Source: Escherichia phage phiWec179. Taken from it: DNA of 64,000 bases. Of the stretch, positions 1 through 64,000 are shown one piece after another (the first letter of the stretch is position 1; every line of letters starts with the position of its first letter). The translations under genes were made by a program, and so were the position numbers. The notes beneath the pieces were generated by a model. That model was given only the letters and a program-made list of their open reading frames with translations. It had not been told where the DNA came from and made no database searches. The DNA lies in the sequence record LC739533.1. The stretch is one strand, 5' to 3'.

Positions 1-35
1 GATTTAGCCATGATGTTAATCTCTTTTTCAGTGAG

Positions 36-94
36 GCGGGAACTATTCCCGCGCCCTATGTAATACAGTTTACTCTTTTTATTCGTGCTGTCAA
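36..94 (-). promoter_or_regulatory. Early promoter (TTGACA-N16-TAAACT) with conserved 5' leader hairpin, copy 1
   Basis: Minus strand: -35 TTGACA (89-94), 16-nt spacer, -10 TAAACT (67-72), then GTATTACATAGGGCG and perfect hairpin GCGGGAA/TTCCCGC (36-52). ATG of the next leftward gene is at 9-11; that gene runs off the window. Confidence 0.6.
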
Positions 95-100
95 TGCTTT

Positions 101-454
101 TTATAAATCTTTTTTACGTTTTACATCGCTTGCATGACTGTATACAGCGATCCCATTATCACGACAAAAACGGGTAAGGTATGATCCGCGTGAAAACTCT
201 TTCCCTTCCAGGTCAACAACCTTGCTAAATTCTTCCAGGGCAACGGTATCAAAATGATCACCATAACCATATTGAAACGGCACGTTAACAACTTCAATCA
301 ATTTACCGCCGATCTCAACGTCCACGCTTAAAGAAAAATATGTGTTACCGTAGGACTGTTGAAACCAGCGACGGGCGCTAATGTGAACGGCTTCAATCTC
401 ACCAATTTTAAATTGAGTGTTACCCAGGATCGCAACGTTGATATTTTTAGCCAT
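101..454 (-). CDS. Hypothetical protein (117 aa)
   Basis: Intact ORF in the leftward early cluster; no motif recognised. Confidence 0.6.
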   Translation of the reverse strand: MAKNINVAILGNTQFKIGEIEAVHISARRWFQQSYGNTYFSLSVDVEIGGKLIEVVNVPFQYGYGDHFDTVALEEFSKVVDLEGKEFSRGSYLTRFCRDNGIAVYSHASDVKRKKDL

Positions 455-550
455 GATTTTTTCTCTCTTTTTGGTTAGTGGGAAGTGTTCCCGATAAAAG
501 TTATTATGCTTATACTATCGTTTTTTGTCAATAGTATAAGACTAAAACTT

Positions 551-730
551 TTAACGATAATCATCGTAGGCTTTATTAACCTGGCGAATATAACATTCGA
601 AAGCGAGATCAATAGAATCATATTCCCGCACATAATCCCCGTAAGAAACTACATACACACCTTTTTGATCCTCAAACGTCATGATGATAGAATCCAGGCC
701 GATGATTTCAGTTTTAGCGATGATAGTCAT
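551..730 (-). CDS. Small hypothetical protein (59 aa)
   Basis: ORF MTIIAKTEIIGLD...; just downstream of promoter copy 2; not in the ORF track (<60 aa). Confidence 0.45.
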   Translation of the reverse strand: MTIIAKTEIIGLDSIIMTFEDQKGVYVVSYGDYVREYDSIDLAFECYIRQVNKAYDDYR

Positions 731-751
731 AATAATAACCTTTTTATTGTT

Positions 752-808
752 GGCGGCACCATTGCCGCCCTACGTGATAAACTATACCAGAATTTTAAAC
801 AGTGTCAA
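752..808 (-). promoter_or_regulatory. Early promoter (TTGACA-N16-TATAGT) with conserved 5' leader hairpin, copy 2
   Basis: Minus strand: -35 (803-808), -10 (781-786), then TTATCACGTAGGGCGG and perfect 7-bp hairpin GGCGGCA-AUGG-UGCCGCC (752-769). Confidence 0.6.
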
Positions 809-818
809 ACGTTTTTTC

Positions 819-1064
819 TTAGTTTGCGAAATATGGCGCGGCGGCTGATGCCGTTAATCTCCAAGTGATTTGGCTATCGATCAAGTATTCTTCATTCTTG
901 ATCCGCACGGTATCAATCGAGAAGTTACTGAAAGGCTTGCTCTTGATTTTACGAACAACCGTTACACGACGGTTATTTTTCATCTCTTTTAACTGAATCC
1001 AGGCGTAACCTTTTTCATTGACAAATATTTCATTGTGATTGGTGATAGATGATAAGTGTTTCAT
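819..1064 (-). CDS. Hypothetical protein (81 aa)
   Basis: ORF directly downstream of promoter copy 3. Confidence 0.55.
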   Translation of the reverse strand: MKHLSSITNHNEIFVNEKGYAWIQLKEMKNNRRVTVVRKIKSKPFSNFSIDTVRIKNEEYLIDSQITWRLTASAAAPYFAN

Positions 1065-1087
1065 GATTTTTCTCTCTTCTGTTTTGA

Positions 1088-1147
1088 GCGGTGGACCATT
1101 CCGCCGCCCTATGTGTTACATCTTACTACTTTTTTAAACATTGTCAA
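1088..1147 (-). promoter_or_regulatory. Early promoter (TTGACA-N16-TAAGAT) with conserved 5' leader hairpin, copy 3
   Basis: Minus strand: -35 (1142-1147), -10 (1120-1125), then GTAACACATAGGGCGGCGG and hairpin (1088-1107, one mismatch). Confidence 0.6.
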
Positions 1148-1155
1148 GGATATTT

Positions 1156-1437
1156 TTAACTATATGATCCACATCGTTCGCAGTAGTGATCATCGTCGTC
1201 ATCTGCTACCTGGCTGATAAAATGATCTACCTTTGCTTTCAAATTATTATAATTGCTTTCTACTTCCTGTAGTCGTCGTTGGTAGTATTCCAGGGCTTGC
1301 ACATAGGCCATTTGTTCGGTTTTAGCTTGCATAGCTAAATTCATGCCACGCGTTTCATCGTATAACCAATAACCATCATTACATTCACTAATAGATAGTG
1401 TAGGGCTTAGTTTTTCGTGACGGATAACCTTGCTCAT
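1156..1437 (-). CDS. Hypothetical protein (93 aa)
   Basis: Intact ORF; acidic DDDDD stretch followed by CxxC near the C-terminus. Confidence 0.55.
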   Translation of the reverse strand: MSKVIRHEKLSPTLSISECNDGYWLYDETRGMNLAMQAKTEQMAYVQALEYYQRRLQEVESNYNNLKAKVDHFISQVADDDDDHYCERCGSYS

Positions 1438-1447
1438 AGTGTGCCCC

Positions 1448-1558
1448 TTACTTCAAAATGATTGTTGTGATAACTGCTACGGTGATCCAGAATGGAACAA
1501 CTAAGATAATAGCGTTAATCGTTCCAACTGTCAAACTATTTTCTTTCTTGATCATCAT
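1448..1558 (-). CDS. Putative small hydrophobic peptide (36 aa)
   Basis: MMIKKENSLTVGTINAIILVVPFWITVAVITTIILK; AAGGA RBS. The longer track ORF 1448..1681 would run through the promoter hairpin. Confidence 0.35.
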   Translation of the reverse strand: MMIKKENSLTVGTINAIILVVPFWITVAVITTIILK

Positions 1559-1565
1559 GTTTTCC

Positions 1566-1649
1566 TTACAGTGTCCAAAGAATGATTTCAAGTGCAGCAC
1601 GGAAACCAGGAATAAAATTGATTGCAAAAAACAGGGAAGTAGTAAACAT
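1566..1649 (-). CDS. Putative tiny hydrophobic peptide (27 aa)
   Basis: MFTTSLFFAINFIPGFRAALEIILWTL; ATG about 20 nt downstream of the copy 4 hairpin. Confidence 0.25.
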   Translation of the reverse strand: MFTTSLFFAINFIPGFRAALEIILWTL

Positions 1650-1671
1650 TTTTCTATCCTTTCAGTTGTGA

Positions 1672-1727
1672 GCGGCACCATTGCCGCCTGATGAGTTAAC
1701 TATAAGGGATCACGTTTTACCTGTCAA
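1672..1727 (-). promoter_or_regulatory. Early promoter (TTGACA-N17-TATAGT) with conserved 5' leader hairpin, copy 4
   Basis: Minus strand: -35 (1722-1727), -10 (1699-1704), then TAACTCATCAGGCGG and hairpin GCGGCAAUGGUGCCGC (1672-1687). Confidence 0.55.
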
Positions 1728-2281
1728 CCTAAATCATCAAAATAAAGATAATTTTTTTCGGCTTCTTTCTTCTCTTCCTGTGATGCCTCAAAGACTGGGA
1801 GAAAGTGATCAAAGGCGACGCACTCAACCGCTTGATCGTCTTCCTCTTCCTGGTCTTCCTCCTGGGCTATGGCTGCAATTTTGGCTAATTTCCTTTCAGC
1901 CTGGATCAGCTTACCATCTAAAACGCTTTTAGCGGTGCTGTACGCCGTCCAAGTGATGCGCTTACTTTCCAGCGCGGCATCAAGCGCCGCTATCTTGCTG
2001 GGGTATTCATCCAGGACACGAAAAGCCGGATCTACCTTGTACAGCGGATTATCTTTCGCGCCGTCGCTATCATCTGCGGCGCTTGCAATGTCAGCGTTAC
2101 CATTCGCCAGCCAACCAGGGCGATCGCTGCGTGTTTTGGTATTCCCATGACTACGCGCCGATCTGTTGCCTACTTGCTCGCCACTATAGCCAGGAGCATG
2201 ATCGATCATGTCGTCCGGTATAATGCGCGGATCATTAACGTCATGTTTTACCCAGGACTGGATCACATATTCGCGCCCCAT
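1724..2281 (-). CDS. Hypothetical protein (185 aa)
   Basis: Intact ORF with acidic C-terminal region (EEDQEEEDD); no motif recognised. Confidence 0.6.
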   Translation of the reverse strand: MGREYVIQSWVKHDVNDPRIIPDDMIDHAPGYSGEQVGNRSARSHGNTKTRSDRPGWLANGNADIASAADDSDGAKDNPLYKVDPAFRVLDEYPSKIAALDAALESKRITWTAYSTAKSVLDGKLIQAERKLAKIAAIAQEEDQEEEDDQAVECVAFDHFLPVFEASQEEKKEAEKNYLYFDDLG

Positions 2282-2541
2282 TATACACCCCTTTTAACAA
2301 TCATTTCACACACAAGAAATAAGCTGGCGGAATCACGGCAAGGATAGAAAGATGTACGATAATCTCTCACCCCTGCTTTTATGATCTCCGTGGTTTTACC
2401 TGATAGCACATTGTAAATAGTGTAACTTGTCGGACTGTTTTTATATACCTTGCCAGGGTAGATCATAACATAACGAGCAAGGTTATAAAATTCCTCGTTA
2501 CGAAAGGCTATGATCTTCCCGCATACCTTAAGAAAGTGCAC
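2281..2541 (-). CDS. Hypothetical protein (86 aa), GTG start
   Basis: GTG at 2539-2541 preceded by AAGGGGG RBS; stop overlaps the start of the downstream gene. Confidence 0.45.
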   Translation of the reverse strand: MHFLKVCGKIIAFRNEEFYNLARYVMIYPGKVYKNSPTSYTIYNVLSGKTTEIIKAGVRDYRTSFYPCRDSASLFLVCEMIVKRGV

Positions 2542-2551
2542 GTTAGCCCCC

Positions 2552-2824
2552 TTACAGCAAAAAGTTTACTTGTCTTGCTGTTAATGTAGTATCAACCATT
2601 TTCGGGCTTTTATAATTGACAAAACGCGCGGTTTTTTCAATAGCGAAGCCGAGATAATCTTGTTTGTTGAAATTACATTCTTTCTTAAATGTTTCCCGTG
2701 CAATGGCGATCGCTGCGTCCAGGGATAAACGCCCGTCAATATTGATATTTGCGAAAGATCCGCCACCGCTCATAGGTTTACCAGTGGTGCCCGTTACGAT
2801 CATTGTTGCGCTATATGATGCCAT
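2552..2824 (-). CDS. Hypothetical protein (90 aa)
   Basis: Start taken at the internal Met (MASYSATMIV...) downstream of the copy 5 hairpin; the track start at 2860 lies inside the hairpin. Confidence 0.55.
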   Translation of the reverse strand: MASYSATMIVTGTTGKPMSGGGSFANINIDGRLSLDAAIAIARETFKKECNFNKQDYLGFAIEKTARFVNYKSPKMVDTTLTARQVNFLL

Positions 2825-2846
2825 GATGATAATCTCTCTTAGTTGT

Positions 2847-2908
2847 GAGCGGTGGACCATTCCGCCGCTCTACGTGATACATCTTATCAGGTTGTTGCCT
2901 GTTGTCAA
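2847..2908 (-). promoter_or_regulatory. Early promoter (TTGACA-N16-TAAGAT) with conserved 5' leader hairpin, copy 5
   Basis: Minus strand: -35 (2903-2908), -10 (2881-2886), then GTATCACGTAGAGCGGCGG and hairpin 2847-2870. Confidence 0.6.
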
Positions 2909-2914
2909 TACTTT

Positions 2915-3112
2915 TTATTCAAGCCCTACGATATGTAAGACACGGCGATTAGCAATAGCGTGCTGGTCTTCTGTTATAACGCCCATTTCTACCAGTGAAT
3001 CAAGAAAGGAAAGCACCGTGATATATTCGTCATCGGGTACACTCATTTCATTAGTACCGTTTACCACTACGTTGATTTGTCCTGCTTTCGCTACAATGTG
3101 CAATGTTGCCAT
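2915..3112 (-). CDS. Hypothetical protein (65 aa)
   Basis: Intact ORF with GGAG RBS; first gene of the leftward small-gene cluster. Confidence 0.5.
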   Translation of the reverse strand: MATLHIVAKAGQINVVVNGTNEMSVPDDEYITVLSFLDSLVEMGVITEDQHAIANRRVLHIVGLE

Positions 3113-3309
3113 GATCTTAACTCCAGGTGATGAATGATGTTTTTTGTTGGTTGACGGTGGATTATGGAGATCCTCACCTTTGCCCGTCCTGCATTGCGCC
3201 CTCCTGTTGTTTATTGTCGTTGTGCCTCGCCCCCCTCGACAAGATTAATACTACGCTACCAGGTGCGGAACGTCAACGACTTTTTCAATCTTTTTTATTT
3301 TCTTTTTGC

Positions 3310-3338
3310 TTGCTATATATAAAGGAAAGGGCTATCAT
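3310..3338 (+). promoter_or_regulatory. Putative sigma70-like promoter (TTGCTA-N17-TATCAT)
   Basis: Hexamers at 3310-3315 and 3333-3338, upstream of the rightward ORF at 3387. Confidence 0.35.
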
Positions 3339-3386
3339 CTTTCTACCGCGCCAACCAGGGCGCACAACAGAAGAAAGGGCGACACC

Positions 3387-3653
3387 ATGACAACTACTAC
3401 ATTACACCTTATGCACTCGTTAGGCTGGCAAGGCGGCACGGTCCACCAGGTAGCAAGCGCAACGGGCTTAAAGGTTGAAACAGTTCTCAACCTGGGCGAT
3501 CATAAAGTGGAAGAGATAGACCATTTTGATCCGTTCGCTGATGGTTATCTCTGGGCTTGCAGTGGCGGCGGGGAAAGCAAGATACCGCCAGCCGCGCGGG
3601 GCGATATGCATTTTTGGTTAGGTGTTCTCTCCTGGCAAGAAAACAAAAAATAA
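3387..3653 (+). CDS. Hypothetical protein (88 aa)
   Basis: ORF MTTTTLHLMHSLGWQGG...; divergent from the leftward cluster. Confidence 0.45.
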   Translation: MTTTTLHLMHSLGWQGGTVHQVASATGLKVETVLNLGDHKVEEIDHFDPFADGYLWACSGGGESKIPPAARGDMHFWLGVLSWQENKK

Positions 3654-3655
3654 TC

Positions 3656-3684
3656 TTGACAAGCCCAGGGATCGGGCTTATACT
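3656..3684 (+). promoter_or_regulatory. Consensus sigma70 promoter (TTGACA-N17-TATACT) firing into a non-coding region
   Basis: Perfect -35 at 3656-3661, 17-nt spacer, -10 TATACT at 3679-3684. No credible ORF with an RBS lies downstream before about 4470. Confidence 0.6.
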
Positions 3685-3908
3685 GTTTTACATACAGAAG
3701 AGGAAGCGCCACCCCACGGCGTAAAGGCGGGGCTAACATACCAGGGGCACTGGTTGGAAGGTCGATCGCCGGGAGGCTGGGCGCTATATATTTGTAAAGA
3801 AATGTAAAGATAAAATAATCGCTTGCTTTCCTGGCTGGATCTGTTATTCTTATTACATGGCGAGGGGACACGGGAGCGCGAGACAATCACCGGACCTGCC
3901 CGTCATTC

Positions 3909-4020
3909 TGCAAATGAGAAAAATTCTCATTTGCAAATAAGACTCATTCGCATTTAATAATTGAATGAGAATCATTCTCATTCTCATTCGTATTTCGATT
4001 TTAAGTGAGAATAATTCTCA
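3909..4020. repeat. Three palindromic operator-like sites with core TGAGAA-N1-3-TTCTCA
   Basis: Palindromes at 3909-3935 (12-bp arms), 3963-3983 (10-bp arms) and 4006-4020 (7-bp arms). Confidence 0.7.
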
Positions 4021-4034
4021 TTTCGGTAATTTTC

Positions 4035-4219
4035 ACGTAAACTTTAGAATTTGCTTTTCAACTTTCACTTTTGTAAAAGCAAAAAAACTTTAAATACCTG
4101 GTGCGCGCGACTTTTTAAAAAATTTTTCTCGGTTTTTTGCTTTGAAATCTGGCCCACCAATTTGAGATAGTGTACGTAAACTTTAGAATTTGGTTTTGGA
4201 TTCTCACTTTTGTAAACTC
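4035..4219. repeat. Imperfect ~46-bp direct repeat pair plus TTGAGATA triplet
   Basis: ACGTAAACTTTAGAATTT identical at 4035-4052 and 4174-4191, with similar extensions ending ACTTTTGTAAA. TTGAGATA occurs at 4162, 4248 and 4271. AT-rich context. Confidence 0.7.
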
Positions 4220-4375
4220 GTAAAAAGTTTAAATAATTGTAGGGATTTTGAGATAGTTTGCTTGTAAGGTTTGAGATAATCCTTCCCGAAGATGTTACGC
4301 AGCCTACAGCCTACCTGAATGCTCGTCTAACGAGATTAACTCTAAAAGATGAGTGTTGGTGTAGCTAAAGAGAAA

Positions 4376-4402
4376 AGGCTCTCTACGGTGTTGTAGGAGC
4401 CT
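4376..4402. terminator. Intrinsic terminator hairpin, probably bidirectional
   Basis: Stem AGGCUC/GAGCCU with extended CUAC/GUAG pairing; T-rich tail on the minus strand (UUUUCUCUUU) after the leftward operon, weaker T-tract on plus. Confidence 0.55.
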
Positions 4403-4473
4403 TATTTCTGTGGCACAAAGTTGACGTATTCTTTTTAAAAACGAATTTTTTCAAAATATCACGAATATCGCCT

Positions 4474-5001
4474 TTATGGTATTTTGGCTGGGAACAGGAT
4501 TTTAATCAGATTGTTGTGGTATTGTCCTAAAAGATTCTGCCCTTTCCAGTTGGCAGGATTAAGCACCCCTGGTTCGTACATACCCATTCCAATTCCGTAA
4601 ACCTTATCATAAGGACTCGCCTCAACGAACGTTTTGAATTGGTACAGTCGCAAGTCAGAATAAAGATCAGGGTTCTGTGTATACTTCAAGCATAAGCCTC
4701 GCATTACGATACGCTCTCGGTACTCTTCCCACATGTCATTATTAAAACCAGACACCGCTCGACCCATGCGCTTGTAGTATGCCTGTCCCTTCTCGTCGTC
4801 ACGCTTCATTGAGTGATCAAGGATAGCTGCTGCGATTACCTGATCCTTGAACAGCAAAGCCTTACGCCACATCATGTATTGCTCTACACAACAGAAAGTT
4901 TCATTGTACCCTGGTTCCGTCTCTGTGAATGGTGCAATGTACCAATTGCTAAACACATCTTTATGTGAAAAGAAGAATACATATTCATTAGTTATTCGCA
5001 T
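4474..5001 (-). CDS. NADAR (YbiA-like, DUF1768) domain protein; candidate ADP-ribosyl-guanine hydrolase
   Basis: Recalled YbiA/NADAR family motifs: FFFSHKDVFSNWY, CCVEQYMMWRKALLF, RMGR, YTQNPDL...FVEASPYD..YGIGMG...NLLGQ. Confidence 0.8.
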   Translation of the reverse strand: MRITNEYVFFFSHKDVFSNWYIAPFTETEPGYNETFCCVEQYMMWRKALLFKDQVIAAAILDHSMKRDDEKGQAYYKRMGRAVSGFNNDMWEEYRERIVMRGLCLKYTQNPDLYSDLRLYQFKTFVEASPYDKVYGIGMGMYEPGVLNPANWKGQNLLGQYHNNLIKILFPAKIP

Positions 5002-5176
5002 TTTTCATGCCTCTTAAGACTTCAGCTTGCCCGTCTTGAAAAGCTTTCATCAGAACTATCTTAAGATTGACTTCCAAGCGTTCTTCATCCTCTTTATAAC
5101 AATCCAACACTGCCTTAAGTTCATCATAGTGGTTCAGAATAGGTTTAAAGATTTCATGATCTGCTAAACGTGCCAT
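4988..5176 (-). CDS. Hypothetical protein (62 aa)
   Basis: Start at MARLADHEIF with AAGGAG RBS; the track's upstream Met at 5212 has no RBS. Confidence 0.5.
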   Translation of the reverse strand: MARLADHEIFKPILNHYDELKAVLDCYKEDEERLEVNLKIVLMKAFQDGQAEVLRGMKNANN

Positions 5177-5189
5177 AGTTTCTCCTTTG

Positions 5190-5555
5190 TTAGTCCATCC
5201 ACCAGTAGCCATAAACTGCGTCTGCGTCGATGAGTTTGTGTTTGTTGTTCCGCATGTAGTCTAAGATAAGTAGACGTTTATTGTATCTGGAGAGATTATG
5301 ACCCTCTTTTCCGCCATAGTCAAAATATTTTGCAAGACTTTTACACTCAAACAAAATCAGTTCGGGAGTTTCTTCACATTGGTCTGTCTGGTACACTTGA
5401 CGGATGATCATGTATACGTCATCGTCTTCCGCTAAGTGCTCTACTGGTCCACACCCAGCAGGAATAAATTCATAGTCCCATCGAATCAGATGTTTCTCTA
5501 CTGCTTCAAAGAAATCCATTTTTTCGCTACGCATGATCTGAACATCAATTAACAT
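5190..5555 (-). CDS. Hypothetical protein (121 aa)
   Basis: ORF with AGGAGG RBS; overlaps the stop of the upstream gene. Confidence 0.55.
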   Translation of the reverse strand: MLIDVQIMRSEKMDFFEAVEKHLIRWDYEFIPAGCGPVEHLAEDDDVYMIIRQVYQTDQCEETPELILFECKSLAKYFDYGGKEGHNLSRYNKRLLILDYMRNNKHKLIDADAVYGYWWMD

Positions 5556-6561
5556 AATTTTCCTCCTGTCTCATTATTCCACCTGCTTGGTTGATAGCAC
5601 TTAAGACAACAGCCAAATCCTCACGCAGGAAGGTTTCACTATGACCGTCTTTCATGTGCAACGCTTCCACACAGCCGATAGACGGTAGGATCTGATCAGT
5701 CTTAGATTTTAGCTTACTCTCTAACGCCCTGCAAGCCTGGTAGGACGGCAGATCAAACAATGCTACACGTTGCATAAAGTAGTTATTATTTGCATTCTGA
5801 ATCTTCAAACGTATATCACTATCCTTTGCAATCCCCAGCTTGAAAGCTCCCGTATCTTCTCCATACTCATCAAGGATAACGTTGATGTAAAATTCTTGCT
5901 GTGATCTGCCTTTACATTCAGAACAACCATTCCCACTTAGATACTTATTAGGTGTTATCGTTTGTTCTCCGTGCTCACTACATAAATATTTAAACTTAGA
6001 CATGGTTCCCACCTTACCAACGAACCCTATAAACTGGTCCCCTCGTTCCTGGCAAGCTTCAGTCATACGGAAAATCCATTGCGCAGGAGTGTAACGATGG
6101 TTTTTAGAACAACGGCAAGCAAGCAGCCCATCTCTAAGACTGCTCCTCGTTACTTCAAACCTACCGTTACACACGCCAGCCTTTACATATTCGTCATGAG
6201 AACATACGGAACACTTAACTATCCAATAAGCCGCCCATCCTTTACTATCTAATCTATCACTACGATAATACTCACGCGGAACGTTATCAGGACACGCTTT
6301 GTTAAAGGTTGTGATATGGATTGAATCATCAATTAAACATGTTTGCCTTATTGCTTCCACCCTACAACCTTTACAACCACTTCCTATTTTAGCATTATCT
6401 ATAGAAGTTGTTCTCCATTCCCCATGTATAGAACATTCACAGGTTAGTTTAGTGCGTGCCCCCTTCCATTCACCATGCCACCCCGTAATGGTCCACGGTT
6501 TATCCTGGTAAGCTTGTTCTATTTCTTCCTGATATTCCTCCCAACTTTTAGCCCTCATCAT
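5545..6561 (-). CDS. T5orf172-type (GIY-YIG superfamily) domain protein with N-terminal Cys-rich repeats; homing-endonuclease-like
   Basis: C-terminus FKLGIAKDSDIRLKIQN...ACRALESKL...KDGHSETF fits the T5orf172 pattern; CxxC / C..HG repeats in the N-terminal part. Paralog of 10129..11082. Confidence 0.6.
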   Translation of the reverse strand: MMRAKSWEEYQEEIEQAYQDKPWTITGWHGEWKGARTKLTCECSIHGEWRTTSIDNAKIGSGCKGCRVEAIRQTCLIDDSIHITTFNKACPDNVPREYYRSDRLDSKGWAAYWIVKCSVCSHDEYVKAGVCNGRFEVTRSSLRDGLLACRCSKNHRYTPAQWIFRMTEACQERGDQFIGFVGKVGTMSKFKYLCSEHGEQTITPNKYLSGNGCSECKGRSQQEFYINVILDEYGEDTGAFKLGIAKDSDIRLKIQNANNNYFMQRVALFDLPSYQACRALESKLKSKTDQILPSIGCVEALHMKDGHSETFLREDLAVVLSAINQAGGIMRQEENYVN

Positions 6562-6575
6562 CCCCCCTACAACAA

Positions 6576-6593
6576 ATGCCCCTTGCGGGGCAT
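6576..6593 (-). terminator. GC hairpin (AUGCCCC-UUGC-GGGGCAU), terminator-like
   Basis: Between the AAA+ ATPase stop and the T5orf172 start; weak U-tract on the minus strand. Same GCCCCTTGCGGGGC core as the late terminator at 49347-49360. Confidence 0.35.
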
Positions 6594-6598
6594 CTTTA

Positions 6599-7738
6599 TT
6601 AGAACACGCTACTTAAGGTTGCAGATCGTGTAGTGGTTGGTTCCAGAACCACACGGAACGTATCCCCAGGTTTATCGCTCACTACTACAATCTTACCACC
6701 TTCGATCAGGTCACACTTCAAACCTTCGGCAGTAGCTTTCAGGTCGATGCGTGGATCGCCATCATCATCCAGGATAACGTAGCTGCTATCTTCGAGAGGC
6801 TCCAGTTCTTCGTCTTTCACGGCTTCCAGGTAGATGTTCAGTTCACATGCACCAGACAAGAACTTGGTAGGAGTGAACTCATGCCAGTTGTTGACCCAGT
6901 TAGGCTTGATAGCTTTACCGTTGACAACAATAGAGCTAATCGTCCAGCGTGCATCGTTACCCAGAGAGATACCCATCATCTCCAGACAGGTCTTGAACGT
7001 CATTTTCGGATAGAAGTTTAACTCTTCTACGATCCCTTGAATAACATCGAAAGACAGTTCAGTGCTAACATCCCACAAACGTTGGAAGCTTTCAACATGT
7101 TTGCGATTCTTCAGATTCTTGTCCAGGTAGTCCAGCATAGTTTCAATAGACAGTTTGTCGTAGTTGAAGCTATAGAAGATACGGCTCGGACGGTTGACGA
7201 AGTATTCCGAGATGTATCCGCTGTTCTTTGTCAGCATGAACAGTTTGTTACCGCTACCTGTGCCATCCAGCAGAGTCAGCAGTGCTTCCTGATCTTCCTT
7301 CTTGGAATACACTTTGTCGAACTCATCGAACAGTACTACTGCGCGTTCAGAGATCTTACTCATGAACTCCAGGAAATTGGCATCAGAATATGGCTGCGTT
7401 ACCAGAATAGTTGGGATTCCCAGGTCTTCCGCTTCCAACAGAGTGTTACTGATCAGTTTTGCCAGCATTGTCTTGCCACTGCCTTTTGTACCCGACAACA
7501 GGACACCTGTGTTCTTACCTTCTTTACTACGACGAGCGAAGGTACGGATAACGTGGGCTGCACGTTCTTTGGTTTCCCCGTACAGGCGATCAGGAATCGT
7601 GAACTTATCAGCGCGACTAAGAGAATAGTTACCATGTGGATCACAATTGACAGTCCAAACGCCAGCGGGGAGTTTATCAACCTCTACACCAAAATCTTTA
7701 TTAACAATTGCAACATCCCCATAAACTGTGTATTTCAT
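6599..7738 (-). CDS. AAA+ family ATPase
   Basis: Walker A GTKGSGKT, Walker B VVLFDEFD, downstream arginine-containing segment NRPSRI. Confidence 0.75.
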   Translation of the reverse strand: MKYTVYGDVAIVNKDFGVEVDKLPAGVWTVNCDPHGNYSLSRADKFTIPDRLYGETKERAAHVIRTFARRSKEGKNTGVLLSGTKGSGKTMLAKLISNTLLEAEDLGIPTILVTQPYSDANFLEFMSKISERAVVLFDEFDKVYSKKEDQEALLTLLDGTGSGNKLFMLTKNSGYISEYFVNRPSRIFYSFNYDKLSIETMLDYLDKNLKNRKHVESFQRLWDVSTELSFDVIQGIVEELNFYPKMTFKTCLEMMGISLGNDARWTISSIVVNGKAIKPNWVNNWHEFTPTKFLSGACELNIYLEAVKDEELEPLEDSSYVILDDDGDPRIDLKATAEGLKCDLIEGGKIVVVSDKPGDTFRVVLEPTTTRSATLSSVF

Positions 7739-7763
7739 TTACTTTCTCCTCTTCTGTTGGAAT

Positions 7764-7798
7764 AGACGTATTATCTCTTGTCTAATACGTCTTGTCAA
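7764..7798 (-). promoter_or_regulatory. Promoter (TTGACA-N17-GATAAT) embedded in a 10-bp inverted repeat
   Basis: Minus strand: -35 (7793-7798), -10 (7770-7775). Perfect inverted repeat AGACGTATTA (7764-7773) / TAATACGTCT (7783-7792) spans the -10 box. Confidence 0.5.
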
Positions 7799-7806
7799 TA
7801 CTTGTT

Positions 7807-8166
7807 TTAGATCCCTTCGCCTTTAGTGATGATAGCTTCCATCACCACAGCTTTCTTCTTACGTTGAACATCTTGACGGATCAGGAGGCTACCACCTTGA
7901 TCATCCTTATACTGCTTCATGATGATGAAGTTGTTGCCACACACAGCGCCGATAGCCACGTATGGGCGATTAGAATTATCCACATCCGCAGATGGGGTTA
8001 CATCCGTGCAAGTAAAGAACTTGCCATCAGGATCAGTATAAGCAAAGTGGCCTTTAGCAGTTACTGCAACTTCTCCGGTGCTTGTGGACTGTGCAGCCAC
8101 AAACGGTGCAGCAGATGCTACGAAACTTGCAGACAGCAGGGCTACAGCTAAAATAATCTTTTTCAT
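7807..8166 (-). CDS. Secreted protein with N-terminal signal peptide (119 aa)
   Basis: MKKIILAVALLSASFVASA then mature domain; AGAGGAG RBS. Confidence 0.65.
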   Translation of the reverse strand: MKKIILAVALLSASFVASAAPFVAAQSTSTGEVAVTAKGHFAYTDPDGKFFTCTDVTPSADVDNSNRPYVAIGAVCGNNFIIMKQYKDDQGGSLLIRQDVQRKKKAVVMEAIITKGEGI

Positions 8167-8178
8167 GGTGATCTCCTC

Positions 8179-8340
8179 TTATTCCAACAACATACACAAT
8201 GCAGCTACAACCAAGAACAGAGTAGCCACGCTTAAAGCGATAAACATTCCTAATTGAGAATGAAATTCGCCTATGATAGGTGCAGACAACGCACTTAGCA
8301 AACAACCTGTCAAACTTGCTTTGATAATAAGATCTAACAT
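8179..8340 (-). CDS. Small hydrophobic membrane protein (53 aa)
   Basis: MLDLIIKASLTGCLLSALSAPIIGEFHSQLGMFIALSVATLFLVVAALCMLLE; strong AGGAGG RBS; not in the ORF track. Confidence 0.45.
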   Translation of the reverse strand: MLDLIIKASLTGCLLSALSAPIIGEFHSQLGMFIALSVATLFLVVAALCMLLE

Positions 8341-8348
8341 ATTACCTC

Positions 8349-8600
8349 CTACAATTCCACAATAGTTTTATCTAAGTGGTGTGCCTCAACTTGAGATAAG
8401 GTTAGCACTTCAACCAAACCTCTGTCAATACCTAATTTGATCACTTGCAAATAATCACCGAAAAGATCAGAGATTTCAATCTGGTGTTCAGTAACCACCA
8501 CGACCTCGTTACCCTTGGTATACTCTCTCCAGATTCGTCCACACTTATAAATGAAATCTTTCTGGTCTTCACTGATCATCTTAGGCTTAACGCTTAACAT
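8349..8600 (-). CDS. Hypothetical protein (83 aa)
   Basis: Intact ORF with GGGAG RBS; ATG overlaps the upstream stop. Confidence 0.55.
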   Translation of the reverse strand: MLSVKPKMISEDQKDFIYKCGRIWREYTKGNEVVVVTEHQIEISDLFGDYLQVIKLGIDRGLVEVLTLSQVEAHHLDKTIVEL

Positions 8601-8938
8601 TACATACTCCCGTAGTCTGGTTCAATATGGTGTTTACGACAAATAGCATCCCAACGTTCACTACCGAAACCCCGTCCGTGTAGTGCATCGTATGCGAAAT
8701 GTTCTGCCAACCACAATACTACACCATCTGGTTCAGTGTCAAGCGGAATTCGAAATTCTCGATCATAACGCATACGGAGAACAAACTCATTACCGTCTTC
8801 CAGGAGATGCATGTGACTTTTCGCTCGTGATGCCAAGTCAAAGAAAGGTGCCTCGTCTTTCCAAACCTGGCGCTCAACCTCAATACCGTGATCAACTACC
8901 AGGGTAGCAATCACATCTTTCATTTCTTTACTAAACAT
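8600..8938 (-). CDS. Hypothetical protein (112 aa)
   Basis: Start at MFSKEMKDV with AGGAGGG RBS; the track start at 8968 would overlap the upstream gene by 22 nt. Confidence 0.55.
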   Translation of the reverse strand: MFSKEMKDVIATLVVDHGIEVERQVWKDEAPFFDLASRAKSHMHLLEDGNEFVLRMRYDREFRIPLDTEPDGVVLWLAEHFAYDALHGRGFGSERWDAICRKHHIEPDYGSM

Positions 8939-8946
8939 ATTCCCTC

Positions 8947-9192
8947 CTAATAATGTTTTAAAGTCCACTCAATACCTGACGGGTAACTGCCTCGACAAAT
9001 CTTACCATCGGAATGCCAGTTAATGCTATCAGGGAAAGTATGATTTAGTGTTTTTTCATGAGGAAGCCATTCTGTAGGCTTCTCTCCACCATTGATCCAT
9101 ACAAAACCTTCGTCTTCCAGTAAACCTAAAGCAAACTCCATCTCTTCTGCATCGTGAACCGTTACTTTCTGACCTTTCTGTAATTTAATCAT
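8947..9192 (-). CDS. Hypothetical protein (81 aa)
   Basis: Intact ORF in the leftward operon. Confidence 0.55.
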   Translation of the reverse strand: MIKLQKGQKVTVHDAEEMEFALGLLEDEGFVWINGGEKPTEWLPHEKTLNHTFPDSINWHSDGKICRGSYPSGIEWTLKHY

Positions 9193-9201
9193 ATTACCCC
9201 C

Positions 9202-9375
9202 TTAACCAATTAGTTGGACTGCCTTGCAGATGTAAATCCAAACAGGACTAAGCATAAGTGCTACAATACTGGGGTAAATCCCTTTTGGCTCTATCTCAAT
9301 TATTGATAAGATTAAGGTGACAGCACTGATAAACATATAAGCTCCCAAGAAAGCCAGCGTCAAGAATTCAGACAT
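9202..9375 (-). CDS. Small membrane protein (57 aa)
   Basis: Start at MSEFLTLAFLGAYMFISAVTLIL with GGAG RBS; two hydrophobic segments. Confidence 0.5.
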   Translation of the reverse strand: MSEFLTLAFLGAYMFISAVTLILSIIEIEPKGIYPSIVALMLSPVWIYICKAVQLIG

Positions 9376-9377
9376 AA

Positions 9378-9710
9378 TTAGCTCCACAAGTTATGAAAAT
9401 ATTCAGCAAACAGGCAACGACCTTCGATTTTATCCGTTTTGGTCATAACGGATTCAGGTTTAAAACCTTCAATCATTTGATCAATAATGGATAACCACTC
9501 CACTGTAGCTTCCCGCTCCTGCTCTTCTGTTAGTTTACGGTAATCTGACACATATTTAGCCCAAATCTTAGATGGGATAAGGATATCCCCTCGTTCCACA
9601 ATACGTGCCTTGAACGCGTACAGTCCAGCACAGATAATCGCGGAGAACGTATCATCCAGGTCTTGCAGATCTTCTACGCCAAATTGTAATTCATCATGGA
9701 TAATTTTCAT
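9378..9710 (-). CDS. Hypothetical protein (110 aa)
   Basis: Intact ORF; 4-nt overlap with the upstream gene. Confidence 0.6.
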   Translation of the reverse strand: MKIIHDELQFGVEDLQDLDDTFSAIICAGLYAFKARIVERGDILIPSKIWAKYVSDYRKLTEEQEREATVEWLSIIDQMIEGFKPESVMTKTDKIEGRCLFAEYFHNLWS

Positions 9711-9994
9711 TTTGTTTCTCCCCGCTCTGCGTCTAATTTCAATAAGAAGGCTGCATACTCTTCCGAACCTTTGTGTAAGAACATACGATAAGAACTCACC
9801 AGTTTCTTCGTTGTTGTATAACGCTCCATTCCGCCGACAACCCCTGTACCGAGAGTGTAGAGAACAACACCTTCAACCCCAACATGGGTTACGACTTCAA
9901 CCATGTCCGTGTTATCCCAGTGATATTTAGGGGATACAATAAGATCGCCAACTGCTAATTTGATGTTTGCCGCTTCGTCTTGTGAATAGTACAT
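9707..9994 (-). CDS. Hypothetical protein (95 aa)
   Basis: First gene of the leftward operon, downstream of the divergent promoter. Confidence 0.6.
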   Translation of the reverse strand: MYYSQDEAANIKLAVGDLIVSPKYHWDNTDMVEVVTHVGVEGVVLYTLGTGVVGGMERYTTTKKLVSSYRMFLHKGSEEYAAFLLKLDAERGETK

Positions 9995-10039
9995 TTTGTT
10001 CTCCTCTCACATTAGGACACGTTTTGTGTCGATGGGTGT

Positions 10040-10104
10040 AGATTACGTGAGCACAAAGGGGTTGTCAACTACTTATTGACAAAAATTTCTAAACGTTGTA
10101 AATT
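10040..10104. promoter_or_regulatory. Divergent back-to-back sigma70-like promoters
   Basis: Plus: TTGACA (10076-10081)-N17-TAAATT (10099-10104). Minus: TTGACA (10063-10068)-N17-TAATCT (10040-10045). The -35 boxes form the palindrome TTGTCAA-N7-TTGACAA (10062-10082). Confidence 0.6.
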
Positions 10105-10128
10105 AAAAACATCTACAAAGGAGGAAAC

Positions 10129-11082
10129 ATGAAATACGAAGATTTTAAACAAATAGTTAAAGACGATGTGGTATTTGAGAACTTACAGGAAGGTTGTGAA
10201 GTCTTAGGTTGGACAGAAAGAGATAGAAACTTTGCAAAAATATACGTAATACGTTGTAGTGTTTGTGCCAAAGACCCCGAAATGTATGGAGATGGTCTTT
10301 TTACAGCTACAAAAGGGCGTTTAGTGAAAGGTCAGAAATGTTGCGCGTGCGCTGTATCCTTTAAATACAGTCAAAACCAACACCTAATTCTGCTAAACAG
10401 GCATTTAAGTGTCGCAGGGTACAGCATAGTTTCTATTGGTGCTTGGGAGTGTTCTAAGACGAGAATAGAGTTTAGTTGTGAGAATGGACACACGAAGAAC
10501 AGAACCCTGGCTCAAGCAAAGGTAGTAGAACCTTGTAAACAGTGTCTTGAAGAAGGCTGTACAAAACACAAACAAGATGAGGCAGAGGCAAAAATTATGA
10601 AGATAATAGAAGATAAATGTTTACCTTATGTATTTGTAGGGTGGGATACTTCTTACAAGAATGTAACTTCAAAATTCAACCTCATCTGTTCGGATCACGG
10701 TTTAAAAACAATAAGATACGCTTGTTTCCTAAATGGTCATTTTTGTAACGAGTGTTCTGGTAGAAATTGCCTAAGTCTTTATTTATTAGGAGTTTATGAT
10801 AGAGACTTGTTGGTAGGTTTAAAATTTGGCATCTCTCAGAGTCCAGTAAGAAGGGTTCAACAGTTAAATAAAAGGAACTTATTTAAATGTAAAATACTAC
10901 AGATTTGGACTTTTACATCACATGATCAAGCTGTACGGATGGAAACATTATTAAAGAACACATTGCGAACTGGAATATTTACTAAAAGAGAGATGAAAGA
11001 TGGTCATACAGAAACCACAGAAGTTACTAATTTAGAAACCATAATGGACCTTATGACCTCATCTCATGGATTGGTTAGTTAA
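10129..11082 (+). CDS. T5orf172-type (GIY-YIG superfamily) domain protein with N-terminal Cys-rich repeats; homing-endonuclease-like
   Basis: C-terminus LKFGISQSPVRRVQQLN...AVRMETLLKN...KDGHTET; CxxC / C..HG repeats. Paralog of 5545..6561. Confidence 0.6.
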   Translation: MKYEDFKQIVKDDVVFENLQEGCEVLGWTERDRNFAKIYVIRCSVCAKDPEMYGDGLFTATKGRLVKGQKCCACAVSFKYSQNQHLILLNRHLSVAGYSIVSIGAWECSKTRIEFSCENGHTKNRTLAQAKVVEPCKQCLEEGCTKHKQDEAEAKIMKIIEDKCLPYVFVGWDTSYKNVTSKFNLICSDHGLKTIRYACFLNGHFCNECSGRNCLSLYLLGVYDRDLLVGLKFGISQSPVRRVQQLNKRNLFKCKILQIWTFTSHDQAVRMETLLKNTLRTGIFTKREMKDGHTETTEVTNLETIMDLMTSSHGLVS

Positions 11083-11377
11083 CAAAAACCTTAACATTTC
11101 CGATGTTCTTGCTGACTTCTTGTGAGAACATTGAAAGTACCTTGTCAAGCAGTTTTACTAATTCATTTGTAATTTGTTCCTCTGAACGAGAAGAAGTAAG
11201 TACCTTACTCTCACCAACGATGTGCATCACCTTGATAGGAGCATTCAGGATAACATTGTGCTTTTCATCTTCTTCGAAAGATGCTAACCACTTCTCATTA
11301 TTCCCGTGCAAAGCCACGATAACACCAAAACCGTTAATAGTTTGTGAAATGTTCTTAGTTGCTAATGTAATGTTCAT
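11075..11377 (-). CDS. Hypothetical protein (100 aa), antisense-oriented within the rightward block
   Basis: Own promoter and AGAGAGG RBS; 3' end overlaps the 3' end of 10129..11082 by 8 nt. Confidence 0.55.
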   Translation of the reverse strand: MNITLATKNISQTINGFGVIVALHGNNEKWLASFEEDEKHNVILNAPIKVMHIVGESKVLTSSRSEEQITNELVKLLDKVLSMFSQEVSKNIGNVKVFVN

Positions 11378-11405
11378 TGTTCACCTCTCTTAATAATGTA
11401 GGGCT

Positions 11406-11433
11406 ATTGTACACTAAAAATATTTCAGGTCAA
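11406..11433 (-). promoter_or_regulatory. Promoter (TTGACC-N16-TACAAT) for 11075..11377
   Basis: Minus strand: -35 (11428-11433), -10 (11406-11411). Confidence 0.5.
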
Positions 11434-11494
11434 GTGTTGACAAGCTTTTTGGTTCTGTTATGATTAGCTCATACTAAATGAGAGGAGAAAACAA

Positions 11495-11932
11495 ATGCAA
11501 AACATCAAACTGACTTGGACCGAAGCTAAAGAAGCAATGAAGGAAGGTAGACGTGTTAAACACGAGTATTTCTGTGGTGGGGAATGGTTTGAGATGCAAT
11601 ATGGTGTTATTCTGGACGAACATGGTTATAATATGACTGATTGGTATCGTGACGAAGCTTGGCAGGATGATGGTTGGTCTGTGGTTGAGAAAGAAGGTAA
11701 TGAGGAAGAAGGACTGTTGTCTAATGTAGAGCGCGAAATGCGGGAAACAAAGGTGCCCGAACTGGACTACCATCACCTGGAACTTCTTGTGGCAGCATCT
11801 TTCGCTACTGGAGATACAATGTGGCAAACTCCGGTGTCCCGTGTCGATAACCAAAATAAACCGTCTGCCCGTAATCACAAGCTTTACAAAGGTAAAGGTC
11901 ATAACAAACTGAAGAAAGGAAAGAAGAAATGA
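11495..11932 (+). CDS. DUF2829-like protein (the family that includes anti-Thoeris Tad2) with Lys-rich C-terminal extension
   Basis: N-terminus LTWTEAKEAMKEGRRVKHEYF and later WQDDGWSVV resemble the recalled DUF2829 pattern; family call is from memory. Confidence 0.4.
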   Translation: MQNIKLTWTEAKEAMKEGRRVKHEYFCGGEWFEMQYGVILDEHGYNMTDWYRDEAWQDDGWSVVEKEGNEEEGLLSNVEREMRETKVPELDYHHLELLVAASFATGDTMWQTPVSRVDNQNKPSARNHKLYKGKGHNKLKKGKKK

Positions 11933-12075
11933 TCTACAAAAACAAGTTCACTGGTTGTCTACGTAAGTTTGTCGATAAAAAAGGTTATGTTTCGCTTGAC
12001 AACGGGACTACATGGGTGCAGAATGGGACTTCAGAACAATTGATCAAGGCTCTGCCTTACTACGAGGAGGTTTAA
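11929..12075 (+). CDS. Small hypothetical protein (48 aa)
   Basis: ATGA-coupled to the upstream gene; ends immediately before the next ATG; not in the ORF track. Confidence 0.4.
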   Translation: MIYKNKFTGCLRKFVDKKGYVSLDNGTTWVQNGTSEQLIKALPYYEEV

Positions 12076-12399
12076 ATGTCCAACAATCTGTTTAGCGTGT
12101 CAATCGCACCGCGTGTTAATATTCGCTGTCAGTTTGTTACCTTGCCAGGCGTGACACACATTACTTTAGAGTATGATCCTCGTTCACGAGAGAACCCAAT
12201 TACAGGCAAGATTGATTCAGCCTACGGCGACTTCCTAATGGATCACCAAGCGATCTTATGTTGTGTGCAACGCTTACAGGCAGGGTCTTTATACATCTTT
12301 AAGAAGTCTGTGTTCCAAGAGATTGCTCAAGCAGTTGAAAGCGGTATGGAGACTCTTAACGCTATGATTGAAGCAGCCAACAAGAAGGAGGTTTTATGA
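12076..12399 (+). CDS. Hypothetical protein (107 aa)
   Basis: Tightly coupled operon member with GAGGAGG RBS. Confidence 0.6.
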   Translation: MSNNLFSVSIAPRVNIRCQFVTLPGVTHITLEYDPRSRENPITGKIDSAYGDFLMDHQAILCCVQRLQAGSLYIFKKSVFQEIAQAVESGMETLNAMIEAANKKEVL

Positions 12400-12653
12400 C
12401 ACTCTATCACGTAACCACTGAAGGCGATACCGAAGGTCGTACTACAAAAGACTTAGGGTATGTTGAAGCAGATTCGCCTGAACATGCAATCAAGTATCTG
12501 CACTCTATAGGGAAGTATGCAGGGTATAAATATGACATTCAAGAAGTTGAAGTCAACCCTGTACAAGTGGCAACACCTATGGTAGAGTTGCAGTATCTTA
12601 AAGCCAAGGTTACACCTGGGCCTTTGGGCGGTTATAAGGGAGAGGTAAAATGA
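12396..12653 (+). CDS. Hypothetical protein (85 aa)
   Basis: 4-nt overlap coupling; AAGGAGG RBS. Confidence 0.6.
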   Translation: MTLYHVTTEGDTEGRTTKDLGYVEADSPEHAIKYLHSIGKYAGYKYDIQEVEVNPVQVATPMVELQYLKAKVTPGPLGGYKGEVK

Positions 12654-12859
12654 GCGGTTGGATTAAGGTATCTGGCACCGAAGATGTTCCTGTAGGAGAG
12701 TGGCTTGTCATCATGGCAGACGGCAAGAAGGGCTTCTGTGAGGTGCACAAAGCCGCAAAAGGGACAATAGCAGTCATTAACCGTTTATTTTACTTTGACT
12801 GTGAACCTGTAATAGCGTATCATGCATTACCAACTTATGAAGAGGAGACTAACAAATGA
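12650..12859 (+). CDS. Hypothetical protein (69 aa)
   Basis: 4-nt overlap coupling. Confidence 0.55.
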   Translation: MSGWIKVSGTEDVPVGEWLVIMADGKKGFCEVHKAAKGTIAVINRLFYFDCEPVIAYHALPTYEEETNK

Positions 12860-13152
12860 GCCTTACCACTATGCACAAAACACTGCTCAAACTATTTAAC
12901 AATCAACGTAATCTTTTGATCGAAGATTTCCGTAGCTTTAAACGTAACAAGGTCAATCGTGCCTACATGCCTCATTCAGCCTTTGATGCCACGTTAAAAG
13001 AGTTTCGTAACCGTATCTCTGAAATGGATGCTTACATCCGTGGCACAAAGCTTGCACGCACAGTAACTATCCAAACAGGATTGTTGCACTTTTATGATGG
13101 AACTACCGGATCGATCTACAATCCAGACAGCATAGAGAATTATTTAAAATAG
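12856..13152 (+). CDS. Hypothetical protein (98 aa)
   Basis: 4-nt overlap coupling; last gene before the structured intergenic region. Confidence 0.55.
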   Translation: MSLTTMHKTLLKLFNNQRNLLIEDFRSFKRNKVNRAYMPHSAFDATLKEFRNRISEMDAYIRGTKLARTVTIQTGLLHFYDGTTGSIYNPDSIENYLK

Positions 13153-13354
13153 TTGTTGACTTTGATATACGAAGTATGCTACCCTACCCACGAAGTGCCG
13201 AGCGGGAGCGAGGTATAAGTGTTACCCTCCCGTTAGGGTAGAGGGTAGTAATTATAGTTTCTATCGTTAGATTGTTCGAAGAACAGAAACTTAGATCTTG
13301 TTCTTATCGTTAGATGATCGTAAGATCAAGAACATAATATAGAGGAGATAAAGA

Positions 13355-13891
13355 ATGAAATTGTTAGACTATGCGATGGTTATGGATCTTAGTGTGCTTC
13401 GTGACGATGCTCAATACATGACACAGAACCAGGATGGCACCTTAAACCTGTATTCTGCCTATCCACGTAATCATGGTCCAGTTACAACTTACGGTTGGGG
13501 TGATAGCAACTTCCTGGATTACTACCCAGCACCACGTAGCCTGGAAACTGCTGAAGATTGGTTCCACTCTATTATCAACTTGCAAGCAATCCGTGACTAC
13601 CAAGAGAGTGGGTCAGATAGCAACCTGGCAAATACATTGGGAACGTTGAATACCATCTCTTACAAAGAGAAGCCGCCTAAGCTTTACTTCCTGCGGGATA
13701 TTCCAGAAGGCACTTTCTTTGTCTATGGCGGTGCTGACGCTTCTGGTGAGCCTCCTATCTGGCAGAAAGTAGATGGCGGTTTAGCAGTTATGTTTGATAC
13801 AGGGATCACTTCTCCGCAAGATACTTTCTCTCAAGATCGTGTGTGGAAAATCTTGAAAGCGCATCTGACTGTTAGCCCAATCCGAGAATAA
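13355..13891 (+). CDS. Hypothetical protein (178 aa)
   Basis: Intact ORF with GAGGAG RBS. Confidence 0.6.
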   Translation: MKLLDYAMVMDLSVLRDDAQYMTQNQDGTLNLYSAYPRNHGPVTTYGWGDSNFLDYYPAPRSLETAEDWFHSIINLQAIRDYQESGSDSNLANTLGTLNTISYKEKPPKLYFLRDIPEGTFFVYGGADASGEPPIWQKVDGGLAVMFDTGITSPQDTFSQDRVWKILKAHLTVSPIRE

Positions 13892-13911
13892 TCCTAATCT
13901 GCAAATAAGTC

Positions 13912-13940
13912 TTGATCACGAGGTTGTATTCTGATAGAAT
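13912..13940 (+). promoter_or_regulatory. sigma70-like promoter (TTGATC-N17-TAGAAT)
   Basis: Hexamers at 13912-13917 and 13935-13940, upstream of the ORF at 13970. Confidence 0.5.
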
Positions 13941-13969
13941 GCAATCTCACTAAACAAAAGGAGATTTAA

Positions 13970-14167
13970 ATGGCTACGAAGAAACAAAAAATGAAGTGTC
14001 TGTCACTGACTCAACTGGGGCATAGTTCTGGTTGTGTGACGATCGGAAAAACCTACTCCACCACTTTGAATAAAGAGAACAACAGCTTTACATTCAAAGA
14101 TGACAATGGTAACATGCAAGTGGGGATTTACCCTGAGTGTGCATTCGGTACTTGGGAAAAAGTTTAA
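13970..14167 (+). CDS. Hypothetical protein (65 aa)
   Basis: ORF with AAGGAG RBS. Confidence 0.5.
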   Translation: MATKKQKMKCLSLTQLGHSSGCVTIGKTYSTTLNKENNSFTFKDDNGNMQVGIYPECAFGTWEKV

Positions 14168-14186
14168 TTAACTGATCGGAGGGAGT

Positions 14187-14360
14187 ATGCAAGACAAGAA
14201 AAACAATGTTCGTTATGCTTTGTACGGACGTATGGGCGTAGACTGCGAATGGAGACTTCTGTTACAGCGTATTCCCTCTTATCAAGAAGCTATGACGAAG
14301 AGAGAACATTATAAGAAGACGTGGAGACACGTTGTTTGCAAACATTACGAGGAGGCATAA
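14187..14360 (+). CDS. Small hypothetical protein (57 aa)
   Basis: MQDKKNNVRYALYGRMGVDCEWRLL...; GGAGGGAG RBS; stop overlaps the next ATG (TAATG); not in the ORF track. Confidence 0.4.
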   Translation: MQDKKNNVRYALYGRMGVDCEWRLLLQRIPSYQEAMTKREHYKKTWRHVVCKHYEEA

Positions 14361-14668
14361 TGAGCACATTATCAACAGCAGTCAAGTTCCACCAGGATTA
14401 TGAAGAAGCTGTCAAAGATGCTGACAATCCTTCCTCATTAGTGTTTGAGGATCGTACAGGTTTGAAGTGGGTTAAATCTTTCGATGAGATCTATTTCTGG
14501 TATCCGCAGGGAGCCACAAGCAATAGTTCTCTGTATAGCTACGAACTGGAATACCGTGGCCCTGTAGACGAAGATGAAAACTTTATCATGTATTTCGTAA
14601 ATAATGGTTGCGGTGAAACGTTTAATGTTGTATTCTCTAAAGCAGATGAGTCTGACGAGGAGGTGTAA
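14360..14668 (+). CDS. Hypothetical protein (102 aa), tandem paralog 1
   Basis: Start at MSTLSTAVKF after GAGGAGG RBS; shares ELEYRGPVDEDENFIMYFVNNGCGETFNVVF with the next gene. Confidence 0.6.
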   Translation: MSTLSTAVKFHQDYEEAVKDADNPSSLVFEDRTGLKWVKSFDEIYFWYPQGATSNSSLYSYELEYRGPVDEDENFIMYFVNNGCGETFNVVFSKADESDEEV

Positions 14669-14973
14669 TGCAGTACAATACGACTTTAAGTTTGGCAGTT
14701 GCAGCCCACATGCTGTACAATGATTCTGTGAAGGATGAGTTGTCGCCTGTGAGTTTAGCTTTCTATCTGATAGAAAGGGATTGGATGTTCTCTGGTGAGG
14801 ACGAAATCTACTACGTAAATTCGCGCGGTTTTATTGAAAGTTTTGAACTTGAACATCGCGCACCGACAGCAGAAGATGATCGTTTTATTATGTTCTGTGT
14901 AAATGATGGTTACGGAGAGGTATATGACGTAGTATTCTTCAAAAACCGACAGAAGACTGAAGAGGAATTCTAA
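14668..14973 (+). CDS. Hypothetical protein (101 aa), tandem paralog 2
   Basis: Carries ELEHRAPTAEDDRFIMFCVNDGYGEVYDVVF, matching the previous gene. Confidence 0.6.
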   Translation: MQYNTTLSLAVAAHMLYNDSVKDELSPVSLAFYLIERDWMFSGEDEIYYVNSRGFIESFELEHRAPTAEDDRFIMFCVNDGYGEVYDVVFFKNRQKTEEEF

Positions 14974-15336
14974 ATGAAAAAGCTACTTTGTGTCCTGATG
15001 TTGATGATTGCCACCAATGCTACAGCCGCCCGTGACGGTTTCAAGATTGGGGTGGAAGGTAGCCAATTCTTCACTTGGTACGGTGGTGAAGCTGTCTACC
15101 AGGTGGATGATAAAAAGTATAACTGTAAGTTTGATCGTATAGATCGTGGAGTAGATAATTGGGGCGACGCTTATAAAGCAACAGGTTTTTATTGCACCAA
15201 AGAAATCTACATTACGGTCAAAGAACCACAAGACAACAGAAAGGTGTTGTTTATTGTGATAAACCCTGCTAAATTTGAAGAACGTAAAGCTTACTATGCA
15301 GATATGTTCATTGAATACAAAAAGGAGGAAAAATGA
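14974..15336 (+). CDS. Secreted protein with signal peptide (120 aa)
   Basis: MKKLLCVLMLMIATNATAA signal peptide. Confidence 0.6.
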   Translation: MKKLLCVLMLMIATNATAARDGFKIGVEGSQFFTWYGGEAVYQVDDKKYNCKFDRIDRGVDNWGDAYKATGFYCTKEIYITVKEPQDNRKVLFIVINPAKFEERKAYYADMFIEYKKEEK

Positions 15337-15695
15337 GAGAAACAATCGTAGATGTTGTTATTAATGGACAACGTTATGTACCTGTTATAGAGAAAGCTGA
15401 ACCAGACGCTTTAGATGTTGTCTTTGAAGATGATGATCTTGGCACTGTTACTGTGCGTGAATATTTCAGACGACTACTCTCTACACTTTGGGAAGAAGAA
15501 GACAGTTTTAGTGGAAAACGACCTTTTGGTAACTCTTGCTGGCAGTTCGATTTGATTATCGGTTTGATCGATGCTGGCTACCTGGAGGGTAAAGTTTATC
15601 GTGACGAAGATGGAGGTATAGAAGATACCGACTATGATCGTGAAGAAGCAGATAAACTCATTCAAGGTCTAATTTCACGTATGTGTTTGGGGTAA
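15333..15695 (+). CDS. Hypothetical acidic protein (120 aa)
   Basis: 4-nt overlap coupling; acidic composition. Confidence 0.55.
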   Translation: MRETIVDVVINGQRYVPVIEKAEPDALDVVFEDDDLGTVTVREYFRRLLSTLWEEEDSFSGKRPFGNSCWQFDLIIGLIDAGYLEGKVYRDEDGGIEDTDYDREEADKLIQGLISRMCLG

Positions 15696-15696
15696 T

Positions 15697-16065
15697 ATGA
15701 AAGTCTTGAACTTCTACCATTTAGGTAAAGTTGTTCCCGACACTGCAATATACATTGGACGCGCGATGCCCCACTTCGGGTTGAAAGCGTCAAAGTTTGC
15801 CAACCCGTTCAAACTGAAAGAGGATGAACCAAGAGGTGCTACCATTCAAAGATACAAAGAGTGGTTGTGGGATCAGATCCGTTCTGGTAAGATAACTCTT
15901 GAAGATTTGTTGGAGTTGGAAGGTAAAGATGTAGTCTGCTTTTGCTCGCCCCAGAAATGTCATGGAGATGTGCTCGTTGCAGCCGTGGCATGGGCGCGAA
16001 GGGAATACGATAGACGTAATCCACCGTTTACGGATGGGTATTGGAACTGGGAGGAAAATCTATGA
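15697..16065 (+). CDS. DUF4326-like protein
   Basis: Recalled family motifs IYIGRAMPHFGL, FANPF, VCFCSPQKCHGDVL. Confidence 0.45.
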   Translation: MKVLNFYHLGKVVPDTAIYIGRAMPHFGLKASKFANPFKLKEDEPRGATIQRYKEWLWDQIRSGKITLEDLLELEGKDVVCFCSPQKCHGDVLVAAVAWARREYDRRNPPFTDGYWNWEENL

Positions 16066-16415
16066 AGAATATTATTGCGGTGGATGTATTTGGTGCAAGC
16101 GTCTTGCAAGACAAGCAAGCTATGCTGTACCACTATGAAGAAGATAAGCTTACGTACATTTATGTCGGGTCAGAAAAGTATCGTATCTTTGATTTGGCTT
16201 TGTTGAAAGAGGGTGATCTCCCTTTAACAGAGAAGCTATATGGCTTCAAATTCAGACGAGATGTAAAGCTTGATGGGAAGATTGCAGTGATTCAAGTTGA
16301 CGCGTATTATATCATTACCTTTGTCACCCCTGTGTTCAGCGATCTGAACGGAGAAGGTGCTATTAATGATGTGATCGTCCTGAAAGTAGGTAATGCATTG
16401 CACGATGTGAAATAA
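16062..16415 (+). CDS. Hypothetical protein (117 aa)
   Basis: Start at MKNIIAVDV with GGGAGG RBS; overlaps the upstream stop. Confidence 0.55.
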   Translation: MKNIIAVDVFGASVLQDKQAMLYHYEEDKLTYIYVGSEKYRIFDLALLKEGDLPLTEKLYGFKFRRDVKLDGKIAVIQVDAYYIITFVTPVFSDLNGEGAINDVIVLKVGNALHDVK

Positions 16416-16426
16416 CAGGAGGTAGT

Positions 16427-16936
16427 ATGTTCTTTGACGTAGATTCCTTATTCGTTGCCACTGCTGGACAATCTGCGGTTAACGCAGAGTTTGAAGAAAG
16501 GGAGGCGTGGATTGATGCTCATAACTATGATCCTACAAACCTAAACTGGTGCTGTATGGATATCAAAGGTATGAGCAGGGATAGTGCGTTTAGGGCATAC
16601 TACGCTGTATATACTCTTGACAATCTTTATCAGTATTTTGTATTCCGTAATATGATTGTCAACCTTAATCTTGCTGGGAGACTAAAGAACAAAAAAGAGT
16701 TTACTTTAGGGCACTACATACCGTTCAAAAAAGGTGGTGAACATTTTCCTTCCAACTGGACAGTGCAAATAAGAGTTGAAAATAACAACGCAGGTGATAC
16801 AATACCAAAAGTCAAAACAAAATGGTCATGGGAGAAACAGGAACGTTATATACGTTCCCATCTCCCACCAAACCTGAGAGAGCCGTATGCGAGTCGGGCC
16901 TTTCATTTAATGAATATTGTCAAGAGTTTTTACTAA
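16427..16936 (+). CDS. Hypothetical protein (169 aa)
   Basis: Intact ORF with AGGAGG RBS. Confidence 0.6.
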   Translation: MFFDVDSLFVATAGQSAVNAEFEEREAWIDAHNYDPTNLNWCCMDIKGMSRDSAFRAYYAVYTLDNLYQYFVFRNMIVNLNLAGRLKNKKEFTLGHYIPFKKGGEHFPSNWTVQIRVENNNAGDTIPKVKTKWSWEKQERYIRSHLPPNLREPYASRAFHLMNIVKSFY

Positions 16937-16946
16937 GGAGGATTTA

Positions 16947-18548
16947 GTGTCTAATACTTTGAGTTTCACTCCAACCGAAGAGCAATTTGCTATTGAGCGT
17001 GCTTTCGGGGAAAACCGTTTTGTAACTATTCAAGCAAAATCTGGTTCGGGGAAAACATCTACTCTATACATGTTGGCAAATGGCACAGACAAGAGCATCC
17101 TGTACCTGGCATTCAATAAGAGCATGGCGGAAGAGGCGCGTCGCAAGATGCCGCACAATGTAGAGTGTCGAACTCTGCACTCAATCTGCTATCAGAAGCT
17201 TCCACAAAACTTACGTCACAAACTCTCGCGTCCTGAAGGGAAGTATGTGAATGTGGCGGGAACAGGTAGCGAAATTGCCAAGAAGTTTAAGATCCAAAAC
17301 CTTATTGATAAAAACGGAAAGACTTTGGTCACTCGTGCTATGATCGGTTTAATGGTTAAACAAACTTTGGCTAAATATGAGTTTTCAGATGATGAGCATA
17401 TCTCTTTGAAACACTTCCCTAAAATGCACATCTCTGATCTGAAACGTAAGAATGTGAATGAGAATAAGCTGATCGCAGAAGTCGTTAAATATGCAAAACA
17501 ATTGTGGCGTGAGCGTATTGATCCTAACTCGGAAACGATCATGACTCATGACACCTATGTGAAACTGTTCGAACTATCGGGCGAAGATTTAGGGTATGAT
17601 ATCATCTTTGGTGATGAGTTCCAGGATGTTAACCCTGCATTCCTGTCTATCCTACGTAACGCAGAAAAGGCCAGTCGTATTGTGGTTGTAGGCGATGAGT
17701 TCCAGAGTATTTATCAGTTCCGAGGTAGTCAGAACATGATGAAAGAGACGGCTCAATATGGTGTAGAATTACCATTGACAGCATGTTTCCGTTTTGGTCC
17801 TAAAGTGGCAGACATTGCTAATGCGATCCTTAGCGATAAAACTCCACTGGCCCATCCACTGGTAGGGAAAGGGTATAACACGGTGACAGGTAGCTTCCAC
17901 TCGGATATAGTGGACTTCTCCAAACCGTACACAATCATCTTCCGTAAAAACCTGACGTTGCTTATGGATGCAATGGATCGTATTGCGAACGGAGAAGATA
18001 TCAATATTAACGTTGACACCAAAGATTTTATTGCTATGGTGGACAGTGTGAATGCGTTGCGTCGAGGAGATATTGACAAAGTGAAGCATGAAACCGTTCT
18101 ACCGTATGCAGACTGGCAGGAGTTTGTGGATTGTGCGGAATCAGATCCAGACGCTAAACGTCTACTGAATATTGTTGTTTCAGGTAAGGCTAACAACATT
18201 GCGTACACACTCCGTATGCACCGTAACTCACCTACAGCAAAGGTGACACTGACCACAGCACACAAATCGAAAGGTTTGGAATGGGACCAAGTTATTGTTG
18301 CAAATGACTTCCCTTCGAACTATGATAAGAAGACACGCGAGTGGGTAGGGCTGGAAGAATCTGAACGTAACCTTCTATATGTTGCTCACACACGTTGTAT
18401 TAAATGTTTGCAGTGGAATGAGACAGTGCATGAGATCTTAACCATGCAGCAATTAGGAGGAGACACATCTCCTAAAATGACGGAAGAAGATGAGATGGTT
18501 GCAGCATTGGCTCGTAAGATCAAGCAGATTCGATGCGAGGAGTATTAA
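16947..18548 (+). CDS. UvrD/Rep/PcrA-like superfamily 1 DNA helicase
   Basis: GTG start after AAGGAGG. Motif I AKSGSGKTST, motif II GDEFQDVN, motif III VVVGDEFQSIYQFRGS, motif VI VAHTRC. Confidence 0.8.
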   Translation: MSNTLSFTPTEEQFAIERAFGENRFVTIQAKSGSGKTSTLYMLANGTDKSILYLAFNKSMAEEARRKMPHNVECRTLHSICYQKLPQNLRHKLSRPEGKYVNVAGTGSEIAKKFKIQNLIDKNGKTLVTRAMIGLMVKQTLAKYEFSDDEHISLKHFPKMHISDLKRKNVNENKLIAEVVKYAKQLWRERIDPNSETIMTHDTYVKLFELSGEDLGYDIIFGDEFQDVNPAFLSILRNAEKASRIVVVGDEFQSIYQFRGSQNMMKETAQYGVELPLTACFRFGPKVADIANAILSDKTPLAHPLVGKGYNTVTGSFHSDIVDFSKPYTIIFRKNLTLLMDAMDRIANGEDININVDTKDFIAMVDSVNALRRGDIDKVKHETVLPYADWQEFVDCAESDPDAKRLLNIVVSGKANNIAYTLRMHRNSPTAKVTLTTAHKSKGLEWDQVIVANDFPSNYDKKTREWVGLEESERNLLYVAHTRCIKCLQWNETVHEILTMQQLGGDTSPKMTEEDEMVAALARKIKQIRCEEY

Positions 18549-18549
18549 T

Positions 18550-18801
18550 ATGGCGGGTTATCATTTAATAGATATTGAGAAACAACCTTACGGCAGTATT
18601 GAAAAGATTCAGGAAGAAGTTTATGAACTTTTTGATGCTGTCGAACAGGATTGCAAAGTTATGCAATTGGTTGAATTGTCTGATATTGTGGGTGCTGTTG
18701 AAGGTGTGCTGGAGACACAGTTTCCTGGGATGACGTTGCAAGATTTGATCACCATGTCAGACATTACCAAACGTGCTTTCCGCACAGGAGGAAGATCATG
18801 A
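18550..18801 (+). CDS. Putative MazG-like nucleotide pyrophosphohydrolase (small, all-alpha)
   Basis: EEVYELFDAVEQD...ELSDIVGAVEGV resembles the MazG EExxE...E..D pattern. Confidence 0.35.
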   Translation: MAGYHLIDIEKQPYGSIEKIQEEVYELFDAVEQDCKVMQLVELSDIVGAVEGVLETQFPGMTLQDLITMSDITKRAFRTGGRS

Positions 18802-19361
18802 ATGGGGAAGTCATTGCCAATGCGATCCACTATTACGGACGCTATGCACAAATGATTCAAGTACCTTACCTGGTAGATGCAGATATTCTTGCATACACAC
18901 TACCAGAAGGTAAAGAGGATCGCCCTTTGGGGCATCCTAATGGGAGATTCTATGTTGCCAGCGCAGAACAATCCTTCCTCCAGATGGAGAAAGATGGTTT
19001 TGAGTTTGTAGCAGAGCATCCTTATATGGCATTGACACCATGTTACCGCACAGAAGATGTTCTTGATGAAAGTCATTTTAACATCTTTCTGAAACTGGAA
19101 CTAATTGAGTTTTATCCGAAACATGGGCCTATAGCATATGCAAAGGATATGTGTAATTTTCTTTGGACCTATTATAGTCTGGAAACACGTATAGTAAAAA
19201 CTGAAATAGGGTTTGACGTGGAAGACAAATATGGGTTAGAATTAGGATCATTCGGGATGAAGAATTCTCCGAAAGGTCATCCGTACATGTATGCCACAGG
19301 CATAGCAGAACCACGAGCATCTATTGCTCTTAACCACAGAGAGGGGTTTATTTATGAATAA
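18798..19361 (+). CDS. Hypothetical protein (187 aa)
   Basis: Intact coupled ORF; weak resemblance to class II ligase motifs (see findings). Confidence 0.55.
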   Translation: MNGEVIANAIHYYGRYAQMIQVPYLVDADILAYTLPEGKEDRPLGHPNGRFYVASAEQSFLQMEKDGFEFVAEHPYMALTPCYRTEDVLDESHFNIFLKLELIEFYPKHGPIAYAKDMCNFLWTYYSLETRIVKTEIGFDVEDKYGLELGSFGMKNSPKGHPYMYATGIAEPRASIALNHREGFIYE

Positions 19362-20853
19362 GTCGATGGAAGAATTAGTTAAATATTATGTCCACACAGA
19401 AGACCTGACAGACGCAGAGTTTACCAAGATTTATGATCTGTGCGAACAGCTTCAACCTGGCCCGTGGAACAGTGAAGAAGACTTCCGTGCCGATGTTAAT
19501 CAAGATACAGGGTTTTTGTTCTTCGATCCTGCTAATGGCATTGATGCCGTACACAACGAAGATTATATCCCAGCAGGTCTTTCTGTTACCACTACAGAGC
19601 ATTTCGTTGATCTGCTTTTGGAGACAGCTTGGTGTGATTCCAAACCAATCTACTACTGCATGAAGGATACGCTACGTATGGCAGCAAGTCGCCTGTATGA
19701 CGGGAACTCTCGCTTATATACGGCTGTAGCCGAGCTTTATGGTAATGGTTGGACTGCCGATCAACTCCAAAAAGCTTGGGAAGAAGGGCGTGGTGGGCGT
19801 GACGTTGTTATTTTCTCTGAAGTTTTAGGGGTGGATTCTATCGCTTATGAAAATATTCCACGCTTAGGGACAAAACCAGAAATCATTGATGGAGAAGAAA
19901 TGTTAGATCTTATTTTAGCTAAAGTGGCAGGGCGATCTATTCACGAAGTGTGCGTATCTACCAGAAAGATCTCCACAAGTCAAATGGAATCTCTTTTAAA
20001 GATTTTCACCCTGGTGACTGGTGAAGGGTATTGGAAAGATGCTGAACATTTTCTGATGTATAGTCGTGGTCTGTCTGAACACTACTCTTTCTATAGTTCT
20101 AAGTCGGGGATTGATGGTCACAACAGTCCACAAGGATTAGAAATAGGTGTTGACGAATTTATCAAACTGTTTTTGAAGCATTTAGGTATTGACAATACCG
20201 AGAAATCATTGGAAGATATCCTTGCTGACTTAACAAAAGAAGGAGAAGAAGTGGAAGAGAATACTTTTGAAGTTGAAGAATATGTGGAAGAATACCTTCC
20301 GAACCCTGGGTTCCCTCCAGAGGGTAATCCTTATGTGAAGATCGTCTGCCGTAACGGGCAAACTTTCACAGGTCCAGCCGACGATATGGGTTGGAGGGTC
20401 GATGAGAACCATCCCCATGATCTGGATATGGTGAAATATATGATTGTTCCGCGTGTAGCCAAAGTGGAGGCTGCTCCAGATGAGGTAGTTGCTCCGGTAT
20501 ATGCACCGAAGCCACGTTATCGTAAGACGCGCCAAAAGCCTCCTGTAGGTAAGAAGCCAGTTGTGCGTATTCTCTACACTACACAACAAACGTACATGTT
20601 TAAGAATGTGGACAGTGTGCAGGTTACAGGTGAGAAAGTGTATATCCAGTATGCTCGTAATATTGCAGAAGGTATTGTTGAGTCTGTTGTTTCCGAGATC
20701 GACAGCAATCTGCTTCTCGCAGTGGTGATTGAAGAGAATGGACACCGTGATAATTTCTTAGCTAACATCGACGGTTCTTGGGATTACCAAGGGCATGATG
20801 GTACTGCCGTTAAAGGTGGTAAGCTGATGGGACGACAGTTCCTTTCTAAATAA
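19354..20853 (+). CDS. Hypothetical protein (499 aa)
   Basis: Long ORF followed by an intrinsic terminator; no motif recognised. Confidence 0.6.
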   Translation: MNKSMEELVKYYVHTEDLTDAEFTKIYDLCEQLQPGPWNSEEDFRADVNQDTGFLFFDPANGIDAVHNEDYIPAGLSVTTTEHFVDLLLETAWCDSKPIYYCMKDTLRMAASRLYDGNSRLYTAVAELYGNGWTADQLQKAWEEGRGGRDVVIFSEVLGVDSIAYENIPRLGTKPEIIDGEEMLDLILAKVAGRSIHEVCVSTRKISTSQMESLLKIFTLVTGEGYWKDAEHFLMYSRGLSEHYSFYSSKSGIDGHNSPQGLEIGVDEFIKLFLKHLGIDNTEKSLEDILADLTKEGEEVEENTFEVEEYVEEYLPNPGFPPEGNPYVKIVCRNGQTFTGPADDMGWRVDENHPHDLDMVKYMIVPRVAKVEAAPDEVVAPVYAPKPRYRKTRQKPPVGKKPVVRILYTTQQTYMFKNVDSVQVTGEKVYIQYARNIAEGIVESVVSEIDSNLLLAVVIEENGHRDNFLANIDGSWDYQGHDGTAVKGGKLMGRQFLSK

Positions 20854-20861
20854 TAAATAAG

Positions 20862-20886
20862 AAGGCGCTAAGTGCGCCTTTTTTGA
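20862..20886 (+). terminator. Rho-independent terminator
   Basis: Stem AAGGCGC / GCGCCTT with 5-nt loop, followed by TTTTTT. Confidence 0.7.
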
Positions 20887-20954
20887 TCCTGAACAAAGTC
20901 TTTCGATGGATAAATGGTAAAATAGAATCTCAATCTATTAAATAAGGAACCCAC

Positions 20955-22769
20955 ATGCATAATTTATATCAGGACGTATTTTCTTTTTTGGATAAAACTT
21001 GTGACACATATACACGAGAGAACGCAAACAAACCCTCTCACCTCGTTAACACACATAGGGACTTACTGGCGGGGATTTTAAGTAAGCACATGGCAATGAC
21101 TCAGATATTACCAAAGAACCTCGCAGAATGGCATACAGAAGGTTTTGGACATATCCATGATCTTGATTATCTGTTGTCTCCTCTTACGAATTGTTGTCTG
21201 GTAAACTACCAAGATATGCTGGAGAATGGCTTTAAAATCGGTGCTGCATATATTGAGAAACCTAAGTCCATTGGTGTAGCCACCACAGTGTTGACGCAAA
21301 TCATCCAGGCTGTTGCTTCAAGCCAGTATGGGGGACAAACTTGTGCTCATATTGATCAGGGGTTAAGTCAGTATGTTGAAGCTACCTACCTTAAGAATTT
21401 GAGAGAAACAGAACTACGTTACGGATACCCAGCCTGTAACGAAGCTTTAGCAGCAACAGATAAGGCTGTATATGATGCTATGCAGACATTGCTGTACCAG
21501 GTGAATACACTGATGAGCGTCAATGGACAATCTCCTTTCATCACTATCAGTATGGGATTAGATACAACAGTTTTTGGGAGAATGATCACTAAGAACTATC
21601 TTAAGGTACACAGTGAAGGGTTAGGGAAAGATCATGTCACACCTGTGTTCCCTAAAGTTGTGTTCTTCCTGGAGGAAGGTGTTAACATGGCAACTGAAGA
21701 TCCTAATTACGATCTGAAAAAACAAGCTTTAGAGTGTTGTGCAGATCGAATCTATCCTGACTTCATTTCTGTGCCTCTTAACAAGGAAGTGACAGGCTCT
21801 ACGAAAGGAAATGTTACCAGTATGGGGTGCCGTTCGTTCCTGTCTTACTACACTACAGAACAGGGAGAGAAGTATGATGGACGTTTTAATTTAGGAGTTG
21901 TGTCAATAAACTTACCATTAATTGCAGCTAAAGCAAAAACAGAAGGATATTGTTTCTCTGACCTACTTGATGAACATATGCGTCTGGCTTACGATGCTCA
22001 TATGCTTCGGGTGGAACGCCTACGTCATACACGCGCATCAGAGAACCCTATCCTGTTTATGGAAGGGGCTTTAGCACGTCTCAATGCTGACGATGAGATT
22101 GGAGTTTTGTTTGAGGGTGGGTATGCTTCAATCAGTATTGGGTATGTAGGATTGTCCGAAGCTTTGGAGATCTTATACTCTGAAGAAGCGGATAAGAAAG
22201 AGATGGGCAAAGCTATTCTGCAATACATGAAAGACACTTGTGCAGAGTTTAAAGAGTTGTCTAATCTGCCTTTCAGTTTGTATGGCACTCCTGCGGAATC
22301 CTTGTGCTACAAGTTTGCCACAGCTTTAAATAAAAATTATCCTAATCTGCATGTACGGGATTACCTGACCAACTCGTTCCATCAACCTGTTTGGGAGGTT
22401 ACAAATCCTTTTGAGAAGTGGGACTACGAAACAGGTTTTGCTCAAATCAGTAATGGCGGGAATATTAGTTATGTAGAAACTCCCAACCTGAAGAACAACT
22501 TGGAAGCTTTAGAAGCTTTGGTCGATTATGCTTATGAGCGCATCCATTACTTTGGCATCAATCAACCAGTGGATCAATGTTTCAAATGCAACTTTCATGG
22601 GGAGTTTAAAGCTACAGCAAAAGGTTTTGAATGCCCTTCGTGCGGGAATAATGAAGAAGAAACTATCTCCGTTATTCGTCGTGTTTCCGGTTATCTGTCT
22701 GCCCCTAACTCGCGCCCTTACAACAAAGGGAAAATGCAGGAAGTGTTACAAAGGGAGAAACATCTTTGA
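20955..22769 (+). CDS. nrdD: Anaerobic ribonucleoside-triphosphate reductase (class III RNR)
   Basis: C-terminal glycyl-radical motif RRVSGYL; zinc ribbon CFKCNFHGE...CPSCGN; 604 aa. Confidence 0.85.
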   Translation: MHNLYQDVFSFLDKTCDTYTRENANKPSHLVNTHRDLLAGILSKHMAMTQILPKNLAEWHTEGFGHIHDLDYLLSPLTNCCLVNYQDMLENGFKIGAAYIEKPKSIGVATTVLTQIIQAVASSQYGGQTCAHIDQGLSQYVEATYLKNLRETELRYGYPACNEALAATDKAVYDAMQTLLYQVNTLMSVNGQSPFITISMGLDTTVFGRMITKNYLKVHSEGLGKDHVTPVFPKVVFFLEEGVNMATEDPNYDLKKQALECCADRIYPDFISVPLNKEVTGSTKGNVTSMGCRSFLSYYTTEQGEKYDGRFNLGVVSINLPLIAAKAKTEGYCFSDLLDEHMRLAYDAHMLRVERLRHTRASENPILFMEGALARLNADDEIGVLFEGGYASISIGYVGLSEALEILYSEEADKKEMGKAILQYMKDTCAEFKELSNLPFSLYGTPAESLCYKFATALNKNYPNLHVRDYLTNSFHQPVWEVTNPFEKWDYETGFAQISNGGNISYVETPNLKNNLEALEALVDYAYERIHYFGINQPVDQCFKCNFHGEFKATAKGFECPSCGNNEEETISVIRRVSGYLSAPNSRPYNKGKMQEVLQREKHL

Positions 22770-23236
22770 ATTGTTCAGGCTATGAAGCAACAGACATGCT
22801 TAACGGAGAAGGGGTGAGATGCTCTCTATGGGTCAGTGGATGTAGCCACGGATGCAGAGGATGTTTCAATCAGAAAGCCTGGTCATACTCTTACGGCGCA
22901 GCTTTCACAGAAGCAGATGTAGAACGTGTGTTAGCAGATTTGGCACGACCTTTCATTAAAGGTGTAACAATCTTAGGGGGAGAACCTTTAGACCCACAGA
23001 ATATTGATGAAGTTTATAAGTTGATACTCCGAATCAAGGAAGTGTACGGGGAAGATAAGGATGTGATGGTGTATACAGGATATTTGTTTGAAGACATTCC
23101 TTCCCACATCAAGAATGTTGTGGATACAATCATGGATGGTAAATATGATTTAAATCAACCAACAGCAAAGCCATTCAGAGGTTCTGATAATCAGAGATTA
23201 TGGAACAAGAAGAATGGTATTTGGCAAGCAGATTAA
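22766..23236 (+). CDS. nrdG: Anaerobic RNR activating protein (radical SAM)
   Basis: CSHGCRGC (CxxxCxxC) cluster. Probable TTG start; N-terminus aligns with the E. coli NrdG N-terminus as recalled. Confidence 0.8.
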   Translation: MNCSGYEATDMLNGEGVRCSLWVSGCSHGCRGCFNQKAWSYSYGAAFTEADVERVLADLARPFIKGVTILGGEPLDPQNIDEVYKLILRIKEVYGEDKDVMVYTGYLFEDIPSHIKNVVDTIMDGKYDLNQPTAKPFRGSDNQRLWNKKNGIWQAD

Positions 23237-23249
23237 TACAGGAGATAAT

Positions 23250-23441
23250 ATGGTTACGTATTTTGCAGTTAAAAACGAAGTAGGGACGGCTGGGAAGCTG
23301 ATTCTGGACAGCGATCGAGATACCCGTGAGGTTATTTGTACCCTGATTGATATTTTACAAAGAAAAGAGTTGCTTTCTGATCGGGACATTGCTAATCTAT
23401 TGGATATCGGCGGTGACGAACTCGAACGACTGCCATTCTAA
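23250..23441 (+). CDS. Hypothetical protein (63 aa)
   Basis: Start at MVTYFAVKNEV with AGGAG RBS. Confidence 0.45.
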   Translation: MVTYFAVKNEVGTAGKLILDSDRDTREVICTLIDILQRKELLSDRDIANLLDIGGDELERLPF

Positions 23442-23453
23442 AGGAGACTAACA

Positions 23454-24056
23454 ATGCAACAACTGATCGTTAATATGCCTCGCACTGGTAATGAAGTTTT
23501 TGGCTCACCAGTAGACAAAGTTTGGAAAGCACACTTTCATCTGACCTTAGCCGAGGTAAGTAGTAAAGAGCTTATGCGAGCAGCAAAGATTATCGGTGCA
23601 AAATGCACAACTATCGATCTACATCGGGACACGCAATCACAGCGCGATCGTATGTTAACTAAGTATCAGGGTGGCATTGACACAGGCTTAATGTTGGAAT
23701 GTGTGGCAAAGTTAAAAGCGGCTGGCTTCAAAGTGTTACGCTATAAACTGGAACAAATGTTCAAGGACGTAGAACACGTAATGCAGATGAACCTAAGCAA
23801 AGAACATTACGGAGAAGTACACATCAAGACTCCTGCCTCTATGCCGGAGATTGATACTGGCTTCTTCCGTATCTCTTCTAATGCCGAAGAGGTGGATTAT
23901 CGTTTCTATAATGCCCGTCTGTATACCGAAGAAGATAAGTTGCAGTTCAAGAAAGCTTATGATATGCTTCTGGCAAATGATGTTGAAATAAAGGGCTACC
24001 ATGTAGAACAAGTGGTAGTAGACAGTAATCTTAACTTAGACGCATGGTGGGCTTAA
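23454..24056 (+). CDS. Hypothetical protein (200 aa)
   Basis: Intact ORF with AAGGAG RBS. One H-x-T-x element (HLTL) but no clear second one, so no family call. Confidence 0.55.
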   Translation: MQQLIVNMPRTGNEVFGSPVDKVWKAHFHLTLAEVSSKELMRAAKIIGAKCTTIDLHRDTQSQRDRMLTKYQGGIDTGLMLECVAKLKAAGFKVLRYKLEQMFKDVEHVMQMNLSKEHYGEVHIKTPASMPEIDTGFFRISSNAEEVDYRFYNARLYTEEDKLQFKKAYDMLLANDVEIKGYHVEQVVVDSNLNLDAWWA

Positions 24057-24057
24057 T

Positions 24058-24714
24058 ATGACTATTAAACATATCTCTTTTGATGTATGGAACACACTGA
24101 TCACAGCAAACCCCAATTACGCAGATATGCGAGCGTGGACTATCGCAAAATACGGGGATATTACGGAAGTAGAAGCAAGAGCAGCTTACAAGAAGATCAA
24201 AAAGGAACTGGACAATGCCGCACTTCAGGGAACAGCCGAGTGTGCAGCATATGCCTGGGAAAGACTTGGTTACGAACTTGGGATAACACCTTTGAAGTCT
24301 GCAAAGCTTCGTTTCGAGTGTGAACAGTGGTTCCTTAAGTTTCCACCGCATGTGGCTGTGGATTTACCGATGCACTTGCTGTATCTTTCGGGGCGTTATG
24401 ATTTGAGCATCAAGAGTAATACCAACTTCATATCAGGAGATATCTTGCGACGTGCCTGTAAGTTTGAAGGTTGGAATTGTTTTGAGTTCACACATTTCTC
24501 GGATGAAGCTTTACTTTGTAAACCAGATCCGCGATTCTTTGCTCGCACGATCACTTATTCTCCAATCCCTCTGGTAGGGCAGGAAGTGTTGCACGTAGGT
24601 GATAGTGAAGAATATGATGGAAAATGTGTTGACGTAGGATTTAACTTCTGTCATATTAAGAACCCTAACGACTTGTTAGATAAACTTGCTAAAGGAGAAC
24701 TTGTTAATGCGTAA
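24058..24714 (+). CDS. HAD-superfamily hydrolase-like protein
   Basis: Motif I-like ISFDVWNTLI (second Asp replaced), motif II SIKSNTN, motif III CKPDP, motif IV VGDSEEYD. Confidence 0.5.
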   Translation: MTIKHISFDVWNTLITANPNYADMRAWTIAKYGDITEVEARAAYKKIKKELDNAALQGTAECAAYAWERLGYELGITPLKSAKLRFECEQWFLKFPPHVAVDLPMHLLYLSGRYDLSIKSNTNFISGDILRRACKFEGWNCFEFTHFSDEALLCKPDPRFFARTITYSPIPLVGQEVLHVGDSEEYDGKCVDVGFNFCHIKNPNDLLDKLAKGELVNA

Positions 24715-25534
24715 TCAAACTCAAATCTTTGCTCACAAATTCGATAGTCTGGAAACTGCTCGCTTTGATATTCGTGACTATTCCAAACTGAAGTTTGGCA
24801 GCAACCAGGCGGCTCGCCGTATGGGGCGAACGCTGGCAGTCTCTTTCTATGACTTGGTAGTCAAGAATATGCCGGAAGAAGAATTTGTGGTGATTCCTTC
24901 ACCTTACAACCATGTGCATAACGCAGCAACCATGATGACCAATCAGTTCATCAACTTCCTGAACCTGTTGCTGTTGAATCACAAGGGTAGCCGTGCAGTA
25001 GAATTGGATACGATCCACCGCAAGGTGAGTTACATTAACGATTATGGTTTCCTGGACAAAGCGAGCCGTAAGAAACTGATTGATGGTGACACCTTCTATT
25101 GCAACAAAGATTTTTGGGGCAACAAGAAGCTGATCTTCATTGATGATGTGAACATCACGGGAACTCATGAAGACAAACTGATTGAGATCCTGGATGAAAA
25201 TAAAGTTACGAATGATGTTTACTTCCTGTATTTTGCGAAGTATACTGGTAATCAAGCAGACACAGAGGCTAAACTGAACTTCAACCATATTAACACGACA
25301 GATGCTTTTGTTAAGATGATCAATGAAGAATGTGATGCGCAGTGTCTTGTTCGTCCTATCAAGTATTTGATGGGACAAACACCGGAAGAGTTTAAAATCA
25401 TTCTTTCCCGTTTGCCGCACCAATACGTAGAAGCACTGTTCTTTGGGTGTCTTGGGGAAGGTTATGATAAGATCGAGAAGTATTCTGAAAACTTCGTCTT
25501 CCTGAACCGTTACTTTAACCAGCATATCCTGTAA
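24707..25534 (+). CDS. Type I phosphoribosyltransferase (PRTase) domain protein
   Basis: PRPP-binding loop KLIFIDDVNITGTHED. Start at MRNQTQ after AAAGGAG RBS. Confidence 0.65.
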   Translation: MRNQTQIFAHKFDSLETARFDIRDYSKLKFGSNQAARRMGRTLAVSFYDLVVKNMPEEEFVVIPSPYNHVHNAATMMTNQFINFLNLLLLNHKGSRAVELDTIHRKVSYINDYGFLDKASRKKLIDGDTFYCNKDFWGNKKLIFIDDVNITGTHEDKLIEILDENKVTNDVYFLYFAKYTGNQADTEAKLNFNHINTTDAFVKMINEECDAQCLVRPIKYLMGQTPEEFKIILSRLPHQYVEALFFGCLGEGYDKIEKYSENFVFLNRYFNQHIL

Positions 25535-25543
25535 GGAGGGAAA

Positions 25544-26026
25544 ATGTTGAAGGTTGTTACTGGGAATCTGATCGATGCCGCCAAGAATGGGAAAGTGAAC
25601 GTTATAGCCCACTGTTGTAACTGTATGTGTAATATGGGTGCAGGGATTGCTCCGCAAATTAAACGAGCATTTCCTTATGCATATGCAGCCGACTTGGATA
25701 CAGCGGCAGGTGATCAAAGCAAACTGGGTTCTTTTAGTTTAGGGGTGCCGGAGGAAGTGTCTGACCCACTGGTTTATAACCTGTACGGACAGTACCGTTA
25801 CGGGTATAACGGTAAAGGTCGTCAGTTGGACTATGATGCCCTGTACGATGCTCTTGAGGCTATGGCAAAGGATCTCCACAAATGGGTGAACACATCTGCC
25901 AAACATAAGATTGGTCTACCTATGATCGGAGCAGGGTTGGCAGGAGGTAATTGGGCTATCATTGAAGTGATGATTGAAGAAACTTTAGTAAAAACAGGTC
26001 ACGATGTGACTATTTATAAACTTTAA
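25544..26026 (+). CDS. Macro domain protein, TARG1/OARD1-like (ADP-ribose binding or hydrolysing)
   Basis: VNVIAHCCNCMCNMGAGIAPQIKRAFP and C-terminal LPMIGAGLAGGNWAIIEVMIEE...VTIYKL, close to recalled OARD1 motifs. Confidence 0.7.
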   Translation: MLKVVTGNLIDAAKNGKVNVIAHCCNCMCNMGAGIAPQIKRAFPYAYAADLDTAAGDQSKLGSFSLGVPEEVSDPLVYNLYGQYRYGYNGKGRQLDYDALYDALEAMAKDLHKWVNTSAKHKIGLPMIGAGLAGGNWAIIEVMIEETLVKTGHDVTIYKL

Positions 26027-26039
26027 GAGGAGAAATAAT

Positions 26040-26261
26040 ATGGGTGTTGTTGCAGGTGTTCTGGCAGTAGTTATCGTGTTTGTTCTGGCTTTCCTGATTA
26101 GTATGATTCCAGCATGGCTTCTGCTGCTGGCTTATAACTACGTTGTTGAAATGATGGGTCACACAGATATCACTGTTCCTATCACCTTCTGGACTGTGGT
26201 GTGTGTGGCATTTATCATGGCTGTACTACGTGGGATCTTTTCCTCAAGTTCTTCAAAATAA
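26040..26261 (+). CDS. Small membrane protein (73 aa)
   Basis: Two hydrophobic helices. Confidence 0.5.
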   Translation: MGVVAGVLAVVIVFVLAFLISMIPAWLLLLAYNYVVEMMGHTDITVPITFWTVVCVAFIMAVLRGIFSSSSSK

Positions 26262-26264
26262 GTG

Positions 26265-26323
26265 TTGACAAGGTTTTAGAATAGAGTAAGATGTATCACA
26301 TGAGGCGGGGAGTGGTTCCCCGC
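26265..26323 (+). promoter_or_regulatory. Conserved early promoter (TTGACA-N16-TAAGAT) with 5' leader hairpin, plus-strand copy upstream of terC
   Basis: -35 (26265-26270), -10 (26287-26292), then GTATCACATGAGGCGG and hairpin GCGGGGA/TCCCCGC (26305-26323). Confidence 0.6.
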
Positions 26324-26342
26324 AAAGAGAAAGGAGAAAATA

Positions 26343-27317
26343 ATGCAACTTGGTTTTCCAATCATTGATGTAGTGGTGTTGGTAGGTATTCTTGTTCTGT
26401 CGATCTGTGTTGACTTTTTTGGTCATCGTGAAAACAAGGAGATCTCTTTCAAATCCGCTGTGGCTTGGTCAGTATTCTGGATTGGTGTGTCTTTAGCCTA
26501 CTACGGTTTTGTATACTTCCAGCACGGCGCAGCTTTTGCAAACTTATTCTTGAGTGGATATGTGTTAGAGAAGTCGCTCTCGGTAGATAACTTGGTAGTG
26601 TTTGTAGCAGTGTTCTCCAGTTTCGGGATTAAGAGCACACACTTACAACACAAAATTCTACTCTGGGGTATTGCAGGTGCGATTGTCTTCCGAGGTGTGT
26701 TTGTAGCAGCAGGGACTTATCTGCTAAGTTTGGGTTGGTTTGTTAATATCATCTTCGGTGCTGTTATCCTGTTCTGTGCTTTTAAAATGGTAATGGCTGG
26801 CGGTGATGATGAAGAAGTGGATTACTCTAAACATTGGGCGACACGCTTTGTACGTAAACTATTCCCAGTATCGGATCAGATGGATGGCGAGAAGTTCTTC
26901 ACAATTAAGAATGGTGTTCGTGTAGCAACTCCGGCTCTGGTTTGTGTGTTCGTGATGGAAATGGTGGATGTGATCTTTGCAGTAGACTCGGTTCCGGCTG
27001 TAATTGCAGTGACACAAGAACCACTGCTTGTATTCTCTTCGATGCTCTGTGCAATCTTAGGCTTACGTGCTCTGTTCTTTGTTCTTAGTGTGGCCCTGAA
27101 GTATCTGGTTCACCTGGAAAAAGCAGTTATCGCAGTCCTGGTGTTTGTTGGTGTGAAACTGATGTATCACCCGTTTGCAGAAACGCTGCACGCAAAAGTG
27201 AGCTTCCTGCCAGCGCATATTGACCCGACGATCAGCATGTATATCGTGCTTGGTACTCTGACCCTGGGCGTGATTGCAAGTTTCATCTTCCCTGAAAAAG
27301 AAGAAGCTACCGCTTAA
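26343..27317 (+). CDS. terC: TerC-family integral membrane protein
   Basis: Signature segments EKSLSVDNLVVF and AVDSVPAVIAVTQEPLLVFSSMLCAILGLRALFF; multiple transmembrane helices. Confidence 0.85.
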   Translation: MQLGFPIIDVVVLVGILVLSICVDFFGHRENKEISFKSAVAWSVFWIGVSLAYYGFVYFQHGAAFANLFLSGYVLEKSLSVDNLVVFVAVFSSFGIKSTHLQHKILLWGIAGAIVFRGVFVAAGTYLLSLGWFVNIIFGAVILFCAFKMVMAGGDDEEVDYSKHWATRFVRKLFPVSDQMDGEKFFTIKNGVRVATPALVCVFVMEMVDVIFAVDSVPAVIAVTQEPLLVFSSMLCAILGLRALFFVLSVALKYLVHLEKAVIAVLVFVGVKLMYHPFAETLHAKVSFLPAHIDPTISMYIVLGTLTLGVIASFIFPEKEEATA

Positions 27318-27325
27318 TACCAATG

Positions 27326-27347
27326 AACCTCCTTCGGGAGGTTTCTT
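27326..27347 (+). terminator. Rho-independent terminator
   Basis: Stem AACCTCC / GGAGGTT with TTCG loop, followed by a T-rich tract. Confidence 0.65.
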
Positions 27348-27365
27348 ACTAACATAGGAGGAATT

Positions 27366-27716
27366 ATGTCTGTATATTTTGACGATGTTCAGGAATATGT
27401 TTGGTGTCTTTCTGGCACAATCTCGGAAGTAGAAGCTGCGATTCAAGAGGTTTTTCCTTACGCTTATGTAGAAGTTAAACAGGCACCTCCTATGGATCTT
27501 CCCCCTAATGTGGAAGCTTGTTGTGGTTCCGGCGAGGGTACAGTCATCCCAGTTCTGCGTTACGAACTACAAGCAGCAAGTGCAAATGTCGATGATATTA
27601 TTACAGAAATTAAGGCGTATGGTTTCTGGACCTCTCCTTACGCTAAATGGGATAACTCTGACACTTGGGATTTATTCTTCTGGGATAATGAGACAGATGA
27701 CGAGGTATTTCTGTAA
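27366..27716 (+). CDS. Hypothetical acidic protein (116 aa)
   Basis: Intact ORF with AGGAGG RBS. Confidence 0.55.
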   Translation: MSVYFDDVQEYVWCLSGTISEVEAAIQEVFPYAYVEVKQAPPMDLPPNVEACCGSGEGTVIPVLRYELQAASANVDDIITEIKAYGFWTSPYAKWDNSDTWDLFFWDNETDDEVFL

Positions 27717-27958
27717 TGAAAGTTGTTTGGGTTGTGTTTGAAAATATTTGTTTTGCAATAGGTTTGTTCGTCATACTTTTTGTGTTGACAAACGTGATCA
27801 ATGGTAGTAAAGTATCCCTATACAAAGACGGGGAGCAGATTTACTGCTTCTCTGGAGATTTCAAACACACCTGTGTTAATATGCAGAAAGAAGAAACTCC
27901 ACACCAGAAGTCAAGAGAAGATTTTGATTGGTGGTCACTACTTAATAACTTAAGATGA
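27716..27958 (+). CDS. Small membrane protein (80 aa)
   Basis: N-terminal transmembrane helix VVWVVFENICFAIGLFVILFVL. Confidence 0.5.
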   Translation: MKVVWVVFENICFAIGLFVILFVLTNVINGSKVSLYKDGEQIYCFSGDFKHTCVNMQKEETPHQKSREDFDWWSLLNNLR

Positions 27959-27967
27959 GGAGAAAAT

Positions 27968-28837
27968 ATGAAAAATATTCAGCCATTACCTGTAGTTGGG
28001 GATTTGTATTTCTTATCTGGTACGGGTTATTCCCCAGAAGCATTAGAAGTTAACAAGAACGTCTTCCGAGTGAAAGAAATAAGAGAAGAATGTAATGAAA
28101 TTGTTTTCGAAGGTATTACTAATGGAGTTCTTCAGTATGCAGAGATGCGTAGCTGCTTCCAGCAACCTTTCCGCCCGTTGGCAGACGAGTATAAGATTGC
28201 GGTAAATATTGATGATCTTAAAAAAGAACCAGGGTTCGAAGCGTTCTCTACTTTTATGGAAGATACGTATGTGGATGTAAAGAGATCTAACCTTTTCGCG
28301 GGGGATAATTTCCCTCACTTTGTGTCAGAGAAAAGTGATGGTTTTTCCGACTACGTGGATGCTGTAAACTATGATGTTTCTGAATTGACAGGAGAGCAGG
28401 ATTATCTTCTGCTGTCTCCTAAAGATTTCATGCGCGTAATGTATGCCGTAGCCGAACAGAAAAAGAAGAAAGAAAAGCTTGTAGCCAAAAAAGTTAAAAA
28501 GGTTAAAGGTAAACGTGCCAAAGGTGTTCCAGAACGTAAGCGCACCGTAAATAAGGCGACAGTCTTCTTTACCAGCGGTGAGCAATATACGATCAAAGGT
28601 TTTAAAGAAGTGGGTTACACTGCTGGCGGAAACCTTCTGTTCTTCACAGTTGCAGAAGAAGGAGAAACTTTTATCCGTTTTTCCAATATGTGGGAAATGT
28701 CTGTAGAAGATATTAAAAGTGTTGTTGTTTTAGGTGTACATAAGAGTTTCATTATTAATCAAATCTCTGATTTCAGTGCACACTTGACAGCACCAGATTT
28801 CGAAACTACCACAACAAGCTTTAACTTCAAGGTGTAA
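27968..28837 (+). CDS. Hypothetical protein with central Lys-rich segment (289 aa)
   Basis: Intact ORF with GAGGAG RBS; KKKKEKLVAKKVKKVKGKRAK stretch. Confidence 0.6.
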   Translation: MKNIQPLPVVGDLYFLSGTGYSPEALEVNKNVFRVKEIREECNEIVFEGITNGVLQYAEMRSCFQQPFRPLADEYKIAVNIDDLKKEPGFEAFSTFMEDTYVDVKRSNLFAGDNFPHFVSEKSDGFSDYVDAVNYDVSELTGEQDYLLLSPKDFMRVMYAVAEQKKKKEKLVAKKVKKVKGKRAKGVPERKRTVNKATVFFTSGEQYTIKGFKEVGYTAGGNLLFFTVAEEGETFIRFSNMWEMSVEDIKSVVVLGVHKSFIINQISDFSAHLTAPDFETTTTSFNFKV

Positions 28838-28840
28838 TGC

Positions 28841-29431
28841 ATGAATACCGAGAGAGATTTAAAACTCTTGTGGTGGGAAGTGATGCAGGAGATCAAGGAG
28901 GATTTCCCTGTTTACTACAACATGCTACGTGAAGCTGGATATACGGCTTGCGTTAGGAACAAAGTGAATAACTCTTTCGGTTGGTGCAACTACCGAGAAA
29001 AGATTGTTGTTGTGAATTGGCACTTGCATAAAAACTCCACAAGGGATATGATAGTGGACACAATGAAGCATGAGATTGCTCATGCGATCGACGGTTGTAT
29101 GGGTAAGTTCAGTCGTCATGGACCACACTGGCAAAAGCTGGCAGCAGAGTTGGGAGCCAATCCTAAAGCTACTTCCAAAGAACCGTTAAACCATGAGTAC
29201 AAATATGTTCTTGTTTTGGTGGACAGATTTGCCACAAGATGTGTTAGAGGGTATAATCGTAAACCTAACCGTATGACTCCAGGGAAACAACCACATATTT
29301 GGTTGAAGAGTGATAAAGAGGGGACAGAAGGAAAAATATGGTTGTATAAATGGGAAGATTGGGTTAAAGTAGCTAAAGAATATGGTGTTTCACCTTACAC
29401 AAGAGAAATAGAAGAGGAGAATGAAGAATGA
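28841..29431 (+). CDS. SprT-like zinc metalloprotease domain protein
   Basis: HExxH motif MKHEIAHAI followed by HGPHW. Confidence 0.5.
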   Translation: MNTERDLKLLWWEVMQEIKEDFPVYYNMLREAGYTACVRNKVNNSFGWCNYREKIVVVNWHLHKNSTRDMIVDTMKHEIAHAIDGCMGKFSRHGPHWQKLAAELGANPKATSKEPLNHEYKYVLVLVDRFATRCVRGYNRKPNRMTPGKQPHIWLKSDKEGTEGKIWLYKWEDWVKVAKEYGVSPYTREIEEENEE

Positions 29432-30540
29432 CAAGTCCATTTTTGAAAGCGGCAACTGGTGGTCAAAAGAAATCTGAAACGAGTGTACTGACTGCTACTA
29501 CAGATGCAAGCAAGTCCGTGTTCGCTCCGAGTGTCCTGGATGCAAGTCCAGTGTATGCTCCAGCAGCGCCAAAAGCTGTGCCTACCTTGCCAACAATGTC
29601 TCGTAAAGAGATTGAAGAAGTGGGTGCAGAAGCAGGTTTAACTCTCCGCACGCTGAATGCCGAAGTGTTAAAGCACCAACGTAGCAATCAAGGCGATGAA
29701 ATGAGCCAACGCCTTACCGCGCTGATTAAACAAGCCAAACAGCTTGATCCTGCTTCTATCAAGCAGAGCAAAGGTGTAGGCAAACTTATCAAGAAACTGA
29801 TGGGTATGAAGGAAGATCTGTTCGGGGAATTCGATAATGTGAACAACCGTATCGAAGAACTCGTTAAGAATCTTCAGATGGATATTCGTAAAGAAGAAGA
29901 TTCTCTGGTGTACCTGGAGAAGCTGCACCAGGCGATCGGACAGTACGCCGCAAGCCTGAATCGTGATATGGAATTACTCACAGCAGCTTATGAGCAAGAA
30001 CTGGCTAACTTTGAAGCTACGCCAGAAGATGACGTAGAAGCCCGTCAACGCGTCCGTGACACGCTTGATCTTCTGGAGATACGTATTGCTGACTTGAAGG
30101 CATTACGCTTGCTGTGCGTGCAAATGGGTCCGCGTGTATTGGGTATGCAGAAAGTATCTGCCAGCCTCATGCGTTCTGCTCGTAATATTGTGAACAATGT
30201 GATTCCTGCTTACTCGGCAAACTTCTCGATGTATATTGAAAGTCTGCGCCAGAAGAAAGCAGCAGAAACACAGAACAACGTTCTGGACGAGTTCAACCTG
30301 GCAATCAAACTGGGTAGCGATCTTGCCACACAGAACCAGATCGAAGCAGCAGCACTGGCTAACCGCCAAGTGTTGGATATCGAAACTCTGCGTCACGATC
30401 AGGAGAACTTGGTTAAGATGTTGGAAGAAACTAACCGCATCAATACGGAAGCCCGTGCTGCCCGTGTTGATTACATCAATGAAGTTCAATCTCTCGAAGA
30501 TGGGATGGTTGACGCTGTTAAGAAGGGGTTGGGTAAATGA
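29428..30540 (+). CDS. TelA-like (toxic anion resistance family) coiled-coil protein
   Basis: 370-aa largely helical protein adjacent to TerC and TerD; family call is from recalled profile and context. Confidence 0.45.
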   Translation: MTSPFLKAATGGQKKSETSVLTATTDASKSVFAPSVLDASPVYAPAAPKAVPTLPTMSRKEIEEVGAEAGLTLRTLNAEVLKHQRSNQGDEMSQRLTALIKQAKQLDPASIKQSKGVGKLIKKLMGMKEDLFGEFDNVNNRIEELVKNLQMDIRKEEDSLVYLEKLHQAIGQYAASLNRDMELLTAAYEQELANFEATPEDDVEARQRVRDTLDLLEIRIADLKALRLLCVQMGPRVLGMQKVSASLMRSARNIVNNVIPAYSANFSMYIESLRQKKAAETQNNVLDEFNLAIKLGSDLATQNQIEAAALANRQVLDIETLRHDQENLVKMLEETNRINTEARAARVDYINEVQSLEDGMVDAVKKGLGK

Positions 30541-30743
30541 GAATCCGTGTATACATGCTTGACGAACAAGCTGGAGAAATAGGTGTTCGTTATGATGAAG
30601 AGAAACGCTTTGCCCCAATGACCCAGCTACAAACTCCAGATATTTTTGCAGCTTGTCGTGACGGATATATCTATGAAGGTTGTCGCAACTTTGGCAGATT
30701 TAAAGTTATTTCTGATGTGGAATTTAACGAGGAGGAAGAATGA
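30537..30743 (+). CDS. Hypothetical protein (68 aa)
   Basis: 4-nt overlap coupling. Confidence 0.5.
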   Translation: MRIRVYMLDEQAGEIGVRYDEEKRFAPMTQLQTPDIFAACRDGYIYEGCRNFGRFKVISDVEFNEEEE

Positions 30744-30910
30744 AAACATTGCGTGTGAACATCGAAACTACCTGGCGAGATTTCGAGGTTGTTGATATTG
30801 AGATTGAAGACGATATGTCTCAAGAAGATATCGAAGATCTTGCAAAAGAAACATTTCAGGACTATTGTAATTACGGGTTCCATATTTTAGGGGAGGAAGA
30901 AGATGTTTAA
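30740..30910 (+). CDS. Small acidic hypothetical protein (56 aa)
   Basis: ATG overlaps the upstream stop and the stop overlaps the next ATG; not in the ORF track. Confidence 0.4.
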   Translation: MKTLRVNIETTWRDFEVVDIEIEDDMSQEDIEDLAKETFQDYCNYGFHILGEEEDV

Positions 30911-31301
30911 ACACACAAACGTAAACTTGAAATTAACAGTAACAGATCCGACTCTTTTCATCAATCTTACAAGCGGGGAAGTTTATGAAGTTATCACAGA
31001 CGAGGATGGTTCTTGCTTCCTTAAAGGTTATTATCTCTGTGAATCTGATGAGTTGGTATCTATTATCACCTTGGGAGAATACGAAGAACCAGGCTTCCGT
31101 GTGGAGGTTGTTAAGAATCCCGATATTATCCAGTTGACTCGCCAAGAACTGATCACAATCATGGAAGACGCTTTTATTGATGGATGGAAGACTCAAAACT
31201 ATGATTGGAGTGGCCCAGAAGACTTCCTGCGTCTTCATAAAGAGTATGACGATTCCAGCGAAACTACTATTGCCATTGATAGTATTAAGGCTGGTGTGTA
31301 A
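30903..31301 (+). CDS. Hypothetical protein (132 aa)
   Basis: Intact ORF with GGAGG RBS. Confidence 0.6.
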   Translation: MFKHTNVNLKLTVTDPTLFINLTSGEVYEVITDEDGSCFLKGYYLCESDELVSIITLGEYEEPGFRVEVVKNPDIIQLTRQELITIMEDAFIDGWKTQNYDWSGPEDFLRLHKEYDDSSETTIAIDSIKAGV

Positions 31302-31370
31302 TGAAAAGTGTTGACAACAATCTCCATAAGATGGATAATACCTCCATCGAAAAAACGGGAGGAGATAAGA

Positions 31371-31643
31371 ATGTTTGATTTTAAAATAAAGGATTCAAAA
31401 CCCCAAGATGTAGCAGTTCGTTTCGAAGAGTTGGGGATTGGTGAAACTTTCATGTATTATTCAGCATATGAAGAAAATGGTTTGGATACATTTGCAAACT
31501 TAGTATTCCTTAAAAGCGGCGGCGCGACTGCTGTTTGTTTGAATAGTTCATCAAGAGGGAGTGTCCATACCGTATCCCCAGATGTGCCGATGGTTGCAGT
31601 TCGTTTAGTAGTTACTGATATTACACTTACAGAGGAGAAATAA
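31371..31643 (+). CDS. Hypothetical protein (90 aa), cassette paralog A
   Basis: MFDFKIKDSKPQ...SAYEENGLD; paralog of 32665..32946. Start after GGGAGGAG RBS. Confidence 0.55.
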   Translation: MFDFKIKDSKPQDVAVRFEELGIGETFMYYSAYEENGLDTFANLVFLKSGGATAVCLNSSSRGSVHTVSPDVPMVAVRLVVTDITLTEEK

Positions 31644-31644
31644 T

Positions 31645-32445
31645 ATGTCCAATAAAATTAGCCTGAAGAAACGCCAAGACACCCTGACCATTTCACTGAA
31701 GAAAAAGAAAATTGTCAACGAAGATCAAAAGATCGTTCTGCGTGTTGCAAGCGCACTGGATATCTCCGGCAGCATGTCCAGCCTGTATCGTAACGGTACT
31801 GTAAGTGAGTTTGTTGGTAAGCTGCTTCCGTTTGGTATGCTGTTCGATGATAACGCGCAGATCGATATGTGGGCTTTCAACAATAGCTCTCGTGAAATCA
31901 CTCCAGCAACTGCTGATGTGTATGATGATTACGTTGGTAAATGCATTAATGGTCGTGTAACAGTCCAGGGTGGCACAAGCTATGCACCTGTTATGCAGGA
32001 TATTTACGATTCCTACTTCGGTAGCACCACTAAATATGAAACTGTAGAAACCCCTGTAACCAAAGAAGTTCCTAAGAAAGGTTTCTTCAACCGTTTACTG
32101 GGTAAAACCGAAACTGTAGAAGCTATTGTAGAAAAAACTGTAGCCGTTGCTGTGCCTGGTGTAGACGTTACTCCGGCAGTTGTGTTCTTCCAGACAGATG
32201 GAGAGAACGATGATCCGAGCCGTGTACTCTCCGTACTGGAAAAGAACAAGGGTAAACCTATTTACTGGTTCATGGTGGGTGTTGGTAGTGCTCGTTTCTC
32301 TTTCCTGAAAGATTTGGCTGAAGCTTACGACAACGTAGCATTCATTGGTCTGAACGATCTTTCCTTGACAGACGAGCAGCTTTACGATAAACTCTTGTCT
32401 GAAGAGTTCGGTGAGTGGGTTGAAAAGGTTGGTGCTAAGAAATGA
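31645..32445 (+). CDS. von Willebrand factor A (vWA) domain protein, TerY-like
   Basis: MIDAS motif DISGSMS, downstream GGTSYAP and VVFFQTDGENDD. N-terminus ISLKK...ISLKK resembles the TerD N-terminus. Confidence 0.7.
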   Translation: MSNKISLKKRQDTLTISLKKKKIVNEDQKIVLRVASALDISGSMSSLYRNGTVSEFVGKLLPFGMLFDDNAQIDMWAFNNSSREITPATADVYDDYVGKCINGRVTVQGGTSYAPVMQDIYDSYFGSTTKYETVETPVTKEVPKKGFFNRLLGKTETVEAIVEKTVAVAVPGVDVTPAVVFFQTDGENDDPSRVLSVLEKNKGKPIYWFMVGVGSARFSFLKDLAEAYDNVAFIGLNDLSLTDEQLYDKLLSEEFGEWVEKVGAKK

Positions 32446-32684
32446 TCGACACGCTGATCTCTCAAACGGTGTTGCAAGTGATGCGTGAGAGAGAAGCTTT
32501 CATCATGAAGGGTCTTAAAGATTATTTTGGGACTCTTTCTTTGGAAGAACTCAAACTACGCGTTGAGATCCATGCGTATCCTTCTTATGAAGAATGGATT
32601 GACAAAGCAAATAAAGCTGTTATAATGCGTATCAACAAACCAGAAATCACGACAGGAGGACAAGATGTTAAATTTCGCCATTAA
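32442..32684 (+). CDS. Hypothetical protein (80 aa)
   Basis: 4-nt overlap coupling. Confidence 0.5.
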   Translation: MIDTLISQTVLQVMREREAFIMKGLKDYFGTLSLEELKLRVEIHAYPSYEEWIDKANKAVIMRINKPEITTGGQDVKFRH

Positions 32685-32946
32685 GAAAGATAGCAAACCA
32701 AAGATTCAGACTTGTCGCATTGCAAATCTTACACATGGTGATTTGTTTGTTCTGAAAAGTGCCTACGACGAAGACGGTCTTGATCCAGAAGCAGTCGTCG
32801 TTTATATGGTGTTGCGGCGAGATGAAGACACCAAGCACCCATACAATGCGGTAGAGATGAATTACAATGCAATGTTGTGCTCAATACACTATACGGCAGA
32901 GTTGGTGCAGGTAGAGTTAACAGTTAACGAAATTAAACTTAAATAA
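32665..32946 (+). CDS. Hypothetical protein (93 aa), cassette paralog B
   Basis: MLNFAIKKDSKP...SAYDEDGLD; paralog of 31371..31643; AGGAGG RBS. Confidence 0.55.
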   Translation: MLNFAIKKDSKPKIQTCRIANLTHGDLFVLKSAYDEDGLDPEAVVVYMVLRRDEDTKHPYNAVEMNYNAMLCSIHYTAELVQVELTVNEIKLK

Positions 32947-32961
32947 TAGAGGAGACACATA

Positions 32962-33564
32962 ATGAGCGATAAAATTTCCCTGAAAAAAGGTTCCACCGAG
33001 AAGATTTCCCTGAAGAAAGTTGCTCCGGCACTGAAAGAACTGCGTCTGGAGTTCTCCTGGAAATCAAACTCTAAACTGGATCTGGATGTAAGCGCACTTG
33101 TATGCCGACACAACGCCTCTGGCAACCCTGAAATGCTGTCTGCACGTCATCTGGTTTGTTATGCTAACAAGTTTGATCCAGAACGTTCTGTATTCGCAGG
33201 TGATGATGTTCGTGACGGTACTGGTCAAATGGAACAAATCGATGTAACCTTGGCTAAGATCTCCGATAAAGCCGAAGAGATTGCTTTTGTCCTAACTATT
33301 GATGATGAAACGGGTCAGAAACGTCTGGGTCACGCTACTGAAGGTATGCTGAAGATCTTTGATGCCGAGCGTAACGTTGAGATCCTGGACTTCGACTTCT
33401 TGGCTCCTGAAGTGGCTGGTAATACCATCTGCCACGTAGCTTCCCTGGTTCGTGAAGACGGTGAATGGAAACTGAAAGCTTACGGTGTTGGTAAAGCAGG
33501 TATGGATATCTGTGATGTGGTTATGGCCTTCGGTGGTCAGAAAGAATGGTACGATTGCCCGTAA
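32962..33564 (+). CDS. terD: TerD-domain protein
   Basis: Aligns along its length with recalled TerD: ISLKKGSTEKISLKK, DLDVSAL, GDDVRDGTGQMEQIDV, IAFVLTIDDE, EDGEWKLKAYGVG. Confidence 0.8.
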   Translation: MSDKISLKKGSTEKISLKKVAPALKELRLEFSWKSNSKLDLDVSALVCRHNASGNPEMLSARHLVCYANKFDPERSVFAGDDVRDGTGQMEQIDVTLAKISDKAEEIAFVLTIDDETGQKRLGHATEGMLKIFDAERNVEILDFDFLAPEVAGNTICHVASLVREDGEWKLKAYGVGKAGMDICDVVMAFGGQKEWYDCP

Positions 33565-33584
33565 GATTTAACTGAAATGTTGTT

Positions 33585-33600
33585 GGGGGAGAAATCCCCC
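33585..33600 (+). terminator. GC hairpin (GGGGGA-GAAA-TCCCCC), weak terminator candidate
   Basis: Directly after the terD stop; no clean U-tract. Confidence 0.3.
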
Positions 33601-33601
33601 A

Positions 33602-33630
33602 TTGCAAAAACGCCTCTCATGTGTTATACT
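33602..33630 (+). promoter_or_regulatory. sigma70-like promoter (TTGCAA-N17-TATACT)
   Basis: Hexamers at 33602-33607 and 33625-33630; AAGGAGG RBS and TTG start follow. Confidence 0.55.
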
Positions 33631-33661
33631 GGTAGTTCATTCACCCAAAAGGAGGCAAAAT

Positions 33662-34183
33662 TTGCTGATAAAAAACTTTGTAACAGTTGCGTTACTATCC
33701 TTAACTGCTTTTACATTTACACCTGTCACGGCAACCGCCGAAGCTGCAAACGTAAAGACTGCTAAAGTAGTTCACAAATGTGCAAAGCAAGATACTAAAG
33801 AAAATCTCTTGGCTTGTGCAATTTACGCTGAAAGTCGTAATCAGGGTAAACGTGGGATGTATGCTGTAGGTAATGTAGTATTGAACAGGAAAGGTGATGA
33901 TTACTTCCCTGATAATATTAAAGATATTCTCTTCCAACGAGGACAATTCTCTTACAGGAAGAAGTTTAACGTTACCGAAGCAGAGCGATGGAAAGAAGCT
34001 AAAGCTATCGCAAAACGACTTATATACCTGGATACACACTTCCCTACACTTAGAGAAGCCCAGGACATGACAAAAGGTGCGACATTTTTTAAGAAAGTAA
34101 AAACCCGTGCACACTGGACAAAAGATATGGTCTTAGTGTATCGTTATAAAGAACATCAGTTCTACCTACCGACAAGGAGCTAA
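33662..34183 (+). CDS. Secreted cell-wall hydrolase, SleB/Hydrolase_2-like
   Basis: Probable TTG start. Signal peptide LIKNFVTVALLSLTAFTFTPVTATAEA; motifs AIYAESRNQG, GMYAVGNVVLNR, FPDNIKDILFQRGQF. Confidence 0.6.
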   Translation: MLIKNFVTVALLSLTAFTFTPVTATAEAANVKTAKVVHKCAKQDTKENLLACAIYAESRNQGKRGMYAVGNVVLNRKGDDYFPDNIKDILFQRGQFSYRKKFNVTEAERWKEAKAIAKRLIYLDTHFPTLREAQDMTKGATFFKKVKTRAHWTKDMVLVYRYKEHQFYLPTRS

Positions 34184-34184
34184 T

Positions 34185-34469
34185 ATGCGAGAAGATAATA
34201 CTGTTGTTGTTGCGAGCTATCTCGTTATCGGTTTAACCGAAGAAGATGTGTACTACATTCGTAAAGGTTTGGAAGCTTACGCTACCCTCTTCATGGAAGA
34301 CGAAAGCGATGTTGATAAATATTCCGTGGAGTTGATCAACGACAGTATTTATCCTTGCATAGCTCTTAAAGTAGATGCTGTTCTGTGGGAGCGTTTTGCA
34401 AGAAGTCACGATGCTATTGAATCTTCAATGGTTATGACACAAAACAACATTTTGGGGGTGATTCACTAA
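34185..34469 (+). CDS. Hypothetical protein (94 aa)
   Basis: Intact coupled ORF. Confidence 0.55.
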   Translation: MREDNTVVVASYLVIGLTEEDVYYIRKGLEAYATLFMEDESDVDKYSVELINDSIYPCIALKVDAVLWERFARSHDAIESSMVMTQNNILGVIH

Positions 34470-34699
34470 TGGCAGATATCATTGAGGTAAACTTCCGTAC
34501 TCGGAAGAAAGTAGAGAAATATACAATATTGAAAAGTGTTTGCGTTGTTTGTTTCAATAGTGTAATCTACGATTCAAGAAAGGGCGAAGACGGTAATGAG
34601 CCGTATATCGAACTGTCAAAGGGCAACGGTAGTTGCATTTGTAAAGCTTGTGCTGTTCAGATTAAGGGGGTTGTTGATGAAAACGAATGGGATAAATAA
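34469..34699 (+). CDS. Small Cys-rich protein (76 aa), possible zinc ribbon
   Basis: CVVC...CICKAC pairs. Confidence 0.5.
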   Translation: MADIIEVNFRTRKKVEKYTILKSVCVVCFNSVIYDSRKGEDGNEPYIELSKGNGSCICKACAVQIKGVVDENEWDK

Positions 34700-34871
34700 T
34701 ACAGGGGAACTTTCTCTTGAGAACGTAACAAACGACAAACTGATTAAAATGCGAGATGTAGCTTTGGATCATCTCCAAGACTCCTTCAAGGAATATATGG
34801 AAGCACGGGATCGTGTGCTTGAGATTCGTCAAGCAATGGTTAAACGCGGAATGGTGGTGGATTCTAAATAA
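34677..34871 (+). CDS. Hypothetical protein (64 aa)
   Basis: Start at MKTNGINN after AAGGGG RBS; the track's longer start at 34596 would overlap most of the upstream gene. Confidence 0.45.
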   Translation: MKTNGINNTGELSLENVTNDKLIKMRDVALDHLQDSFKEYMEARDRVLEIRQAMVKRGMVVDSK

Positions 34872-34880
34872 GGGGTCAGT

Positions 34881-35444
34881 ATGATTTATTATATTACCCC
34901 CTATCTAAGTGGAGATATCGGCAAAGCAATTAACGATGCTATTGCCGTTCTTCACGAAGATAGTTGGGTCTGTTTACGTGATATCGATACCATGTTCTTA
35001 CTGCCAGACCAACCTTCTATGTTGGAAGATTTGGTAGCAACCAATCCACCGTTTGATGTGATCGGTGCGTCTTGTAATCGTTTAGGTAGTGGTTATCAAC
35101 TTCTCGGTGGAAAGATTGATGATGATCCTAACATTCTGAACCATATTTCTCATGCCAAAGTTGCTCGTGATTACTATGGTGATGAAATTGAAGAAGTCCC
35201 ACAAGGCACTCCCTTAGCAGGTTTCTTTCTATTGTTCAGGAAATCATTATGGAAGGAGATCCCTTTTGAAGAACGTACCATCCAGTTCGATATAATCTTC
35301 TCAAACACTTTACATGAACGAGGAAAAAGGTTAGGATTGATGCGTGGGATGTATCTCTTCCATATTTACCGTTTAGGTCAAAAAGATCCTCAACGGGCAA
35401 TATCACACCTTATGCATTGTCATGATCACCGGAAAACTATTTAG
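34881..35444 (+). CDS. Putative glycosyltransferase-like protein
   Basis: DxD-like LRDIDTMF; call rests mainly on position at the head of the glycosyltransferase block. Confidence 0.35.
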   Translation: MIYYITPYLSGDIGKAINDAIAVLHEDSWVCLRDIDTMFLLPDQPSMLEDLVATNPPFDVIGASCNRLGSGYQLLGGKIDDDPNILNHISHAKVARDYYGDEIEEVPQGTPLAGFFLLFRKSLWKEIPFEERTIQFDIIFSNTLHERGKRLGLMRGMYLFHIYRLGQKDPQRAISHLMHCHDHRKTI

Positions 35445-35452
35445 GGGGAAAG

Positions 35453-36136
35453 ATGGAAAATATTAAAATTGGGGTTGGCGTTATCACTGTAGGTGTTCGT
35501 CCACTTAAAGATTACATGGTTGCACCTGGTGTAGACTTCAAAGTGTTTCACGATCCCGATCGTAAAGGTGTAGCTTATGCTCGCAACCAATTAATGAAAC
35601 AGTTCTACGATGAAGGTTTTGACTACTGGTTCATTTTTGACGATGATTGCTATCCGGTTAAACGTGGCTGGGAAGAATACTTCGTTAACCAGGCTGTCGA
35701 GAATGGTTGGGACTTCTTCGGTATGCCAGAATACTTCAAAGATACTGTGATAGGTTGTTCTGGAGAAGTAGTCTTCTGGGAATTGGCTATGTGTCAGTTT
35801 GCAATGTATTCTCGTGCAACTGTTGAGACGATGGGTTATTTCCGTCCTTATACACACGGATATGGTTTCGAAGATGCAGAATGGACTAATCGTCTGAAAG
35901 CTTCAGGTTTGAATAAAGGACTCCAGGGCGTACCTTGTCCGATGCGCATTATGGCGTACATTCACCCCGACGATGTTTTCGGTGATAACCCTTTACCTTT
36001 TGCTAATCTGACAAAAGAAGAGAAAGAATCAGCAATCGGGATCAATTGGGAAGAATACAAACTGTCTTTGGAGGATATTAATAATGGCAAAACACACATC
36101 TCTTTTGAAGAGGCTGAAGGATATGGCGTTAAATAA
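35453..36136 (+). CDS. GT-A fold glycosyltransferase
   Basis: DYWFIFDDDCYP (DxD) and GYGFEDAEW segments typical of GT-A enzymes. Confidence 0.6.
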   Translation: MENIKIGVGVITVGVRPLKDYMVAPGVDFKVFHDPDRKGVAYARNQLMKQFYDEGFDYWFIFDDDCYPVKRGWEEYFVNQAVENGWDFFGMPEYFKDTVIGCSGEVVFWELAMCQFAMYSRATVETMGYFRPYTHGYGFEDAEWTNRLKASGLNKGLQGVPCPMRIMAYIHPDDVFGDNPLPFANLTKEEKESAIGINWEEYKLSLEDINNGKTHISFEEAEGYGVK

Positions 36137-37070
36137 GAAACCAACCCTACTGTGTGACAACAAATTCAACAGTGGTTGTGATTACCATCGCATTGTCATG
36201 CCATTTTCTAACACAGAGATCAAGCCACGTACTGATGTACTGGTCTTTAACCGCATCTTCTCGAAGGGTGCTGATGAAGTAGCCAAACTTAAGCGCCAAG
36301 GTGTTAAGATTGTTGTAGATTTGGATGATTTCTATCAATTGAATCCAGAACACTACCTGGCGCATCTGTACGCGCCAAACACCCGCACAATCGTGGAAAT
36401 GGTTAAAATAGCAGATATTGTCATTGTCACAACCGAATACCTGGCGTACAAAGTTCGTCACTTAAACTCTAACGTTGTTGTGATCCGAAATGCTCTACCG
36501 TTTGATGATGGTCAATTCACTCTCTCGAATGATCGTACTTCGGGTACGCCTATCATTTGGGCTGGAGGTGCGAGTCATGAACCGGATTTACGTTTGCTTT
36601 CAAACACTTTTGATGATAGTTTATTGTCTATCGCAGGGTATGAAGCGAGCAGCACAGTGACAGGGCAAGAGTGGGTTAAGATCCGCCGTAGTTTGCCTAA
36701 TGCGCAGTATAAACCTGCTGTAGATTCTTTGAATCATTATATGTCTGCATACGATGGTCATGCTATGGCTGTAGCTCCGTTAGTAGATAACGACTTCAAC
36801 CATTGCAAGAGCAACCTGAAAGTATTAGAAGCTGGTGCTAAAGGCATTCCAATCGTTTGTTCTAAGGTATTACCTTACTACAACCCGATCGATGCCCGTG
36901 CAGTAACCTTCGCAGATAGCAAAGCAGAGTGGCACTATGAAGTTGTAAAACTACTTCGTAATCCAAACTACCGCGAAGATCGTGGACTGTTCTTGGCTGA
37001 ACATGTTCGTACTCACTACAACTTGAAGGATGCAAACGAATTGCGTCGTCAAGTGATCGAAAGTCTGTAG
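36084..37070 (+). CDS. GT-B fold glycosyltransferase, paralog 1
   Basis: C-terminal KSNLKVLEAGAKGIPIVCS nucleotide-sugar binding motif; paralog of 37071..38021. Start has GGAGGA RBS but overlaps the upstream gene by 53 nt. Confidence 0.6.
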   Translation: MAKHTSLLKRLKDMALNKKPTLLCDNKFNSGCDYHRIVMPFSNTEIKPRTDVLVFNRIFSKGADEVAKLKRQGVKIVVDLDDFYQLNPEHYLAHLYAPNTRTIVEMVKIADIVIVTTEYLAYKVRHLNSNVVVIRNALPFDDGQFTLSNDRTSGTPIIWAGGASHEPDLRLLSNTFDDSLLSIAGYEASSTVTGQEWVKIRRSLPNAQYKPAVDSLNHYMSAYDGHAMAVAPLVDNDFNHCKSNLKVLEAGAKGIPIVCSKVLPYYNPIDARAVTFADSKAEWHYEVVKLLRNPNYREDRGLFLAEHVRTHYNLKDANELRRQVIESL

Positions 37071-38021
37071 GTGTTTATGGGACAAATTATTCTTGACAAT
37101 CGTGGTGGAAAAGAATATAGTGTCTGTGATTATCACCGAGTAATGCTGCCTTACACAAGGCAGTTCTCGGCCCAACCGTCACAGAACGTATATGTCTTTA
37201 ACGGTGTCCCTACGAAAGGGAAACAAGGCTTCATAGCCCTTAAGAGCATGGGCTTTAAGATGGTAATGGATTTGGATGACTCTTTAAACATTCCCCAAGG
37301 CCATATGCTGGAAGACATTTTTGATGCAGGTATTCGAGAAGACTTGCAATGGTTCCTCGAACGCAGTGATCTTGTAACGACAACAACCCCTGCTCTCCAG
37401 GTGGAATTGTCCCAGTACAATCCTAACGTGCATATTATCCCAAATGGTTTACCGTTTGACGAGGATCAGTTTACGTTAACTCGTGATCGCTACTCCAAGT
37501 CCCCTGTAGTTTGGGCTGGAAGTGAAACACACAAGCAAGACCTGGCTCTACTACCGAACTTCGGGAGTGACTTAACGATTTGCGGATTCCGCAGAGATAG
37601 TGAAGTGTTAAGTAGTCAGCAATGGACCGATATACGTGAAAAGGTGGCTCCAAGCTGCAAATATGAGGCTGTTAGACCATATGAGAGCTATATGGAATCT
37701 TACGACGGTCATCAGATAATGCTTGCACCTCTAACAGATAACATGTTTAATAACGCTAAGAGTAACCTGAAGATTCTGGAAGCAGGTGCCAAGGGTTTAC
37801 CTTTAGTGTGTTCTCCCCGTGAAAACTACTTCACCGAAGAGTTTAAAGATTTGTTGTTCTTTGCAGAAACAAAAAGCGAGTGGGAAGATATTGTTAATTA
37901 CCTGATCCAGTGTCCTGATGTGGGTATTGAAAAGGGATTAGCTTTAGCTAAGTATGTTCGTAAGCATTACCATATTGATGTGCTGAATGAACGCCGTAGA
38001 TTATTATTTGAGGAGTTATAA
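37071..38021 (+). CDS. GT-B fold glycosyltransferase, paralog 2
   Basis: KSNLKILEAGAKGLPLVCS; shares CDYHR(I/V)(V/M)(M/L)P and other blocks with the previous gene. Start codon GTG 37071 or ATG 37077. Confidence 0.6.
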   Translation: MFMGQIILDNRGGKEYSVCDYHRVMLPYTRQFSAQPSQNVYVFNGVPTKGKQGFIALKSMGFKMVMDLDDSLNIPQGHMLEDIFDAGIREDLQWFLERSDLVTTTTPALQVELSQYNPNVHIIPNGLPFDEDQFTLTRDRYSKSPVVWAGSETHKQDLALLPNFGSDLTICGFRRDSEVLSSQQWTDIREKVAPSCKYEAVRPYESYMESYDGHQIMLAPLTDNMFNNAKSNLKILEAGAKGLPLVCSPRENYFTEEFKDLLFFAETKSEWEDIVNYLIQCPDVGIEKGLALAKYVRKHYHIDVLNERRRLLFEEL

Positions 38022-38299
38022 TGCTGAATACTTTTGATTTTGAATACACTACGAAAAGTGGTTTTAATGTTGTGGTGGAGGTTGACTATTACTACGAAGA
38101 GCCTGATCCACACTCACGGGAAAGTGATTGGGATTACCACGGCGGGTTACTGATCGACGGTATCCGTTTCTATGCGGGTCTGGAACAGATTAATGCGGAA
38201 GACATTAACGTCACCGTAACAGAAATCGCATACCAATTCAAAAAACATATGGAGGCATTAGAAGCCGAGTACATGATGGAAACTAACGAATCATTTTAA
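38021..38299 (+). CDS. Hypothetical acidic protein (92 aa)
   Basis: ATG overlaps the upstream stop. Confidence 0.5.
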   Translation: MLNTFDFEYTTKSGFNVVVEVDYYYEEPDPHSRESDWDYHGGLLIDGIRFYAGLEQINAEDINVTVTEIAYQFKKHMEALEAEYMMETNESF

Positions 38300-38314
38300 C
38301 AGGAGAGGATGACC

Positions 38315-38953
38315 ATGAGGTTAGTACAAGGTTGGGGGATTAATGATATAGGTAGTATCCCTAAAACAGGTTTTATCCGAGTAGCTTACAGGTGTTGGTC
38401 AAGAGTTTTAGAAAGATCTCACAGTAAAGCTTGGAAGAATAAGTATCCTACATACAAGGATGTAACATGTTGCGAAGACTGGAAATATTTTTCAGTATTC
38501 ATGGACTGGATGGAGACACAACCTTGGGAAGGAAACGATTTGGATAAGGATTTGTTAGGAGATGGTAGCTTATACTCCCCTCAAACTTGTGTTTTTATAC
38601 CTCCTGAAATAAATAAAGCTTTAGCTGCAAATAAAAAACAAGGAGAATTCTTATCTGGAGTCTGGTTTCAAACAAAGTCTAAAACTATGGTTAATAGTTT
38701 AAAACGTCCTTGGGCTGTTAAAGCCCATAGACAGGGTAGTAAAAAACCTGTATATTTAGGAAACTATTATTCAGAACAAGAAGCCCATAATGTGTGGTTG
38801 ACTACACGCGCAGAGGATATGTTATGGTGGTGCGACCAATGGGAAAACAACGAGAAGTATAATAAATCTTGGAAACCTGTGTTTAAAGAAGCTTTTAATA
38901 AGAAAGCTGAAGCTTATAGAGGGAGGATAAAAAATGTCATACATTGTCACTAA
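38315..38953 (+). CDS. AP2-domain homing-endonuclease-like protein, paralog A
   Basis: N-terminal W..RC...Y..V.C.DW..F..F..W and LDKDLLGDGSLYSPQTC segment; C-terminal AP2-like VYLGNYYSEQEAHNVW. No catalytic His seen in the HNH-like segment. Confidence 0.5.
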   Translation: MRLVQGWGINDIGSIPKTGFIRVAYRCWSRVLERSHSKAWKNKYPTYKDVTCCEDWKYFSVFMDWMETQPWEGNDLDKDLLGDGSLYSPQTCVFIPPEINKALAANKKQGEFLSGVWFQTKSKTMVNSLKRPWAVKAHRQGSKKPVYLGNYYSEQEAHNVWLTTRAEDMLWWCDQWENNEKYNKSWKPVFKEAFNKKAEAYRGRIKNVIHCH

Positions 38954-40715
38954 GTATGGTTTTGATGTAGATTTAAGCAAAGAGGGGCACACAGGGTGTC
39001 CCCGTTGTATGAAGAACGGAAAAGATAGATCGAAGAATAACTTGATGTGTTATGGGTTGGATTCTAACGATGAGCATAAAGGAGCAAAATGCTTCGCGTG
39101 TGAGTACACAATCCCCAGCGTTGAATGGTTACGAGAGAATGGTGAAGTTTTAGAAGAAGAGGAGGATATTGTGGGTTCGGAATTTAATAAAGAGATTCAT
39201 CGTAAGATTGTAGAAGAAACAGGCACTAACCCACGAGGCTACCGTGGGATCAAGGAAGAATATTCTAAATTCTACGGTGTACGTTACCAGTACAAACAAG
39301 AAGAATCTGGTGTTGTTGTGGAACATACTTTGTATCCAACAACTATCGGTAAAGAACTGGTAGGTTTTAAGCGTCGTATCCACCCTAAAGACTTCTCCAA
39401 GCCCATTGGTCAAGTAGGTAAAGATGTAGATTTGTTTGGACAAGTTCGTTTCCTTGAGCGTTCCCACACCGTAATCATTACTGGTGGTGAACATGATGCC
39501 TTGGCAGCATATCAAATGTTGGCAGAAGGTCTTGACAGGAAATATGAATTACCAGCAGTAGTTAGTGGCACAACTGGTGAAACCAGTATGTACAAACAGG
39601 TACAGGCACAGTACCCTTTCTTTGAGAAGTTCAAGAAGATCATCGTCTGCATGGATAATGATAAGGCAGGTAAAGAAGCTTTTGAGAACATTGTGAAGGT
39701 GTTGCCTCGTAATAAAGTTTACCTGATGAAGATGGAACTGAAAGATGCTAATGAATACCTGGTGCAAGATAAAGCAAAAGATTTTGTGAAAGCTTATTGG
39801 GGTGCAAAACTTTATACCCCAGCGGGTGTTTATGCTTCGAACGAACTTTATGAAGCTGCAATGGACTGTCTGGATGCACAAGTGATCACCCTCCCTCCGT
39901 TCATGCGTACTGCTGCGAACATGTTGGGTGGTGGTCTGGTAGAAGAAGAGATCACAGTTATTCTGGCTAAAACGAGTATCGGTAAGACGTTGATGGTCAA
40001 TGAGATCACCAAACACATTATCGTGGCTCATCCAGAACATGTGCTGGGTATTCTGTCTCTGGAGGCAACGTATAAGAAATACTCCCGTAACCTTCTTTCT
40101 TCGTTCCTGCATATTCCTTTGCATCGTAAGACTAAGGAAGAAAAGGCTGCGATCCTGGAAGAGAACAAGGAAGCTATCAATAACTTCTACGTTCGTGAAG
40201 ATGGTTCTCCTCGCTTCTTTGTTTGTGATGATCGTGGTGCAGACATTGATTCAATCAAGGAGAAAGTGCTGGAGATGATCATCTACTTCGGCATTACCAT
40301 CCTGGTAATTGACCCATACTCGGATCTGTTGTCGGGGATGAGTGTTCAGGAACAAGAAGAGTTGGCAACGTGGTTGAAGCGCATCATGAAAGAATACGGC
40401 ATCACGATCATTGTAATCTCGCACGTTAAGAAAGCTGCCAACAATGGTAACGAACACTTAACAGAAGATGATGCAATGGGTAGTAGCTTCTTGGCTAAAG
40501 GCGCAGGTATTACACTGGCACTGGAACGAGATAAGGCTAACGATGACCCCGTACTTAGAAACACAACTTTTTGTTATATTCTCAAAAACCGAGAGTTTTC
40601 AGAAACTGGTCCGGCTGGGGAGTTTTATTACGATATTAAAACTGCCACGCTACACGACAAAGCACAGTATTTTGCTAACCCTGATAATGCAGGTGGTGCA
40701 GAAGGCGCGTATTGA
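38934..40715 (+). CDS. Bifunctional primase-helicase (T7 gp4-like)
   Basis: N-terminal zinc ribbon CPRC...CFAC, TOPRIM-like VIITGGEHDALAAYQ, DnaB-like Walker A ILAKTSIGKT and IIVISHVKK. Confidence 0.8.
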   Translation: MSYIVTKYGFDVDLSKEGHTGCPRCMKNGKDRSKNNLMCYGLDSNDEHKGAKCFACEYTIPSVEWLRENGEVLEEEEDIVGSEFNKEIHRKIVEETGTNPRGYRGIKEEYSKFYGVRYQYKQEESGVVVEHTLYPTTIGKELVGFKRRIHPKDFSKPIGQVGKDVDLFGQVRFLERSHTVIITGGEHDALAAYQMLAEGLDRKYELPAVVSGTTGETSMYKQVQAQYPFFEKFKKIIVCMDNDKAGKEAFENIVKVLPRNKVYLMKMELKDANEYLVQDKAKDFVKAYWGAKLYTPAGVYASNELYEAAMDCLDAQVITLPPFMRTAANMLGGGLVEEEITVILAKTSIGKTLMVNEITKHIIVAHPEHVLGILSLEATYKKYSRNLLSSFLHIPLHRKTKEEKAAILEENKEAINNFYVREDGSPRFFVCDDRGADIDSIKEKVLEMIIYFGITILVIDPYSDLLSGMSVQEQEELATWLKRIMKEYGITIIVISHVKKAANNGNEHLTEDDAMGSSFLAKGAGITLALERDKANDDPVLRNTTFCYILKNREFSETGPAGEFYYDIKTATLHDKAQYFANPDNAGGAEGAY

Positions 40716-40721
40716 TTCAGA

Positions 40722-40745
40722 AGGGGCGCAAGCCCCTCTTGACTT
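40722..40745 (+). terminator. Terminator-like hairpin (AGGGGC-GCAA-GCCCCT)
   Basis: After the primase-helicase stop; followed by CTTGACTTTTGATT. Confidence 0.45.
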
Positions 40746-40798
40746 TTGATTGAGGAATGTGATACCCTTCAGGTTGAGTTACATAATATGGAGGACTA

Positions 40799-43396
40799 AT
40801 GAGTAAGTTTACATGGGATATTGAAGCAACCGCATTACTGAACAATGACACAATTGATTACCTGGCAAGCCCTTATCGATTGAAAGACACTTTTGGTATG
40901 CATTGTATTTGTCTGGAAAACCACGAAACAGGAGAGATCATTGCTTTTCACGATGGTCCTAAGTACATTTTCGATGGTCGTCCTTATGAAGAGTCTGACG
41001 GTAAGTACACTTATGTACTGAAGGAGTATGTGGCACAAGAATACACACACTTTCCTCTGTCAGATTTTCCAGATTTTGTCAACCATACAGGCAAGTTCGC
41101 AGATAAGCCTGAATACCTCGTAGAAATGGCTGTAGCCCACAACGGCATCAACTATGACCACTTGGCAGTTAAGCTTTACTACGGGCTGAATTACAGCGTT
41201 AAATACAATACTTGGGGTGATTCGAAAGTTAAGATTATTGATACCCTGATCCTTAGTAAAGTATTGAACCCTGATCGCAAGGTTGATGGTAAACCTGGGC
41301 ACAACTTGAATGCTCTTTCTAAAAAAGCTGGCGGTGATGTTAAGATTGATTTCCGTAAAGAGCTTCCAGAAGGAGAACGATTCAAGACTTTCGCAGCAGA
41401 TATGTTGTACTACTGTATCTACGACAACAAGGCAACTACAGCAGTATATTATTACCTCATGGAAGAATGGGGCGATTATAAGAAGTGGCAAGAGCCGTTC
41501 GACTTGGAGCAACGTATTGCGGATATCATCACCCGTCAAGAACACCGTGGCTTTAAGTTCAACATGCAACAAGCTGAACAGAACCTGGAATTCTTGGACA
41601 AAGAAATGGAACGTCTACGTTTGTTGGTAGAGCCTATTCTTCCACCTAAGCCAGCGACTAAAGGTTATCTGAAAGATTTTATTCCGCCGAAACTTCAAAT
41701 CAAGAAGAACGGTGAGCCAACAAACCATATCATCAGGTTTGCGGAGAAACATGGCGGTAGCCTTGAAGAACGTGAAGGTGATTGGTGGCTGCTTGTTTTA
41801 GATAAAGAGTTTAAGTTACCGATCTCAAGTGAAGAACCTATTTGTGAACCTACCATTCCGTCTACGCTGAATGATACGACACACATTAAAAACTGGCTTG
41901 TAGGTTTAGGTTGGGTTCCGTCTGAATATAAAGACAAGGATTTGACGCTTAAATCTGGTTCGAAGATCAAGAAAGATCCTGACGACTTAGAGAAAGGTAT
42001 TCTGTCTTATGTCAAACAGACCTTGGAAAGCAATTTCTGTAATGACCGTTGCGAACACTTACAAGCCGATGCTGAAACACTGGAGCTTAGAATCCGTGAA
42101 CGTCTGGCTAAAGGGAAAGGTCGTGGTCTTAAAGTGCTGACCAACCCATGCTTCACGAAGGGGCAGGAGAAAGAGATTTGTCCTAATCTTGAAGCACTGG
42201 GCGAGAAGTTCCCGTATGCCACACAGATTGTGCAGTACCTGACGTACAAACATCGTCGAAACTCTATTTTGGGCGGTGGTGCAGATTGGGAAGACGATGA
42301 GGAAGATCAAGAATACGACAAAGGTTTCTTGGCAGCAGTTCGTGCCGATGGTCGTATAGCGACTCCAGCGGCTACATGTGACGCTGCAACATCTCGTATG
42401 AAGCATCGCTCTGTTGCTAACGTTCCTCGCGTTACATCGTTGTTTGGGTACGAAATGCGTAACTTGTTTGGGGTAGAAACACCGCGTTACTTCCAGATCG
42501 GTTATGACTTTGACTCCTTGGAAGCAAAGATTGAGTCGCATTATTGTTGGCGCTACGAACCGGAGCCTCATGAATACTGTAACGCTCTCTTGTTGGAGAA
42601 GCCTAACGATGTTCATACCATGATGGCAAGACGTATCACAGAAACTATTGGACGTAAGTTTGAACGTAGTCCAGCTAAATCTGTTAAATACGGGATTACA
42701 TATGGAGCACAGGCAGACAAAGTTGCTAAGACAATTGGTAGTGATAAGTACACAGGACAACTGGTATTTGATGCGTTCTGGGAAGCAGCTTTCCCGTTAG
42801 CACAACTGAAAGAGAAGTTGAATGCTTTCTGGGTTAACACTGGCAAGCAGTATGTTCTCGGTATTGATGGACGTAAAGTTCCAACACGATCTGCACATGC
42901 AATCTTAAACTCCTTGTTCCAAAGTGGCGGGGTTATCTGTGCCAAGCGTGCAATGGTAATCTATGACGATATGATTGAAGAGGAAGGTTTAGCTGTTGAC
43001 TTCTTCGTAGATGACTGGAAGAATAAAGAGTTCGTTCAGCAAATGATTGCTTACCACGATGAAGCGCAGCTTGAAGTATCTCGTAACTTGGTGGAATTTA
43101 AATGGTTCTCCAAAGAGTCTTTAGGTTGGGTTAAAGTGGATGACGAGAAAGAGCAGAAGAAAATAGATGCGGAATGTCTTGCAAAAGCTAATGAATGGAA
43201 GCATAATAAAGAGAAAGAGACAGGGCAGATTTGGGCTAACGTTCACGAATCACCTAAAGGTGGTTGGTTTACCGCTTATAGTCGTGCCGGAGAACTTGCT
43301 TCTCTTGCTGTTATCAAAGCTGGGGAATATTACAAACTAAACGTTCAGCTTACCGCTGGATACGATGTTGGTAGTTCCTGGGCCAGTTGTCATTGA
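40799..43396 (+). CDS. Family A DNA polymerase with 3'-5' proofreading exonuclease
   Basis: Exo I FTWDIEAT; motif A IGYDFDSLEAK; motif B RSPAKSVKYGITYG; motif C IAYHDEAQ. Confidence 0.85.
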   Translation: MSKFTWDIEATALLNNDTIDYLASPYRLKDTFGMHCICLENHETGEIIAFHDGPKYIFDGRPYEESDGKYTYVLKEYVAQEYTHFPLSDFPDFVNHTGKFADKPEYLVEMAVAHNGINYDHLAVKLYYGLNYSVKYNTWGDSKVKIIDTLILSKVLNPDRKVDGKPGHNLNALSKKAGGDVKIDFRKELPEGERFKTFAADMLYYCIYDNKATTAVYYYLMEEWGDYKKWQEPFDLEQRIADIITRQEHRGFKFNMQQAEQNLEFLDKEMERLRLLVEPILPPKPATKGYLKDFIPPKLQIKKNGEPTNHIIRFAEKHGGSLEEREGDWWLLVLDKEFKLPISSEEPICEPTIPSTLNDTTHIKNWLVGLGWVPSEYKDKDLTLKSGSKIKKDPDDLEKGILSYVKQTLESNFCNDRCEHLQADAETLELRIRERLAKGKGRGLKVLTNPCFTKGQEKEICPNLEALGEKFPYATQIVQYLTYKHRRNSILGGGADWEDDEEDQEYDKGFLAAVRADGRIATPAATCDAATSRMKHRSVANVPRVTSLFGYEMRNLFGVETPRYFQIGYDFDSLEAKIESHYCWRYEPEPHEYCNALLLEKPNDVHTMMARRITETIGRKFERSPAKSVKYGITYGAQADKVAKTIGSDKYTGQLVFDAFWEAAFPLAQLKEKLNAFWVNTGKQYVLGIDGRKVPTRSAHAILNSLFQSGGVICAKRAMVIYDDMIEEEGLAVDFFVDDWKNKEFVQQMIAYHDEAQLEVSRNLVEFKWFSKESLGWVKVDDEKEQKKIDAECLAKANEWKHNKEKETGQIWANVHESPKGGWFTAYSRAGELASLAVIKAGEYYKLNVQLTAGYDVGSSWASCH

Positions 43397-43423
43397 CATT
43401 TACTTGATTTTAAAGGAGTTTTT

Positions 43424-44020
43424 ATGCTTACTGTATATGGTGAAGGTATTAATGATCTGGAGGGTGAGAGCACTCTACCTGGTAGTAAGAAACTGACTCC
43501 TCATTATATGAAATGGATGGCTATGTTGGGGAGGTGTTACTCCCCTTGCCAACAAGAACGTGATCCTTGTTATCATGGGGTGCTGGTCTGTGAAGAATGG
43601 AAGCTGTTTTCCAACTTCTATGCTTGGTTAAAAACTTGGGAAGAGTGGGAGAAATTAGAATTAGACAAGGATATTATTGGAGGGGGAGTTTACTCCCCTA
43701 ACACCTGCCTTTTAGTAACAGGAGATCTTAACAAGTTCTTAGCTTATAGAGTGAGTAAAAGATCTCATGGAACTATGGTAGGTTTACATTACGAAAAAGA
43801 TCGTAAGAAGTATAAAGCCAATATTAAAACAGGCTCACGCATGGTAACACTTGGACGTTTTGATACTGAACTTGAGGCGCATCTTTGTTGGTTGAAAGCT
43901 AAAGCAGAACAACTTACAAAGTTTTTTGAAACAGAAGACAAAAGAGTTGTTCCACATCTTAAAGCATTGTATAATGATATGCTTGAACATATTGAACAAC
44001 GTAAGGAGTGGACACGATAG
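43424..44020 (+). CDS. AP2-domain homing-endonuclease-like protein, paralog B
   Basis: W..MLGRC...Y..V.VCEEW..F..F..W, LDKDIIGGGVYSPNTC, AP2-like MVTLGRFDTELEAHLCW; paralog of 38315..38953. Confidence 0.5.
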   Translation: MLTVYGEGINDLEGESTLPGSKKLTPHYMKWMAMLGRCYSPCQQERDPCYHGVLVCEEWKLFSNFYAWLKTWEEWEKLELDKDIIGGGVYSPNTCLLVTGDLNKFLAYRVSKRSHGTMVGLHYEKDRKKYKANIKTGSRMVTLGRFDTELEAHLCWLKAKAEQLTKFFETEDKRVVPHLKALYNDMLEHIEQRKEWTR

Positions 44021-44028
44021 GAGGGTAT

Positions 44029-44223
44029 ATGCGTTACGATTTAGATTACTTTGGTATGCCTTACCTACCCGATGAGTTCGCAGATGAGGCGGAAGATCGT
44101 GAGTGGGATGATGGGGATATCCGTTGTTGGTCTTGTGGTAAAGACATGTCTTACGAACAACACATGCACAACGATGGCTTCTGTCCGCACTGTCAGAATG
44201 AAATAGATTTAGAGGAGGACTAA
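44029..44223 (+). CDS. Small zinc-ribbon protein (64 aa)
   Basis: CWSCGK...CPHCQN; AGGAGG RBS. Confidence 0.5.
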   Translation: MRYDLDYFGMPYLPDEFADEAEDREWDDGDIRCWSCGKDMSYEQHMHNDGFCPHCQNEIDLEED

Positions 44224-44225
44224 TA

Positions 44226-44393
44226 ATGACTTCCGGTATTATGATCTGTTATAAGATCGTTCGTATTGTTGGGGATGAAGTTACTACTCGCCACTTTATG
44301 ATTGAAAATCATGCTGATGAGGTGTATAATGATTGGCTGGAACAAGGCGGATACGACTTCGTATCTAAAGAAACTTTCCACTTAGAAGTATAA
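44226..44393 (+). CDS. Small hypothetical protein (55 aa)
   Basis: GGAGGA RBS then ATG; not in the ORF track. Confidence 0.4.
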   Translation: MTSGIMICYKIVRIVGDEVTTRHFMIENHADEVYNDWLEQGGYDFVSKETFHLEV

Positions 44394-44402
44394 GGAGAAG
44401 AA

Positions 44403-44621
44403 ATGCGTAAATTAGTGAGTTTTAATGTTTCAATTCTGATTGATGAACAAAATGAAGATGTTATTAAAGGTCTTGCAAATAAGATTGAAGGTGGAATGAC
44501 GGAAGCAGAAGTATGGGAAGAATGTGCTCGACTTTATGAAGCAGGTGTTCTTGAAGTCTTGGAAGATGAGATTAATATGGATGATGTTGTTAAAGTAACT
44601 GTGGAGCGTATCAATGACTAA
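44403..44621 (+). CDS. Hypothetical acidic protein (72 aa)
   Basis: AAGGAG RBS. Confidence 0.5.
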   Translation: MRKLVSFNVSILIDEQNEDVIKGLANKIEGGMTEAEVWEECARLYEAGVLEVLEDEINMDDVVKVTVERIND

Positions 44622-45219
44622 ATCAAGCCAGATTACCCTTGCCCGTGAGATCCTTACTGTTCTTAAGATTGCTGATCCTCGTTCAATCCTGGCAGGTGGC
44701 GCGGTCCGTGATTGGTACATGCTGGACATTGCAGGGCGAGATCTGGACTTCTATACATCATTCCAGCCACACCGAAACATAGATCAGGTGATTACGTTTA
44801 TCAAAGAGAATCTTAAAGGCACCAATGTAACCGTGTTAGGTCAGGAGGAAATGGGTGACAACTATGAGTCTATGATCGGACTGAAACATGTGTTTGAGTT
44901 TATCCGTGATGATCAGGTTTGCAATCTCATGATCATGGAACCATGCTACATGAGCAACATCCTGAAAAACTTTGATCTTTCTGTTTGCAAAGCTTCGTTT
45001 GATGGTGTAGAATATTACTTCGATCCTGACTTCCTGGTAACAGATGCAACAAATATTTGCTTCGTGCATAAGGATGTTAAAGTGGATGCGAAACACGTCC
45101 GTAAGATCGCGGATCGCTTCCCGCACATGCGTTTTGTACGTGACTTGGATGTGCAGCGTCGCACGCAAGATAAGGCTCTACCAAAGTTCGAAGATACTGA
45201 TGAAGATATTCCTTGGTAA
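44614..45219 (+). CDS. Minimal nucleotidyltransferase (CCA-adding/poly(A) polymerase head-domain-like) with SSB-tail-like C-terminus
   Basis: ILAGGAVRDWYMLDIAGRDLDFY resembles the GGxVRD...DxD head-domain motif. Protein ends EDTDEDIPW, resembling the SSB tip DDDIPF. Confidence 0.45.
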   Translation: MTKSSQITLAREILTVLKIADPRSILAGGAVRDWYMLDIAGRDLDFYTSFQPHRNIDQVITFIKENLKGTNVTVLGQEEMGDNYESMIGLKHVFEFIRDDQVCNLMIMEPCYMSNILKNFDLSVCKASFDGVEYYFDPDFLVTDATNICFVHKDVKVDAKHVRKIADRFPHMRFVRDLDVQRRTQDKALPKFEDTDEDIPW

Positions 45220-45263
45220 TAAAGCTTGACTTTCACTAATCTTTTATGATAGGATGACAATCA

Positions 45264-45659
45264 ATGACTGAACGTTCAAAAGTAAGTGTTGAAACTGAAT
45301 ACAGCGAATACCTGAACAGTTTGATACTTGTTGAAAAAGATGTAATAGGTCTGGATAACTCGTTCTTCTTTCAAATCCTGATAGGTAAGGGTGGACACCG
45401 AAAGTTATTCTCTCGCGTGGAAGACTCTGACCTATCCGAAACTGAAATAACGGTTAAAGAACTTATTAGCCTACAGGATAACATCCGAAAAGTTATTGAC
45501 ACAGCCGGGAACGCTGTTACAATAAAACTCGACATGCATTCTGTGCAATTTGTTCATTTTCCGAATGGAGAAATTGGAGTTGGAATAGGTAAAGGTAAGT
45601 ACCTTTTAGAAAAAGAAAACGCAGAGCTTCTTCGTGAGTTCTGTGCAAAAACAATGTGA
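45264..45659 (+). CDS. Hypothetical protein (131 aa)
   Basis: Intact ORF. Confidence 0.55.
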   Translation: MTERSKVSVETEYSEYLNSLILVEKDVIGLDNSFFFQILIGKGGHRKLFSRVEDSDLSETEITVKELISLQDNIRKVIDTAGNAVTIKLDMHSVQFVHFPNGEIGVGIGKGKYLLEKENAELLREFCAKTM

Positions 45660-45676
45660 ATATAGAGGAGATAATA

Positions 45677-46585
45677 ATGTCCGTAATTAATACTGAAACT
45701 GATCGTAAAGGCAAAACTGTAACTTATGCAACTGGTGTTGTAGACTACGTTAAACTGGATAAATTCGCAGAGCCTAAAACCTTCCAATGGGATGGTAAGT
45801 CGATTGTTTCTACTCACCGTGCTTCACTCGTTCTGAAAGAAAAGGGTGCCAAGCAGGATGCAAAAGGGACGTGGATTAGCCTGGGTGATATTGAACTGAA
45901 AGAAGGTTACGAAAATCTTCAGGTTAAAGATGGTGATACTTGGATCACTATCGAAAAAGGTGTTGAAGTTAGTATTGATATCGACAAAGTTGATACCAAA
46001 GGCGACAAAACTTACTACAATACCAAGAAATCTCGTATCACTGTTCTTTCTACTGAAGGTGTTCAGAAGAAAGAAAATAAATCTGGTGGGACTGGCGTTT
46101 CAGGTAATACTGGAAACAAACAATCCTTCAAAAAACGTGATACCGTAGGTCTTGAGACTGGTCATGCAGTTAACGGAGCTTTGGAACTGATTCGTAATGG
46201 TGTGAAAGGTGAAGCGTTTGATATTGCAGGTGTGGTTCAGTCTGCTACTGTGACTCTGAAAGCTGAAGTGGCTAAAGAGCGTGGCGTAGATATCAGTGAT
46301 TATGATCTGGGGGCTTCTGTTGGTCACGCTGTTCTGAATGCCTGTAAAGATCATTCCGGTAAGACTGTTTCGGTAGAAGATTTGATTGAAACTGCTCGTG
46401 AAGTTCTGGCACTTTCTGACAAGGTAGCTAATGCCATTCGTGGCGCAGCAGAACAACCTAAGAAAGAAGAAGCCAAGAAAGAGCCTAAGAAGGAAGAACC
46501 GAAGCAGGAGCCTAAACAAGAACCTGCTCCTCAACAAAATCCAGAAGAACCTCCAATGGACTTCGATGATGATATTCCATTCTGA
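45677..46585 (+). CDS. ssb: Putative single-stranded DNA-binding protein
   Basis: C-terminal acidic tail ends MDFDDDIPF, identical to the E. coli SSB tip as recalled; Lys/Glu/Pro-rich linker precedes it. Start at MSVINTETD after GAGGAG. Confidence 0.55.
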   Translation: MSVINTETDRKGKTVTYATGVVDYVKLDKFAEPKTFQWDGKSIVSTHRASLVLKEKGAKQDAKGTWISLGDIELKEGYENLQVKDGDTWITIEKGVEVSIDIDKVDTKGDKTYYNTKKSRITVLSTEGVQKKENKSGGTGVSGNTGNKQSFKKRDTVGLETGHAVNGALELIRNGVKGEAFDIAGVVQSATVTLKAEVAKERGVDISDYDLGASVGHAVLNACKDHSGKTVSVEDLIETAREVLALSDKVANAIRGAAEQPKKEEAKKEPKKEEPKQEPKQEPAPQQNPEEPPMDFDDDIPF

Positions 46586-46619
46586 TCTTATTGATTTATA
46601 AAGAGTTTTTATAAAAGAA

Positions 46620-46648
46620 AAGGGAACCTTTGCGGGTTCCCTTTTTTA
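46620..46648. terminator. Bidirectional intrinsic terminator between convergent early and late genes
   Basis: Stem GGGAACC / GGTTCCC flanked by A-run upstream and TTTTTT downstream, so U-tracts on both strands. Confidence 0.7.
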
Positions 46649-49324
46649 TTAGTCGTAATATTTCAAACCTGTAATAAACTTCGATCCCCAATCCGCACTT
46701 GCGGCGGTGAACGTCAACATCCAAGTTGTAGCTGTACCAGTGAAGACCTCTCGTTGCACAGTACCATCAGTGTGGTAAATGTCCACGCCAGTATGTCCAT
46801 TCTTAGGAATAGTGAAGGTAACAGCACTGGTAGTGTCTCGTGCATAAGAACAAACAAATGGTGTCCCCGCCCAGACTGGATTTGTCAAATCACCCATCTC
46901 AAGTTGTGGAACCCAAGCAATAAGACCTGCCGTACCATCTCCTGCGAAAGTGTCTGATCCACTTGCATTCAAAGCTATAATCTCATAGGTTATAGATGCT
47001 TGTTTGGCAACTGTCACTTTGTGTAGAATTACACGATACCAACCATTCCCCATATCGATTATGTTTGCATCTGCACCTGTAAATGTTCCAGCTACAAGAT
47101 CATAAGTCCCTTCGTTAATCTCATCTCCTGAAGTCAATTTGAGTTTCACTTTAGTGATCCCGTCTGGCTTCAAGAATACGGATGCCGCCCAGTGCTTACC
47201 TGCTGTAATATCAGAAGCTGTATTCACTGCTGATAAAATATGTTGTCCTGAAGTTGTAGAAGGTGTTAACTTGTAAGTGTTAGCCGTAGTTCCAATCGGA
47301 GAGTTGATTGTTGATGCTGTGACTGTCAAGTTCGTCTTCAACCACGGGGAAGCTGTTGTCAAGTTATTGTTGATAAAGATATGTGTACGGTTGGCTGCTA
47401 CAACACGTCTACCTTGTGGAGTTGTACCAACATATTCTAAAGGTGCTACGGGAGCAGAACTCTCTGTAGGTACAAGGATATCTCCAGAAGTCCTGGCATA
47501 ACGGTTACTCCTGTTGACCTTTACATCCACCGGAATAGTTTCTTGCGTCAAATCATAGTCCATCACAATCACCACAGCATTCACTGCGAGATAAGAACTA
47601 TCTTCGGCAGTTACCACGCCTTGATAAGTTGCTCTACAACCAATACGACAATCTCCATCAGTAACCGCTGTAATAACGCCTGTAACGGGGTCAACTGTTG
47701 CTACTGTAGGGTCGTTAGAGAAATACTCAACAACCATACCAGGGAGGTTTTCTGCCCCTGCTGGGGTTATTTCTGCCACCAATGTTTGCGTTGTCCCTTC
47801 ATCCATAGCTGAAAGACTTGGAGTATACACTTCCAACGTTGAAGCATAACCTCCAGAGCTATCTGATAAAGTTGTTCCTGCTGCATTCAGTGCTGTCATC
47901 CCCGCATCAAAACCACCTTCAGCCACAAACGTCATCAAACCAGAAGCAGATATTGTCATGTACGCTGGGGCAGATGTTGTGTAAGCTTCATTGAAGATTT
48001 TGGCTCCTGAAGGACTTACTGAATAGGTTAACTGTTTGCTCCCACCAACAATACAAATACCTAAAGAATCTGTAGTTAAACTGGTAGCCAACTCTGATCC
48101 TAAGATCGAATCTTGTGAAATAGGTGCGAACTTGTTAGAATTCAACGTCCCATTAAACAGAGGATTGGTCTTACCATCAACAGTAACACCAGAGTAAAAC
48201 AGATTACCATCGTAGACAAAGAAAGTTGCATGGTAGCCTAACTGGTTAGTCACATCCAGATTCTGACTGTGGACACTTGTTAGTTTGCTCATGTCCCAAC
48301 TCGGAACACCTTCGGGCTTAAGAGGCTTCTCAACAACCAAAGGATCTGTTGCCAGAGATGCGTAACCAACACCTAAGTTTCCTGTGTAGTTTTTACCTAC
48401 AGCCCACAAACTGTTATTAATACTTAAGAAGAAAGCGTGGCGACTCATTGGGAAACTCCATGCAGAGAAACCGCCAGAGAAGTTGCTTACTTTCGTATAA
48501 GTTGTCGCAGTGTTAGAACGTGCATACAAATAATTCGTTGTTCCAGTACCGCCAGAGGTATCTCCAATTACCAATGTCTGGGAAACTGTGTTAACGTAAT
48601 CTTTCACATAAACTGTTTCGGTAGAAGATATAGTCGCAGTAACGAAAGCTGTTGTTGTACTGTTGTTACCTGCCATACCTTTGCTTGCACCGCAAACACG
48701 TAATGAACCAACGTTGTTAAGGTAAGAACATTGGTTGTATCCTGCATCAAATGCTAAAGCAACAGAAGTTATTTGACGTGGACTTGGGATTTGGTTAGTA
48801 TTACTTGAACCAAGGCTCCCCACTGTGTTTTGTCCTGAACCATAAAGCACTCCATTGTTCATGAGCCACAAGGTATTATTATAACCCCCTTTAACCTCTT
48901 TCAGGTTGGCTAAGGTTATGATTGAGGTAATAGACGATGGGAAGCTGGTCCACGTAGTCATGCAAACATCAGCGCCGCCAGCGGCTGTAGATCCAACAAG
49001 ACCTGCTAACAAGCCAGCATACTGCCAACCACCACTTTGAAGCTTGATAACGAAGCAACGATCTGCCGGAAATATATCTTCTGCTGTTGTTGATGCCAAA
49101 TGGAAGGTAGAGTATTTTGCTGTACGTGTGCCGTCAGCAATCTCTCCGAACACATTATCCCCTTGAGTGAATAAACGCCCATCGTTCAAGAGGAGAGCTA
49201 AACTGGTTTTAGAGTTGCCAGAAGCGTCTGGGTAATCTAAAGTTATTACTTTCTTGATTATTCCTGCTGGAAGTGGAACTACACCTGTGCTGGTCATAAT
49301 CATCATTACTGGAATTGGAAACAT
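46649..49324 (-). CDS. Tail fibre / receptor-binding protein with Ig-like (Big_2-type) domain (891 aa)
   Basis: Segment NDPTVATVDPVTGVITAVTDGDCRIGCRATYQG resembles a bacterial Ig-like domain; Ser/Thr/Gly-rich beta-rich composition; sits in the late fibre block. Confidence 0.65.
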   Translation of the reverse strand: MFPIPVMMIMTSTGVVPLPAGIIKKVITLDYPDASGNSKTSLALLLNDGRLFTQGDNVFGEIADGTRTAKYSTFHLASTTAEDIFPADRCFVIKLQSGGWQYAGLLAGLVGSTAAGGADVCMTTWTSFPSSITSIITLANLKEVKGGYNNTLWLMNNGVLYGSGQNTVGSLGSSNTNQIPSPRQITSVALAFDAGYNQCSYLNNVGSLRVCGASKGMAGNNSTTTAFVTATISSTETVYVKDYVNTVSQTLVIGDTSGGTGTTNYLYARSNTATTYTKVSNFSGGFSAWSFPMSRHAFFLSINNSLWAVGKNYTGNLGVGYASLATDPLVVEKPLKPEGVPSWDMSKLTSVHSQNLDVTNQLGYHATFFVYDGNLFYSGVTVDGKTNPLFNGTLNSNKFAPISQDSILGSELATSLTTDSLGICIVGGSKQLTYSVSPSGAKIFNEAYTTSAPAYMTISASGLMTFVAEGGFDAGMTALNAAGTTLSDSSGGYASTLEVYTPSLSAMDEGTTQTLVAEITPAGAENLPGMVVEYFSNDPTVATVDPVTGVITAVTDGDCRIGCRATYQGVVTAEDSSYLAVNAVVIVMDYDLTQETIPVDVKVNRSNRYARTSGDILVPTESSAPVAPLEYVGTTPQGRRVVAANRTHIFINNNLTTASPWLKTNLTVTASTINSPIGTTANTYKLTPSTTSGQHILSAVNTASDITAGKHWAASVFLKPDGITKVKLKLTSGDEINEGTYDLVAGTFTGADANIIDMGNGWYRVILHKVTVAKQASITYEIIALNASGSDTFAGDGTAGLIAWVPQLEMGDLTNPVWAGTPFVCSYARDTTSAVTFTIPKNGHTGVDIYHTDGTVQREVFTGTATTWMLTFTAASADWGSKFITGLKYYD

Positions 49325-49344
49325 TTTTATCCTCCATAAAAGAA

Positions 49345-49362
49345 AAGCCCCTTGCGGGGCTT
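49345..49362 (-). terminator. Intrinsic terminator between tail-fibre genes
   Basis: Stem AAGCCCC / GGGGCTT with TTGC loop and U-tract on the minus strand; RBS GGAGG of the next gene follows. Confidence 0.6.
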
Positions 49363-49365
49363 CTA

Positions 49366-51411
49366 TTATCGTGTTACAACAACCATGTCCACGATATTAC
49401 CCGCACCTGGATACGTCAACTGTAGAATTGTCACAGCACTTGCTGCTGTTGCTACATCCGTATCGTTCAGTGCTCCGTAAGACGCATCCAGCGTCACGGT
49501 GTGTCCCGTTGTATCTTGCAGAAGGTAAATCATTGCAGAGAAAGCTTTCGGTTTTGTAGCTCCTGTAACTCCAGGCCATGCCCCGATCGTCAATGCATCT
49601 GTAACGTTGACCACGTACATATTGGTCGCCCCAGAAGGAGTCCAAGAAGTACCTGAACTTGCTACGGTAGTAGTTTCAAGTTCAAGATAACCTGCTGTTA
49701 CTTTTGTAGGCGTTATTGCCTCTGTAGGATCGCCAGCCGAGATTTCAATCCAATCACCATCAGAACGCCCGTAGGTCAAACCATCTTCAGGAGCTTCAGG
49801 AATGCTTGGAAGTGTACCAACTTGCGTCCAAACAGTAGCAGCGGTTTTCTTAAAGACAGCCCCTGTTGCAGTGTTGAAAGCGTAGTCGTTAATAACACCT
49901 TCGGCATTGGTTGGGTTGGTTGCAGCTACAAACCATTGCGCCCCGTCCTTACCATCTGTTCCATTAGTCCCTGGTGTACCGTTAGTTCCGTTTGTCCCGT
50001 TAGTACCTGCTGGACCTGGATCACCCTTATCCCCTTTGTCACCTTTATCGCCTTTTATGCTACCCATGTCAACAAAAGAGGCGGTGTTCGTATCTTTGTC
50101 GTAAGTGTAAATATAAAGGTTACTGGTGTCTTCTGTCAGATAAGCATCGCCATAGTTGTTGTACGTTGGCAGCGCAGAACCGTTTGGTACATGACCTTTG
50201 GCAGTGATAGATGTTCCACCAAGGCTTCCTACGTTCATCCAGTCTGTAGCGCCTTCTACCCAAACATACAAGTTGTTGTTGATAATATATGCATCACCAA
50301 CTTCCCCTGTTGCTGGGAGTTCAGATTCATTAGAGAGAACGTCTAAGATTTCCAAGCCAGAGCCTGTTGCCCCAACTGGACCTTGCGGACCTATTTCACC
50401 CTGATCGCCCTGTTCACCTTGAATCCCTTGGTCGCCTTTCTCACCTTTGATCGCTGCGATAAAATCTACTTCCGTCCCTGTGTTACCAATATCTAACCAA
50501 GATTGGTAAGCTGACTTCCCTTCGTCACCATCTGTCCCATCAAGACCATCAGTACCTGCTTCACCCTGCGGACCTTGTGGGCCTACAATGTTACCCATGT
50601 TAACCCAGTCTTCACCATTGGAGACATAAAGATATCCACCAATAGAGTAAGCTTGGCTTACGTTATTTGGGTTAGCTGCTGGTAGGTTAGCAGTAGAGTC
50701 AAGATCCCCACGGTAATCAAAACCGTTCGCATTAAGACCTGCTGCCCCTTGTGGACCTTGAGGACCAACGTCTCCTCGATCTCCTTTCAGAGATGCCAAG
50801 TAGTCGTAAATTGTACCAGTATTACCTACTGACAACCACACTTGGTACGCTGACTTCCCTTCTGGACCCAAAGAAGAAATCATTTTCCAAGTTGCGCCGT
50901 CCCAAGCGTAAATGGCATCTCCGACAATCCAACCGTCCCCTAAAGCATTACCTGTTGTAGGTAATTGGTTGATGTTGTTCAAAGATCCTTTGATATTTAA
51001 TTGTGCGCCAGTGTCACCTTTAAGAGACGCTAACCATTGTTGTTCTGTGCCTACGAAACCATTATCCAGAGCAATCTGGTAGGCTGATTTCCCAGCTTCA
51101 GGGATTTGAGTAGAGATGTTATTGATCTCTTGCTGCATTATTGCAAAACGGGCATTAATTACTGCGATATCATCAGCAGTACCTACGCTCTCCCATCCAG
51201 TGGAGTTAATACCACCTGTGCTTGCCGGAGTAGAGTTCTCAGGAACAACTTTCGGAAAAGCACCTTTCCATTTATAATAGTTACCGTCATCATCTAAAAG
51301 CAGAACTTCACGGGCATTACGTAAAGTAAATCCCGCTGCAAAGCTTCGACGTTTACGGTACGTAGCTTCGACCATATCTGCAATCGAGCTATTCGGTCTT
51401 GTTAAAAGCAT
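49366..51411 (-). CDS. Tail fibre protein with collagen-like Gly-X-Y tracts and phage tail-fibre repeats (681 aa)
   Basis: GDKGDKGDKGDPGPAGTNGTNGTNGTPGTNGTDGKDG, GPQGPQGEAGTDGLDGTDGDEG, GEKGDQGIQGEQGDQGEIGPQGPVG; three copies of GKSAYQ.WL..GNTGT...D(Y/F)(L/I)A.(L/I)KG. Confidence 0.75.
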   Translation of the reverse strand: MLLTRPNSSIADMVEATYRKRRSFAAGFTLRNAREVLLLDDDGNYYKWKGAFPKVVPENSTPASTGGINSTGWESVGTADDIAVINARFAIMQQEINNISTQIPEAGKSAYQIALDNGFVGTEQQWLASLKGDTGAQLNIKGSLNNINQLPTTGNALGDGWIVGDAIYAWDGATWKMISSLGPEGKSAYQVWLSVGNTGTIYDYLASLKGDRGDVGPQGPQGAAGLNANGFDYRGDLDSTANLPAANPNNVSQAYSIGGYLYVSNGEDWVNMGNIVGPQGPQGEAGTDGLDGTDGDEGKSAYQSWLDIGNTGTEVDFIAAIKGEKGDQGIQGEQGDQGEIGPQGPVGATGSGLEILDVLSNESELPATGEVGDAYIINNNLYVWVEGATDWMNVGSLGGTSITAKGHVPNGSALPTYNNYGDAYLTEDTSNLYIYTYDKDTNTASFVDMGSIKGDKGDKGDKGDPGPAGTNGTNGTNGTPGTNGTDGKDGAQWFVAATNPTNAEGVINDYAFNTATGAVFKKTAATVWTQVGTLPSIPEAPEDGLTYGRSDGDWIEISAGDPTEAITPTKVTAGYLELETTTVASSGTSWTPSGATNMYVVNVTDALTIGAWPGVTGATKPKAFSAMIYLLQDTTGHTVTLDASYGALNDTDVATAASAVTILQLTYPGAGNIVDMVVVTR

Positions 51412-51455
51412 TTATTTACTCCTGATTAATCATTCGTTTATCGTTGGGAGTTAAA

Positions 51456-51476
51456 AAGGGGGACAAGCCCCCTTTC
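51456..51476 (-). terminator. Intrinsic terminator after the tailspike gene
   Basis: Stem AAGGGGG / CCCCCTT with 5-nt loop and U-tract on the minus strand. Confidence 0.6.
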
Positions 51477-51478
51477 AC

Positions 51479-54400
51479 TTATGTCGTCGGAGTATCAATC
51501 ACCGGAGTAGGACGAATTACCGCAGTGTTACCAACCGCAACGTTGCTTGCGCTATTAGGAATAGTTGTGATACGTACTCCTGCTGCTGTCGCTGTTTGGA
51601 TAGGATCTGCGATATCCACCTTCACTGGGTTGGTCCAAGTATCGTTATCCTGATAAGGGGCACGAGTGATTACTGTGTCCAAATCAGATCCACCTGGACC
51701 TGCACCTGCGATACGGATACGTGTACCTGCTGACAGTGGGTAATGATATAACCAAGAAGCATTTGTCGCTGTACCGTTAGGTGTCAGGTTCTGCACAATC
51801 GATTTATCACCAACATTTGTCGCTCGGATACCGAAGGCTGGAATGTCTGGAATGTACGCACCACTTGTTGTTACAAGGAAGAACGTATTGTCTGCTTTAA
51901 CGATAATATCCCCTTTATCGAATTCTTTCCCAGTTGGGAAGTGCATCCCGTCAATGTTGCGACCTGGGATTGCTTCGATGTAGTAAGATTTACCAGTAGA
52001 GCCTACCAGAGCACCAATACCACCTGCGATGTTCGTATACATGTTCGCTTCAACGTTACAGTTGATACGATGAATATCCGAGTAACGGCAACGACTCCAT
52101 TGAGGACGTCCAGTTACCATTGTGTTTCCATTCGGATAGCAGTTTACGTTCACCATTTCCAGAACTGACTTCTCTCTACGGAAGAATCCATCGTAGAAAG
52201 TACCTGGACCAGATTCCGGTTGACCTACACACTCGAAAGAGTTACAAGTGATGTTAGCCATTGACAACCAAGAAGCGATACCAAACAATTGCAGAGCGTT
52301 ACAACGGATGTTATCGAAGCTAACGCGGTTCTCAAAACCTGGACCCGCTGATACACCTGCGAAGACACGTCCTGTAGCTGTATGTACGTTACGTACCGAG
52401 TAATTGAAGCAAGGGTTTGATGGGCGACCCTGTGCAGGAACAACAGGTTTACCATCCTCGCCTAAAACTGCGTTCGTACCCCATTCCAGATAGATCATAC
52501 GGATTGCACTTGGCAACGTATTGTCGTCTGTAATAGGCTCACCATAAACACCATCGATCGTGAAATCTTTACAGCCGTACATTACAACAGCGCCTGTTGC
52601 AAGCCCTGTACCAACAGAAACTGTCTGGTCAGGATCACCGTGGATGTTCTGGATAGAAATGTTACGACCAACTTCTACGTGAACAATCTGGCGGCAACGT
52701 TTCGCAAATACGTTACGGATTGTAATGTTCTTACAATACTGCGTATCTGGAATGTCATAACCGTATGGACCTTTACCTGCTACACCGATACCGATACCCC
52801 AGTTAGAAAGAGGAATTGGTGCGTTCGTTCCGTCGATGTGAGACAAGTAGATGTTCTCAATAACACAACCTTCATCGTAGTGCTTGTTGATTACGTTCAG
52901 TTCGATTGCATCGCCCTGCATATCCATAAACGTCAAGTTACGGAAGACACCGCGACTAACTGGTTCGCCAGTACCTTGTTGAAGGATACCGTAAAGTCCG
53001 TTTTTAAATGTACAGTTGTCAATCTCAAAAGTACCTGGAATTGGGTTGCCCTGGAATACCAAGCTACCAACCTGTCCTGGACGAGGTGCACCATCCCACA
53101 AGCAGTCATAGATACGCACATCGCCACCCCAATACATTACACGGGAGTTGCGGAAAGTCGTACCTTCCACTTTACAGTTCTGTAGACGGTAGTCACGTTG
53201 TCCACGGAAGACACCACCAAGGAGGGTGATCCCAGTAATATCAAAAGAACTTGTAGTGAAGGTCATATCACAACCATAAGCATTCAGGATCTTGCTCTTG
53301 GTTGCTGCTGTTGCCACGAGAGCCGCTTGGAAAGCTGCTTCTTGAGTAGCGTACACTGCACTGTTTGCAAACTCGGACAGGTAAACAACATCAAACAGAT
53401 CGTCAAACTTACCACCGTGTGGAGTTAACAGACCTTCTGTGTTTGTCAGTACCCAAGCATTTGGACCTACGCCACCAGAGGAGGCAAGGGTGTCACTCGC
53501 AGAGAGAGTTTTTGGCAAAGTGCCAGCCCAACGGTAACGACCTGCACCCATACCAATAGTCTGGTGTTTAAGGGTCAGGGTAATTTCATTACCGAAACTG
53601 GTAGGCAGATGTACATATTGCTGACGTTCAACTGCTAATGCTGCCAAGTCAACAGTACCAGAAGAGTGGGTAAGAACACCAGTATCTGATAAGCTAACAA
53701 ATGTCCCAGTTAAACCAGGTGGCAGGGTGTAAGCTATTTGGTTAGTGGCATCATACAGGGCTTTCAGACCTATTAAAGCTTGTCCTGATTTTGCGTAAGC
53801 CACTTCATAATTCAGGAAACCATATTTACGAGCGATTGTCTGAAGAGGAACAGCGTTCATATCTTCGGTCAATGTTTCAGTAGTTGTTTCCAGGTTAGAA
53901 ATTCGGTTTTCGAGGTTAGGATCGTTTTCTGCGCTTGCTACAATCTTACCGATGTAAGCAAACAACTGATTAGGTAATCCGGTTGCAGGATCATGTCCAA
54001 GTGGTTCGGACAAGATGATCTGACTGTTCTCAATACGGAATGCATCACCCACAATCTGGATAACGCCGTTGATAGTCACAATAGCACTATCGAACACGTA
54101 AGGAGGACTGATTACTTTTTCATAACCTGTTGCAGAGGTATACAACCAAGGAATAACTTCACTTGGGAGTTGTTCAGTCTGCATTCCCCACAGCACCCAG
54201 TTATTGTCCCCGACTGGAGTCCCTTGCATTGGGATAGGGTTCACCAGTGTTGCTGCTGGAGCGTAGTAGTATCCACTCAAGATTCCGTTCTGATAAAAAC
54301 GGAGTTGGTTGAATACTGTTTCATTAGTCCCTTGCGCCCAGGCAATAGGACTTTTGAAGTAAAAGTTATCAACCAAAGCCTTACGTAAAGTCGGAATCAA

Positions 54401-54529
54401 TCCTGATTCCGTATCAATACTTTCTGTTGCGCTTCCGTTGATGATATCGTGTATCTGGTTAGAAGAAAAGATTACCAGATCTACGCCCTGTTCCAGGGAC
54501 GTAGCGGGATATGTTGGGAATAGTGTCAT
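51479..54529 (-). CDS. Tailspike-like protein with right-handed beta-helix (depolymerase candidate) (1016 aa)
   Basis: Long run of short beta-strand repeats rich in N, G, C and aromatics (NCTFKNG, NITIRNV, NISIQNI), typical of pectate-lyase-fold tailspikes. Confidence 0.6.
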   Translation of the reverse strand: MTLFPTYPATSLEQGVDLVIFSSNQIHDIINGSATESIDTESGLIPTLRKALVDNFYFKSPIAWAQGTNETVFNQLRFYQNGILSGYYYAPAATLVNPIPMQGTPVGDNNWVLWGMQTEQLPSEVIPWLYTSATGYEKVISPPYVFDSAIVTINGVIQIVGDAFRIENSQIILSEPLGHDPATGLPNQLFAYIGKIVASAENDPNLENRISNLETTTETLTEDMNAVPLQTIARKYGFLNYEVAYAKSGQALIGLKALYDATNQIAYTLPPGLTGTFVSLSDTGVLTHSSGTVDLAALAVERQQYVHLPTSFGNEITLTLKHQTIGMGAGRYRWAGTLPKTLSASDTLASSGGVGPNAWVLTNTEGLLTPHGGKFDDLFDVVYLSEFANSAVYATQEAAFQAALVATAATKSKILNAYGCDMTFTTSSFDITGITLLGGVFRGQRDYRLQNCKVEGTTFRNSRVMYWGGDVRIYDCLWDGAPRPGQVGSLVFQGNPIPGTFEIDNCTFKNGLYGILQQGTGEPVSRGVFRNLTFMDMQGDAIELNVINKHYDEGCVIENIYLSHIDGTNAPIPLSNWGIGIGVAGKGPYGYDIPDTQYCKNITIRNVFAKRCRQIVHVEVGRNISIQNIHGDPDQTVSVGTGLATGAVVMYGCKDFTIDGVYGEPITDDNTLPSAIRMIYLEWGTNAVLGEDGKPVVPAQGRPSNPCFNYSVRNVHTATGRVFAGVSAGPGFENRVSFDNIRCNALQLFGIASWLSMANITCNSFECVGQPESGPGTFYDGFFRREKSVLEMVNVNCYPNGNTMVTGRPQWSRCRYSDIHRINCNVEANMYTNIAGGIGALVGSTGKSYYIEAIPGRNIDGMHFPTGKEFDKGDIIVKADNTFFLVTTSGAYIPDIPAFGIRATNVGDKSIVQNLTPNGTATNASWLYHYPLSAGTRIRIAGAGPGGSDLDTVITRAPYQDNDTWTNPVKVDIADPIQTATAAGVRITTIPNSASNVAVGNTAVIRPTPVIDTPTT

Positions 54530-54535
54530 TTATAA

Positions 54536-54871
54536 TTAACCCTTACTCTGTGTACGTTTAGTAATATCCTCTAACATCATCTGGATCGTTGCATTCTTGA
54601 GGTCCATGATTTTTTCAATCTTCTGCTCAAGAGTAGTATTGTTCGCCAGTAATGTAGAGTTAATCTGATTCAGCATTTGAGTAAGTTCAGCTTTCGTTGC
54701 GTAAGTGGATTCGACGAAAACAAGTTTCTTTTCCAACTCACGGGCCTTGTCTTCGACCTTCTCCAAATCAACACCAAACTTATCTATTTTTTGTTTAAAC
54801 AGGAACCAGATTAAACCGATTAGAGGGATGATTGCGTCCTTAGCAAGACCCCAGACTTCTTGAAATTCCAT
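54536..54871 (-). CDS. Hypothetical protein with N-terminal hydrophobic segment and coiled coil (111 aa)
   Basis: AIIPLIGLIWFLF then helical heptad-like region. Confidence 0.5.
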   Translation of the reverse strand: MEFQEVWGLAKDAIIPLIGLIWFLFKQKIDKFGVDLEKVEDKARELEKKLVFVESTYATKAELTQMLNQINSTLLANNTTLEQKIEKIMDLKNATIQMMLEDITKRTQSKG

Positions 54872-54882
54872 ATTTGCATCCC

Positions 54883-55428
54883 TTATTTTGTTGGTAAGGT
54901 AGGCCAGTTAACCTCGTAAGGATATCCCTCTTGAACAGGAACACGGTTCAATTCCACAACATAAACCTGGAGTTGCTTCAGTTCCGCAAGTTCTTCGGGT
55001 GTCGCTATCTCAAGGTCTTTTGCATATTGCAAAGGAGTGATAAGGGCAACGGCTGCTTCTTGCTTATTCTTTATTTCAGCAGAAACCTTGACAATCATTT
55101 GTTCACGACTGTACTCTTTATCTTTCAGTGTAAGAGTTTCTAAGTCTAAAACCTTGTCACGGATATCTTCGAAACTTGTAATCTCAAAATCAACTTGTGC
55201 AAGAGACATGTTTTCGGGACACAACAGAGTAGGATCTGTGTTCCAAAAAACTATACGGTTCTGATCGTCAAACACAACTTTCATTTTGTCGTTTTTTAAC
55301 AGACCATCGCGTAATTCATACCAATCAAAACCCTGGTCGCAAAGTAGGAACAAAATGTTCTCTACTTCTACGAGTTCTCTTAGGGCGGGATCTTCTGGGA
55401 TATACTTCTTAAAATTAGTGTAGAGCAT
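54883..55428 (-). CDS. Hypothetical protein, possible tail-fibre assembly factor (181 aa)
   Basis: Sits immediately downstream of a fibre gene; function inferred from position only. Confidence 0.4.
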   Translation of the reverse strand: MLYTNFKKYIPEDPALRELVEVENILFLLCDQGFDWYELRDGLLKNDKMKVVFDDQNRIVFWNTDPTLLCPENMSLAQVDFEITSFEDIRDKVLDLETLTLKDKEYSREQMIVKVSAEIKNKQEAAVALITPLQYAKDLEIATPEELAELKQLQVYVVELNRVPVQEGYPYEVNWPTLPTK

Positions 55429-56490
55429 TTAGCCTCCAATATCGTACCAGTTTCCGTTCACGTTTCGCTGGAGACGTTTGAAGTAAACACCACCAATGTT
55501 ATCCGCAGAACTACGGCCTGTTTCCTGAACAATAATACCAGAAAGAACATAGCCGGAAGAACAAACGTATGTCCAAGACACTTCGTTACCTGGTGGGTAA
55601 TATACGCCTTGGCTGGTATAACGTATGTCACGAACAAAGTTACCATTCGCATAGTTATAGTTGTTACTGATCTGGTTTTGCAAGTTACTGTTCACGCTGT
55701 CAATACGTGAGTTTAAGTTGTTGTTAACGTTGTTCAGGTTGTTTTGAACAGAGTTAATATTCGTTTGCAAGGTGTTCTGTAAAGAGCTTAAACGCGAGTT
55801 CAAGTAATCTAAACGAACCAGAGCATTGCCGTTCCCAGTATCTTGTCCACTATTAGATCGTGGATTATCAATCAGAACATAACCGCCATCATACAAACGT
55901 ACTGCACAGGATACGTTACCATTGGTAGGGTTCCTGCGATATATGTAAAGGTGTCCTCCGTTATTATATTCGGAAGAGATTTCACCGTTAGTTTGACCTG
56001 CAAAGTTTTTAAAGAAGATAGTAGCAGGATCTGAAGTAGATGTACCATTTACATAAATATCTCCACCATAGATAGCACCGCCGCCATCGCGTTTAACCAA
56101 CACGTTAGGGGTTACTGTCGTGCTTGTTGCATCTGTGATGTTTGAAGATAAGTGGTTGTGGCTATTATCTACAACTTGAATAGAAAGTGTTACTGCTGCA
56201 TTCCCGTTCCAGGTTACTTCACCTGTTGCATCCCCTGACATTGTTATTTTAGTACCAACCAGAGGAAGATACGTATTTGGTAATGTTGGAAGAAACTCGT
56301 CAACCAGATAACGAATCCATAATCCGTTATTGTTGAGTACCCAATTCATTTCTTCACAGGTCATGATTTGACCGTAATCCATACCCACGGTACGAATAAT
56401 TTCTTTAGGTCGAATCTTGTTTAAGTTTTGTGTTCCTGGGAGGGTAACTGTTTCTACAGCCCAATCAGGATAGTATATTGGCTTCGCCAT
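55429..56490 (-). CDS. Tail fibre protein (353 aa)
   Basis: Asn/Ser/Gln-rich helical repeat region (NSRLSSLQNTLQTNINSVQNNLNNVNNNLNSRIDSVNSNLQNQ) flanked by Gly/Thr-rich beta regions. Confidence 0.6.
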   Translation of the reverse strand: MAKPIYYPDWAVETVTLPGTQNLNKIRPKEIIRTVGMDYGQIMTCEEMNWVLNNNGLWIRYLVDEFLPTLPNTYLPLVGTKITMSGDATGEVTWNGNAAVTLSIQVVDNSHNHLSSNITDATSTTVTPNVLVKRDGGGAIYGGDIYVNGTSTSDPATIFFKNFAGQTNGEISSEYNNGGHLYIYRRNPTNGNVSCAVRLYDGGYVLIDNPRSNSGQDTGNGNALVRLDYLNSRLSSLQNTLQTNINSVQNNLNNVNNNLNSRIDSVNSNLQNQISNNYNYANGNFVRDIRYTSQGVYYPPGNEVSWTYVCSSGYVLSGIIVQETGRSSADNIGGVYFKRLQRNVNGNWYDIGG

Positions 56491-56499
56491 TGGAACTCC

Positions 56500-57129
56500 T
56501 TAATCGATTTGTTTCAGAAGCATACACATGCGTCCAGTTTCATCCCCTGTGGATTCCAAGTACAAGGAACCCAAACCACCAATACCATGAGGATCTTTGG
56601 TAGCGTAATAAGAGGTGAATCCAAAAGCTGATCCGGCTTTAGCTCCCAGTCGGTAGTTGCTTATAATTGGGAACACACTTAAAAGTTGCTCAAGAGCTTG
56701 ATCAGACTGAAGACACAAGTTATAAAAGAACACATCAAAGGATTTATTCAATCCCACATATGTGTTAATTGTATCTCGTTTTGTACCTGTGAAACGGGCG
56801 AAGATATCAATAATGTCCCCACGAGTCCCCGAAGAGGCAACACGATAAGCCCTGATTTTTAAAATTGTGCGGTACTCTTCATCATCAGAACCATTTCGTT
56901 CAATACCCATCTCTTCACCAAGGAGATCAAGATAATCTCCCGTGGCTGTAGATATTAAACGGTGTTTAGCAAGATAGATCATTGCCTGATCTATCTTTTG
57001 CTTTTCACTTGATACGATGTAGAGGAGCTTGACAATGTTAGGGGAAGATTTAAAATCTTCAATCAACAGATCTTTAACGTCTTCATTGATATTCTCCCAA
57101 GTCGTTACATGGTCAACACTCACTGCCAT
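56500..57129 (-). CDS. Baseplate-associated structural protein (209 aa)
   Basis: Position between the fibre gene and the large baseplate-like gene; composition consistent with a baseplate component. Confidence 0.45.
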   Translation of the reverse strand: MAVSVDHVTTWENINEDVKDLLIEDFKSSPNIVKLLYIVSSEKQKIDQAMIYLAKHRLISTATGDYLDLLGEEMGIERNGSDDEEYRTILKIRAYRVASSGTRGDIIDIFARFTGTKRDTINTYVGLNKSFDVFFYNLCLQSDQALEQLLSVFPIISNYRLGAKAGSAFGFTSYYATKDPHGIGGLGSLYLESTGDETGRMCMLLKQID

Positions 57130-57131
57130 TT

Positions 57132-58619
57132 TTAGACTCCATACTCGTAGGAAATGTTATCAAGGTCGAAAGACGGGACAATATTGTAGGCAGGAACAAT
57201 GTTCCCTTCTGTATATTTACTGTCGTCTTCATTATTAAGTTTAACATAAACACGGAGAGAAGTCAAGCGCCCAAAAGCAAGTGCTGCATAAATAACGCCT
57301 TTAATCTGGTCGTTAGTTACAGAAGAACCCAATTCGAAGTAGGCTTGCAGGTTATCCAGTGCTTTAACAATGTTTTCTTTCTCTGTTCCACTTAACGTTG
57401 TACCATTGATTGTCTGGTATACAAGTTTCAAGGAGTACGTTGCAGTAGCACCAGGAGAGAAGCGGATAATCTCTTGTCCACCGTCTTCCGTCATGACAGT
57501 AATGTTAGTTGTGCCATACGTCAAGGTATTGATTGGTTTAGTGTCGTAAATCACTTTAGCGACTTCTTCGGCACTCCCACCGTACACGATTGTCTGGAAA
57601 CTCATTGCAGGTGCATGTTCCTGATCGTGGATTGTCGGGTTGTCGTAAATCTTAACCTTAGTTACGCCATCAGTTTGCAACAAGGCTTTAACGATAGCTG
57701 CGCGTGTACCTGCGTTTGCTTCATCAAGGTTATCGTTGAAACGTGAGCGGAACTCTGCGTCTGTCTCTACATCTCGTCCTGAAGAGAAAGCATAGAAGTT
57801 ACCAGAATCAAGGTAGCCTGTGAAGGTTGAAGAGATTCCCGAAATGGATTCCACACCTACCGGATTGTACCCTGCTTCCGCCCCTACCACCGGAATTTCA
57901 CTCCACTTCATCCCAACAGGGACAGAAGCGTAGAATTTTATTGGTGTTACCAAACCAACAGGTTCTGCATCTCCCGCTGCTGCGAAGCCAACATAAACGT
58001 TACTTGCGTCTGTGTGGATTAAACCCTGATCCGTAGTGGAGAGGTTGTCTCGAATAAAGTTTGCAAGATCTGTAATGAATGTCGAAGACGCTGGAGAGAG
58101 TACACGACTGTTCAGACCACCATCATTTGCACTTTGTGCGTAGAAAGTTATGTTAGCCACACCTGTAGCTGTTGCATTCGCACGCGAGATTTGATATGCT
58201 GCGATCTTAGCATTCAACATGGTAGGTGCGCTGACATAATAGTTCATGTCGTTGTCTGCATTAAAATACGTATCTGTACCAAGTTCAAAAGTCCAAGGGG
58301 CTTTGTTGTTGCTTTTCACATAAGCAAAACCTGAACCAGGTGCAGCGGCTGAACGGTAGAAACCACGTTTGGAGAAGATCTCATCAAGGTAGATACCTTC
58401 GGCACCATCCAGTGTCTGGGTATTATAAACCCCTTGCATTCCTTCCCATAAGGTGTAGTCGGTATAAGCAATAATACGGAACAACTGCCCGAAGACAGTA
58501 TCCTCCGAAGTCGCTGCATCAGCACCAAAGGTGTTCTTAAGTGCAGTCATGTAGTTGTTAAGTACATCGTCGAATGTCGGGATTACAAATCCCGCATCGG
58601 TTAAACCATATTCATCCAT
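57132..58619 (-). CDS. Baseplate wedge protein (gp6/J-like candidate) (495 aa)
   Basis: Large structural ORF in the baseplate block, coupled to neighbours; family call is positional. Confidence 0.5.
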   Translation of the reverse strand: MDEYGLTDAGFVIPTFDDVLNNYMTALKNTFGADAATSEDTVFGQLFRIIAYTDYTLWEGMQGVYNTQTLDGAEGIYLDEIFSKRGFYRSAAAPGSGFAYVKSNNKAPWTFELGTDTYFNADNDMNYYVSAPTMLNAKIAAYQISRANATATGVANITFYAQSANDGGLNSRVLSPASSTFITDLANFIRDNLSTTDQGLIHTDASNVYVGFAAAGDAEPVGLVTPIKFYASVPVGMKWSEIPVVGAEAGYNPVGVESISGISSTFTGYLDSGNFYAFSSGRDVETDAEFRSRFNDNLDEANAGTRAAIVKALLQTDGVTKVKIYDNPTIHDQEHAPAMSFQTIVYGGSAEEVAKVIYDTKPINTLTYGTTNITVMTEDGGQEIIRFSPGATATYSLKLVYQTINGTTLSGTEKENIVKALDNLQAYFELGSSVTNDQIKGVIYAALAFGRLTSLRVYVKLNNEDDSKYTEGNIVPAYNIVPSFDLDNISYEYGV

Positions 58620-58876
58620 TACTCATCCTCTTTGTTGTGTTCAGGGGTGGAAGACCTACCCCAACGCAGGTCTATTAGATTTTTCATTAGTCGTGAGGGA
58701 GTGACCATAAAAACAAAAGCCCAGCCCATCCATTCAGGAATTTCTTTTTCTATTCCTAAAAAGATGAACATGCCTGTCATTGTCATCATACCTACGGCGT
58801 TCCATACTTTAGTGGAACTTACCCCGTTCCCAGGGTAAGTGCAGAACATGCCACGTAAAAATTTTTTAATGCTCAT
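58619..58876 (-). CDS. Small membrane protein within the structural block (85 aa)
   Basis: Two predicted transmembrane segments (VWNAVGMMTMTGMFIFLGI, WMGWAFVFMV). Confidence 0.5.
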   Translation of the reverse strand: MSIKKFLRGMFCTYPGNGVSSTKVWNAVGMMTMTGMFIFLGIEKEIPEWMGWAFVFMVTPSRLMKNLIDLRWGRSSTPEHNKEDE

Positions 58877-58877
58877 A

Positions 58878-61709
58878 TTATGGCCTCAAATCAATACCGA
58901 TGTTTGGTAAGCTGGATTGTGCATTGCTTCGACGATACAAAGCGTACAGACCAAAGCCACGGAGGATTTCTCCAGAGTGGAAACCAAACGCCGGAGCGTT
59001 ATCATTTGCAGAATCAGGGTTAGAACTCCAAGAACCGTTCATTACATGGTTAGGACCAGCAACAACATAATTCTCTTGCAGGAGGTCAAAGCAACGATCC
59101 GCTACGATGGAAATATTAGGGATCTGGTTTTCCAGATTAGCCAACCCGATATAACAACAACCTGCCAAGAACAACGCAGACATGTGTGATGTAAAGTCCC
59201 ACGTAGGAGCCGAGACTGTGCCATCAGGCATGAAGATTGTAGGGGTACGCCCTTCGTTGTTGTCTTGGAACCACTTCAGATAGTTCACCCAGTTCTTAGT
59301 TACTGTCATGAGTTTGGCTGGAATAGGTTCACCACGAGCTTGCAGTTCATGCAAACAACGAGCACCACAATAGAATGCACGAGCTTCATATCCGTCCCAA
59401 GCTTTTTCATTCCAGTGTTTCATTGTGAACTGGTTCTTTTCCCCGTACTTCAATGCATCCCAACGATCCCATACAAAGGCTTGAGCCATTGGTCCAGGCA
59501 TAACCGGATCAAATGTTTCATAGAACCACATTTGAGAGTCATAAAGGAAGTTGATACTTTCTGTTAAGCGTGTATACTCAATATTCTCACCAGCAAAGCA
59601 ATACAATACTGGGTACTGATATCCAGGGTAGGGCAGTCCACGCCAACCATCAAAGAGCGCCGTATTAGGATCGCTAATGTTGGAGAATGGAATAATACCT
59701 GGTGTGTAATGGAGGCTATTCAGTTTGTAGTCAACAATTACGCAGTCGCCAAGTTTCGCGCTGTATGGATTTTGTGCTTGCAAAGAGATGCGGAAATACA
59801 TTGTGTAATCATCACCATTTGCAGAAGAATACCGAGTAGGCACTTCATTCACACAATACCAATCAAACTGTGCGTTAACACCATTAACAGGATCAGTGTC
59901 CAGCCCAATGTTGATTTGGTCGAGAGCACTAATGTCGATAGTTGCAGGTTTAGGATCTGTTTCTGGGTGATTCGGTTGCCAAGAGCTTAACTGGAAACTT
60001 GCCGCAGTTATTGTCTTAGTTACCCAAGTCCCACCAGTTTTCTCCAACATAGCCCACCATCTCCATCCGTCTTTATCCGTCAATGTGATATTGAAATCAT
60101 CATTGTAAGTACGGTAAGATAAAGATTGGAGTGGTGCTACTTCTTCATCCAGTAGCCAGAAGCCAATAGAGATTCCACCGTCAGTATCCATAACCGCAGT
60201 GCAAATCTGATCGCTAATGTTGGCAGGTAAAATATTCGTCGTATACTGGAAGTTTACCACAGTATTGTCACCCCAGTCAATAACATTTCGCGGATCAGCA
60301 ACAATATACTGTCCACCGCCTGGAGGTGTCGAACGAATAAAACTGGATAATGGAATATCCATTGATTGGATAGAGGTTGTCGCTGTCGGAATACCGCAAC
60401 GATAATCTACCAAATCGTCATTCGTTTTTGTCTTACTCAAAGACAATTCAGGACGGAAGATAACAGGGACACCCGCATCATCCACACCTGCAAACTCTAC
60501 ACGCAATTTGGAATTATTATCCACACGGAACCAAATAGCTTGTTGCTCCATTGTCGTCTGTGCAGCCACCTTCTGACGAATGGTAATGTACCCTTGAGCA
60601 TCACGACCAAAATCAGCCGTAGATCCTGATGGATAGTAATAATCATAACTAATACCATCTGTGAACGGAATACTTGCCAATGTGGATTTACGGAAGAACT
60701 TGTCGAAACGGTCGATATCAGAGTAATCAATACAAACCATCAAAGAAGACTTCCACGCCAGACGATACTTTTCTTCTCCGGTGATCTTGTACATCATGTA
60801 ACAAGCATCGCACCACCAAGTTTCAGCATCGGAAGCATTATCTGCAAACGAAATATCAATCGGAACGTTTACAGGGCGGTTATGCCACATTTCGTTACGT
60901 CCGATCAGATAACCACCTTTGTCTACAGGGTTGCATGTTGCGTAGTTGAACTTATAGTTTCCAGTGACTGTCTTATTTTTCAGTTGAACCGTACCATACT
61001 CGGAAAGAGAGTGTCCAGTAGAAAGAATGTTTCCGTCCCAGTCTACTTTACGTCCCAGACGATCAATAATCCAATCCACATCCCACTGACTGCCCTTAAC
61101 ATCCCAATCTGTTGATCCGTCTGCTTTGGTGCCATACACTGTAGCGTTTACAGAGTTCCATCCCAGATTACCGTTGAAAGCAAACCAAGCTTTATCCAGG
61201 TATTCTCCCCAATGCGGAGCGCCTTTAGGAATCACTGTACGTCCGTTGGTCCAAGTCATCACGCTTCCTTTAAAGCCGCCGTGAGTTGGATACCCATCGT
61301 CTGTCAGAGGGTAGTGAGCCAAACGAGGCTCCTTTCCGTTGATGATCCAGTTAGGACGATATTTTGCCGGAGGATTAGGGATTGGCTGACCACCAAAAAA
61401 GTGGTCAATGTAAGCTTGCCAGTAAGTTTTAGCCAGGTCAAGATACTTAACATCGCCAGTCCCCAAATAAGCATAAGCACACCCCAGAACTAAAACAGAT
61501 TGACCTTCTGTGGTCGCATCTCCGTTGGGCTGTCCTTCCTGTCCAGTCCAGTTGATGAAGTGTCGGTTGTTTGCAAGAACATGCTCTGGGTTGATAAGGT
61601 AGTGCTGTACCGTTGGATCGATTGTCAAACCTGTGCTTCTTTCCATGAACTGGACATGACCATCAATCAGTTGGAAAGCATTATCAATATTGTGCTTAAT
61701 TTGAGACAT
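58878..61709 (-). CDS. Large structural protein, baseplate or tail-associated (943 aa)
   Basis: Long ORF rich in W, Y, G, N and D in the late block; no specific motif recognised. Confidence 0.55.
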   Translation of the reverse strand: MSQIKHNIDNAFQLIDGHVQFMERSTGLTIDPTVQHYLINPEHVLANNRHFINWTGQEGQPNGDATTEGQSVLVLGCAYAYLGTGDVKYLDLAKTYWQAYIDHFFGGQPIPNPPAKYRPNWIINGKEPRLAHYPLTDDGYPTHGGFKGSVMTWTNGRTVIPKGAPHWGEYLDKAWFAFNGNLGWNSVNATVYGTKADGSTDWDVKGSQWDVDWIIDRLGRKVDWDGNILSTGHSLSEYGTVQLKNKTVTGNYKFNYATCNPVDKGGYLIGRNEMWHNRPVNVPIDISFADNASDAETWWCDACYMMYKITGEEKYRLAWKSSLMVCIDYSDIDRFDKFFRKSTLASIPFTDGISYDYYYPSGSTADFGRDAQGYITIRQKVAAQTTMEQQAIWFRVDNNSKLRVEFAGVDDAGVPVIFRPELSLSKTKTNDDLVDYRCGIPTATTSIQSMDIPLSSFIRSTPPGGGQYIVADPRNVIDWGDNTVVNFQYTTNILPANISDQICTAVMDTDGGISIGFWLLDEEVAPLQSLSYRTYNDDFNITLTDKDGWRWWAMLEKTGGTWVTKTITAASFQLSSWQPNHPETDPKPATIDISALDQINIGLDTDPVNGVNAQFDWYCVNEVPTRYSSANGDDYTMYFRISLQAQNPYSAKLGDCVIVDYKLNSLHYTPGIIPFSNISDPNTALFDGWRGLPYPGYQYPVLYCFAGENIEYTRLTESINFLYDSQMWFYETFDPVMPGPMAQAFVWDRWDALKYGEKNQFTMKHWNEKAWDGYEARAFYCGARCLHELQARGEPIPAKLMTVTKNWVNYLKWFQDNNEGRTPTIFMPDGTVSAPTWDFTSHMSALFLAGCCYIGLANLENQIPNISIVADRCFDLLQENYVVAGPNHVMNGSWSSNPDSANDNAPAFGFHSGEILRGFGLYALYRRSNAQSSLPNIGIDLRP

Positions 61710-62182
61710 TAGATCACTCCCGCCATCACCATACTTCCAATCCAGGAAGCACCGTTGTCTAAACTGATAAATTCAAAAGTATCGATCGCACCTTGACGAT
61801 AACTCAAAACAGGTGCACGCCCAAAACTCCACTTAACCGACGCTGGCCATACCACTTTATTCGCCCCACTACCCTGACGCAAAGCCAGACTAAAGTTTAA
61901 AACTGTTGCTGTGGTAACGGGAATGTTTGTAAAGCTGATCGTACAAGTAGCAGAAGAGAGGGTAGCATAAAAATACTCTGCTGATCCCACATCTAAAGCT
62001 AAGGTACTGGTGGCGGTGCCACGGGTACTTAAACGGTTACGAGTAACCCCAGCACCATTCAAAAGAACACGAAGGGACGTTTTCTTAGTTATCCCTGCCT
62101 GATCCGTTACAAAGAAATCTGTATCTGAAACAGACGTGGTTTGAACCAAATCTGTAACTTTGATAGTTGTTAAATCTGCCAT
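61709..62182 (-). CDS. Structural protein (157 aa)
   Basis: Thr/Ser-rich beta-type ORF coupled to neighbours. Confidence 0.5.
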   Translation of the reverse strand: MADLTTIKVTDLVQTTSVSDTDFFVTDQAGITKKTSLRVLLNGAGVTRNRLSTRGTATSTLALDVGSAEYFYATLSSATCTISFTNIPVTTATVLNFSLALRQGSGANKVVWPASVKWSFGRAPVLSYRQGAIDTFEFISLDNGASWIGSMVMAGVI

Positions 62183-62183
62183 C

Positions 62184-62804
62184 TTATACTCCTGTCATAG
62201 CCGTAAGGCCGAAGTTATTACTTGTTGAAAGAACTGAACCAGAATCGCTAACCATCATGCGTTCAACAGCAGTTTCCGTCGCCCACTCATTCCACCAAGT
62301 AGAATATGTATTTTCAGGCAGACCAACAAAGTTAATGAAGCGGTACAGACGGTTAGAAGATTCAACAATGGTATATGCTTCACAAGTGATTGCTGCATTA
62401 TCATCGCCAGCTTCTGGGTAAATAAATTCTTCAGAAGGTTGGGTGTTGAAACTTGTTGTTACTGTGTCTGCGCCTACTGTGACAACAACATCCATATTAT
62501 AATAGCGTTGGTCACGATCGTAATAAGATTTGTAAGAATTGATTGTGTCAATATAAATGTTCTTGGCAATCTCTGCCAGGAAGATTCGGTCCACAATATC
62601 TTTCTTTCGTGCTACACCGATAATCTCTTGCAGGTAAGGAACACCGAACGTGGTGTTAAGGAACCATTCCCCACGATATGTTTTGAGGGTGATCCCTAAT
62701 GTCTGCGCTGCAATCTCGGTACGAGTGGTTGTCAAAACAAGATCCCCATCATCCATGATGAGGTCGTTGTCTGATCCCAATTTTAAATCATATGGGATAC
62801 CCAT
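62184..62804 (-). CDS. Baseplate protein candidate (206 aa)
   Basis: Located between the spike-like gene and other structural genes; family call is positional. Confidence 0.45.
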   Translation of the reverse strand: MGIPYDLKLGSDNDLIMDDGDLVLTTTRTEIAAQTLGITLKTYRGEWFLNTTFGVPYLQEIIGVARKKDIVDRIFLAEIAKNIYIDTINSYKSYYDRDQRYYNMDVVVTVGADTVTTSFNTQPSEEFIYPEAGDDNAAITCEAYTIVESSNRLYRFINFVGLPENTYSTWWNEWATETAVERMMVSDSGSVLSTSNNFGLTAMTGV

Positions 62805-62806
62805 TA

Positions 62807-63541
62807 TTATGCTCCTGAAGGTTTCAAGGATTCCGCACTTGAGCTTCCGCTCTGAATGTTGCGAACCGTATGGGTGTGGGTATGGAAGCCAATACCATTA
62901 CCGTCTGTCATCAATCCGTTCTGATCAATCTGTAGTCCGTTAATGTTTGCAGACGTGCCTTTGAAAGTCATGACACCACCTGTCAAATCCAGGGTGCCGG
63001 AACCGTCTGTCATTGTTATTCCAGAAGGAGTAATATCAATCTTCATTCCTTGACTATTCCATATCGATATAGTGCCAGAAGGATCGAAAGATGCATACGT
63101 GTTTTTGTTATTTGAAATAACTACCTTCTCGGAATCTACTGCTTCTGTTGAATCGGTGCCTGTGGAAATCTTAGGAATAAAGCAAATCGGATATAAACCG
63201 CAAGGCTGCATTAATGTAGTCGTTGTGGCTGCTTCTCCAGAAGTTTGCATTGCATTCGAAGGATCTCGTTCAGAGAAAATAACAACACCAATATCACCGG
63301 ATTTAATAGGGAAGGAGATACGCCCTGTACCTCCTCCATTAACCATAAAAGGAACATCGTGGAAGGTTGGATAGTCGATAGAATCTTCTTCTGATCGCGT
63401 ATTCTTCACAATGGATTCCAGTGTCAGTGTTTTTGCACCGTAATTAACACCTGTAACTCGCACTGGTAATGAGGTATGCACCTCTGCCAGTTGTTCTGTC
63501 ATCATGCCACGCATTGCTGTGACAAAGTTCAAAGCATCCAT
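62807..63541 (-). CDS. Baseplate central spike-like protein (gpV/gp5-like candidate) (244 aa)
   Basis: Gly/Thr/Ser-rich repeats (GGGTGRISFPIKSGDIG, TPSGITMTDGSGTLDLTGG) and His-rich HTHTHT near the C-terminus. Confidence 0.5.
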   Translation of the reverse strand: MDALNFVTAMRGMMTEQLAEVHTSLPVRVTGVNYGAKTLTLESIVKNTRSEEDSIDYPTFHDVPFMVNGGGTGRISFPIKSGDIGVVIFSERDPSNAMQTSGEAATTTTLMQPCGLYPICFIPKISTGTDSTEAVDSEKVVISNNKNTYASFDPSGTISIWNSQGMKIDITPSGITMTDGSGTLDLTGGVMTFKGTSANINGLQIDQNGLMTDGNGIGFHTHTHTVRNIQSGSSSAESLKPSGA

Positions 63542-64000
63542 TATTTACCTTCCTTCGTCATGATCGCAGATACAGATACGCACTCAACCTCGGTAATCCA
63601 CTCACTACCTTCCTTGTCTCCATGATGCGATACCGACACCACTTTAAATGGTCCATCGTAATCACGACTCTTCAGCCAGATAGTTTTTTCAGGTAAGATT
63701 GCACCATTCATTTGACATTTGAACTTCACACCGTCTGTAGGTTTCTTGGCTTTCTTAGAAGCTTTAGTCACCTTCTTGGCAGGTTTGATATCGTTGTGGA
63801 ATGGTTCTGGGCTTCCTATCAACCCTGTTTCAGGACTGATGTAGGCGCTTCTTGCGTTGGACATTTGTGAACGAGGTGTAACATAAACAGACCCATCTTG
63901 AATAGACACGTTATGATCAATACTCTTACAAATGTGTTCCAGGTAGTGTGAAGTATTTCCACACATCGCTGTCGCAGAAGAAAGGGTCTGATCATTGTCG
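63541..64000 (-). CDS. Structural protein, partial (5' end beyond the window)
   Basis: The reading frame stays open upstream of the Met at 63966 to the window edge and that Met has no RBS. Confidence 0.45.
   Translation of the reverse strand, partial: DNDQTLSSATAMCGNTSHYLEHICKSIDHNVSIQDGSVYVTPRSQMSNARSAYISPETGLIGSPEPFHNDIKPAKKVTKASKKAKKPTDGVKFKCQMNGAILPEKTIWLKSRDYDGPFKVVSVSHHGDKEGSEWITEVECVSVSAIMTKEGK

Follow-up and report, generated by a model that had tools for sequence, protein, structure and literature searches.

A TerD-hairpin-like motif that covaries between the vWA-TerF-like and TerD proteins of a putative phage-borne Ter module

Ter clusters occur widely, in bacteria and plasmids as well as phages, and resistance to tellurite, to colicins, and to phages has long been ascribed to them, over several decades, yet to our knowledge it is not understood how TerD, TelA, TerC, and the TerF-type vWA protein work jointly. 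A Ter-dependent stress-response system comprising terZABCDEF and telAB-type clusters was reportedly treated by Anantharaman, Iyer and Aravind in 2012. Phage Ter modules with TerC, TerF-vWA, TerD, and TelA have been described, and a lytic phage has already been reported as a Ter carrier (PMC7824862, Iyer et al. 2021; PMC8386662, phage phiKp34). The phage Ter module is thus already known, and what is new at the locus described here is a pair of accessory small genes with predicted SH3-like products. We use the definition of a Ter module taken from PMC7824862, namely co-oriented genes for TerC, TelA, TerD, and a TerF-type vWA protein, with PRTase and HAD genes as optional members; the role of PRTase and HAD in Ter systems is given in the same work.

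The window analysed is a stretch of 64,000 nucleotides from Escherichia phage phiWec179 (LC739533.1), and Pfam matches place all of these components on its + strand between 24058 and 33564. A set of putative Ter 'signal-biosynthesis' genes (24058..26026, +; Pfam and NCBIfam matches) encodes a HAD hydrolase (24058-24714), a PRTase_3 protein (24686-25534), and a Macro-domain protein (25544-26026), followed by a TerC integral membrane protein (26343..27317, +; PF03741, 136 bits), a TelA-like protein (29428..30540, +; PF05816, 119 bits), and the vWA-TerF-like and TerD proteins considered below. We interpret the locus as the TelA–vWA–TerD core of a putative Ter (tellurite-resistance-like) membrane stress/exclusion module in a Phapecoctavirus-like coliphage. 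Phage phiWec181 is 100% identical to the 8.5-kb query used in the sequence search, and phAPEC8 and related phages match 65–68% of it at 78–80% identity. PADLOC has no model matching the Ter system of the window.

In gene content the locus resembles the phage-borne 'abbreviated' Ter system, in which TerC, TelA, a TerF-type vWA protein, and TerD are likewise found; Pfam matches confirm the same set in the window, with PRTase_3 and HAD genes upstream, and the vWA–TerD linkage is the same as in the Ter systems of other phages and of bacteria. It differs from the known Ter system in being without the TerB, TerZ, TerA, TerE, and TerF paralog arrays, in carrying additional small ORFs between the TelA and TerD genes, and in the duplicated small gene, predicted to encode an SH3-like barrel, that the lineage of the window adds before both vWA and TerD. 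Small ORFs of 68, 56, 132, and 80 residues, with no assigned function, occupy the TelA-to-TerD interval; the 80-residue ORF (32442..32684, +; phrog_22387) overlaps both the vWA stop codon and the start codon of the second small paralog, and nothing matched it in Pfam, NCBIfam, or PADLOC.

Four genes of this region had been singled out in a first-pass annotation as a duplicated two-gene cassette, a small gene followed in each case by a gene with a common start, and all four are confirmed on the + strand at the positions given here. The assignment of the two larger genes stands. The first encodes a vWA-TerF-like protein of 266 residues (31645..32445, +) that matches PF10138 at 129.3 bits (E=2.7e-37; curated cut-off 29.4 bits), and the second a TerD-domain protein of 200 residues (32962..33564, +) that matches PF02342 at 103 bits (E=1.8e-29; curated cut-off 25.3 bits), with residues 5-180 corresponding to profile positions 3-178 of 187. 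The PF10138 match begins only at residue 33, downstream of the segment that resembles TerD.

In TerD the shared segment belongs to the domain itself. The window protein is recognised by phmmer as related to the solved structures 3IBZ_A (3e-14) and 2KXT_A (6e-14), and it aligns to Klebsiella TerD (2KXT/2KXV) and the Streptomyces TerD-like protein (3IBZ) over residues 5-184 with E about 1e-14, including the VSLSKGGNVSLSK hairpin; identity to these proteins is only about 25–30%, and the phage hairpin, with KISLKK twice, is the more basic. The motif aligns to VSLSKGG-NVSL(T/S)K, residues 3-17 of 3IBZ and 2KXT, and the canonical N-terminal hxLxKG…hxLxK hairpin is accompanied in the window protein by the DLDxSA and GD(N/D) segments. 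As judged by alignment to these structures, the repeated ISLKK…ISLKK is TerD's own first beta-hairpin (residues 4-19, KISLKKGSTEKISLKK; 32971..33018, +), and it lies within the Pfam model.

The vWA protein has the features expected of its family. The MIDAS motif DISGS spans residues 39-43, and D39, S41, S43, T111, and D185 are invariant among 66 homologues; AlphaFold2 predicts (pLDDT 93.5) a Rossmann-like vWA fold with the MIDAS pattern (DxSxS, T, D) of vWA-TerF-like proteins, for which Foldseek returns the vWA domains of RGLG1, integrin I, TRAP, and BON1 at E about 1e-6 to 1e-5. AlphaFold2 locates an amphipathic motif, GFFNRLLG (residues 146-153; 32080..32103, +), at the tip of an extended beta-arm, an insertion in the vWA domain that spans residues 127-171; other members of the vWA family have a motif of this type at the N-terminus.

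Ahead of the domain, and outside the Pfam vWA-TerF-like model, is a tandem hxLxK motif (residues 4-20, KISLKKRQDTLTISLKK; 31654..31704, +) in which conservation among the 66 homologues reaches at least 90% at L7, K9, and L18. All 129 distinct vWA-TerF-like proteins compared, phage and bacterial, have two to four such motifs within the 50-residue stretch that leads into the domain, and motif density is 6.2 per 100 residues there compared with 0.31 in the remaining protein. In these alignments the TerD-hairpin-like tandem motif is a family-wide extension directly ahead of each vWA-TerF-like domain. The proposal that the shared N-terminus is a common leader or targeting element fares poorly, since the motif is part of the fold in TerD, precedes the domain in 129/129 vWA proteins, and is internal in TerD–vWA fusions, where it lies about 200 residues in; in gut-phage vWA homologues it is 40–70 residues from the N-terminus. 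It is charged and amphipathic, and the hydrophobic core of a signal peptide is absent.

The likeness between the two N-termini is short. The vWA and TerD segments (MSNKISLKKRQDTLTISLKK and MSDKISLKKGSTEKISLKK) have 14 of 20 residues in common, with a pairwise E-value of 0.006, and the two proteins do not align anywhere else. Taken alone, a match of this length is marginal. The Pfam TerD model run on the 34-residue vWA N-terminus by itself gives no detection, so the likeness of the vWA motif to the TerD hairpin is based on direct alignment and covariation and not on a profile. We do not attribute the match to chance or low complexity, because it recurs in every relative examined and covaries by lineage; the shared element noted in the first pass is in that sense real, and it is under selection.

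The covariation is seen as matched substitutions in the two partners. KISLKK in the vWA protein of the window is accompanied by KISLKK in TerD, and at four related loci (L003, L013, L017, and L020) KVSLKK is accompanied by KVSLKK. At two others (L043 and L096) each of the four copies has F as its first hydrophobic residue, and in L105 each has Y. A gut-phage clade has Met for Leu in all five copies (IDMSK, INMSK, and IDMTK in one partner with INMSK and ISMTK in the other), and at a locus with three copies of TerD (L058) the adjacent copy is the one that the vWA motif matches best. Motif scores average 38.7 for cognate pairs and 27.3 for non-cognate pairs, with a permutation p of about 5e-5 for 15 dereplicated pairs, a figure that comes from a test that ignores phylogeny; the covariation itself reflects perhaps five or six independent lineage events. 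In the Ter literature searched we found no report that the pre-vWA motif covaries with the TerD hairpin; the 2012 account of Anantharaman et al. was outside that search and may already give the motif.

Matched sequences of this kind could in principle reflect repeated gene conversion that joins the two genes at their 5' ends, a concerted evolution of DNA with no functional meaning. The motifs are on the same strand about 1.3 kb apart, they form the sole direct-repeat families (D1 and D3) linking the two genes, and in the window alone the same codon is used at 9 of 13 identical residues where 5.7 are expected. Across 49 locus pairs, however, identical residues have a common codon at 212 of 404 positions, against 217 expected from codon usage. 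The repeats in the window are imperfect and 23–25 nt long, with no exact DNA match as long as 10 nt, and the Ser codons are from different codon families (TCC/AGC in one gene and AGC/TCC in the other); the covariation also persists in L096, where TerD is upstream and more than 1 kb away, and in distant bacteria. Because there is no excess of shared codons we regard gene conversion as most improbable. The vWA and TerD motif sets covary between cognate partners in a manner that indicates selection on protein.

What the motif does on the vWA side is less easily read. AlphaFold2 modelling with the 66 homologues (pLDDT 82–96 in this stretch) gives an alpha-helix for residues 7-20, so that a simple mimic of the TerD hairpin is not seen in the monomer model. 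One reading is that the motif is an integral amphipathic helix packing on its own domain, its likeness to TerD being a relic, for example of an ancient TerD–vWA fusion boundary; another is that both motifs are read in extended form by a third factor, for which TelA, TerC, the membrane, and a chaperone are candidates, and that vWA and TerD do not touch each other through the motif. The high confidence of the predicted helix, the missing Gly turn (KRQDTL in the vWA version and KGSTE in TerD), and the variation of motif copy number and spacing between lineages are all in keeping with these readings, and the third-partner variant is fully compatible with the covariation. A relic, however, would not be expected to keep changing with its partner, as it does in the F/F and Y/Y pairs and in five parallel Leu-to-Met changes, and the vWA copies of the gut phages and L058 have the exact tight spacing of the TerD hairpin and align without a gap, while hydrophobic periodicity over residues 4-20 peaks at 160 degrees, a beta-like value. 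Taken together we think these two readings unlikely, and we prefer the view that the vWA protein is coupled to TerD by a single constraint, which is probably a binding site in common.

The two genes are associated well beyond this lineage. Among 86 viral loci, 67 have a TerD start no more than 400 nt downstream of vWA, and 53 of the 80 bacterial loci encode the two domains as a single fused ORF; in more distant relatives (L012, L021, and L022) the order is TelA–vWA–TerD, with TelA directly 5' of the pair. The bacterial TerF-type fusions (Paenibacillus, Methylomicrobium; P0101-P0105), in which TerD is joined through a linker to a vWA-TerF-like domain, contain the same two domains as the phage, in the same functional order; in the phage they are separate polypeptides, with vWA encoded ahead of TerD. 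The fusions have TerD at the N-terminus, with a first hairpin of its own that is frequently degenerate and does not match the pre-vWA motif, a point against the shared-constraint view; in P0104 a tandem hxLxK (…AISLKKREVIITLEKK…) stands directly before the vWA domain as it does in the phage protein. Many lineages have the vWA–TerD adjacency with no small gene. Comparison of these loci shows the vWA-TerF-like and TerD genes as an ancestral co-oriented pair, older than the small genes and fused in many bacteria.

This bears on the original proposal that a cassette of one small gene and one gene with an ISLKK leader was duplicated and the downstream domain then swapped, leaving a portable leader or targeting peptide on two different proteins. 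In its favour, two paralogous small genes are each followed by a gene beginning MS(N/D)KISLKK. However, vWA and TerD were neighbours before the small genes appeared, the motif stands before the vWA domain in bacteria and in phages that have no small gene, its internal position in fusions and gut-phage homologues does not suit a leader, and the DNA bears no sign of recent duplication, whether in shared codons, Ser codons, or repeats. Duplication of a cassette with a shuffled domain is accordingly very unlikely.

The paralogy of the small genes, in contrast, is borne out. Small paralog A precedes vWA (31371..31643, +; 90 residues), its stop codon being 1 nt before the vWA start codon, and small paralog B precedes TerD (32665..32946, +; 93 residues). 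In a single BLASTP comparison they align over their full length with 34% identity and 51% positives (E=2e-10), and both belong to phrog_11278, A at 2.9e-28 over profile positions 1-92 of 92 and B at 2.2e-16 over positions 1-89. That family carries no functional annotation. A longer ORF for A could start at a GTG at 31308, but we prefer the ATG at 31371, which is favoured by a GGAGGAG Shine-Dalgarno sequence and by alignment of the family. A recent segmental duplication was considered and rejected, the paralogs being only 34% identical, codon sharing being at expectation, and relatives having anywhere from zero to two small genes.

AlphaFold2 predicts a small SH3-like beta-barrel for the small proteins. 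In a fold search they resemble the ribosomal L2 SH3-like domain, EF-P/eIF5A domain I, FeoA, the DtxR C-terminal domain, and Tudor/KOW domains at the level of fold, without sequence similarity (5–21% identity, Z always below 8), and their close structural neighbours are uncharacterised phage proteins only; Pfam, NCBIfam, and PADLOC gave no match to them. The family is restricted to Phapecoctavirus-like phages (71 phage records). An exhaustive HMM search of 1.84 billion cluster representatives returned 16 matches at E<=0.001, of which 11 are small (54–93 residue) family members, and a word-indexed protein search with A found a single near-identical cluster. The HMM search also gave spurious multi-stretch matches in very long proteins, and no stretch of the family is conserved enough for a pattern-based locus search.

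Every family member was found directly 5' of vWA or TerD and nowhere else. Around the invariant vWA–TerD pair related phages have no, one, or two small genes, with layouts that include small-vWA-TerD, vWA-small-TerD, and the pair with no small gene; the family itself occurs in three layouts. Junctions between a small gene and its partner are tight gaps or overlaps of the translational-coupling type. In a neighbour-joining tree the pre-vWA and pre-TerD copies form separate groups with a bootstrap of 131/300 (44%), which hints that each paralog lineage may tend to keep its own downstream partner.

The same observations can be taken to mean that the small genes have nothing to do with vWA and TerD, and are fast-evolving accessory genes, for host takeover or anti-defence, that duplicated locally in permissive intergenic slots. 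Most vWA–TerD pairs lack them, those of the close relatives L009 and L013-L022 among them, and no other genes of the cluster evolve as fast, their identity to phAPEC8 being 42–51% where TerD has 91%; these features and the modest bootstrap fit unrelated 'moron' genes equally well. The other small ORFs in the same interval, the generic fold with its uncharacterised neighbours, and the lack of database matches point the same way. Against this are the exclusive position 5' of vWA or TerD, the coupled junctions, and, weakly supported, the position-specific grouping of the paralogs. We lean against unrelated accessory genes while regarding them as a possible explanation, and we continue to treat the small paralogs as accessories of the vWA–TerD pair.

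Two promoter-like sites precede the small genes. Total counts of promoter-like and terminator-like sites in the consensus scan show no excess over shuffled expectation, and for this reason only the 12/12 site conserved in phAPEC8 was retained. This is a perfect sigma-70 consensus, TTGACA-16-TATAAT with an extended -10 TG (32599..32626, +), about 40 nt 5' of B and kept in phAPEC8 (L001, 10191-10218), and it suggests that B and TerD have their own predicted host-type promoter. The other, TTGACA-17-GATAAT (31311..31339, +; 11/12), is about 30 nt 5' of A, and we consider it weak because phAPEC8 has no counterpart at the equivalent place.

The model we favour, for which we would put the probability of the whole, including the Ter-module interpretation of the locus, at about 0.5, is that the vWA and TerD motifs most simply engage one same site. 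The vWA motif could pair with or exchange for the TerD hairpin by beta-sheet augmentation, or both motifs could dock on one third partner; by either route the separate vWA and TerD polypeptides would be kept together much as they are by covalent fusion in bacteria. The weakest step concerns the small proteins, which may be two old and fast-evolving paralogs of a lineage-specific SH3-like barrel, A coupled in position and translation to vWA and B to TerD, and which might serve as dispensable, partner-specific adaptors or regulators of vWA–TerD assembly. A bolder version, which we offer as speculation and consider unlikely to hold in all its parts, has the hxLxK element as a co-evolving mimic of the TerD hairpin whose strand pairing or hairpin exchange would zip vWA and TerD into a sub-membrane Ter assembly as a non-covalent equivalent of fusion, with a lineage 'address code' (I/V/F/Y at position 1, L/M at position 3) keeping cognate pairs together and the SH3-like paralogs acting as partner-specific chaperones or gatekeepers of the strands.

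Should the motif turn out to be irrelevant, what remains is an ordinary phage Ter module carrying two accessory ORFs that evolve fast. The covarying motif provides a concrete and cheap handle on physical coupling between vWA and TerD, and the SH3-like paralogs, a lineage-specific addition, could be used as bait to isolate the complex from a tractable coliphage. Coupling through the motif, if true, would account for the occasional fusion of TerD and vWA.

The N-termini of the vWA-TerF-like protein (31645-32445, plus strand; PF10138, 129 bits) and the TerD protein (32962-33564, plus strand; PF02342, 103 bits) are alike, with 14 of the first 20 residues identical and no similarity between the rest of the proteins, and this element of the first-pass annotation is real, with its coordinates correct. 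In TerD, the Pfam match begins at residue 5, and KISLKKGSTEKISLKK aligns to VSLSKGG-NVSL(S/T)K at residues 3-17 of the solved structures 2KXT and 3IBZ, and so the TerD motif is the fold's canonical first beta-hairpin. In the vWA protein the Pfam model starts only at residue 33 and does not cover the motif (residues 4-20), which is still kept in homologues with as little as 25-30% identity, with L7, K9, and L18 at least 90% conserved among 66 sequences. We surveyed 129 distinct vWA-TerF-like proteins, drawn from 86 viral and 80 bacterial loci, for the pattern [ILVFYM]x[ILVM]x[KR]; all 129 have two to four copies within the 50-residue stretch that precedes the vWA domain, at a density of 6.2 per 100 aa compared with 0.31 per 100 aa elsewhere in the protein. 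The motif had been suggested to be a common N-terminal targeting element or a product of module shuffling, but its positions in the family exclude a leader or targeting peptide and also phage-specific shuffling: the copies are within the linker of TerD–linker–vWA fusions, about 200 residues from the N-terminus, and 40-70 residues from it in gut-phage homologues, and the motif is found family-wide, bacterial fusions included. We also note that in the bacterial TerD–vWA fusions (loci L107-L166) the hairpin of the fused TerD is often degenerate (e.g. MEISKGQRLPLSS and SLNTGQNTSLHE), with the pre-vWA motif still canonical hxLxK and closer to that of neighbouring stand-alone TerD proteins.

The two genes are also linked. 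In 67 of the 86 viral loci TerD begins no more than 400 nt 3' of the vWA gene, and 53 of the 80 bacterial loci encode both domains as a fusion. The order is TelA–vWA–TerD in the distant phage relatives L012, L021, and L022. TerD binds Ca2+, and in the large gut-phage clade (L027, 26-2356; L058, 164-2209) a P-type cation ATPase takes TelA's place directly before vWA and TerD. A Ca2+-ATPase has been reported in Jug phages (PMC12880540).

At the two hydrophobic motif positions, a vWA protein and its cognate TerD have identical residues, which vary between lineages. The window has KISLKK/TISLKK in vWA and KISLKK/KISLKK in TerD, four relatives (L003, L013, L017, and L020) have KVSLKK in both, and L021 has LSLEK in vWA and LTLEK/LSLEK in TerD. 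In L043 and bacterial L096, vWA AFNLEK/FVLEK accompanies TerD FKLEK or FNLEK/FNL(T/D)K, and in bacterial L105 SYDIRK/YNLRK accompanies SYQLSK/YAIAK. The gut-phage clade has IDMSK/INMSK/IDMTK in vWA and INMSK/ISMTK in TerD, with leucine replaced by methionine in five of five motif copies. L058 has three TerD genes, and its vWA motif LVNLSKKSKVDLTK best matches MVNLVKGQKVDLTK of the adjoining one. Motif alignment scores are 38.7 for cognate and 27.3 for non-cognate pairs (permutation p ~5e-5 for 15 dereplicated pairs, with phylogeny ignored), and by our count concordant changes arose independently five or six times. Gene conversion is rejected as the source of the likeness, in that codons are shared at 212 of 404 identical residues, compared with 217 expected from codon usage. 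Because codon sharing is at expectation and the motif serines of the window use different codon families in vWA and TerD, the constraint acts on the protein.

The conformation of the vWA motif is less straightforward. An AlphaFold2 model built with 66 homologues has a confident vWA fold (pLDDT 93.5), with Foldseek matches to RGLG1, integrin I, and TRAP domains, and a long beta-arm inserted at residues 127-171 with the amphipathic GFFNRLLG at its tip (residues 146-153; 32080-32103). Residues 7-20 form an alpha-helix in this model (pLDDT 82-96), which weakens a simple mimicry of the TerD hairpin. Averaged over the family, hydrophobicity along residues 4-20 has a beta-like period with its peak at 160 degrees (moments 1.13 beta and 0.62 alpha), and the copies in gut-phage vWA proteins are spaced exactly as in TerD's tight hairpin; the conformation could be context-dependent. 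This amphipathic motif, of GF(F/L)xKLFGKK type, could be a membrane-binding helix, and it shifts place among Ter proteins: in the window vWA it is at the arm tip, the gut-phage and Firmicutes homologues of vWA-TerF (L027-L087) begin with it (MGFLGKLFGKK), and in some bacterial TerD paralogs (L112, L137, L165, and L166) it is inserted after the GLGWD strand.

The small genes preceding vWA (small A, 31371-31643, plus strand, 90 aa) and TerD (small B, 32665-32946, plus strand, 93 aa) are paralogs, as first proposed, aligning end to end with 34% identity (BLASTP E=2e-10); both belong to phrog_11278, a family without assigned function. They occur only in Phapecoctavirus-like contigs, in the layouts small–vWA–x–small–TerD (the window, phAPEC8, L008, and L088), vWA–small–TerD (L003, L004, and L012), and small–vWA–TerD (L005, L006, L011, and L016), and locus comparison finds no small gene in close relatives that include L009 and L013-L022. 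The vWA–TerD pair, judged by this distribution of sequences, predates them. A neighbour-joining tree separates all pre-vWA copies from all pre-TerD copies, and since bootstrap support is 131/300 the split is only suggestive. It fits an early duplication with differential loss afterwards, each paralog staying with its own partner. Between the window and phAPEC8 the small proteins share 42-51% identity, compared with 91% for TerD and 90% for TelA, and their genes lie 1-15 nt 5' of the partner genes. Small A is modelled by AlphaFold2 (11 family members) as a confident small beta-barrel (pLDDT 88.7) that matches only uncharacterised phage proteins in a viral structure library. Our weakest inference is that both are dispensable, fast-evolving, partner-specific adaptors or regulators with a putative SH3-like fold. 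The 80-aa ORF contains, at its 3' end and about 40 nt 5' of small B, a perfect sigma-70 consensus promoter (32599-32626, plus strand; TTGACA-16-TATAAT, extended -10 TG) that is kept in phAPEC8 (L001, 10191-10218), which suggests that small B and TerD are a separate transcription unit for host RNA polymerase.

The wider region is, on sequence grounds, a fairly complete phage-borne Ter (tellurite-resistance-like) system of a known kind (Iyer et al. 2021, PMC7824862); one has also been noted in phage phiKp34 (PMC8386662). The TerD and vWA-TerF-like family assignments, and membership in a phage Ter module, held on every sequence criterion tested. Upstream of small A on the plus strand are TelA (29428-30540), TerC (26343-27317), and an SprT-like protein, and just 5' of TerC, also on the plus strand, are HAD hydrolase, PRTase_3 (ComF-like phosphoribosyltransferase), and Macro-domain genes (24058-26026), the Macro-domain protein with a weak DarG-like match. 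The phage thus has a putative nucleotide-signal biosynthesis arm of Ter plus the membrane hub, and tellurite resistance and exclusion are putative functions. Four further small ORFs annotated without function (68, 56, 132, and 80 aa; phrog_24000, 1997, 14200, and 22387) fill the TelA–vWA–TerD interval in the window lineage at 30537-31301 and 32442-32684, the latter being the plus-strand 80-aa ORF, and phAPEC8 has an additional 187-aa gene (gp061) 5' of small A. A SleB-like cell-wall hydrolase (33602-34183; PF07486, Hydrolase_2), labelled endolysin in reference genomes, is 3' of TerD in the window, phAPEC8, L003, L005, and L006.

Positions 26000-34500 are 100% identical to Escherichia phage phiWec181; phiWec188 and phiWec190 are 95% identical to the window, and phAPEC8 and other Phapecoctavirus (Stephanstirmvirinae) phages about 78-80% over 65-68% of the query. 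The record for L088 (JAEZZU010000159.1) reads 'MAG: Proteobacteria bacterium', but the contig is from a Phapecoctavirus-like phage; it shares the small–vWA–small–TerD layout with the window, and the two vWA proteins are 73% identical. DNA identity to the coliphage sequence is 95% for the record named Pseudomonas phage PsgM04F and 78% for the one named Acinetobacter phage ABPW7, and the small-B homologue of Campylobacter phage B15 equals those of phAPEC8-group coliphages in score and identity; these three host labels may be unreliable.

Taken at the level of sequence, these comparisons show that the vWA–TerD pair is ancestral, that a tandem motif like the TerD hairpin occurs family-wide, and that cognate motifs covary at the protein level. 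The duplicated, putatively SH3-like accessory gene and the covariation of the pre-vWA motif with the TerD hairpin appear to be new relative to the papers compared; priority for the motif itself is uncertain. We infer that one binding environment constrains both motif sets. The vWA strands could pair up with the TerD hairpin or swap places with it; alternatively, the motifs of both proteins could bind one shared third component, for example TelA, TerC, or the membrane. Both arrangements would keep separate vWA and TerD polypeptides together as an equivalent of the covalent bacterial fusion, and the main value of these observations is a concrete, testable idea of how vWA and TerD may be coupled.

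Follow-up and report, generated by a model that had tools for sequence, protein, structure and literature searches.

Secretory endolysins (Lys44 of phage fOg44) and SAR endolysins (Lyz of P1, R of phage 21) are exported in a Sec-dependent manner without a holin. Each of these three proteins is the sole endolysin of its phage and is encoded in a lysis cassette. For Lys44 of the Oenococcus phage fOg44, accumulation in the periplasm under restraint by the energised membrane, with release once a holin depolarises it, has reportedly been proposed. The phage hydrolase described here differs from them in that a cytoplasmic lysozyme is encoded alongside it, no holin gene is its neighbour, and its catalytic fold is different. 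Its fold and motif are instead common to the catalytic domain of Bacillus SleB (4F55, 4FET), a germination-specific lytic transglycosylase that requires muramic-delta-lactam in its substrate; sequence identity to SleB is just 21-23%.

SleB-like homologues were found by tblastn in 1046 phage records, among the Stephanstirmvirinae, Vequintavirinae, Certrevirus, T5-like Demerecviridae, and the Pseudomonas phages Nankokuvirus and Pakpunavirus, and the family is labelled 'endolysin' by PHROG 938 and RefSeq. The proteins of Vequintavirinae and Certrevirus (CB7_83, CR3_087, FFH2 'SleB') are likewise small, single-domain Hydrolase_2 members with an N-terminal signal peptide, and are likewise encoded among early-type genes, apart from the spanins and the other peptidoglycan enzyme (PMC7344957). 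The Certrevirus protein CB7_83, which exists in addition to another peptidoglycan enzyme, carries a signal peptide and proved toxic to E. coli in the work of Buttimer et al. (PMC7344957). The rV5-like phage LNA4 has a GH19-type enzyme plus a PF07486 protein (PMC12031403). In T5-like phages (Tequintavirus), the M15 endolysin gene is beside the holin gene, and the gene for a likewise exported Hydrolase_2 protein (Bf23 sleB, AKFV33 ORF81) is distant from this pair (PMC3326045, PMC11180984), in the early region. Where reported, that is, in T5-like phages, Certrevirus, and the rV5-like LNA4, an exported SleB-like homologue thus exists side by side with a separate peptidoglycan-degrading enzyme (PMC3326045, PMC11180984, PMC7344957, PMC12031403).

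In Nankokuvirus, PAK_P3 gp151 and its positional orthologue Ab17 ORF42 also combine Hydrolase_2 with an N-terminal hydrophobic segment and are encoded among DNA-metabolism genes. By RNA-seq, the relative level of the PAK_P3 gp151 transcript at 3.5 min already equalled that at 13 min (log2FC 0.62, no significant difference), and the structural genes rose 2^4- to 2^13-fold over the same interval (PMC4933390 S5 table).

Compared with the hydrolase studied here, FFH2 SleB is 41% identical, the T5-like SleB is 38% identical with 149 aa and does not keep the cysteine pair C40/C52, and the Nankokuvirus protein (Ab17 ORF42, 31% identical) has an anchor-like N-terminus and belongs to phages of a Pseudomonas host. 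The partner enzyme is T4 E-like here, in contrast to an M15 peptidase or lysozyme-like enzyme in Vequintavirinae and Certrevirus. The gene neighbours also differ: a Ter module is upstream and glycosyltransferase genes are downstream here, sleB of the rV5-like FFH2 is between a MoxR ATPase gene and rIIA, and the homologue of KPP10-like phages is among ligase, DprA, and helicase genes.

Results

Gene model and close relatives

The window is a stretch of 64,000 nucleotides from Escherichia phage phiWec179 (LC739533.1), a phAPEC8-like myovirus (Stephanstirmvirinae, genomes of ~150 kb). Positions 33000-35000 of the window are 100% identical to phiWec181 (LC739534.1) and phiWec186 (LC739535.1), 97% identical to phiWec188, phiWec190, and the 'Pseudomonas' phage PsgM04F, and ~78% identical to many Phapecoctavirus and Justusliebigvirus genomes (Stephanstirmvirinae). 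Window position w corresponds to position 48118+w of LC739534.1, where tblastn matched the SleB-like gene at record positions 81780-82298. All genes of this region are annotated 'hypothetical protein' in the phiWec records; the hydrolase orthologue in relatives is annotated 'endolysin' or 'putative cell wall hydrolase SleB'. Near-identical Phapecoctavirus-type genomes have been deposited as phages of Pseudomonas (PsgM04F), Campylobacter (B15), Acinetobacter (ABPW7), and Klebsiella (ZCKP1). These host labels look doubtful, or like carry-over of a coliphage.

The preliminary description of this locus proposed a TTG start for a program-made open reading frame at 33602-34183. A TTG start was retained, but it is located at 33662 behind AAGGAGG, and position 33602 opens the -35 hexamer, whose TTG is by coincidence in the same frame. 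The coding sequence is therefore 522 nt long and encodes 173 aa (Table 1), and the same coding sequence is annotated in relatives. All eight Stephanstirmvirinae-type sequences examined share the TTG start and AGGAGG, even where protein identity has fallen to 60%. There is no ATG alternative, because the first in-frame Met is downstream of the catalytic Glu. The rV5-like homologue starts with GTG instead of TTG, and the T5-like and KPP10-like homologues start with ATG. One may speculate that the conserved TTG limits the dose of a potentially lethal hydrolase.

Table 1. Features of the hydrolase locus in window coordinates.
Feature	Position	Strand	Remarks
HAD-like hydrolase	24058-24714	+	Ter-type module
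ComF-like PRTase_3	24707-25534	+	Ter-type module; E=6e-41
Macro domain	25544-26026	+	Ter-type module
TerC	26343-27317	+	Ter-type module
SprT-like metallopeptidase	28841-29431	+	Ter-type module
TelA	29428-30540	+	Ter-type module
vWA-TerF-like	31645-32445	+	Ter-type module
terD	32962-33564	+	Upstream neighbour, last gene of the Ter-like block; Pfam TerD E=1.8e-29
GC-rich hairpin GGGGG-AGAAAT-CCCCC	33585-33600	+	Extended stem 33580-33607; directly 3' of terD, abuts the -35 box
Putative sigma-70-type promoter	33602-33630	+	-35 TTGCAA 33602-33607, 17-nt spacer, -10 TATACT 33625-33630
Shine-Dalgarno AAGGAGG	33649-33655	+	6 nt ahead of the TTG start 33662
Hydrolase CDS, 173-aa pre-protein	33662-34183	+	TTG start; stop 34181-34183; predicted exported SleB/CwlJ-like (Hydrolase_2)
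Signal peptide codons, residues 1-26	33662-33739	+	Predicted SPase I cleavage ATA↓EA
GAA codon, Glu57	33830-33832	+	Aligns to the Glu of SleB motif YGESRGE
Co-oriented genes 3' of hydrolase	34185-37070	+	Gaps of 0-10 nt or overlaps
orf94	34185-34469	+	Co-oriented, 3' of hydrolase
Cys-rich orf76	34469-34699	+	Co-oriented, 3' of hydrolase
orf64	34677-34871	+	Co-oriented, 3' of hydrolase
Glycosyltransferase-like genes	34881-35444, 35453-36136, 36084-37070	+	Co-oriented, 3' of hydrolase

Domain, fold, and active site

A SleB-like domain had been noticed in the preliminary description, and Pfam confirmed it as Hydrolase_2 (PF07486) with E=5.7e-17 and 62.6 bits against a gathering cut-off of 27, covering profile positions 2-100 of 100. 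Hydrolase_2 was the only match in the Pfam scan, and the N-terminal PG_binding_1 domain of Bacillus SleB was absent; residues 1-26 are a predicted signal peptide and residues 27-45 form a short linker before Hydrolase_2. The phage protein is a single-domain, CwlJ-sized Hydrolase_2 member and does not have the PG_binding_1 plus Hydrolase_2 architecture of Bacillus SleB.

A profile of the hydrolase family matched the SleB catalytic domains 4F55/4FET with E=5e-13, and YAESRNQG was aligned to YGESRGEP. Glu57 is invariant in 21 close and 90 diverse homologues, and R76 is invariant together with it across the 90 homologues of 23-80% identity. E57 of the phage hydrolase is thus the Glu of a Y-x-E-(S/A)-R-G motif; on the basis of the SleB structure papers, we take the Glu of the YGESRGE motif to be the catalytic residue. 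An AlphaFold model built with the 90-sequence alignment had a pLDDT of 91.3 and was used in place of a model from 19 close relatives alone, which reached a pLDDT of 56 and was set aside. In a Foldseek search with the model, the only significant PDB matches were the SleB catalytic domains 4FET and 4F55 (prob 1.00), with a target-normalised TM of 0.71-0.77.

By analogy with SleB, the chemistry is most likely that of a lytic transglycosylase. Muramic-delta-lactam is not known from E. coli peptidoglycan, and the substrate rules of the phage hydrolase must therefore differ from those of SleB.

Predicted export signal

The signal peptide claimed in the preliminary description was also predicted here, from sequence rules and conservation. 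It consists of an n-region MLIK, an h-region FVTVALLSLTAFTF, and a c-region TPVTATA↓EA, where the arrow marks the predicted cleavage; an alternative predicted site, AEA↓AN, is two residues past ATA↓EA. Among 19 relatives the h-region is nearly invariant and the c-region is variable (VVAQA, VIGIA, VMAKG, AALA, IMVHA, and others), with Pro kept at about -6 despite this variation. Fifteen of the 19 relatives combine A, G, or V in position -3 of the aligned cleavage site with A or G in position -1; for the other four, a site of the type A-x-A, S-x-A, or V-x-A was recognised by eye at most two residues away. Retention of the h-region and of small residues at -3 and -1 while the c-region varies is the pattern expected under selection by signal peptidase I.

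Typical signal peptides are found in the rV5-like (FFH2, …LPVVA↓A) and T5-like (Bf23, …SQA↓S) homologues, and a crude hydropathy rule detected an N-terminal hydrophobic segment in ~138 of 167 representative homologues. The cysteines C40 and C52 are nearly invariant, which is compatible with a periplasmic location. A canonical cytoplasmic endolysin has no export signal, whereas an n-h-c signal peptide is conserved here. A lipoprotein was ruled out, since the signal region has no lipobox Cys.

For Phapecoctavirus proteins, signal peptides have been reported as undetected (PMC10698182), which conflicts with the present analysis. The same report claims that a 173-aa 'endolysin' is at least 99% identical to the T4 and lambda lysozyme structures, again in conflict with our analysis, and we regard its other sequence claims as unreliable.

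Putative promoter, hairpin, and probable transcription unit

The hydrolase gene directly follows terD, separated by an intergenic gap of 97 nt, and the TTGCAA-N17-TATACT sequence is present in this gap, both as previously described. The putative promoter includes an extended -10 TG at 33622-33623 and has a consensus score of 9/12. A bare consensus match is not above chance, with 16 sites in the 8 kb from 30 to 38 kb against 16.0 expected from shuffling, so the evidence for the promoter is its conservation: eight relatives, with a mean identity of 63% across their intergenic regions, show no change in TTGC, TGnTAnAnT, or the distance between them, although the surrounding bases differ. On this basis we take the putative promoter as real. 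A search for a phage-specific promoter class sharing the conserved -35-region motif found the full pattern only once in the window, and relaxed versions of it matched no more often than expected by chance; the motif therefore does not assign a temporal class to the promoter.

The hairpin preceding the promoter had an MFE of -15.3 kcal/mol (z=-3.1). All six relatives that were folded have a hairpin of 7-9 bp at the equivalent site, and the sequences of stem and loop differ among them. A terminator scan did not list the hairpin, which is without a T-run. As it has no U-tract, it is probably a weak terminator at best, or an RNA 3'-end stabiliser. A second unit of hairpin followed by promoter is at window 32557-32626 (+); it is contained in the terminal part of ORF 32442-32684 and precedes ORF 32665-32946. 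Its hairpin (32557-32578, +) is terminator-like with a T-rich tail, and a perfect TTGACA-16-TATAAT with TG comes after it at 32599-32626 (+).

Past position 37070 the gene block continues with a fourth glycosyltransferase gene and then primase/helicase and DNA polymerase genes. The genes at 34185-37070 probably share the hydrolase promoter, and the tight co-oriented arrangement of the small ORFs, glycosyltransferases, primase/helicase, and DNA polymerase suggests that the hydrolase is probably the first gene of an early or middle unit. The closest structural genes, which encode tail proteins, begin at ~46.7-47.6 kb of the window on the opposite strand, ~12.5 kb off, in agreement with the earlier statement that the gene is far from the structural genes.

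The region upstream of the hydrolase, window 24058-33564 (+), holds a near-complete Ter-type module, which we take to match the bacterial gene neighbourhoods described as 'Ter-dependent stress response / nucleoside-like metabolite'. Downstream, four consecutive glycosyltransferase-like genes occupy window 34881-37070 and beyond (+; locus L004 43619-46894). Their Pfam matches are weak, a TET-associated glycosyltransferase among them, and dTDP-rhamnose-type sugar genes are present elsewhere in the genome. Further upstream, window 20884-23241 has no counterpart in the 97%-identical PsgM04F and holds a 604-aa ORF (20955-22769) and a 156-aa ORF (22766-23236). At this place, Mt1B1_P17 has the large and small subunits of an anaerobic ribonucleotide reductase.

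A T4 E-type lysozyme and spanins elsewhere in the genome

A phmmer search of all ORFs in the 97%-identical PsgM04F genome revealed a 167-aa protein matching T4 E with 1.6e-48. It shares 49% identity with T4 E, retains the counterparts of the catalytic residues E11, D20, and T26, and has neither a hydrophobic N-terminus nor a signal sequence. In phiWec181 a gene outside the window, at LC739534.1 3548-4048, specifies the identical protein (locus also given as L004:42695-43198, -). At a threshold of at least 60% identity, the T4 E-like gene occurs in 132 and the SleB-like gene in 131 phage records; both are core genes of the subfamily. A Phapecoctavirus genome announcement likewise mentions 'two lytic proteins' with PF00959 and PF07486 (PMC10793346).

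The T4 E-like lysozyme is annotated 'hypothetical protein' in phiWec and PsgM04F and 'lysozyme' in other records, and several relatives carry the erroneous label 'baseplate hub + tail lysozyme'. The latter label arises because PHROG 430 (tail) outscores PHROG 7 (endolysin); the protein is free-standing, with 167 aa and without gp5-like domains.

Rz-like spanin genes are just upstream of the terminase gene (phiWec181 129123-130072, outside the window), ~47 kb from the SleB-like gene. The i-spanin (PsgM04F L005:21968-22610, +) is clear, with 135 aa and one N-terminal transmembrane segment. The ORF after it has 60 aa, belongs to PHROG 1267 'Rz-like spanin', and in its annotated form shows neither a signal peptide nor a lipobox; the start or frame of the o-spanin is therefore probably mis-annotated.

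T4 holin T and antiholin RI had no match among the ORFs of the window, PsgM04F 1-150000, and Mt1B1_P17 1-50000, and phmmer with lambda R and P22 gp19 as queries gave no match. A transmembrane scan of the genes adjoining both muralytic genes and the spanins yielded no holin candidate; the product annotated as 'hol-like chemotaxis' lacks transmembrane segments. The linkage to holin and spanin genes that marks a canonical endolysin was not seen for the SleB-like gene. No holin adjoins the T4 E-like gene either, and its product is for this reason likewise a putative endolysin.

The preliminary description had suggested a search for holin or spanin genes elsewhere in the genome, and had named a canonical endolysin-holin cassette elsewhere, with the SleB-like gene silent, as evidence against its proposal. 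Half of this was found: a lysozyme and Rz-like spanins are present, but the search gave no holin and there is no tight cassette, the lysis genes being scattered as in T4.

Discussion

The evidence from sequence agrees with the earlier view that the gene encodes a peptidoglycan hydrolase exported by Sec and has a promoter of its own away from the structural genes; this promoter proved to be conserved. The molecular description of this hydrolase is secure, and any account of its physiological role is provisional. We favour, with a probability of roughly 0.6, an accessory enzyme that is Sec-exported, cleaved by signal peptidase, periplasmic, made before the late phase, and independent of a holin, with the T4 E-type lysozyme as the canonical endolysin. 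An accessory periplasmic hydrolase is likelier than a signal-peptide endolysin because of the T4 E-type lysozyme, the spanins, and the co-existing enzymes in other lineages.

According to this proposal, host RNA polymerase would read the hydrolase gene from the conserved sigma-70 extended -10 promoter as the first gene of a unit with small ORFs, four glycosyltransferases, and replication genes. Since it heads a unit with replication genes, the hydrolase would probably be expressed ahead of the late genes. Translation would start from the conserved TTG behind the strong Shine-Dalgarno sequence, and signal peptidase I would remove the 26-residue Sec signal peptide to give a mature enzyme of ~147 aa. 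This enzyme would get to the periplasm without a holin and cut the sacculus in the course of infection. The canonical lysis machinery would be encoded elsewhere and would consist of the T4 E-type cytoplasmic lysozyme, the Rz-like spanins, and a holin. A soluble muralytic enzyme in the periplasm early in infection risks premature lysis, so some restraint must be assumed; candidates are a low dose via TTG, substrate limitation, and dependence on the proton motive force.

The alternative that survives best is a secretory endolysin, acting as main or co-endolysin, which would be held by the energised membrane and triggered by a holin. A muralytic enzyme with an intact active site and what sequence and conservation predict to be a cleavable Sec signal peptide would suit this role, as would the 'endolysin' label of PHROG 938 and the status as a core gene. 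However, these genomes conserve a complete T4 E-type lysozyme just as well, so the hydrolase is not the only endolysin candidate of its phage; T5-like phages place the M15 endolysin by the holin and the SleB-like gene far off (PMC11180984); no holin adjoins the SleB-like gene here; and the PAK_P3 homologue is not late-regulated. Of the signal-peptide-type endolysin suggested in the preliminary description, the predicted export and the active site thus stand, but the T4 E-type lysozyme makes the lytic role less likely, and we consider it possible but doubtful.

A special case of the accessory enzyme is an auxiliary 'metabolic' one, by which controlled peptidoglycan turnover would yield anhydromuropeptides and, from these through the recycling pathway of the host, amino-sugar nucleotides for the phage; the four glycosyltransferases of the unit could use them. 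Chevallereau et al. proposed wall degradation by PAK_P3 gp151 during infection as the explanation for UDP-GlcNAc-type precursors, which were up 2- to 3-fold late in PAK_P3 infection with host gene expression unchanged (PMC4933390). In the present phage, the hydrolase heads the block with the four glycosyltransferase genes, and the genome also has dTDP-sugar genes. The link to glycosyltransferases is, however, not kept in rV5-like (MoxR/rIIA), T5-like, and KPP10-like (ligase/DprA) phages, and the PAK_P3 proposal is purely correlative (PMC4933390). A metabolic role of this kind is improbable in our judgement.

If the N-terminus stayed uncleaved, the protein could be a SAR endolysin, anchored to the inner membrane in inactive form by this N-terminus until the proton motive force is lost through the action of a pinholin. 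The N-terminal segment comprises 21 uncharged, hydrophobic residues, 52% of them Thr, Ala, or Ser, a composition also found in SAR domains, and the N-terminus of the KPP10-like homologue is longer and anchor-like with no obvious AXA site. On the other hand, the segment contains no Gly, an acidic residue is directly past the site, and the helix-breaking Pro at -6 and the A/G-x-A/G site are conserved amid variable residues, as selection for cleavage predicts. The ORFs adjoining the gene encode no transmembrane segment and thus provide no pinholin candidate. The conserved cleavage motif and the lack of Gly make a SAR endolysin a less likely reading, to which we give only a very slim chance.

A decaying or silent remnant without function is hardly credible, as the catalytic Glu, fold core, signal peptide, Shine-Dalgarno sequence, start, and promoter are conserved down to 60% protein identity. 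The entry function considered in the preliminary description is unlikely, and a virion-associated lysin was ruled out, since Sec export is not compatible with packaging, which is cytoplasmic.

Annotations of the family already exist in over 1000 phage records, and the homologues, the signal peptide and E. coli toxicity of one of them, and the two-lysin arrangement in Phapecoctavirus have been published. In the phiWec181 record, both muralytic genes are called 'hypothetical', and automated pipelines label the SleB-like gene 'endolysin' and miss the T4 E-like gene or mislabel it 'baseplate hub + tail lysozyme'. Enzybiotic mining or engineering of lysis timing in these phages has to reckon with a pair of enzymes that differ in their route of export.

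As a tentative generalisation, which we think rather unlikely to hold as a whole, exported Hydrolase_2 enzymes made from early on would serve a conserved non-lytic function in five or more lineages of virulent phages that infect Gram-negative bacteria (phAPEC8-, rV5-, Certre-, T5-, and KPP10-like). If this were true, the Hydrolase_2 enzymes of the five lineages would not be redundant endolysins, and controlled remodelling or turnover of peptidoglycan would feed amino-sugar pools for phage glycosylation or precondition the sacculus for fast, complete lysis.

Follow-up and report, generated by a model that had tools for sequence, protein, structure and literature searches.

What do the four consecutive glycosyltransferase-like genes of Escherichia phage phiWec179 make, and onto which acceptor would their product be placed? 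The genes lie at positions 34881–38021 of a 64,000-nucleotide stretch of record LC739533.1 (the window), all on the + strand. The phage is a virulent member of the Stephanstirmvirinae with a genome of 154,550 bp, and the block is conserved at the DNA level in 54 phage records. An annotation as glycosyltransferases is not new: RefSeq names the phAPEC8 orthologues accordingly and related phages carry the same annotation. No experimental work on these genes came up in a literature search covering phAPEC8, phi92, the Stephanstirmvirinae, rhamnose and virion glycosylation, which yielded only remarks in two papers (PMC7552041, PMC8594841). A preliminary description of the locus had offered three candidate roles: glycosylation of modified DNA bases, of virion proteins, or of host surface glycans. 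We favour, with a probability of about 0.4, a soluble glycan-assembly cassette whose acceptor is not DNA and would most plausibly be Ser/Thr residues of abundant phage (virion) proteins.

The four reading frames already described were all found at their positions, and the starts of two of them were refined. GT1 (34881..35444), which encodes a GT-A-fold glycosyltransferase, is preceded by an AAGGGG Shine–Dalgarno sequence, and GT2 (35453..36136), encoding a GT-A glycosyltransferase, by GGGGGA. GT3 (36084..37070), a GT4-like GT-B glycosyltransferase, most likely starts at ATG 36084, with GGAGGA before it, its 5′ end overlapping the 3′ end of GT2 by 53 nt. For GT4 (37077..38021), the second GT-B paralogue, the most likely start is ATG 37077, preceded by an AGGTG Shine–Dalgarno sequence, and not the GTG at 37071 of the mechanical ORF; its homologues are 314 residues long. 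A small acidic ORF of 92 residues (phrog_4240; 38021..38299, + strand), whose membership of the cassette is uncertain, is found in the large-myovirus relatives always between the last GT-B gene and the primase/helicase gene. As described earlier, the block stands among replication genes, directly upstream of primase/helicase and PolA; this location was counted against a non-DNA reading. On the other side, an endolysin gene and small ORFs separate the block from a Ter-type module whose genes encode PRTase, HAD and Macro domains. A functional tie between the two was considered and rejected: the GT pair described below occurs in prophages and small phages without the Ter/PRTase module, and the modules are therefore treated as separate.

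GT1 is a small protein with a pI of 5.8 and GT2 has a pI of 4.7; both are predicted to be soluble. Each is predicted to fold as a single Rossmann-like GT-A domain and has a DxD motif, which is D34-x-D36 in GT1 and part of the pattern R44..D63DD65..E140D141 in GT2. Against Pfam Glycos_transf_2, GT2 scores below the gathering value (19.5 bits vs 23.3) and GT1 is without any match; the assignment to the GT-A class is accordingly based on fold, motifs and PHROG families. None of the four proteins is covered by an NCBIfam model, and a Foldseek comparison of GT2 with BFVD returned generic viral GT-A proteins only. GT2 weakly resembles Pfam TAGT (E = 0.002; 18.5 vs a gathering threshold of 27.5) and PHROG 842, the T-even β-glucosyl-HMC α-glucosyltransferases (E = 3e-7), the latter match covering only residues 18–80, the nucleotide-binding/DxD region, which GT-A enzymes share in general. 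The R..DDD..ED pattern is also seen in DNA-glycosylating GT-A families. This set of similarities, too, was counted against a non-DNA reading. The pI is uniformly acidic across the GT2 family (4.7–5.3), compared with 9.05 for the T4 β-glucosyltransferase.

GT3 and GT4 share 41% identity over 303 residues (E = 4e-76), match the same family (phrog_7162) and both contain the KSNLK(V/I)LEAGAKG(I/L)P(I/L)VCS strings quoted previously. The earlier assignment of one weak glycosyltransferase, one GT-A enzyme and two GT-B paralogues is thus upheld by motifs, folds and pairwise identity. GT4 passes the cut-off of 25 for Pfam Glyco_trans_1_2 (26.7) and GT3 stays below it (20.8), while a prophage orthologue passes Glyco_trans_1_4 (29.4 vs 27). 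Sequence searches of the PDB with GT2, GT4 and three family profiles gave nothing useful except a weak match of the GT-B profile to MshA (3c4q; E = 0.01) and PglA. Both proteins appear to be GT4-like GT-B enzymes. Where other phages and prophages have a single-copy homologue, GT3 is 43–45% and GT4 37–39% identical to it, GT4 being, to judge from these values, the more diverged paralogue and GT3 the closer one. The pI is 8.5 in GT3, which is mildly basic, and 5.1 in GT4. The N-terminal, acceptor half of the GT-B family, which sequence comparison places in no family, is strongly conserved even among phages that differ widely from one another and in their hosts. This points to a conserved acceptor; besides a protein, a lipid carrier, a nucleotide or a nucleic acid would also fit. 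The 19-residue Kyte–Doolittle maximum of GT1–GT4 is 0.64–1.42, and a transmembrane segment is therefore not predicted in any of them.

Homologues of these enzymes are widespread: HMMER searches matched about 1,900 protein clusters (50% identity) at E values up to 0.001. A GT2 homologue adjoins a GT-B gene in 65 of 80 viral contigs, and natural GT2–GT-B fusion proteins exist (P0203 and P0209). GT2 is the GT-A half of this conserved GT-A/GT-B pair, which, judging by its gene order, is a conserved module working as a unit. The pair is found just upstream of the terminase in lambdoid prophages of Pseudomonas, and also in phages assigned to Burkholderia, Luteibacter, Chitinophaga and an Acetivibrio MAG; in one small-phage contig (L105) the block likewise adjoins primase/helicase, among replication genes. 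GT1 supplements the core pair mainly in the large-myovirus relatives. In relatives the block also gains extra GT-A genes, with FkbM-type methyltransferases at 19 loci and TylF-type sugar O-methyltransferases at 4, and additions of this kind are typical of capped glycan synthesis. Two more distant relatives (L010 and L048) have an NDP-hexose 4,6-dehydratase within the block. Tentatively, the GT2/GT-B pair may form the core of a widespread uncharacterised phage glycosylation system, which would attach a defined oligosaccharide, rhamnose-containing in the coliphages, to phage particles or to some other conserved target that is not DNA.

The strongest clue to the role of the cassette is a complete phage pathway for dTDP-L-rhamnose, RmlA to RmlD, encoded in the same genome outside the window. 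RmlA, RmlC and RmlD exceed the NCBIfam equivalog cut-offs (465.7/360.65, 246.1/155.75 and 244/224.05, respectively), and RmlB, whose gene is split by the record ends, is a dTDP-glucose 4,6-dehydratase by annotation. RmlC and the GT block are each present in approximately 125–131 records of Stephanstirmvirinae type, a co-occurrence at the level of the subfamily. From this gene content, dTDP-L-rhamnose would be the donor for at least one of GT1–GT4.

In the mechanism that we propose, the four proteins would be soluble cytoplasmic enzymes acting jointly to assemble a glycan. Their core would be an ancient phage module of one GT2-like GT-A enzyme (GT2) and one GT4-like GT-B enzyme (GT3), to which the present lineage would have added a second GT-B by duplication (GT4) and a minimal GT-A (GT1). 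Synthesis would proceed stepwise, with dTDP-L-rhamnose from the phage RmlA–D enzymes used in at least one step and host UDP-sugars presumably in others; at one sugar per enzyme, the product would be a short oligosaccharide, at most ~4 residues long and containing rhamnose. By analogy with the self-glycosylation of mycobacteriophages and giant viruses, the acceptor would be Ser/Thr of abundant phage (virion) proteins rather than phage DNA. A point against a virion-protein acceptor is that no Ser/Thr-rich C-terminal extension was found on the major capsid, decoration, tube and sheath proteins. The C-terminus of the portal is rich in Ser, Thr and Gly, the sole such case among the virion proteins inspected.

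Regarding the alternatives, the glycosyltransferases could instead attach rhamnose or another sugar to a hydroxylated base of the phage DNA, following the example of T-even, RB69 or 5mYOX-type systems, and thereby block nucleases. The adjoining primase/helicase and PolA genes, the TAGT and PHROG 842 matches of GT2 with its motif shared with DNA-modifying GT-A enzymes, and the cross-host conservation of the GT-B acceptor half are consistent with this, and Olsen et al. proposed rhamnosylated hydroxymethylated nucleotides in such phages (PMC7552041). However, the enzymes that would hydroxylate the base were not found. Searches by phmmer with T4 gp42, the T4 β-glucosyltransferase and E. coli ThyA detected no homologue of these among ORFs from all six frames of the 154,550-bp genome and of ~100 related loci, and the only thymidylate synthase of the genome is ThyX-type. 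The absence of a base hydroxymethylase, previously reported for the window, thus extends to what is detectable in the whole genome, in which the preliminary description had proposed to look for base-modification genes. The annotation of PsgM04F likewise lists no ThyA-family hydroxymethylase or 5hodCMP synthase, nor does that of the phAPEC8 stretch inspected, and a scan of ~35 larger proteins, like the annotation of relatives, revealed neither a TET/JBP-type (5mYOX) dioxygenase nor a C5-methyltransferase. The genome is also massively purged of restriction sites: CTAG is absent where 255 occurrences are expected, and 13 of 52 palindromic hexamers are missing compared with 10 of 3859 non-palindromic ones; 23 EcoRI and 68 EcoRV sites are left. 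No such purge is seen in T4 (0/47 palindromic hexamers absent). Phages whose DNA is accessible follow this strategy, and the purge indicates that phiWec179 counters restriction by a route other than DNA hypermodification. Phages of the phi92-like sister genus, described as “exceptionally susceptible” to restriction-modification systems (PMC8594841), carry the orthologous block, as in Bas60, together with the Rml genes. Moreover, GT1, GT2 and GT4 are strongly acidic, a property that also counts against an action on the host envelope. Because ThyA-family and 5mYOX enzymes were not found, restriction sites are avoided, phi92-like phages are hypersensitive and the pair occurs in lambdoid prophages that lack base-modification genes in the stretches read, DNA glycosylation is disfavoured among the three roles first proposed, and we regard it as very unlikely; the protein and host-glycan roles both stay.

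Remodelling of the host envelope would place rhamnose or other sugars on the LPS core, ECA/NGR or a lipid-linked intermediate, masking receptors and blocking superinfection or the re-adsorption of progeny. Consistent with this are the early/middle location of the genes and the mildly basic pI of GT3, a property of peripheral membrane GT-B enzymes, and PglA-type enzymes of lipid-linked glycan synthesis are among the nearest solved relatives of the GT-B profile; cell-surface modification was suggested by the authors of the ZCKP1 genome (PMC6141743), and LPS core and ECA/NGR are the receptors of such phages (PMC8594841). This role is nevertheless unlikely: besides the lack of a predicted transmembrane segment in GT1–GT4, no flippase, polymerase or polyprenol-phosphate glycosyltransferase was found among the proteins scanned, the pair with its conserved acceptor half is common to phages of the hosts listed above, whose envelopes differ, and in the prophages it lies in the late region before the terminase instead of near att as a lysogenic-conversion moron would. 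A further candidate is a conserved non-structural target, such as a cytoplasmic protein of host or phage, an RNA, or a nucleotide-like metabolite or signal, modified for host take-over or counter-defence in the manner of glycosylating toxins or EarP. The highly conserved acceptor half and the soluble, acidic enzymes would suit such a target, as would the early-gene neighbourhood with the Ter-type module upstream; Ter/PRTase/HAD/Macro modules were reportedly predicted by Anantharaman and colleagues in 2012 to make a nucleoside-like metabolite. In addition, the BASEL annotators named the GT-B proteins “putative disaccharide synthase”. Four glycosyltransferases, a four-gene rhamnose pathway and the sugar O-methyltransferases of relatives argue instead for a defined oligosaccharide made in bulk and not for a single-sugar switch. 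Pfam searches matched neither EarP nor toxin-type glycosyltransferase families, the Ter module stands apart from the block and most contigs with the GT pair have no Ter genes. We consider a non-structural target distinctly improbable.

The favoured glycan-assembly cassette can be compared with several known systems. O-glycosylation of mycobacteriophage virions involves Che8 gp108–110 and Corndog gp38, as Freeman et al. 2023 are summarised in PMC12363180. As in that system, several soluble phage glycosyltransferases are encoded in a non-structural region, with no DNA-modification genes detected, and the proposed product is a capsid or tail glycan. Differences are the Gram-negative host, the phage dTDP-rhamnose pathway and the capsid and tube proteins without Ser/Thr-rich C-terminal tails. 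A tblastn search with GT2 matched ~500 mycobacteriophage glycosyltransferase genes (E of 1e-4 to 8e-8). A direct homology link to mycobacteriophage virion glycosylation was considered and rejected: Che8 gp108–110 show no significant similarity to GT1–GT4 by hhalign, hmmsearch or tblastn, and the parallel is therefore one of analogy only. Giant viruses glycosylate their particles autonomously (A64R of chlorovirus PBCV-1; R655/R699 and a rhamnose pathway in Mimivirus). They, too, encode rhamnose nucleotide-sugar synthesis and several cytoplasmic GT-A enzymes, there for decorating their own particle, but their hosts are eukaryotic, their route is that of UDP-rhamnose instead of the bacterial-type RmlABCD, and the likeness is at the fold level only (9–15% identity). 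GtrABC are membrane proteins of temperate phages that glycosylate the O-antigen in the periplasm via bactoprenol-phosphate sugars. They resemble the present case as phage-encoded glycosylation that would alter a surface glycan (BASEL 2025, PMC11990801), and differ in that GT1–GT4 have no predicted transmembrane segment and the present phage is virulent.

Two DNA-directed systems share the genomic setting. Like the T-even phages (T4 α- and β-GT; T2/T6 β-glucosyl-HMC α-GT) and the arabinosyl-5hoC phages RB69 and DLP3 (PMC13326640), phiWec179 is a lytic myovirus with glycosyltransferase genes among those for replication and nucleotide metabolism, and in those phages up to three such enzymes build mono- to tri-saccharides, a multi-enzyme likeness to the present block. 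Those phages depend on a dCMP hydroxymethylase or 5hodCMP synthase of the ThyA family, whereas none is detectable here; in contrast to the T-even phages, homology to β-GT is missing, restriction sites are avoided and phi92-like relatives are restriction-sensitive. Glycosyltransferases associated with 5mYOX/TET enzymes (TAGT) likewise mix GT-A (R..DDD..ED) and GT-B types, make diverse glycans and are often near polymerase, helicase and terminase genes, but here TAGT stays below its gathering threshold and the pair of C5-methyltransferase and 5mYOX was not found. About 65% of such glycosyltransferase contigs have no base-modification partner and are less likely to be DNA-modifying (bioRxiv 10.1101/2023.12.21.572611).

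A glycosyltransferase cluster near replication genes is thus, by itself, no evidence of DNA hypermodification. The conserved and sometimes fused GT-A/GT-B pair offers a handle for the biochemistry of a large uncharacterised family of phage enzymes. If the proposed role is true, the Stephanstirmvirinae would be the first E. coli phages known to self-glycosylate using a self-made sugar nucleotide, and virion glycosylation, hitherto described only for actinobacteriophages and giant viruses, would reach the phages of Gram-negative bacteria. These coliphages, among them phAPEC8, phi92 and their relatives, have a broad host range and are often proposed for therapy and biocontrol; were their particles coated with a rhamnose glycan, their recognition and clearance by antibodies, their adherence to mucus or surfaces and their stability could all change.

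The four co-oriented genes on the plus strand at 34881–38021 constitute a real glycosyltransferase block, which the preliminary description had characterized correctly. GT1 (34881–35444) and GT2 (35453–36136) are GT-A-fold enzymes, and GT3 (36084–37070) and GT4 (37077–38021) form the tandem GT-B paralogue pair proposed there, sharing 41% identity (E=4e-76) and the motif KSNLK.LEAGAKG. Both match Pfam Glyco_trans_1_2, GT4 over the cut-off and GT3 under it, and a profile of their family weakly matches MshA and PglA, which belong to glycosyltransferase family GT4. No hydrophobic segment is found in any of the four proteins; GT1, GT2 and GT4 are acidic (pI 5.8, 4.7 and 5.1, respectively) and GT3, at pI 8.5, is mildly basic. 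Judged by Shine-Dalgarno sequences, the likely starts of GT3 and GT4 are ATG 36084 and ATG 37077. Consequently GT2 and GT3 overlap by 53 nt (36084–36136, plus strand), the GT3 start lying in a different frame and preceded by a strong GGAGGA Shine-Dalgarno sequence. The identical overlap is annotated in phage PsgM04F, and ORF-level calls also overlap at two related loci (L011 and L014), an arrangement suggesting that the GT-A/GT-B pair would be translationally coupled; in some other phages the two halves are fused.

The block is flanked on one side by small unknown genes that follow the endolysin gene and on the other by the primase/helicase and PolA genes. Because a clean intrinsic-terminator-like hairpin (40722–40737, plus strand; AGGGGCGCAAGCCCCT) with a T-rich tail directly follows the primase/helicase gene, the block and primase/helicase may be transcribed together, as a unit ending ahead of PolA. 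An HNH endonuclease gene (38309–38953, plus strand; phrog_953, E=1e-51), probably for a mobile homing endonuclease, separates the small ORF that follows GT4 from the primase/helicase, whose start it overlaps; it is missing at the matching site in phAPEC8 and PsgM04F, both of which have HNH/endonuclease genes elsewhere. Upstream of the block, a phage-borne Ter-type stress/defence-like module kept in relatives (24058–33564) encodes, all on the plus strand, a HAD hydrolase (24058–24714), a ComF-like PRTase_3 protein (24686–25534), a Macro domain (25544–26026), TerC (26343–27317), a SprT-like protease (28841–29431), TelA (29428–30540), a vWA-TerF-like protein (31645–32445) and TerD (32962–33564). 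The same long plus-strand gene array also contains a CapR-homology domain protein (10129–11082) and the anaerobic ribonucleotide reductase NrdD (20955–22769, E=8.5e-163).

Identity over the block is 100% in Escherichia phages phiWec181 and phiWec186 and 92–94% in phiWec188, phiWec190 and “Pseudomonas” phage PsgM04F, falling to about 75% in 49 Phapecoctavirus-type records. The phages fall within the Stephanstirmvirinae, and the genus has been proposed as “Wecvirus” (PMC12695924). The gene identities are not new, since the phAPEC8 orthologues gp071–074 are four glycosyltransferases in RefSeq and those of the BASEL phage Bas60 are annotated as two “putative glycosyltransferases” and two “putative disaccharide synthases”. 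Four relatives deposited with non-Escherichia hosts, Pseudomonas phage PsgM04F (OR584014), Campylobacter phages A150 and B15 (MG065639 and MG065650) and Acinetobacter phage ABPW7 (OP562383), show 75–94% DNA or 73–81% protein identity to the coliphage block; either the recorded hosts are questionable or these phages are unusually polyvalent. In Klebsiella phage FKP3 (PP895363), which belongs to the subfamily, only GT1 and one GT-B occupy the syntenic position (6409–7948 of locus L012). The match to this GT-B is broken into three frameshifted pieces, which could reflect pseudogenization or a sequencing error, and a divergent GT2-like gene is found roughly 90 kb from the site, among early genes.

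A complete dTDP-L-rhamnose pathway is encoded in the same genome (LC739534, in which the record position minus 48118 gives the window position), outside the window. RmlA, RmlC and RmlD score above the NCBIfam equivalog cut-offs, and RmlB is interrupted by the record ends. Of 50,697 phage records, 131 have an RmlC homologue with 60% identity or more and about 125–133 have the glycosyltransferase block, essentially one and the same Stephanstirmvirinae set. In two more distant relatives (L010 and L048), GT1 and GT2 are separated by a gene for an NDP-hexose 4,6-dehydratase, located within the block.

The GT2-like gene and a single GT3/GT4-like gene define a core that is widespread in phages. Genomes with GT-B homologues in a GTDB scan include those of Pseudomonas, Burkholderia, Trinickia, Luteibacter and Chitinophaga. 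The Pseudomonas copy examined (L017) is within a lambdoid prophage, where a GT2 homologue (45–47% identity) directly precedes a GT-B 43% identical to GT3, with the NinB/NinG region on one side and metallopeptidase, TerS, TerL and portal genes on the other; tblastn recovered the same order at three other Pseudomonas loci (L016, L018 and L021). IMG/VR yielded 350 stretches with GT2 relatives, and an adjacent same-strand GT-B of the GT3/GT4 family, in either order, accompanies them at 65 of the 80 loci kept. Exhaustive HMMER searching (E up to 0.001) gave 1,915 protein clusters at 50% identity, including two natural GT2–GT-B fusion proteins (P0203 and P0209) and further fusions with GT2, GT4, methyltransferase (a CmcI/rhamnosyl-O-methyltransferase-like match) and sulfotransferase domains. 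Genes that recur around the pair encode a 218-aa DxD-like family, additional GT-As of the GT2 family, methyltransferases of FkbM type (19 loci) and sugar O-methyltransferases of TylF type (4 loci), and terminase follows about 4 kb downstream. One 34-kb contig (L105) carries, in order, primase/helicase, 165-aa ORF, GT-B, GT-A, 232-aa ORF, FkbM methyltransferase, TylF O-methyltransferase, GT-A, 236-aa ORF, 125-aa ORF and TerL. GT1 and the second GT-B extend this core in a lineage-specific way, GT4 being the diverged copy because single-copy homologues are nearer to GT3. Self-contained sets of this kind, wholly cytoplasmic and combining several glycosyltransferases with sugar O-methyltransferases and NDP-sugar enzymes, appear suited to building a defined, capped oligosaccharide rather than to modifying a base.

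Olsen et al., who noted the rhamnose pathway, guessed at rhamnosylated hydroxymethylated nucleotides (PMC7552041). Four lines of evidence argue that phage DNA is probably not the acceptor, and we consider it very improbable. The lack of a detectable base hydroxymethylase, previously remarked for the window, extends to the whole genome: phmmer searches of six-frame ORFs from all 154,550 bp and about 100 related loci gave no homologue of T4 gp42, E. coli ThyA or T4 beta-GT. Among roughly 35 larger proteins scanned against Pfam there is no TET/JBP oxygenase or C5-methyltransferase, and the Pharokka annotation of PsgM04F has no entry for either or for a ThyA-family enzyme. The annotated “thymidylate synthase” (329 aa; LC739534 148115–149104, outside the window) is of ThyX type; it matches Pfam Thy1 over residues 21–173 only and scores 28.7, far below the NCBIfam ThyX cut-off of 87.9, and is a divergent ThyX-like enzyme of putative activity. 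An NT5C-like 5′-nucleotidase gene lies directly upstream of it.

The genome is also purged of restriction sites, with CTAG absent (255 expected) and GGCC found 68 times (218 expected) in 154,550 bp. Of the 52 palindromic hexamers expected 8 times or more, 13 are absent (CTGCAG, GGATCC, TCCGGA, CAGCTG, GGTACC, CGTACG, GCATGC, CACGTG, GGCGCC, AGCGCT, ACCGGT, GTCGAC and TCGCGA, including the PstI, BamHI, PvuII, KpnI, SphI and SalI sites), versus 10 of 3859 non-palindromic ones, several being reverse-complement pairs (GGTCTC/GAGACC, GACATC/GATGTC). PsgM04F matches this pattern, whereas a 50-kb stretch of T4, a glucosyl-hmC phage, shows no purge (0 of 47 palindromes absent; CTAG 70 observed, 100 expected). 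Site avoidance is a counter-restriction strategy of phages with nuclease-accessible DNA, which argues against DNA as the target. Moreover, Bas60, from the phi92-like group described as “exceptionally susceptible” to restriction-modification (PMC8594841), has the orthologous four-gene block (69–74% amino-acid identity) and RmlC, and the GT-A/GT-B pair occurs in phages whose stretches, as read, bear no sign of modified DNA.

A virion protein is the simplest protein candidate for the acceptor, and to it we assign a probability of about 0.4. The cassette could work without a lipid carrier, flippase or base hydroxylase, its enzymes are soluble and acidic, the dedicated rhamnose pathway implies high flux, and packaging and structural genes lie directly beside the cassette in prophages and small phages. 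Against this, the main structural proteins show no Ser/Thr-rich tails, and gp108–110 of mycobacteriophage Che8 have no detectable kinship with GT1–GT4. Envelope remodelling is unlikely, being weakened by the absence of any membrane component and by conservation of the GT-B acceptor half across hosts with very different envelopes. A conserved target of another kind in the cytoplasm (a host protein, an RNA or a small molecule) is less likely still.

The four genes were thus already in public annotation, and the literature had noted the functional puzzle without solving it. The present analysis links the block to the phage's Rml pathway, recognizes a conserved GT-A/GT-B core module, fused in some cases, as widespread in phages, and offers a sequence-based argument against DNA as the target. 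Glycosylation of virion or other proteins, if demonstrated, would be of considerably more interest, these being therapeutically relevant coliphages.
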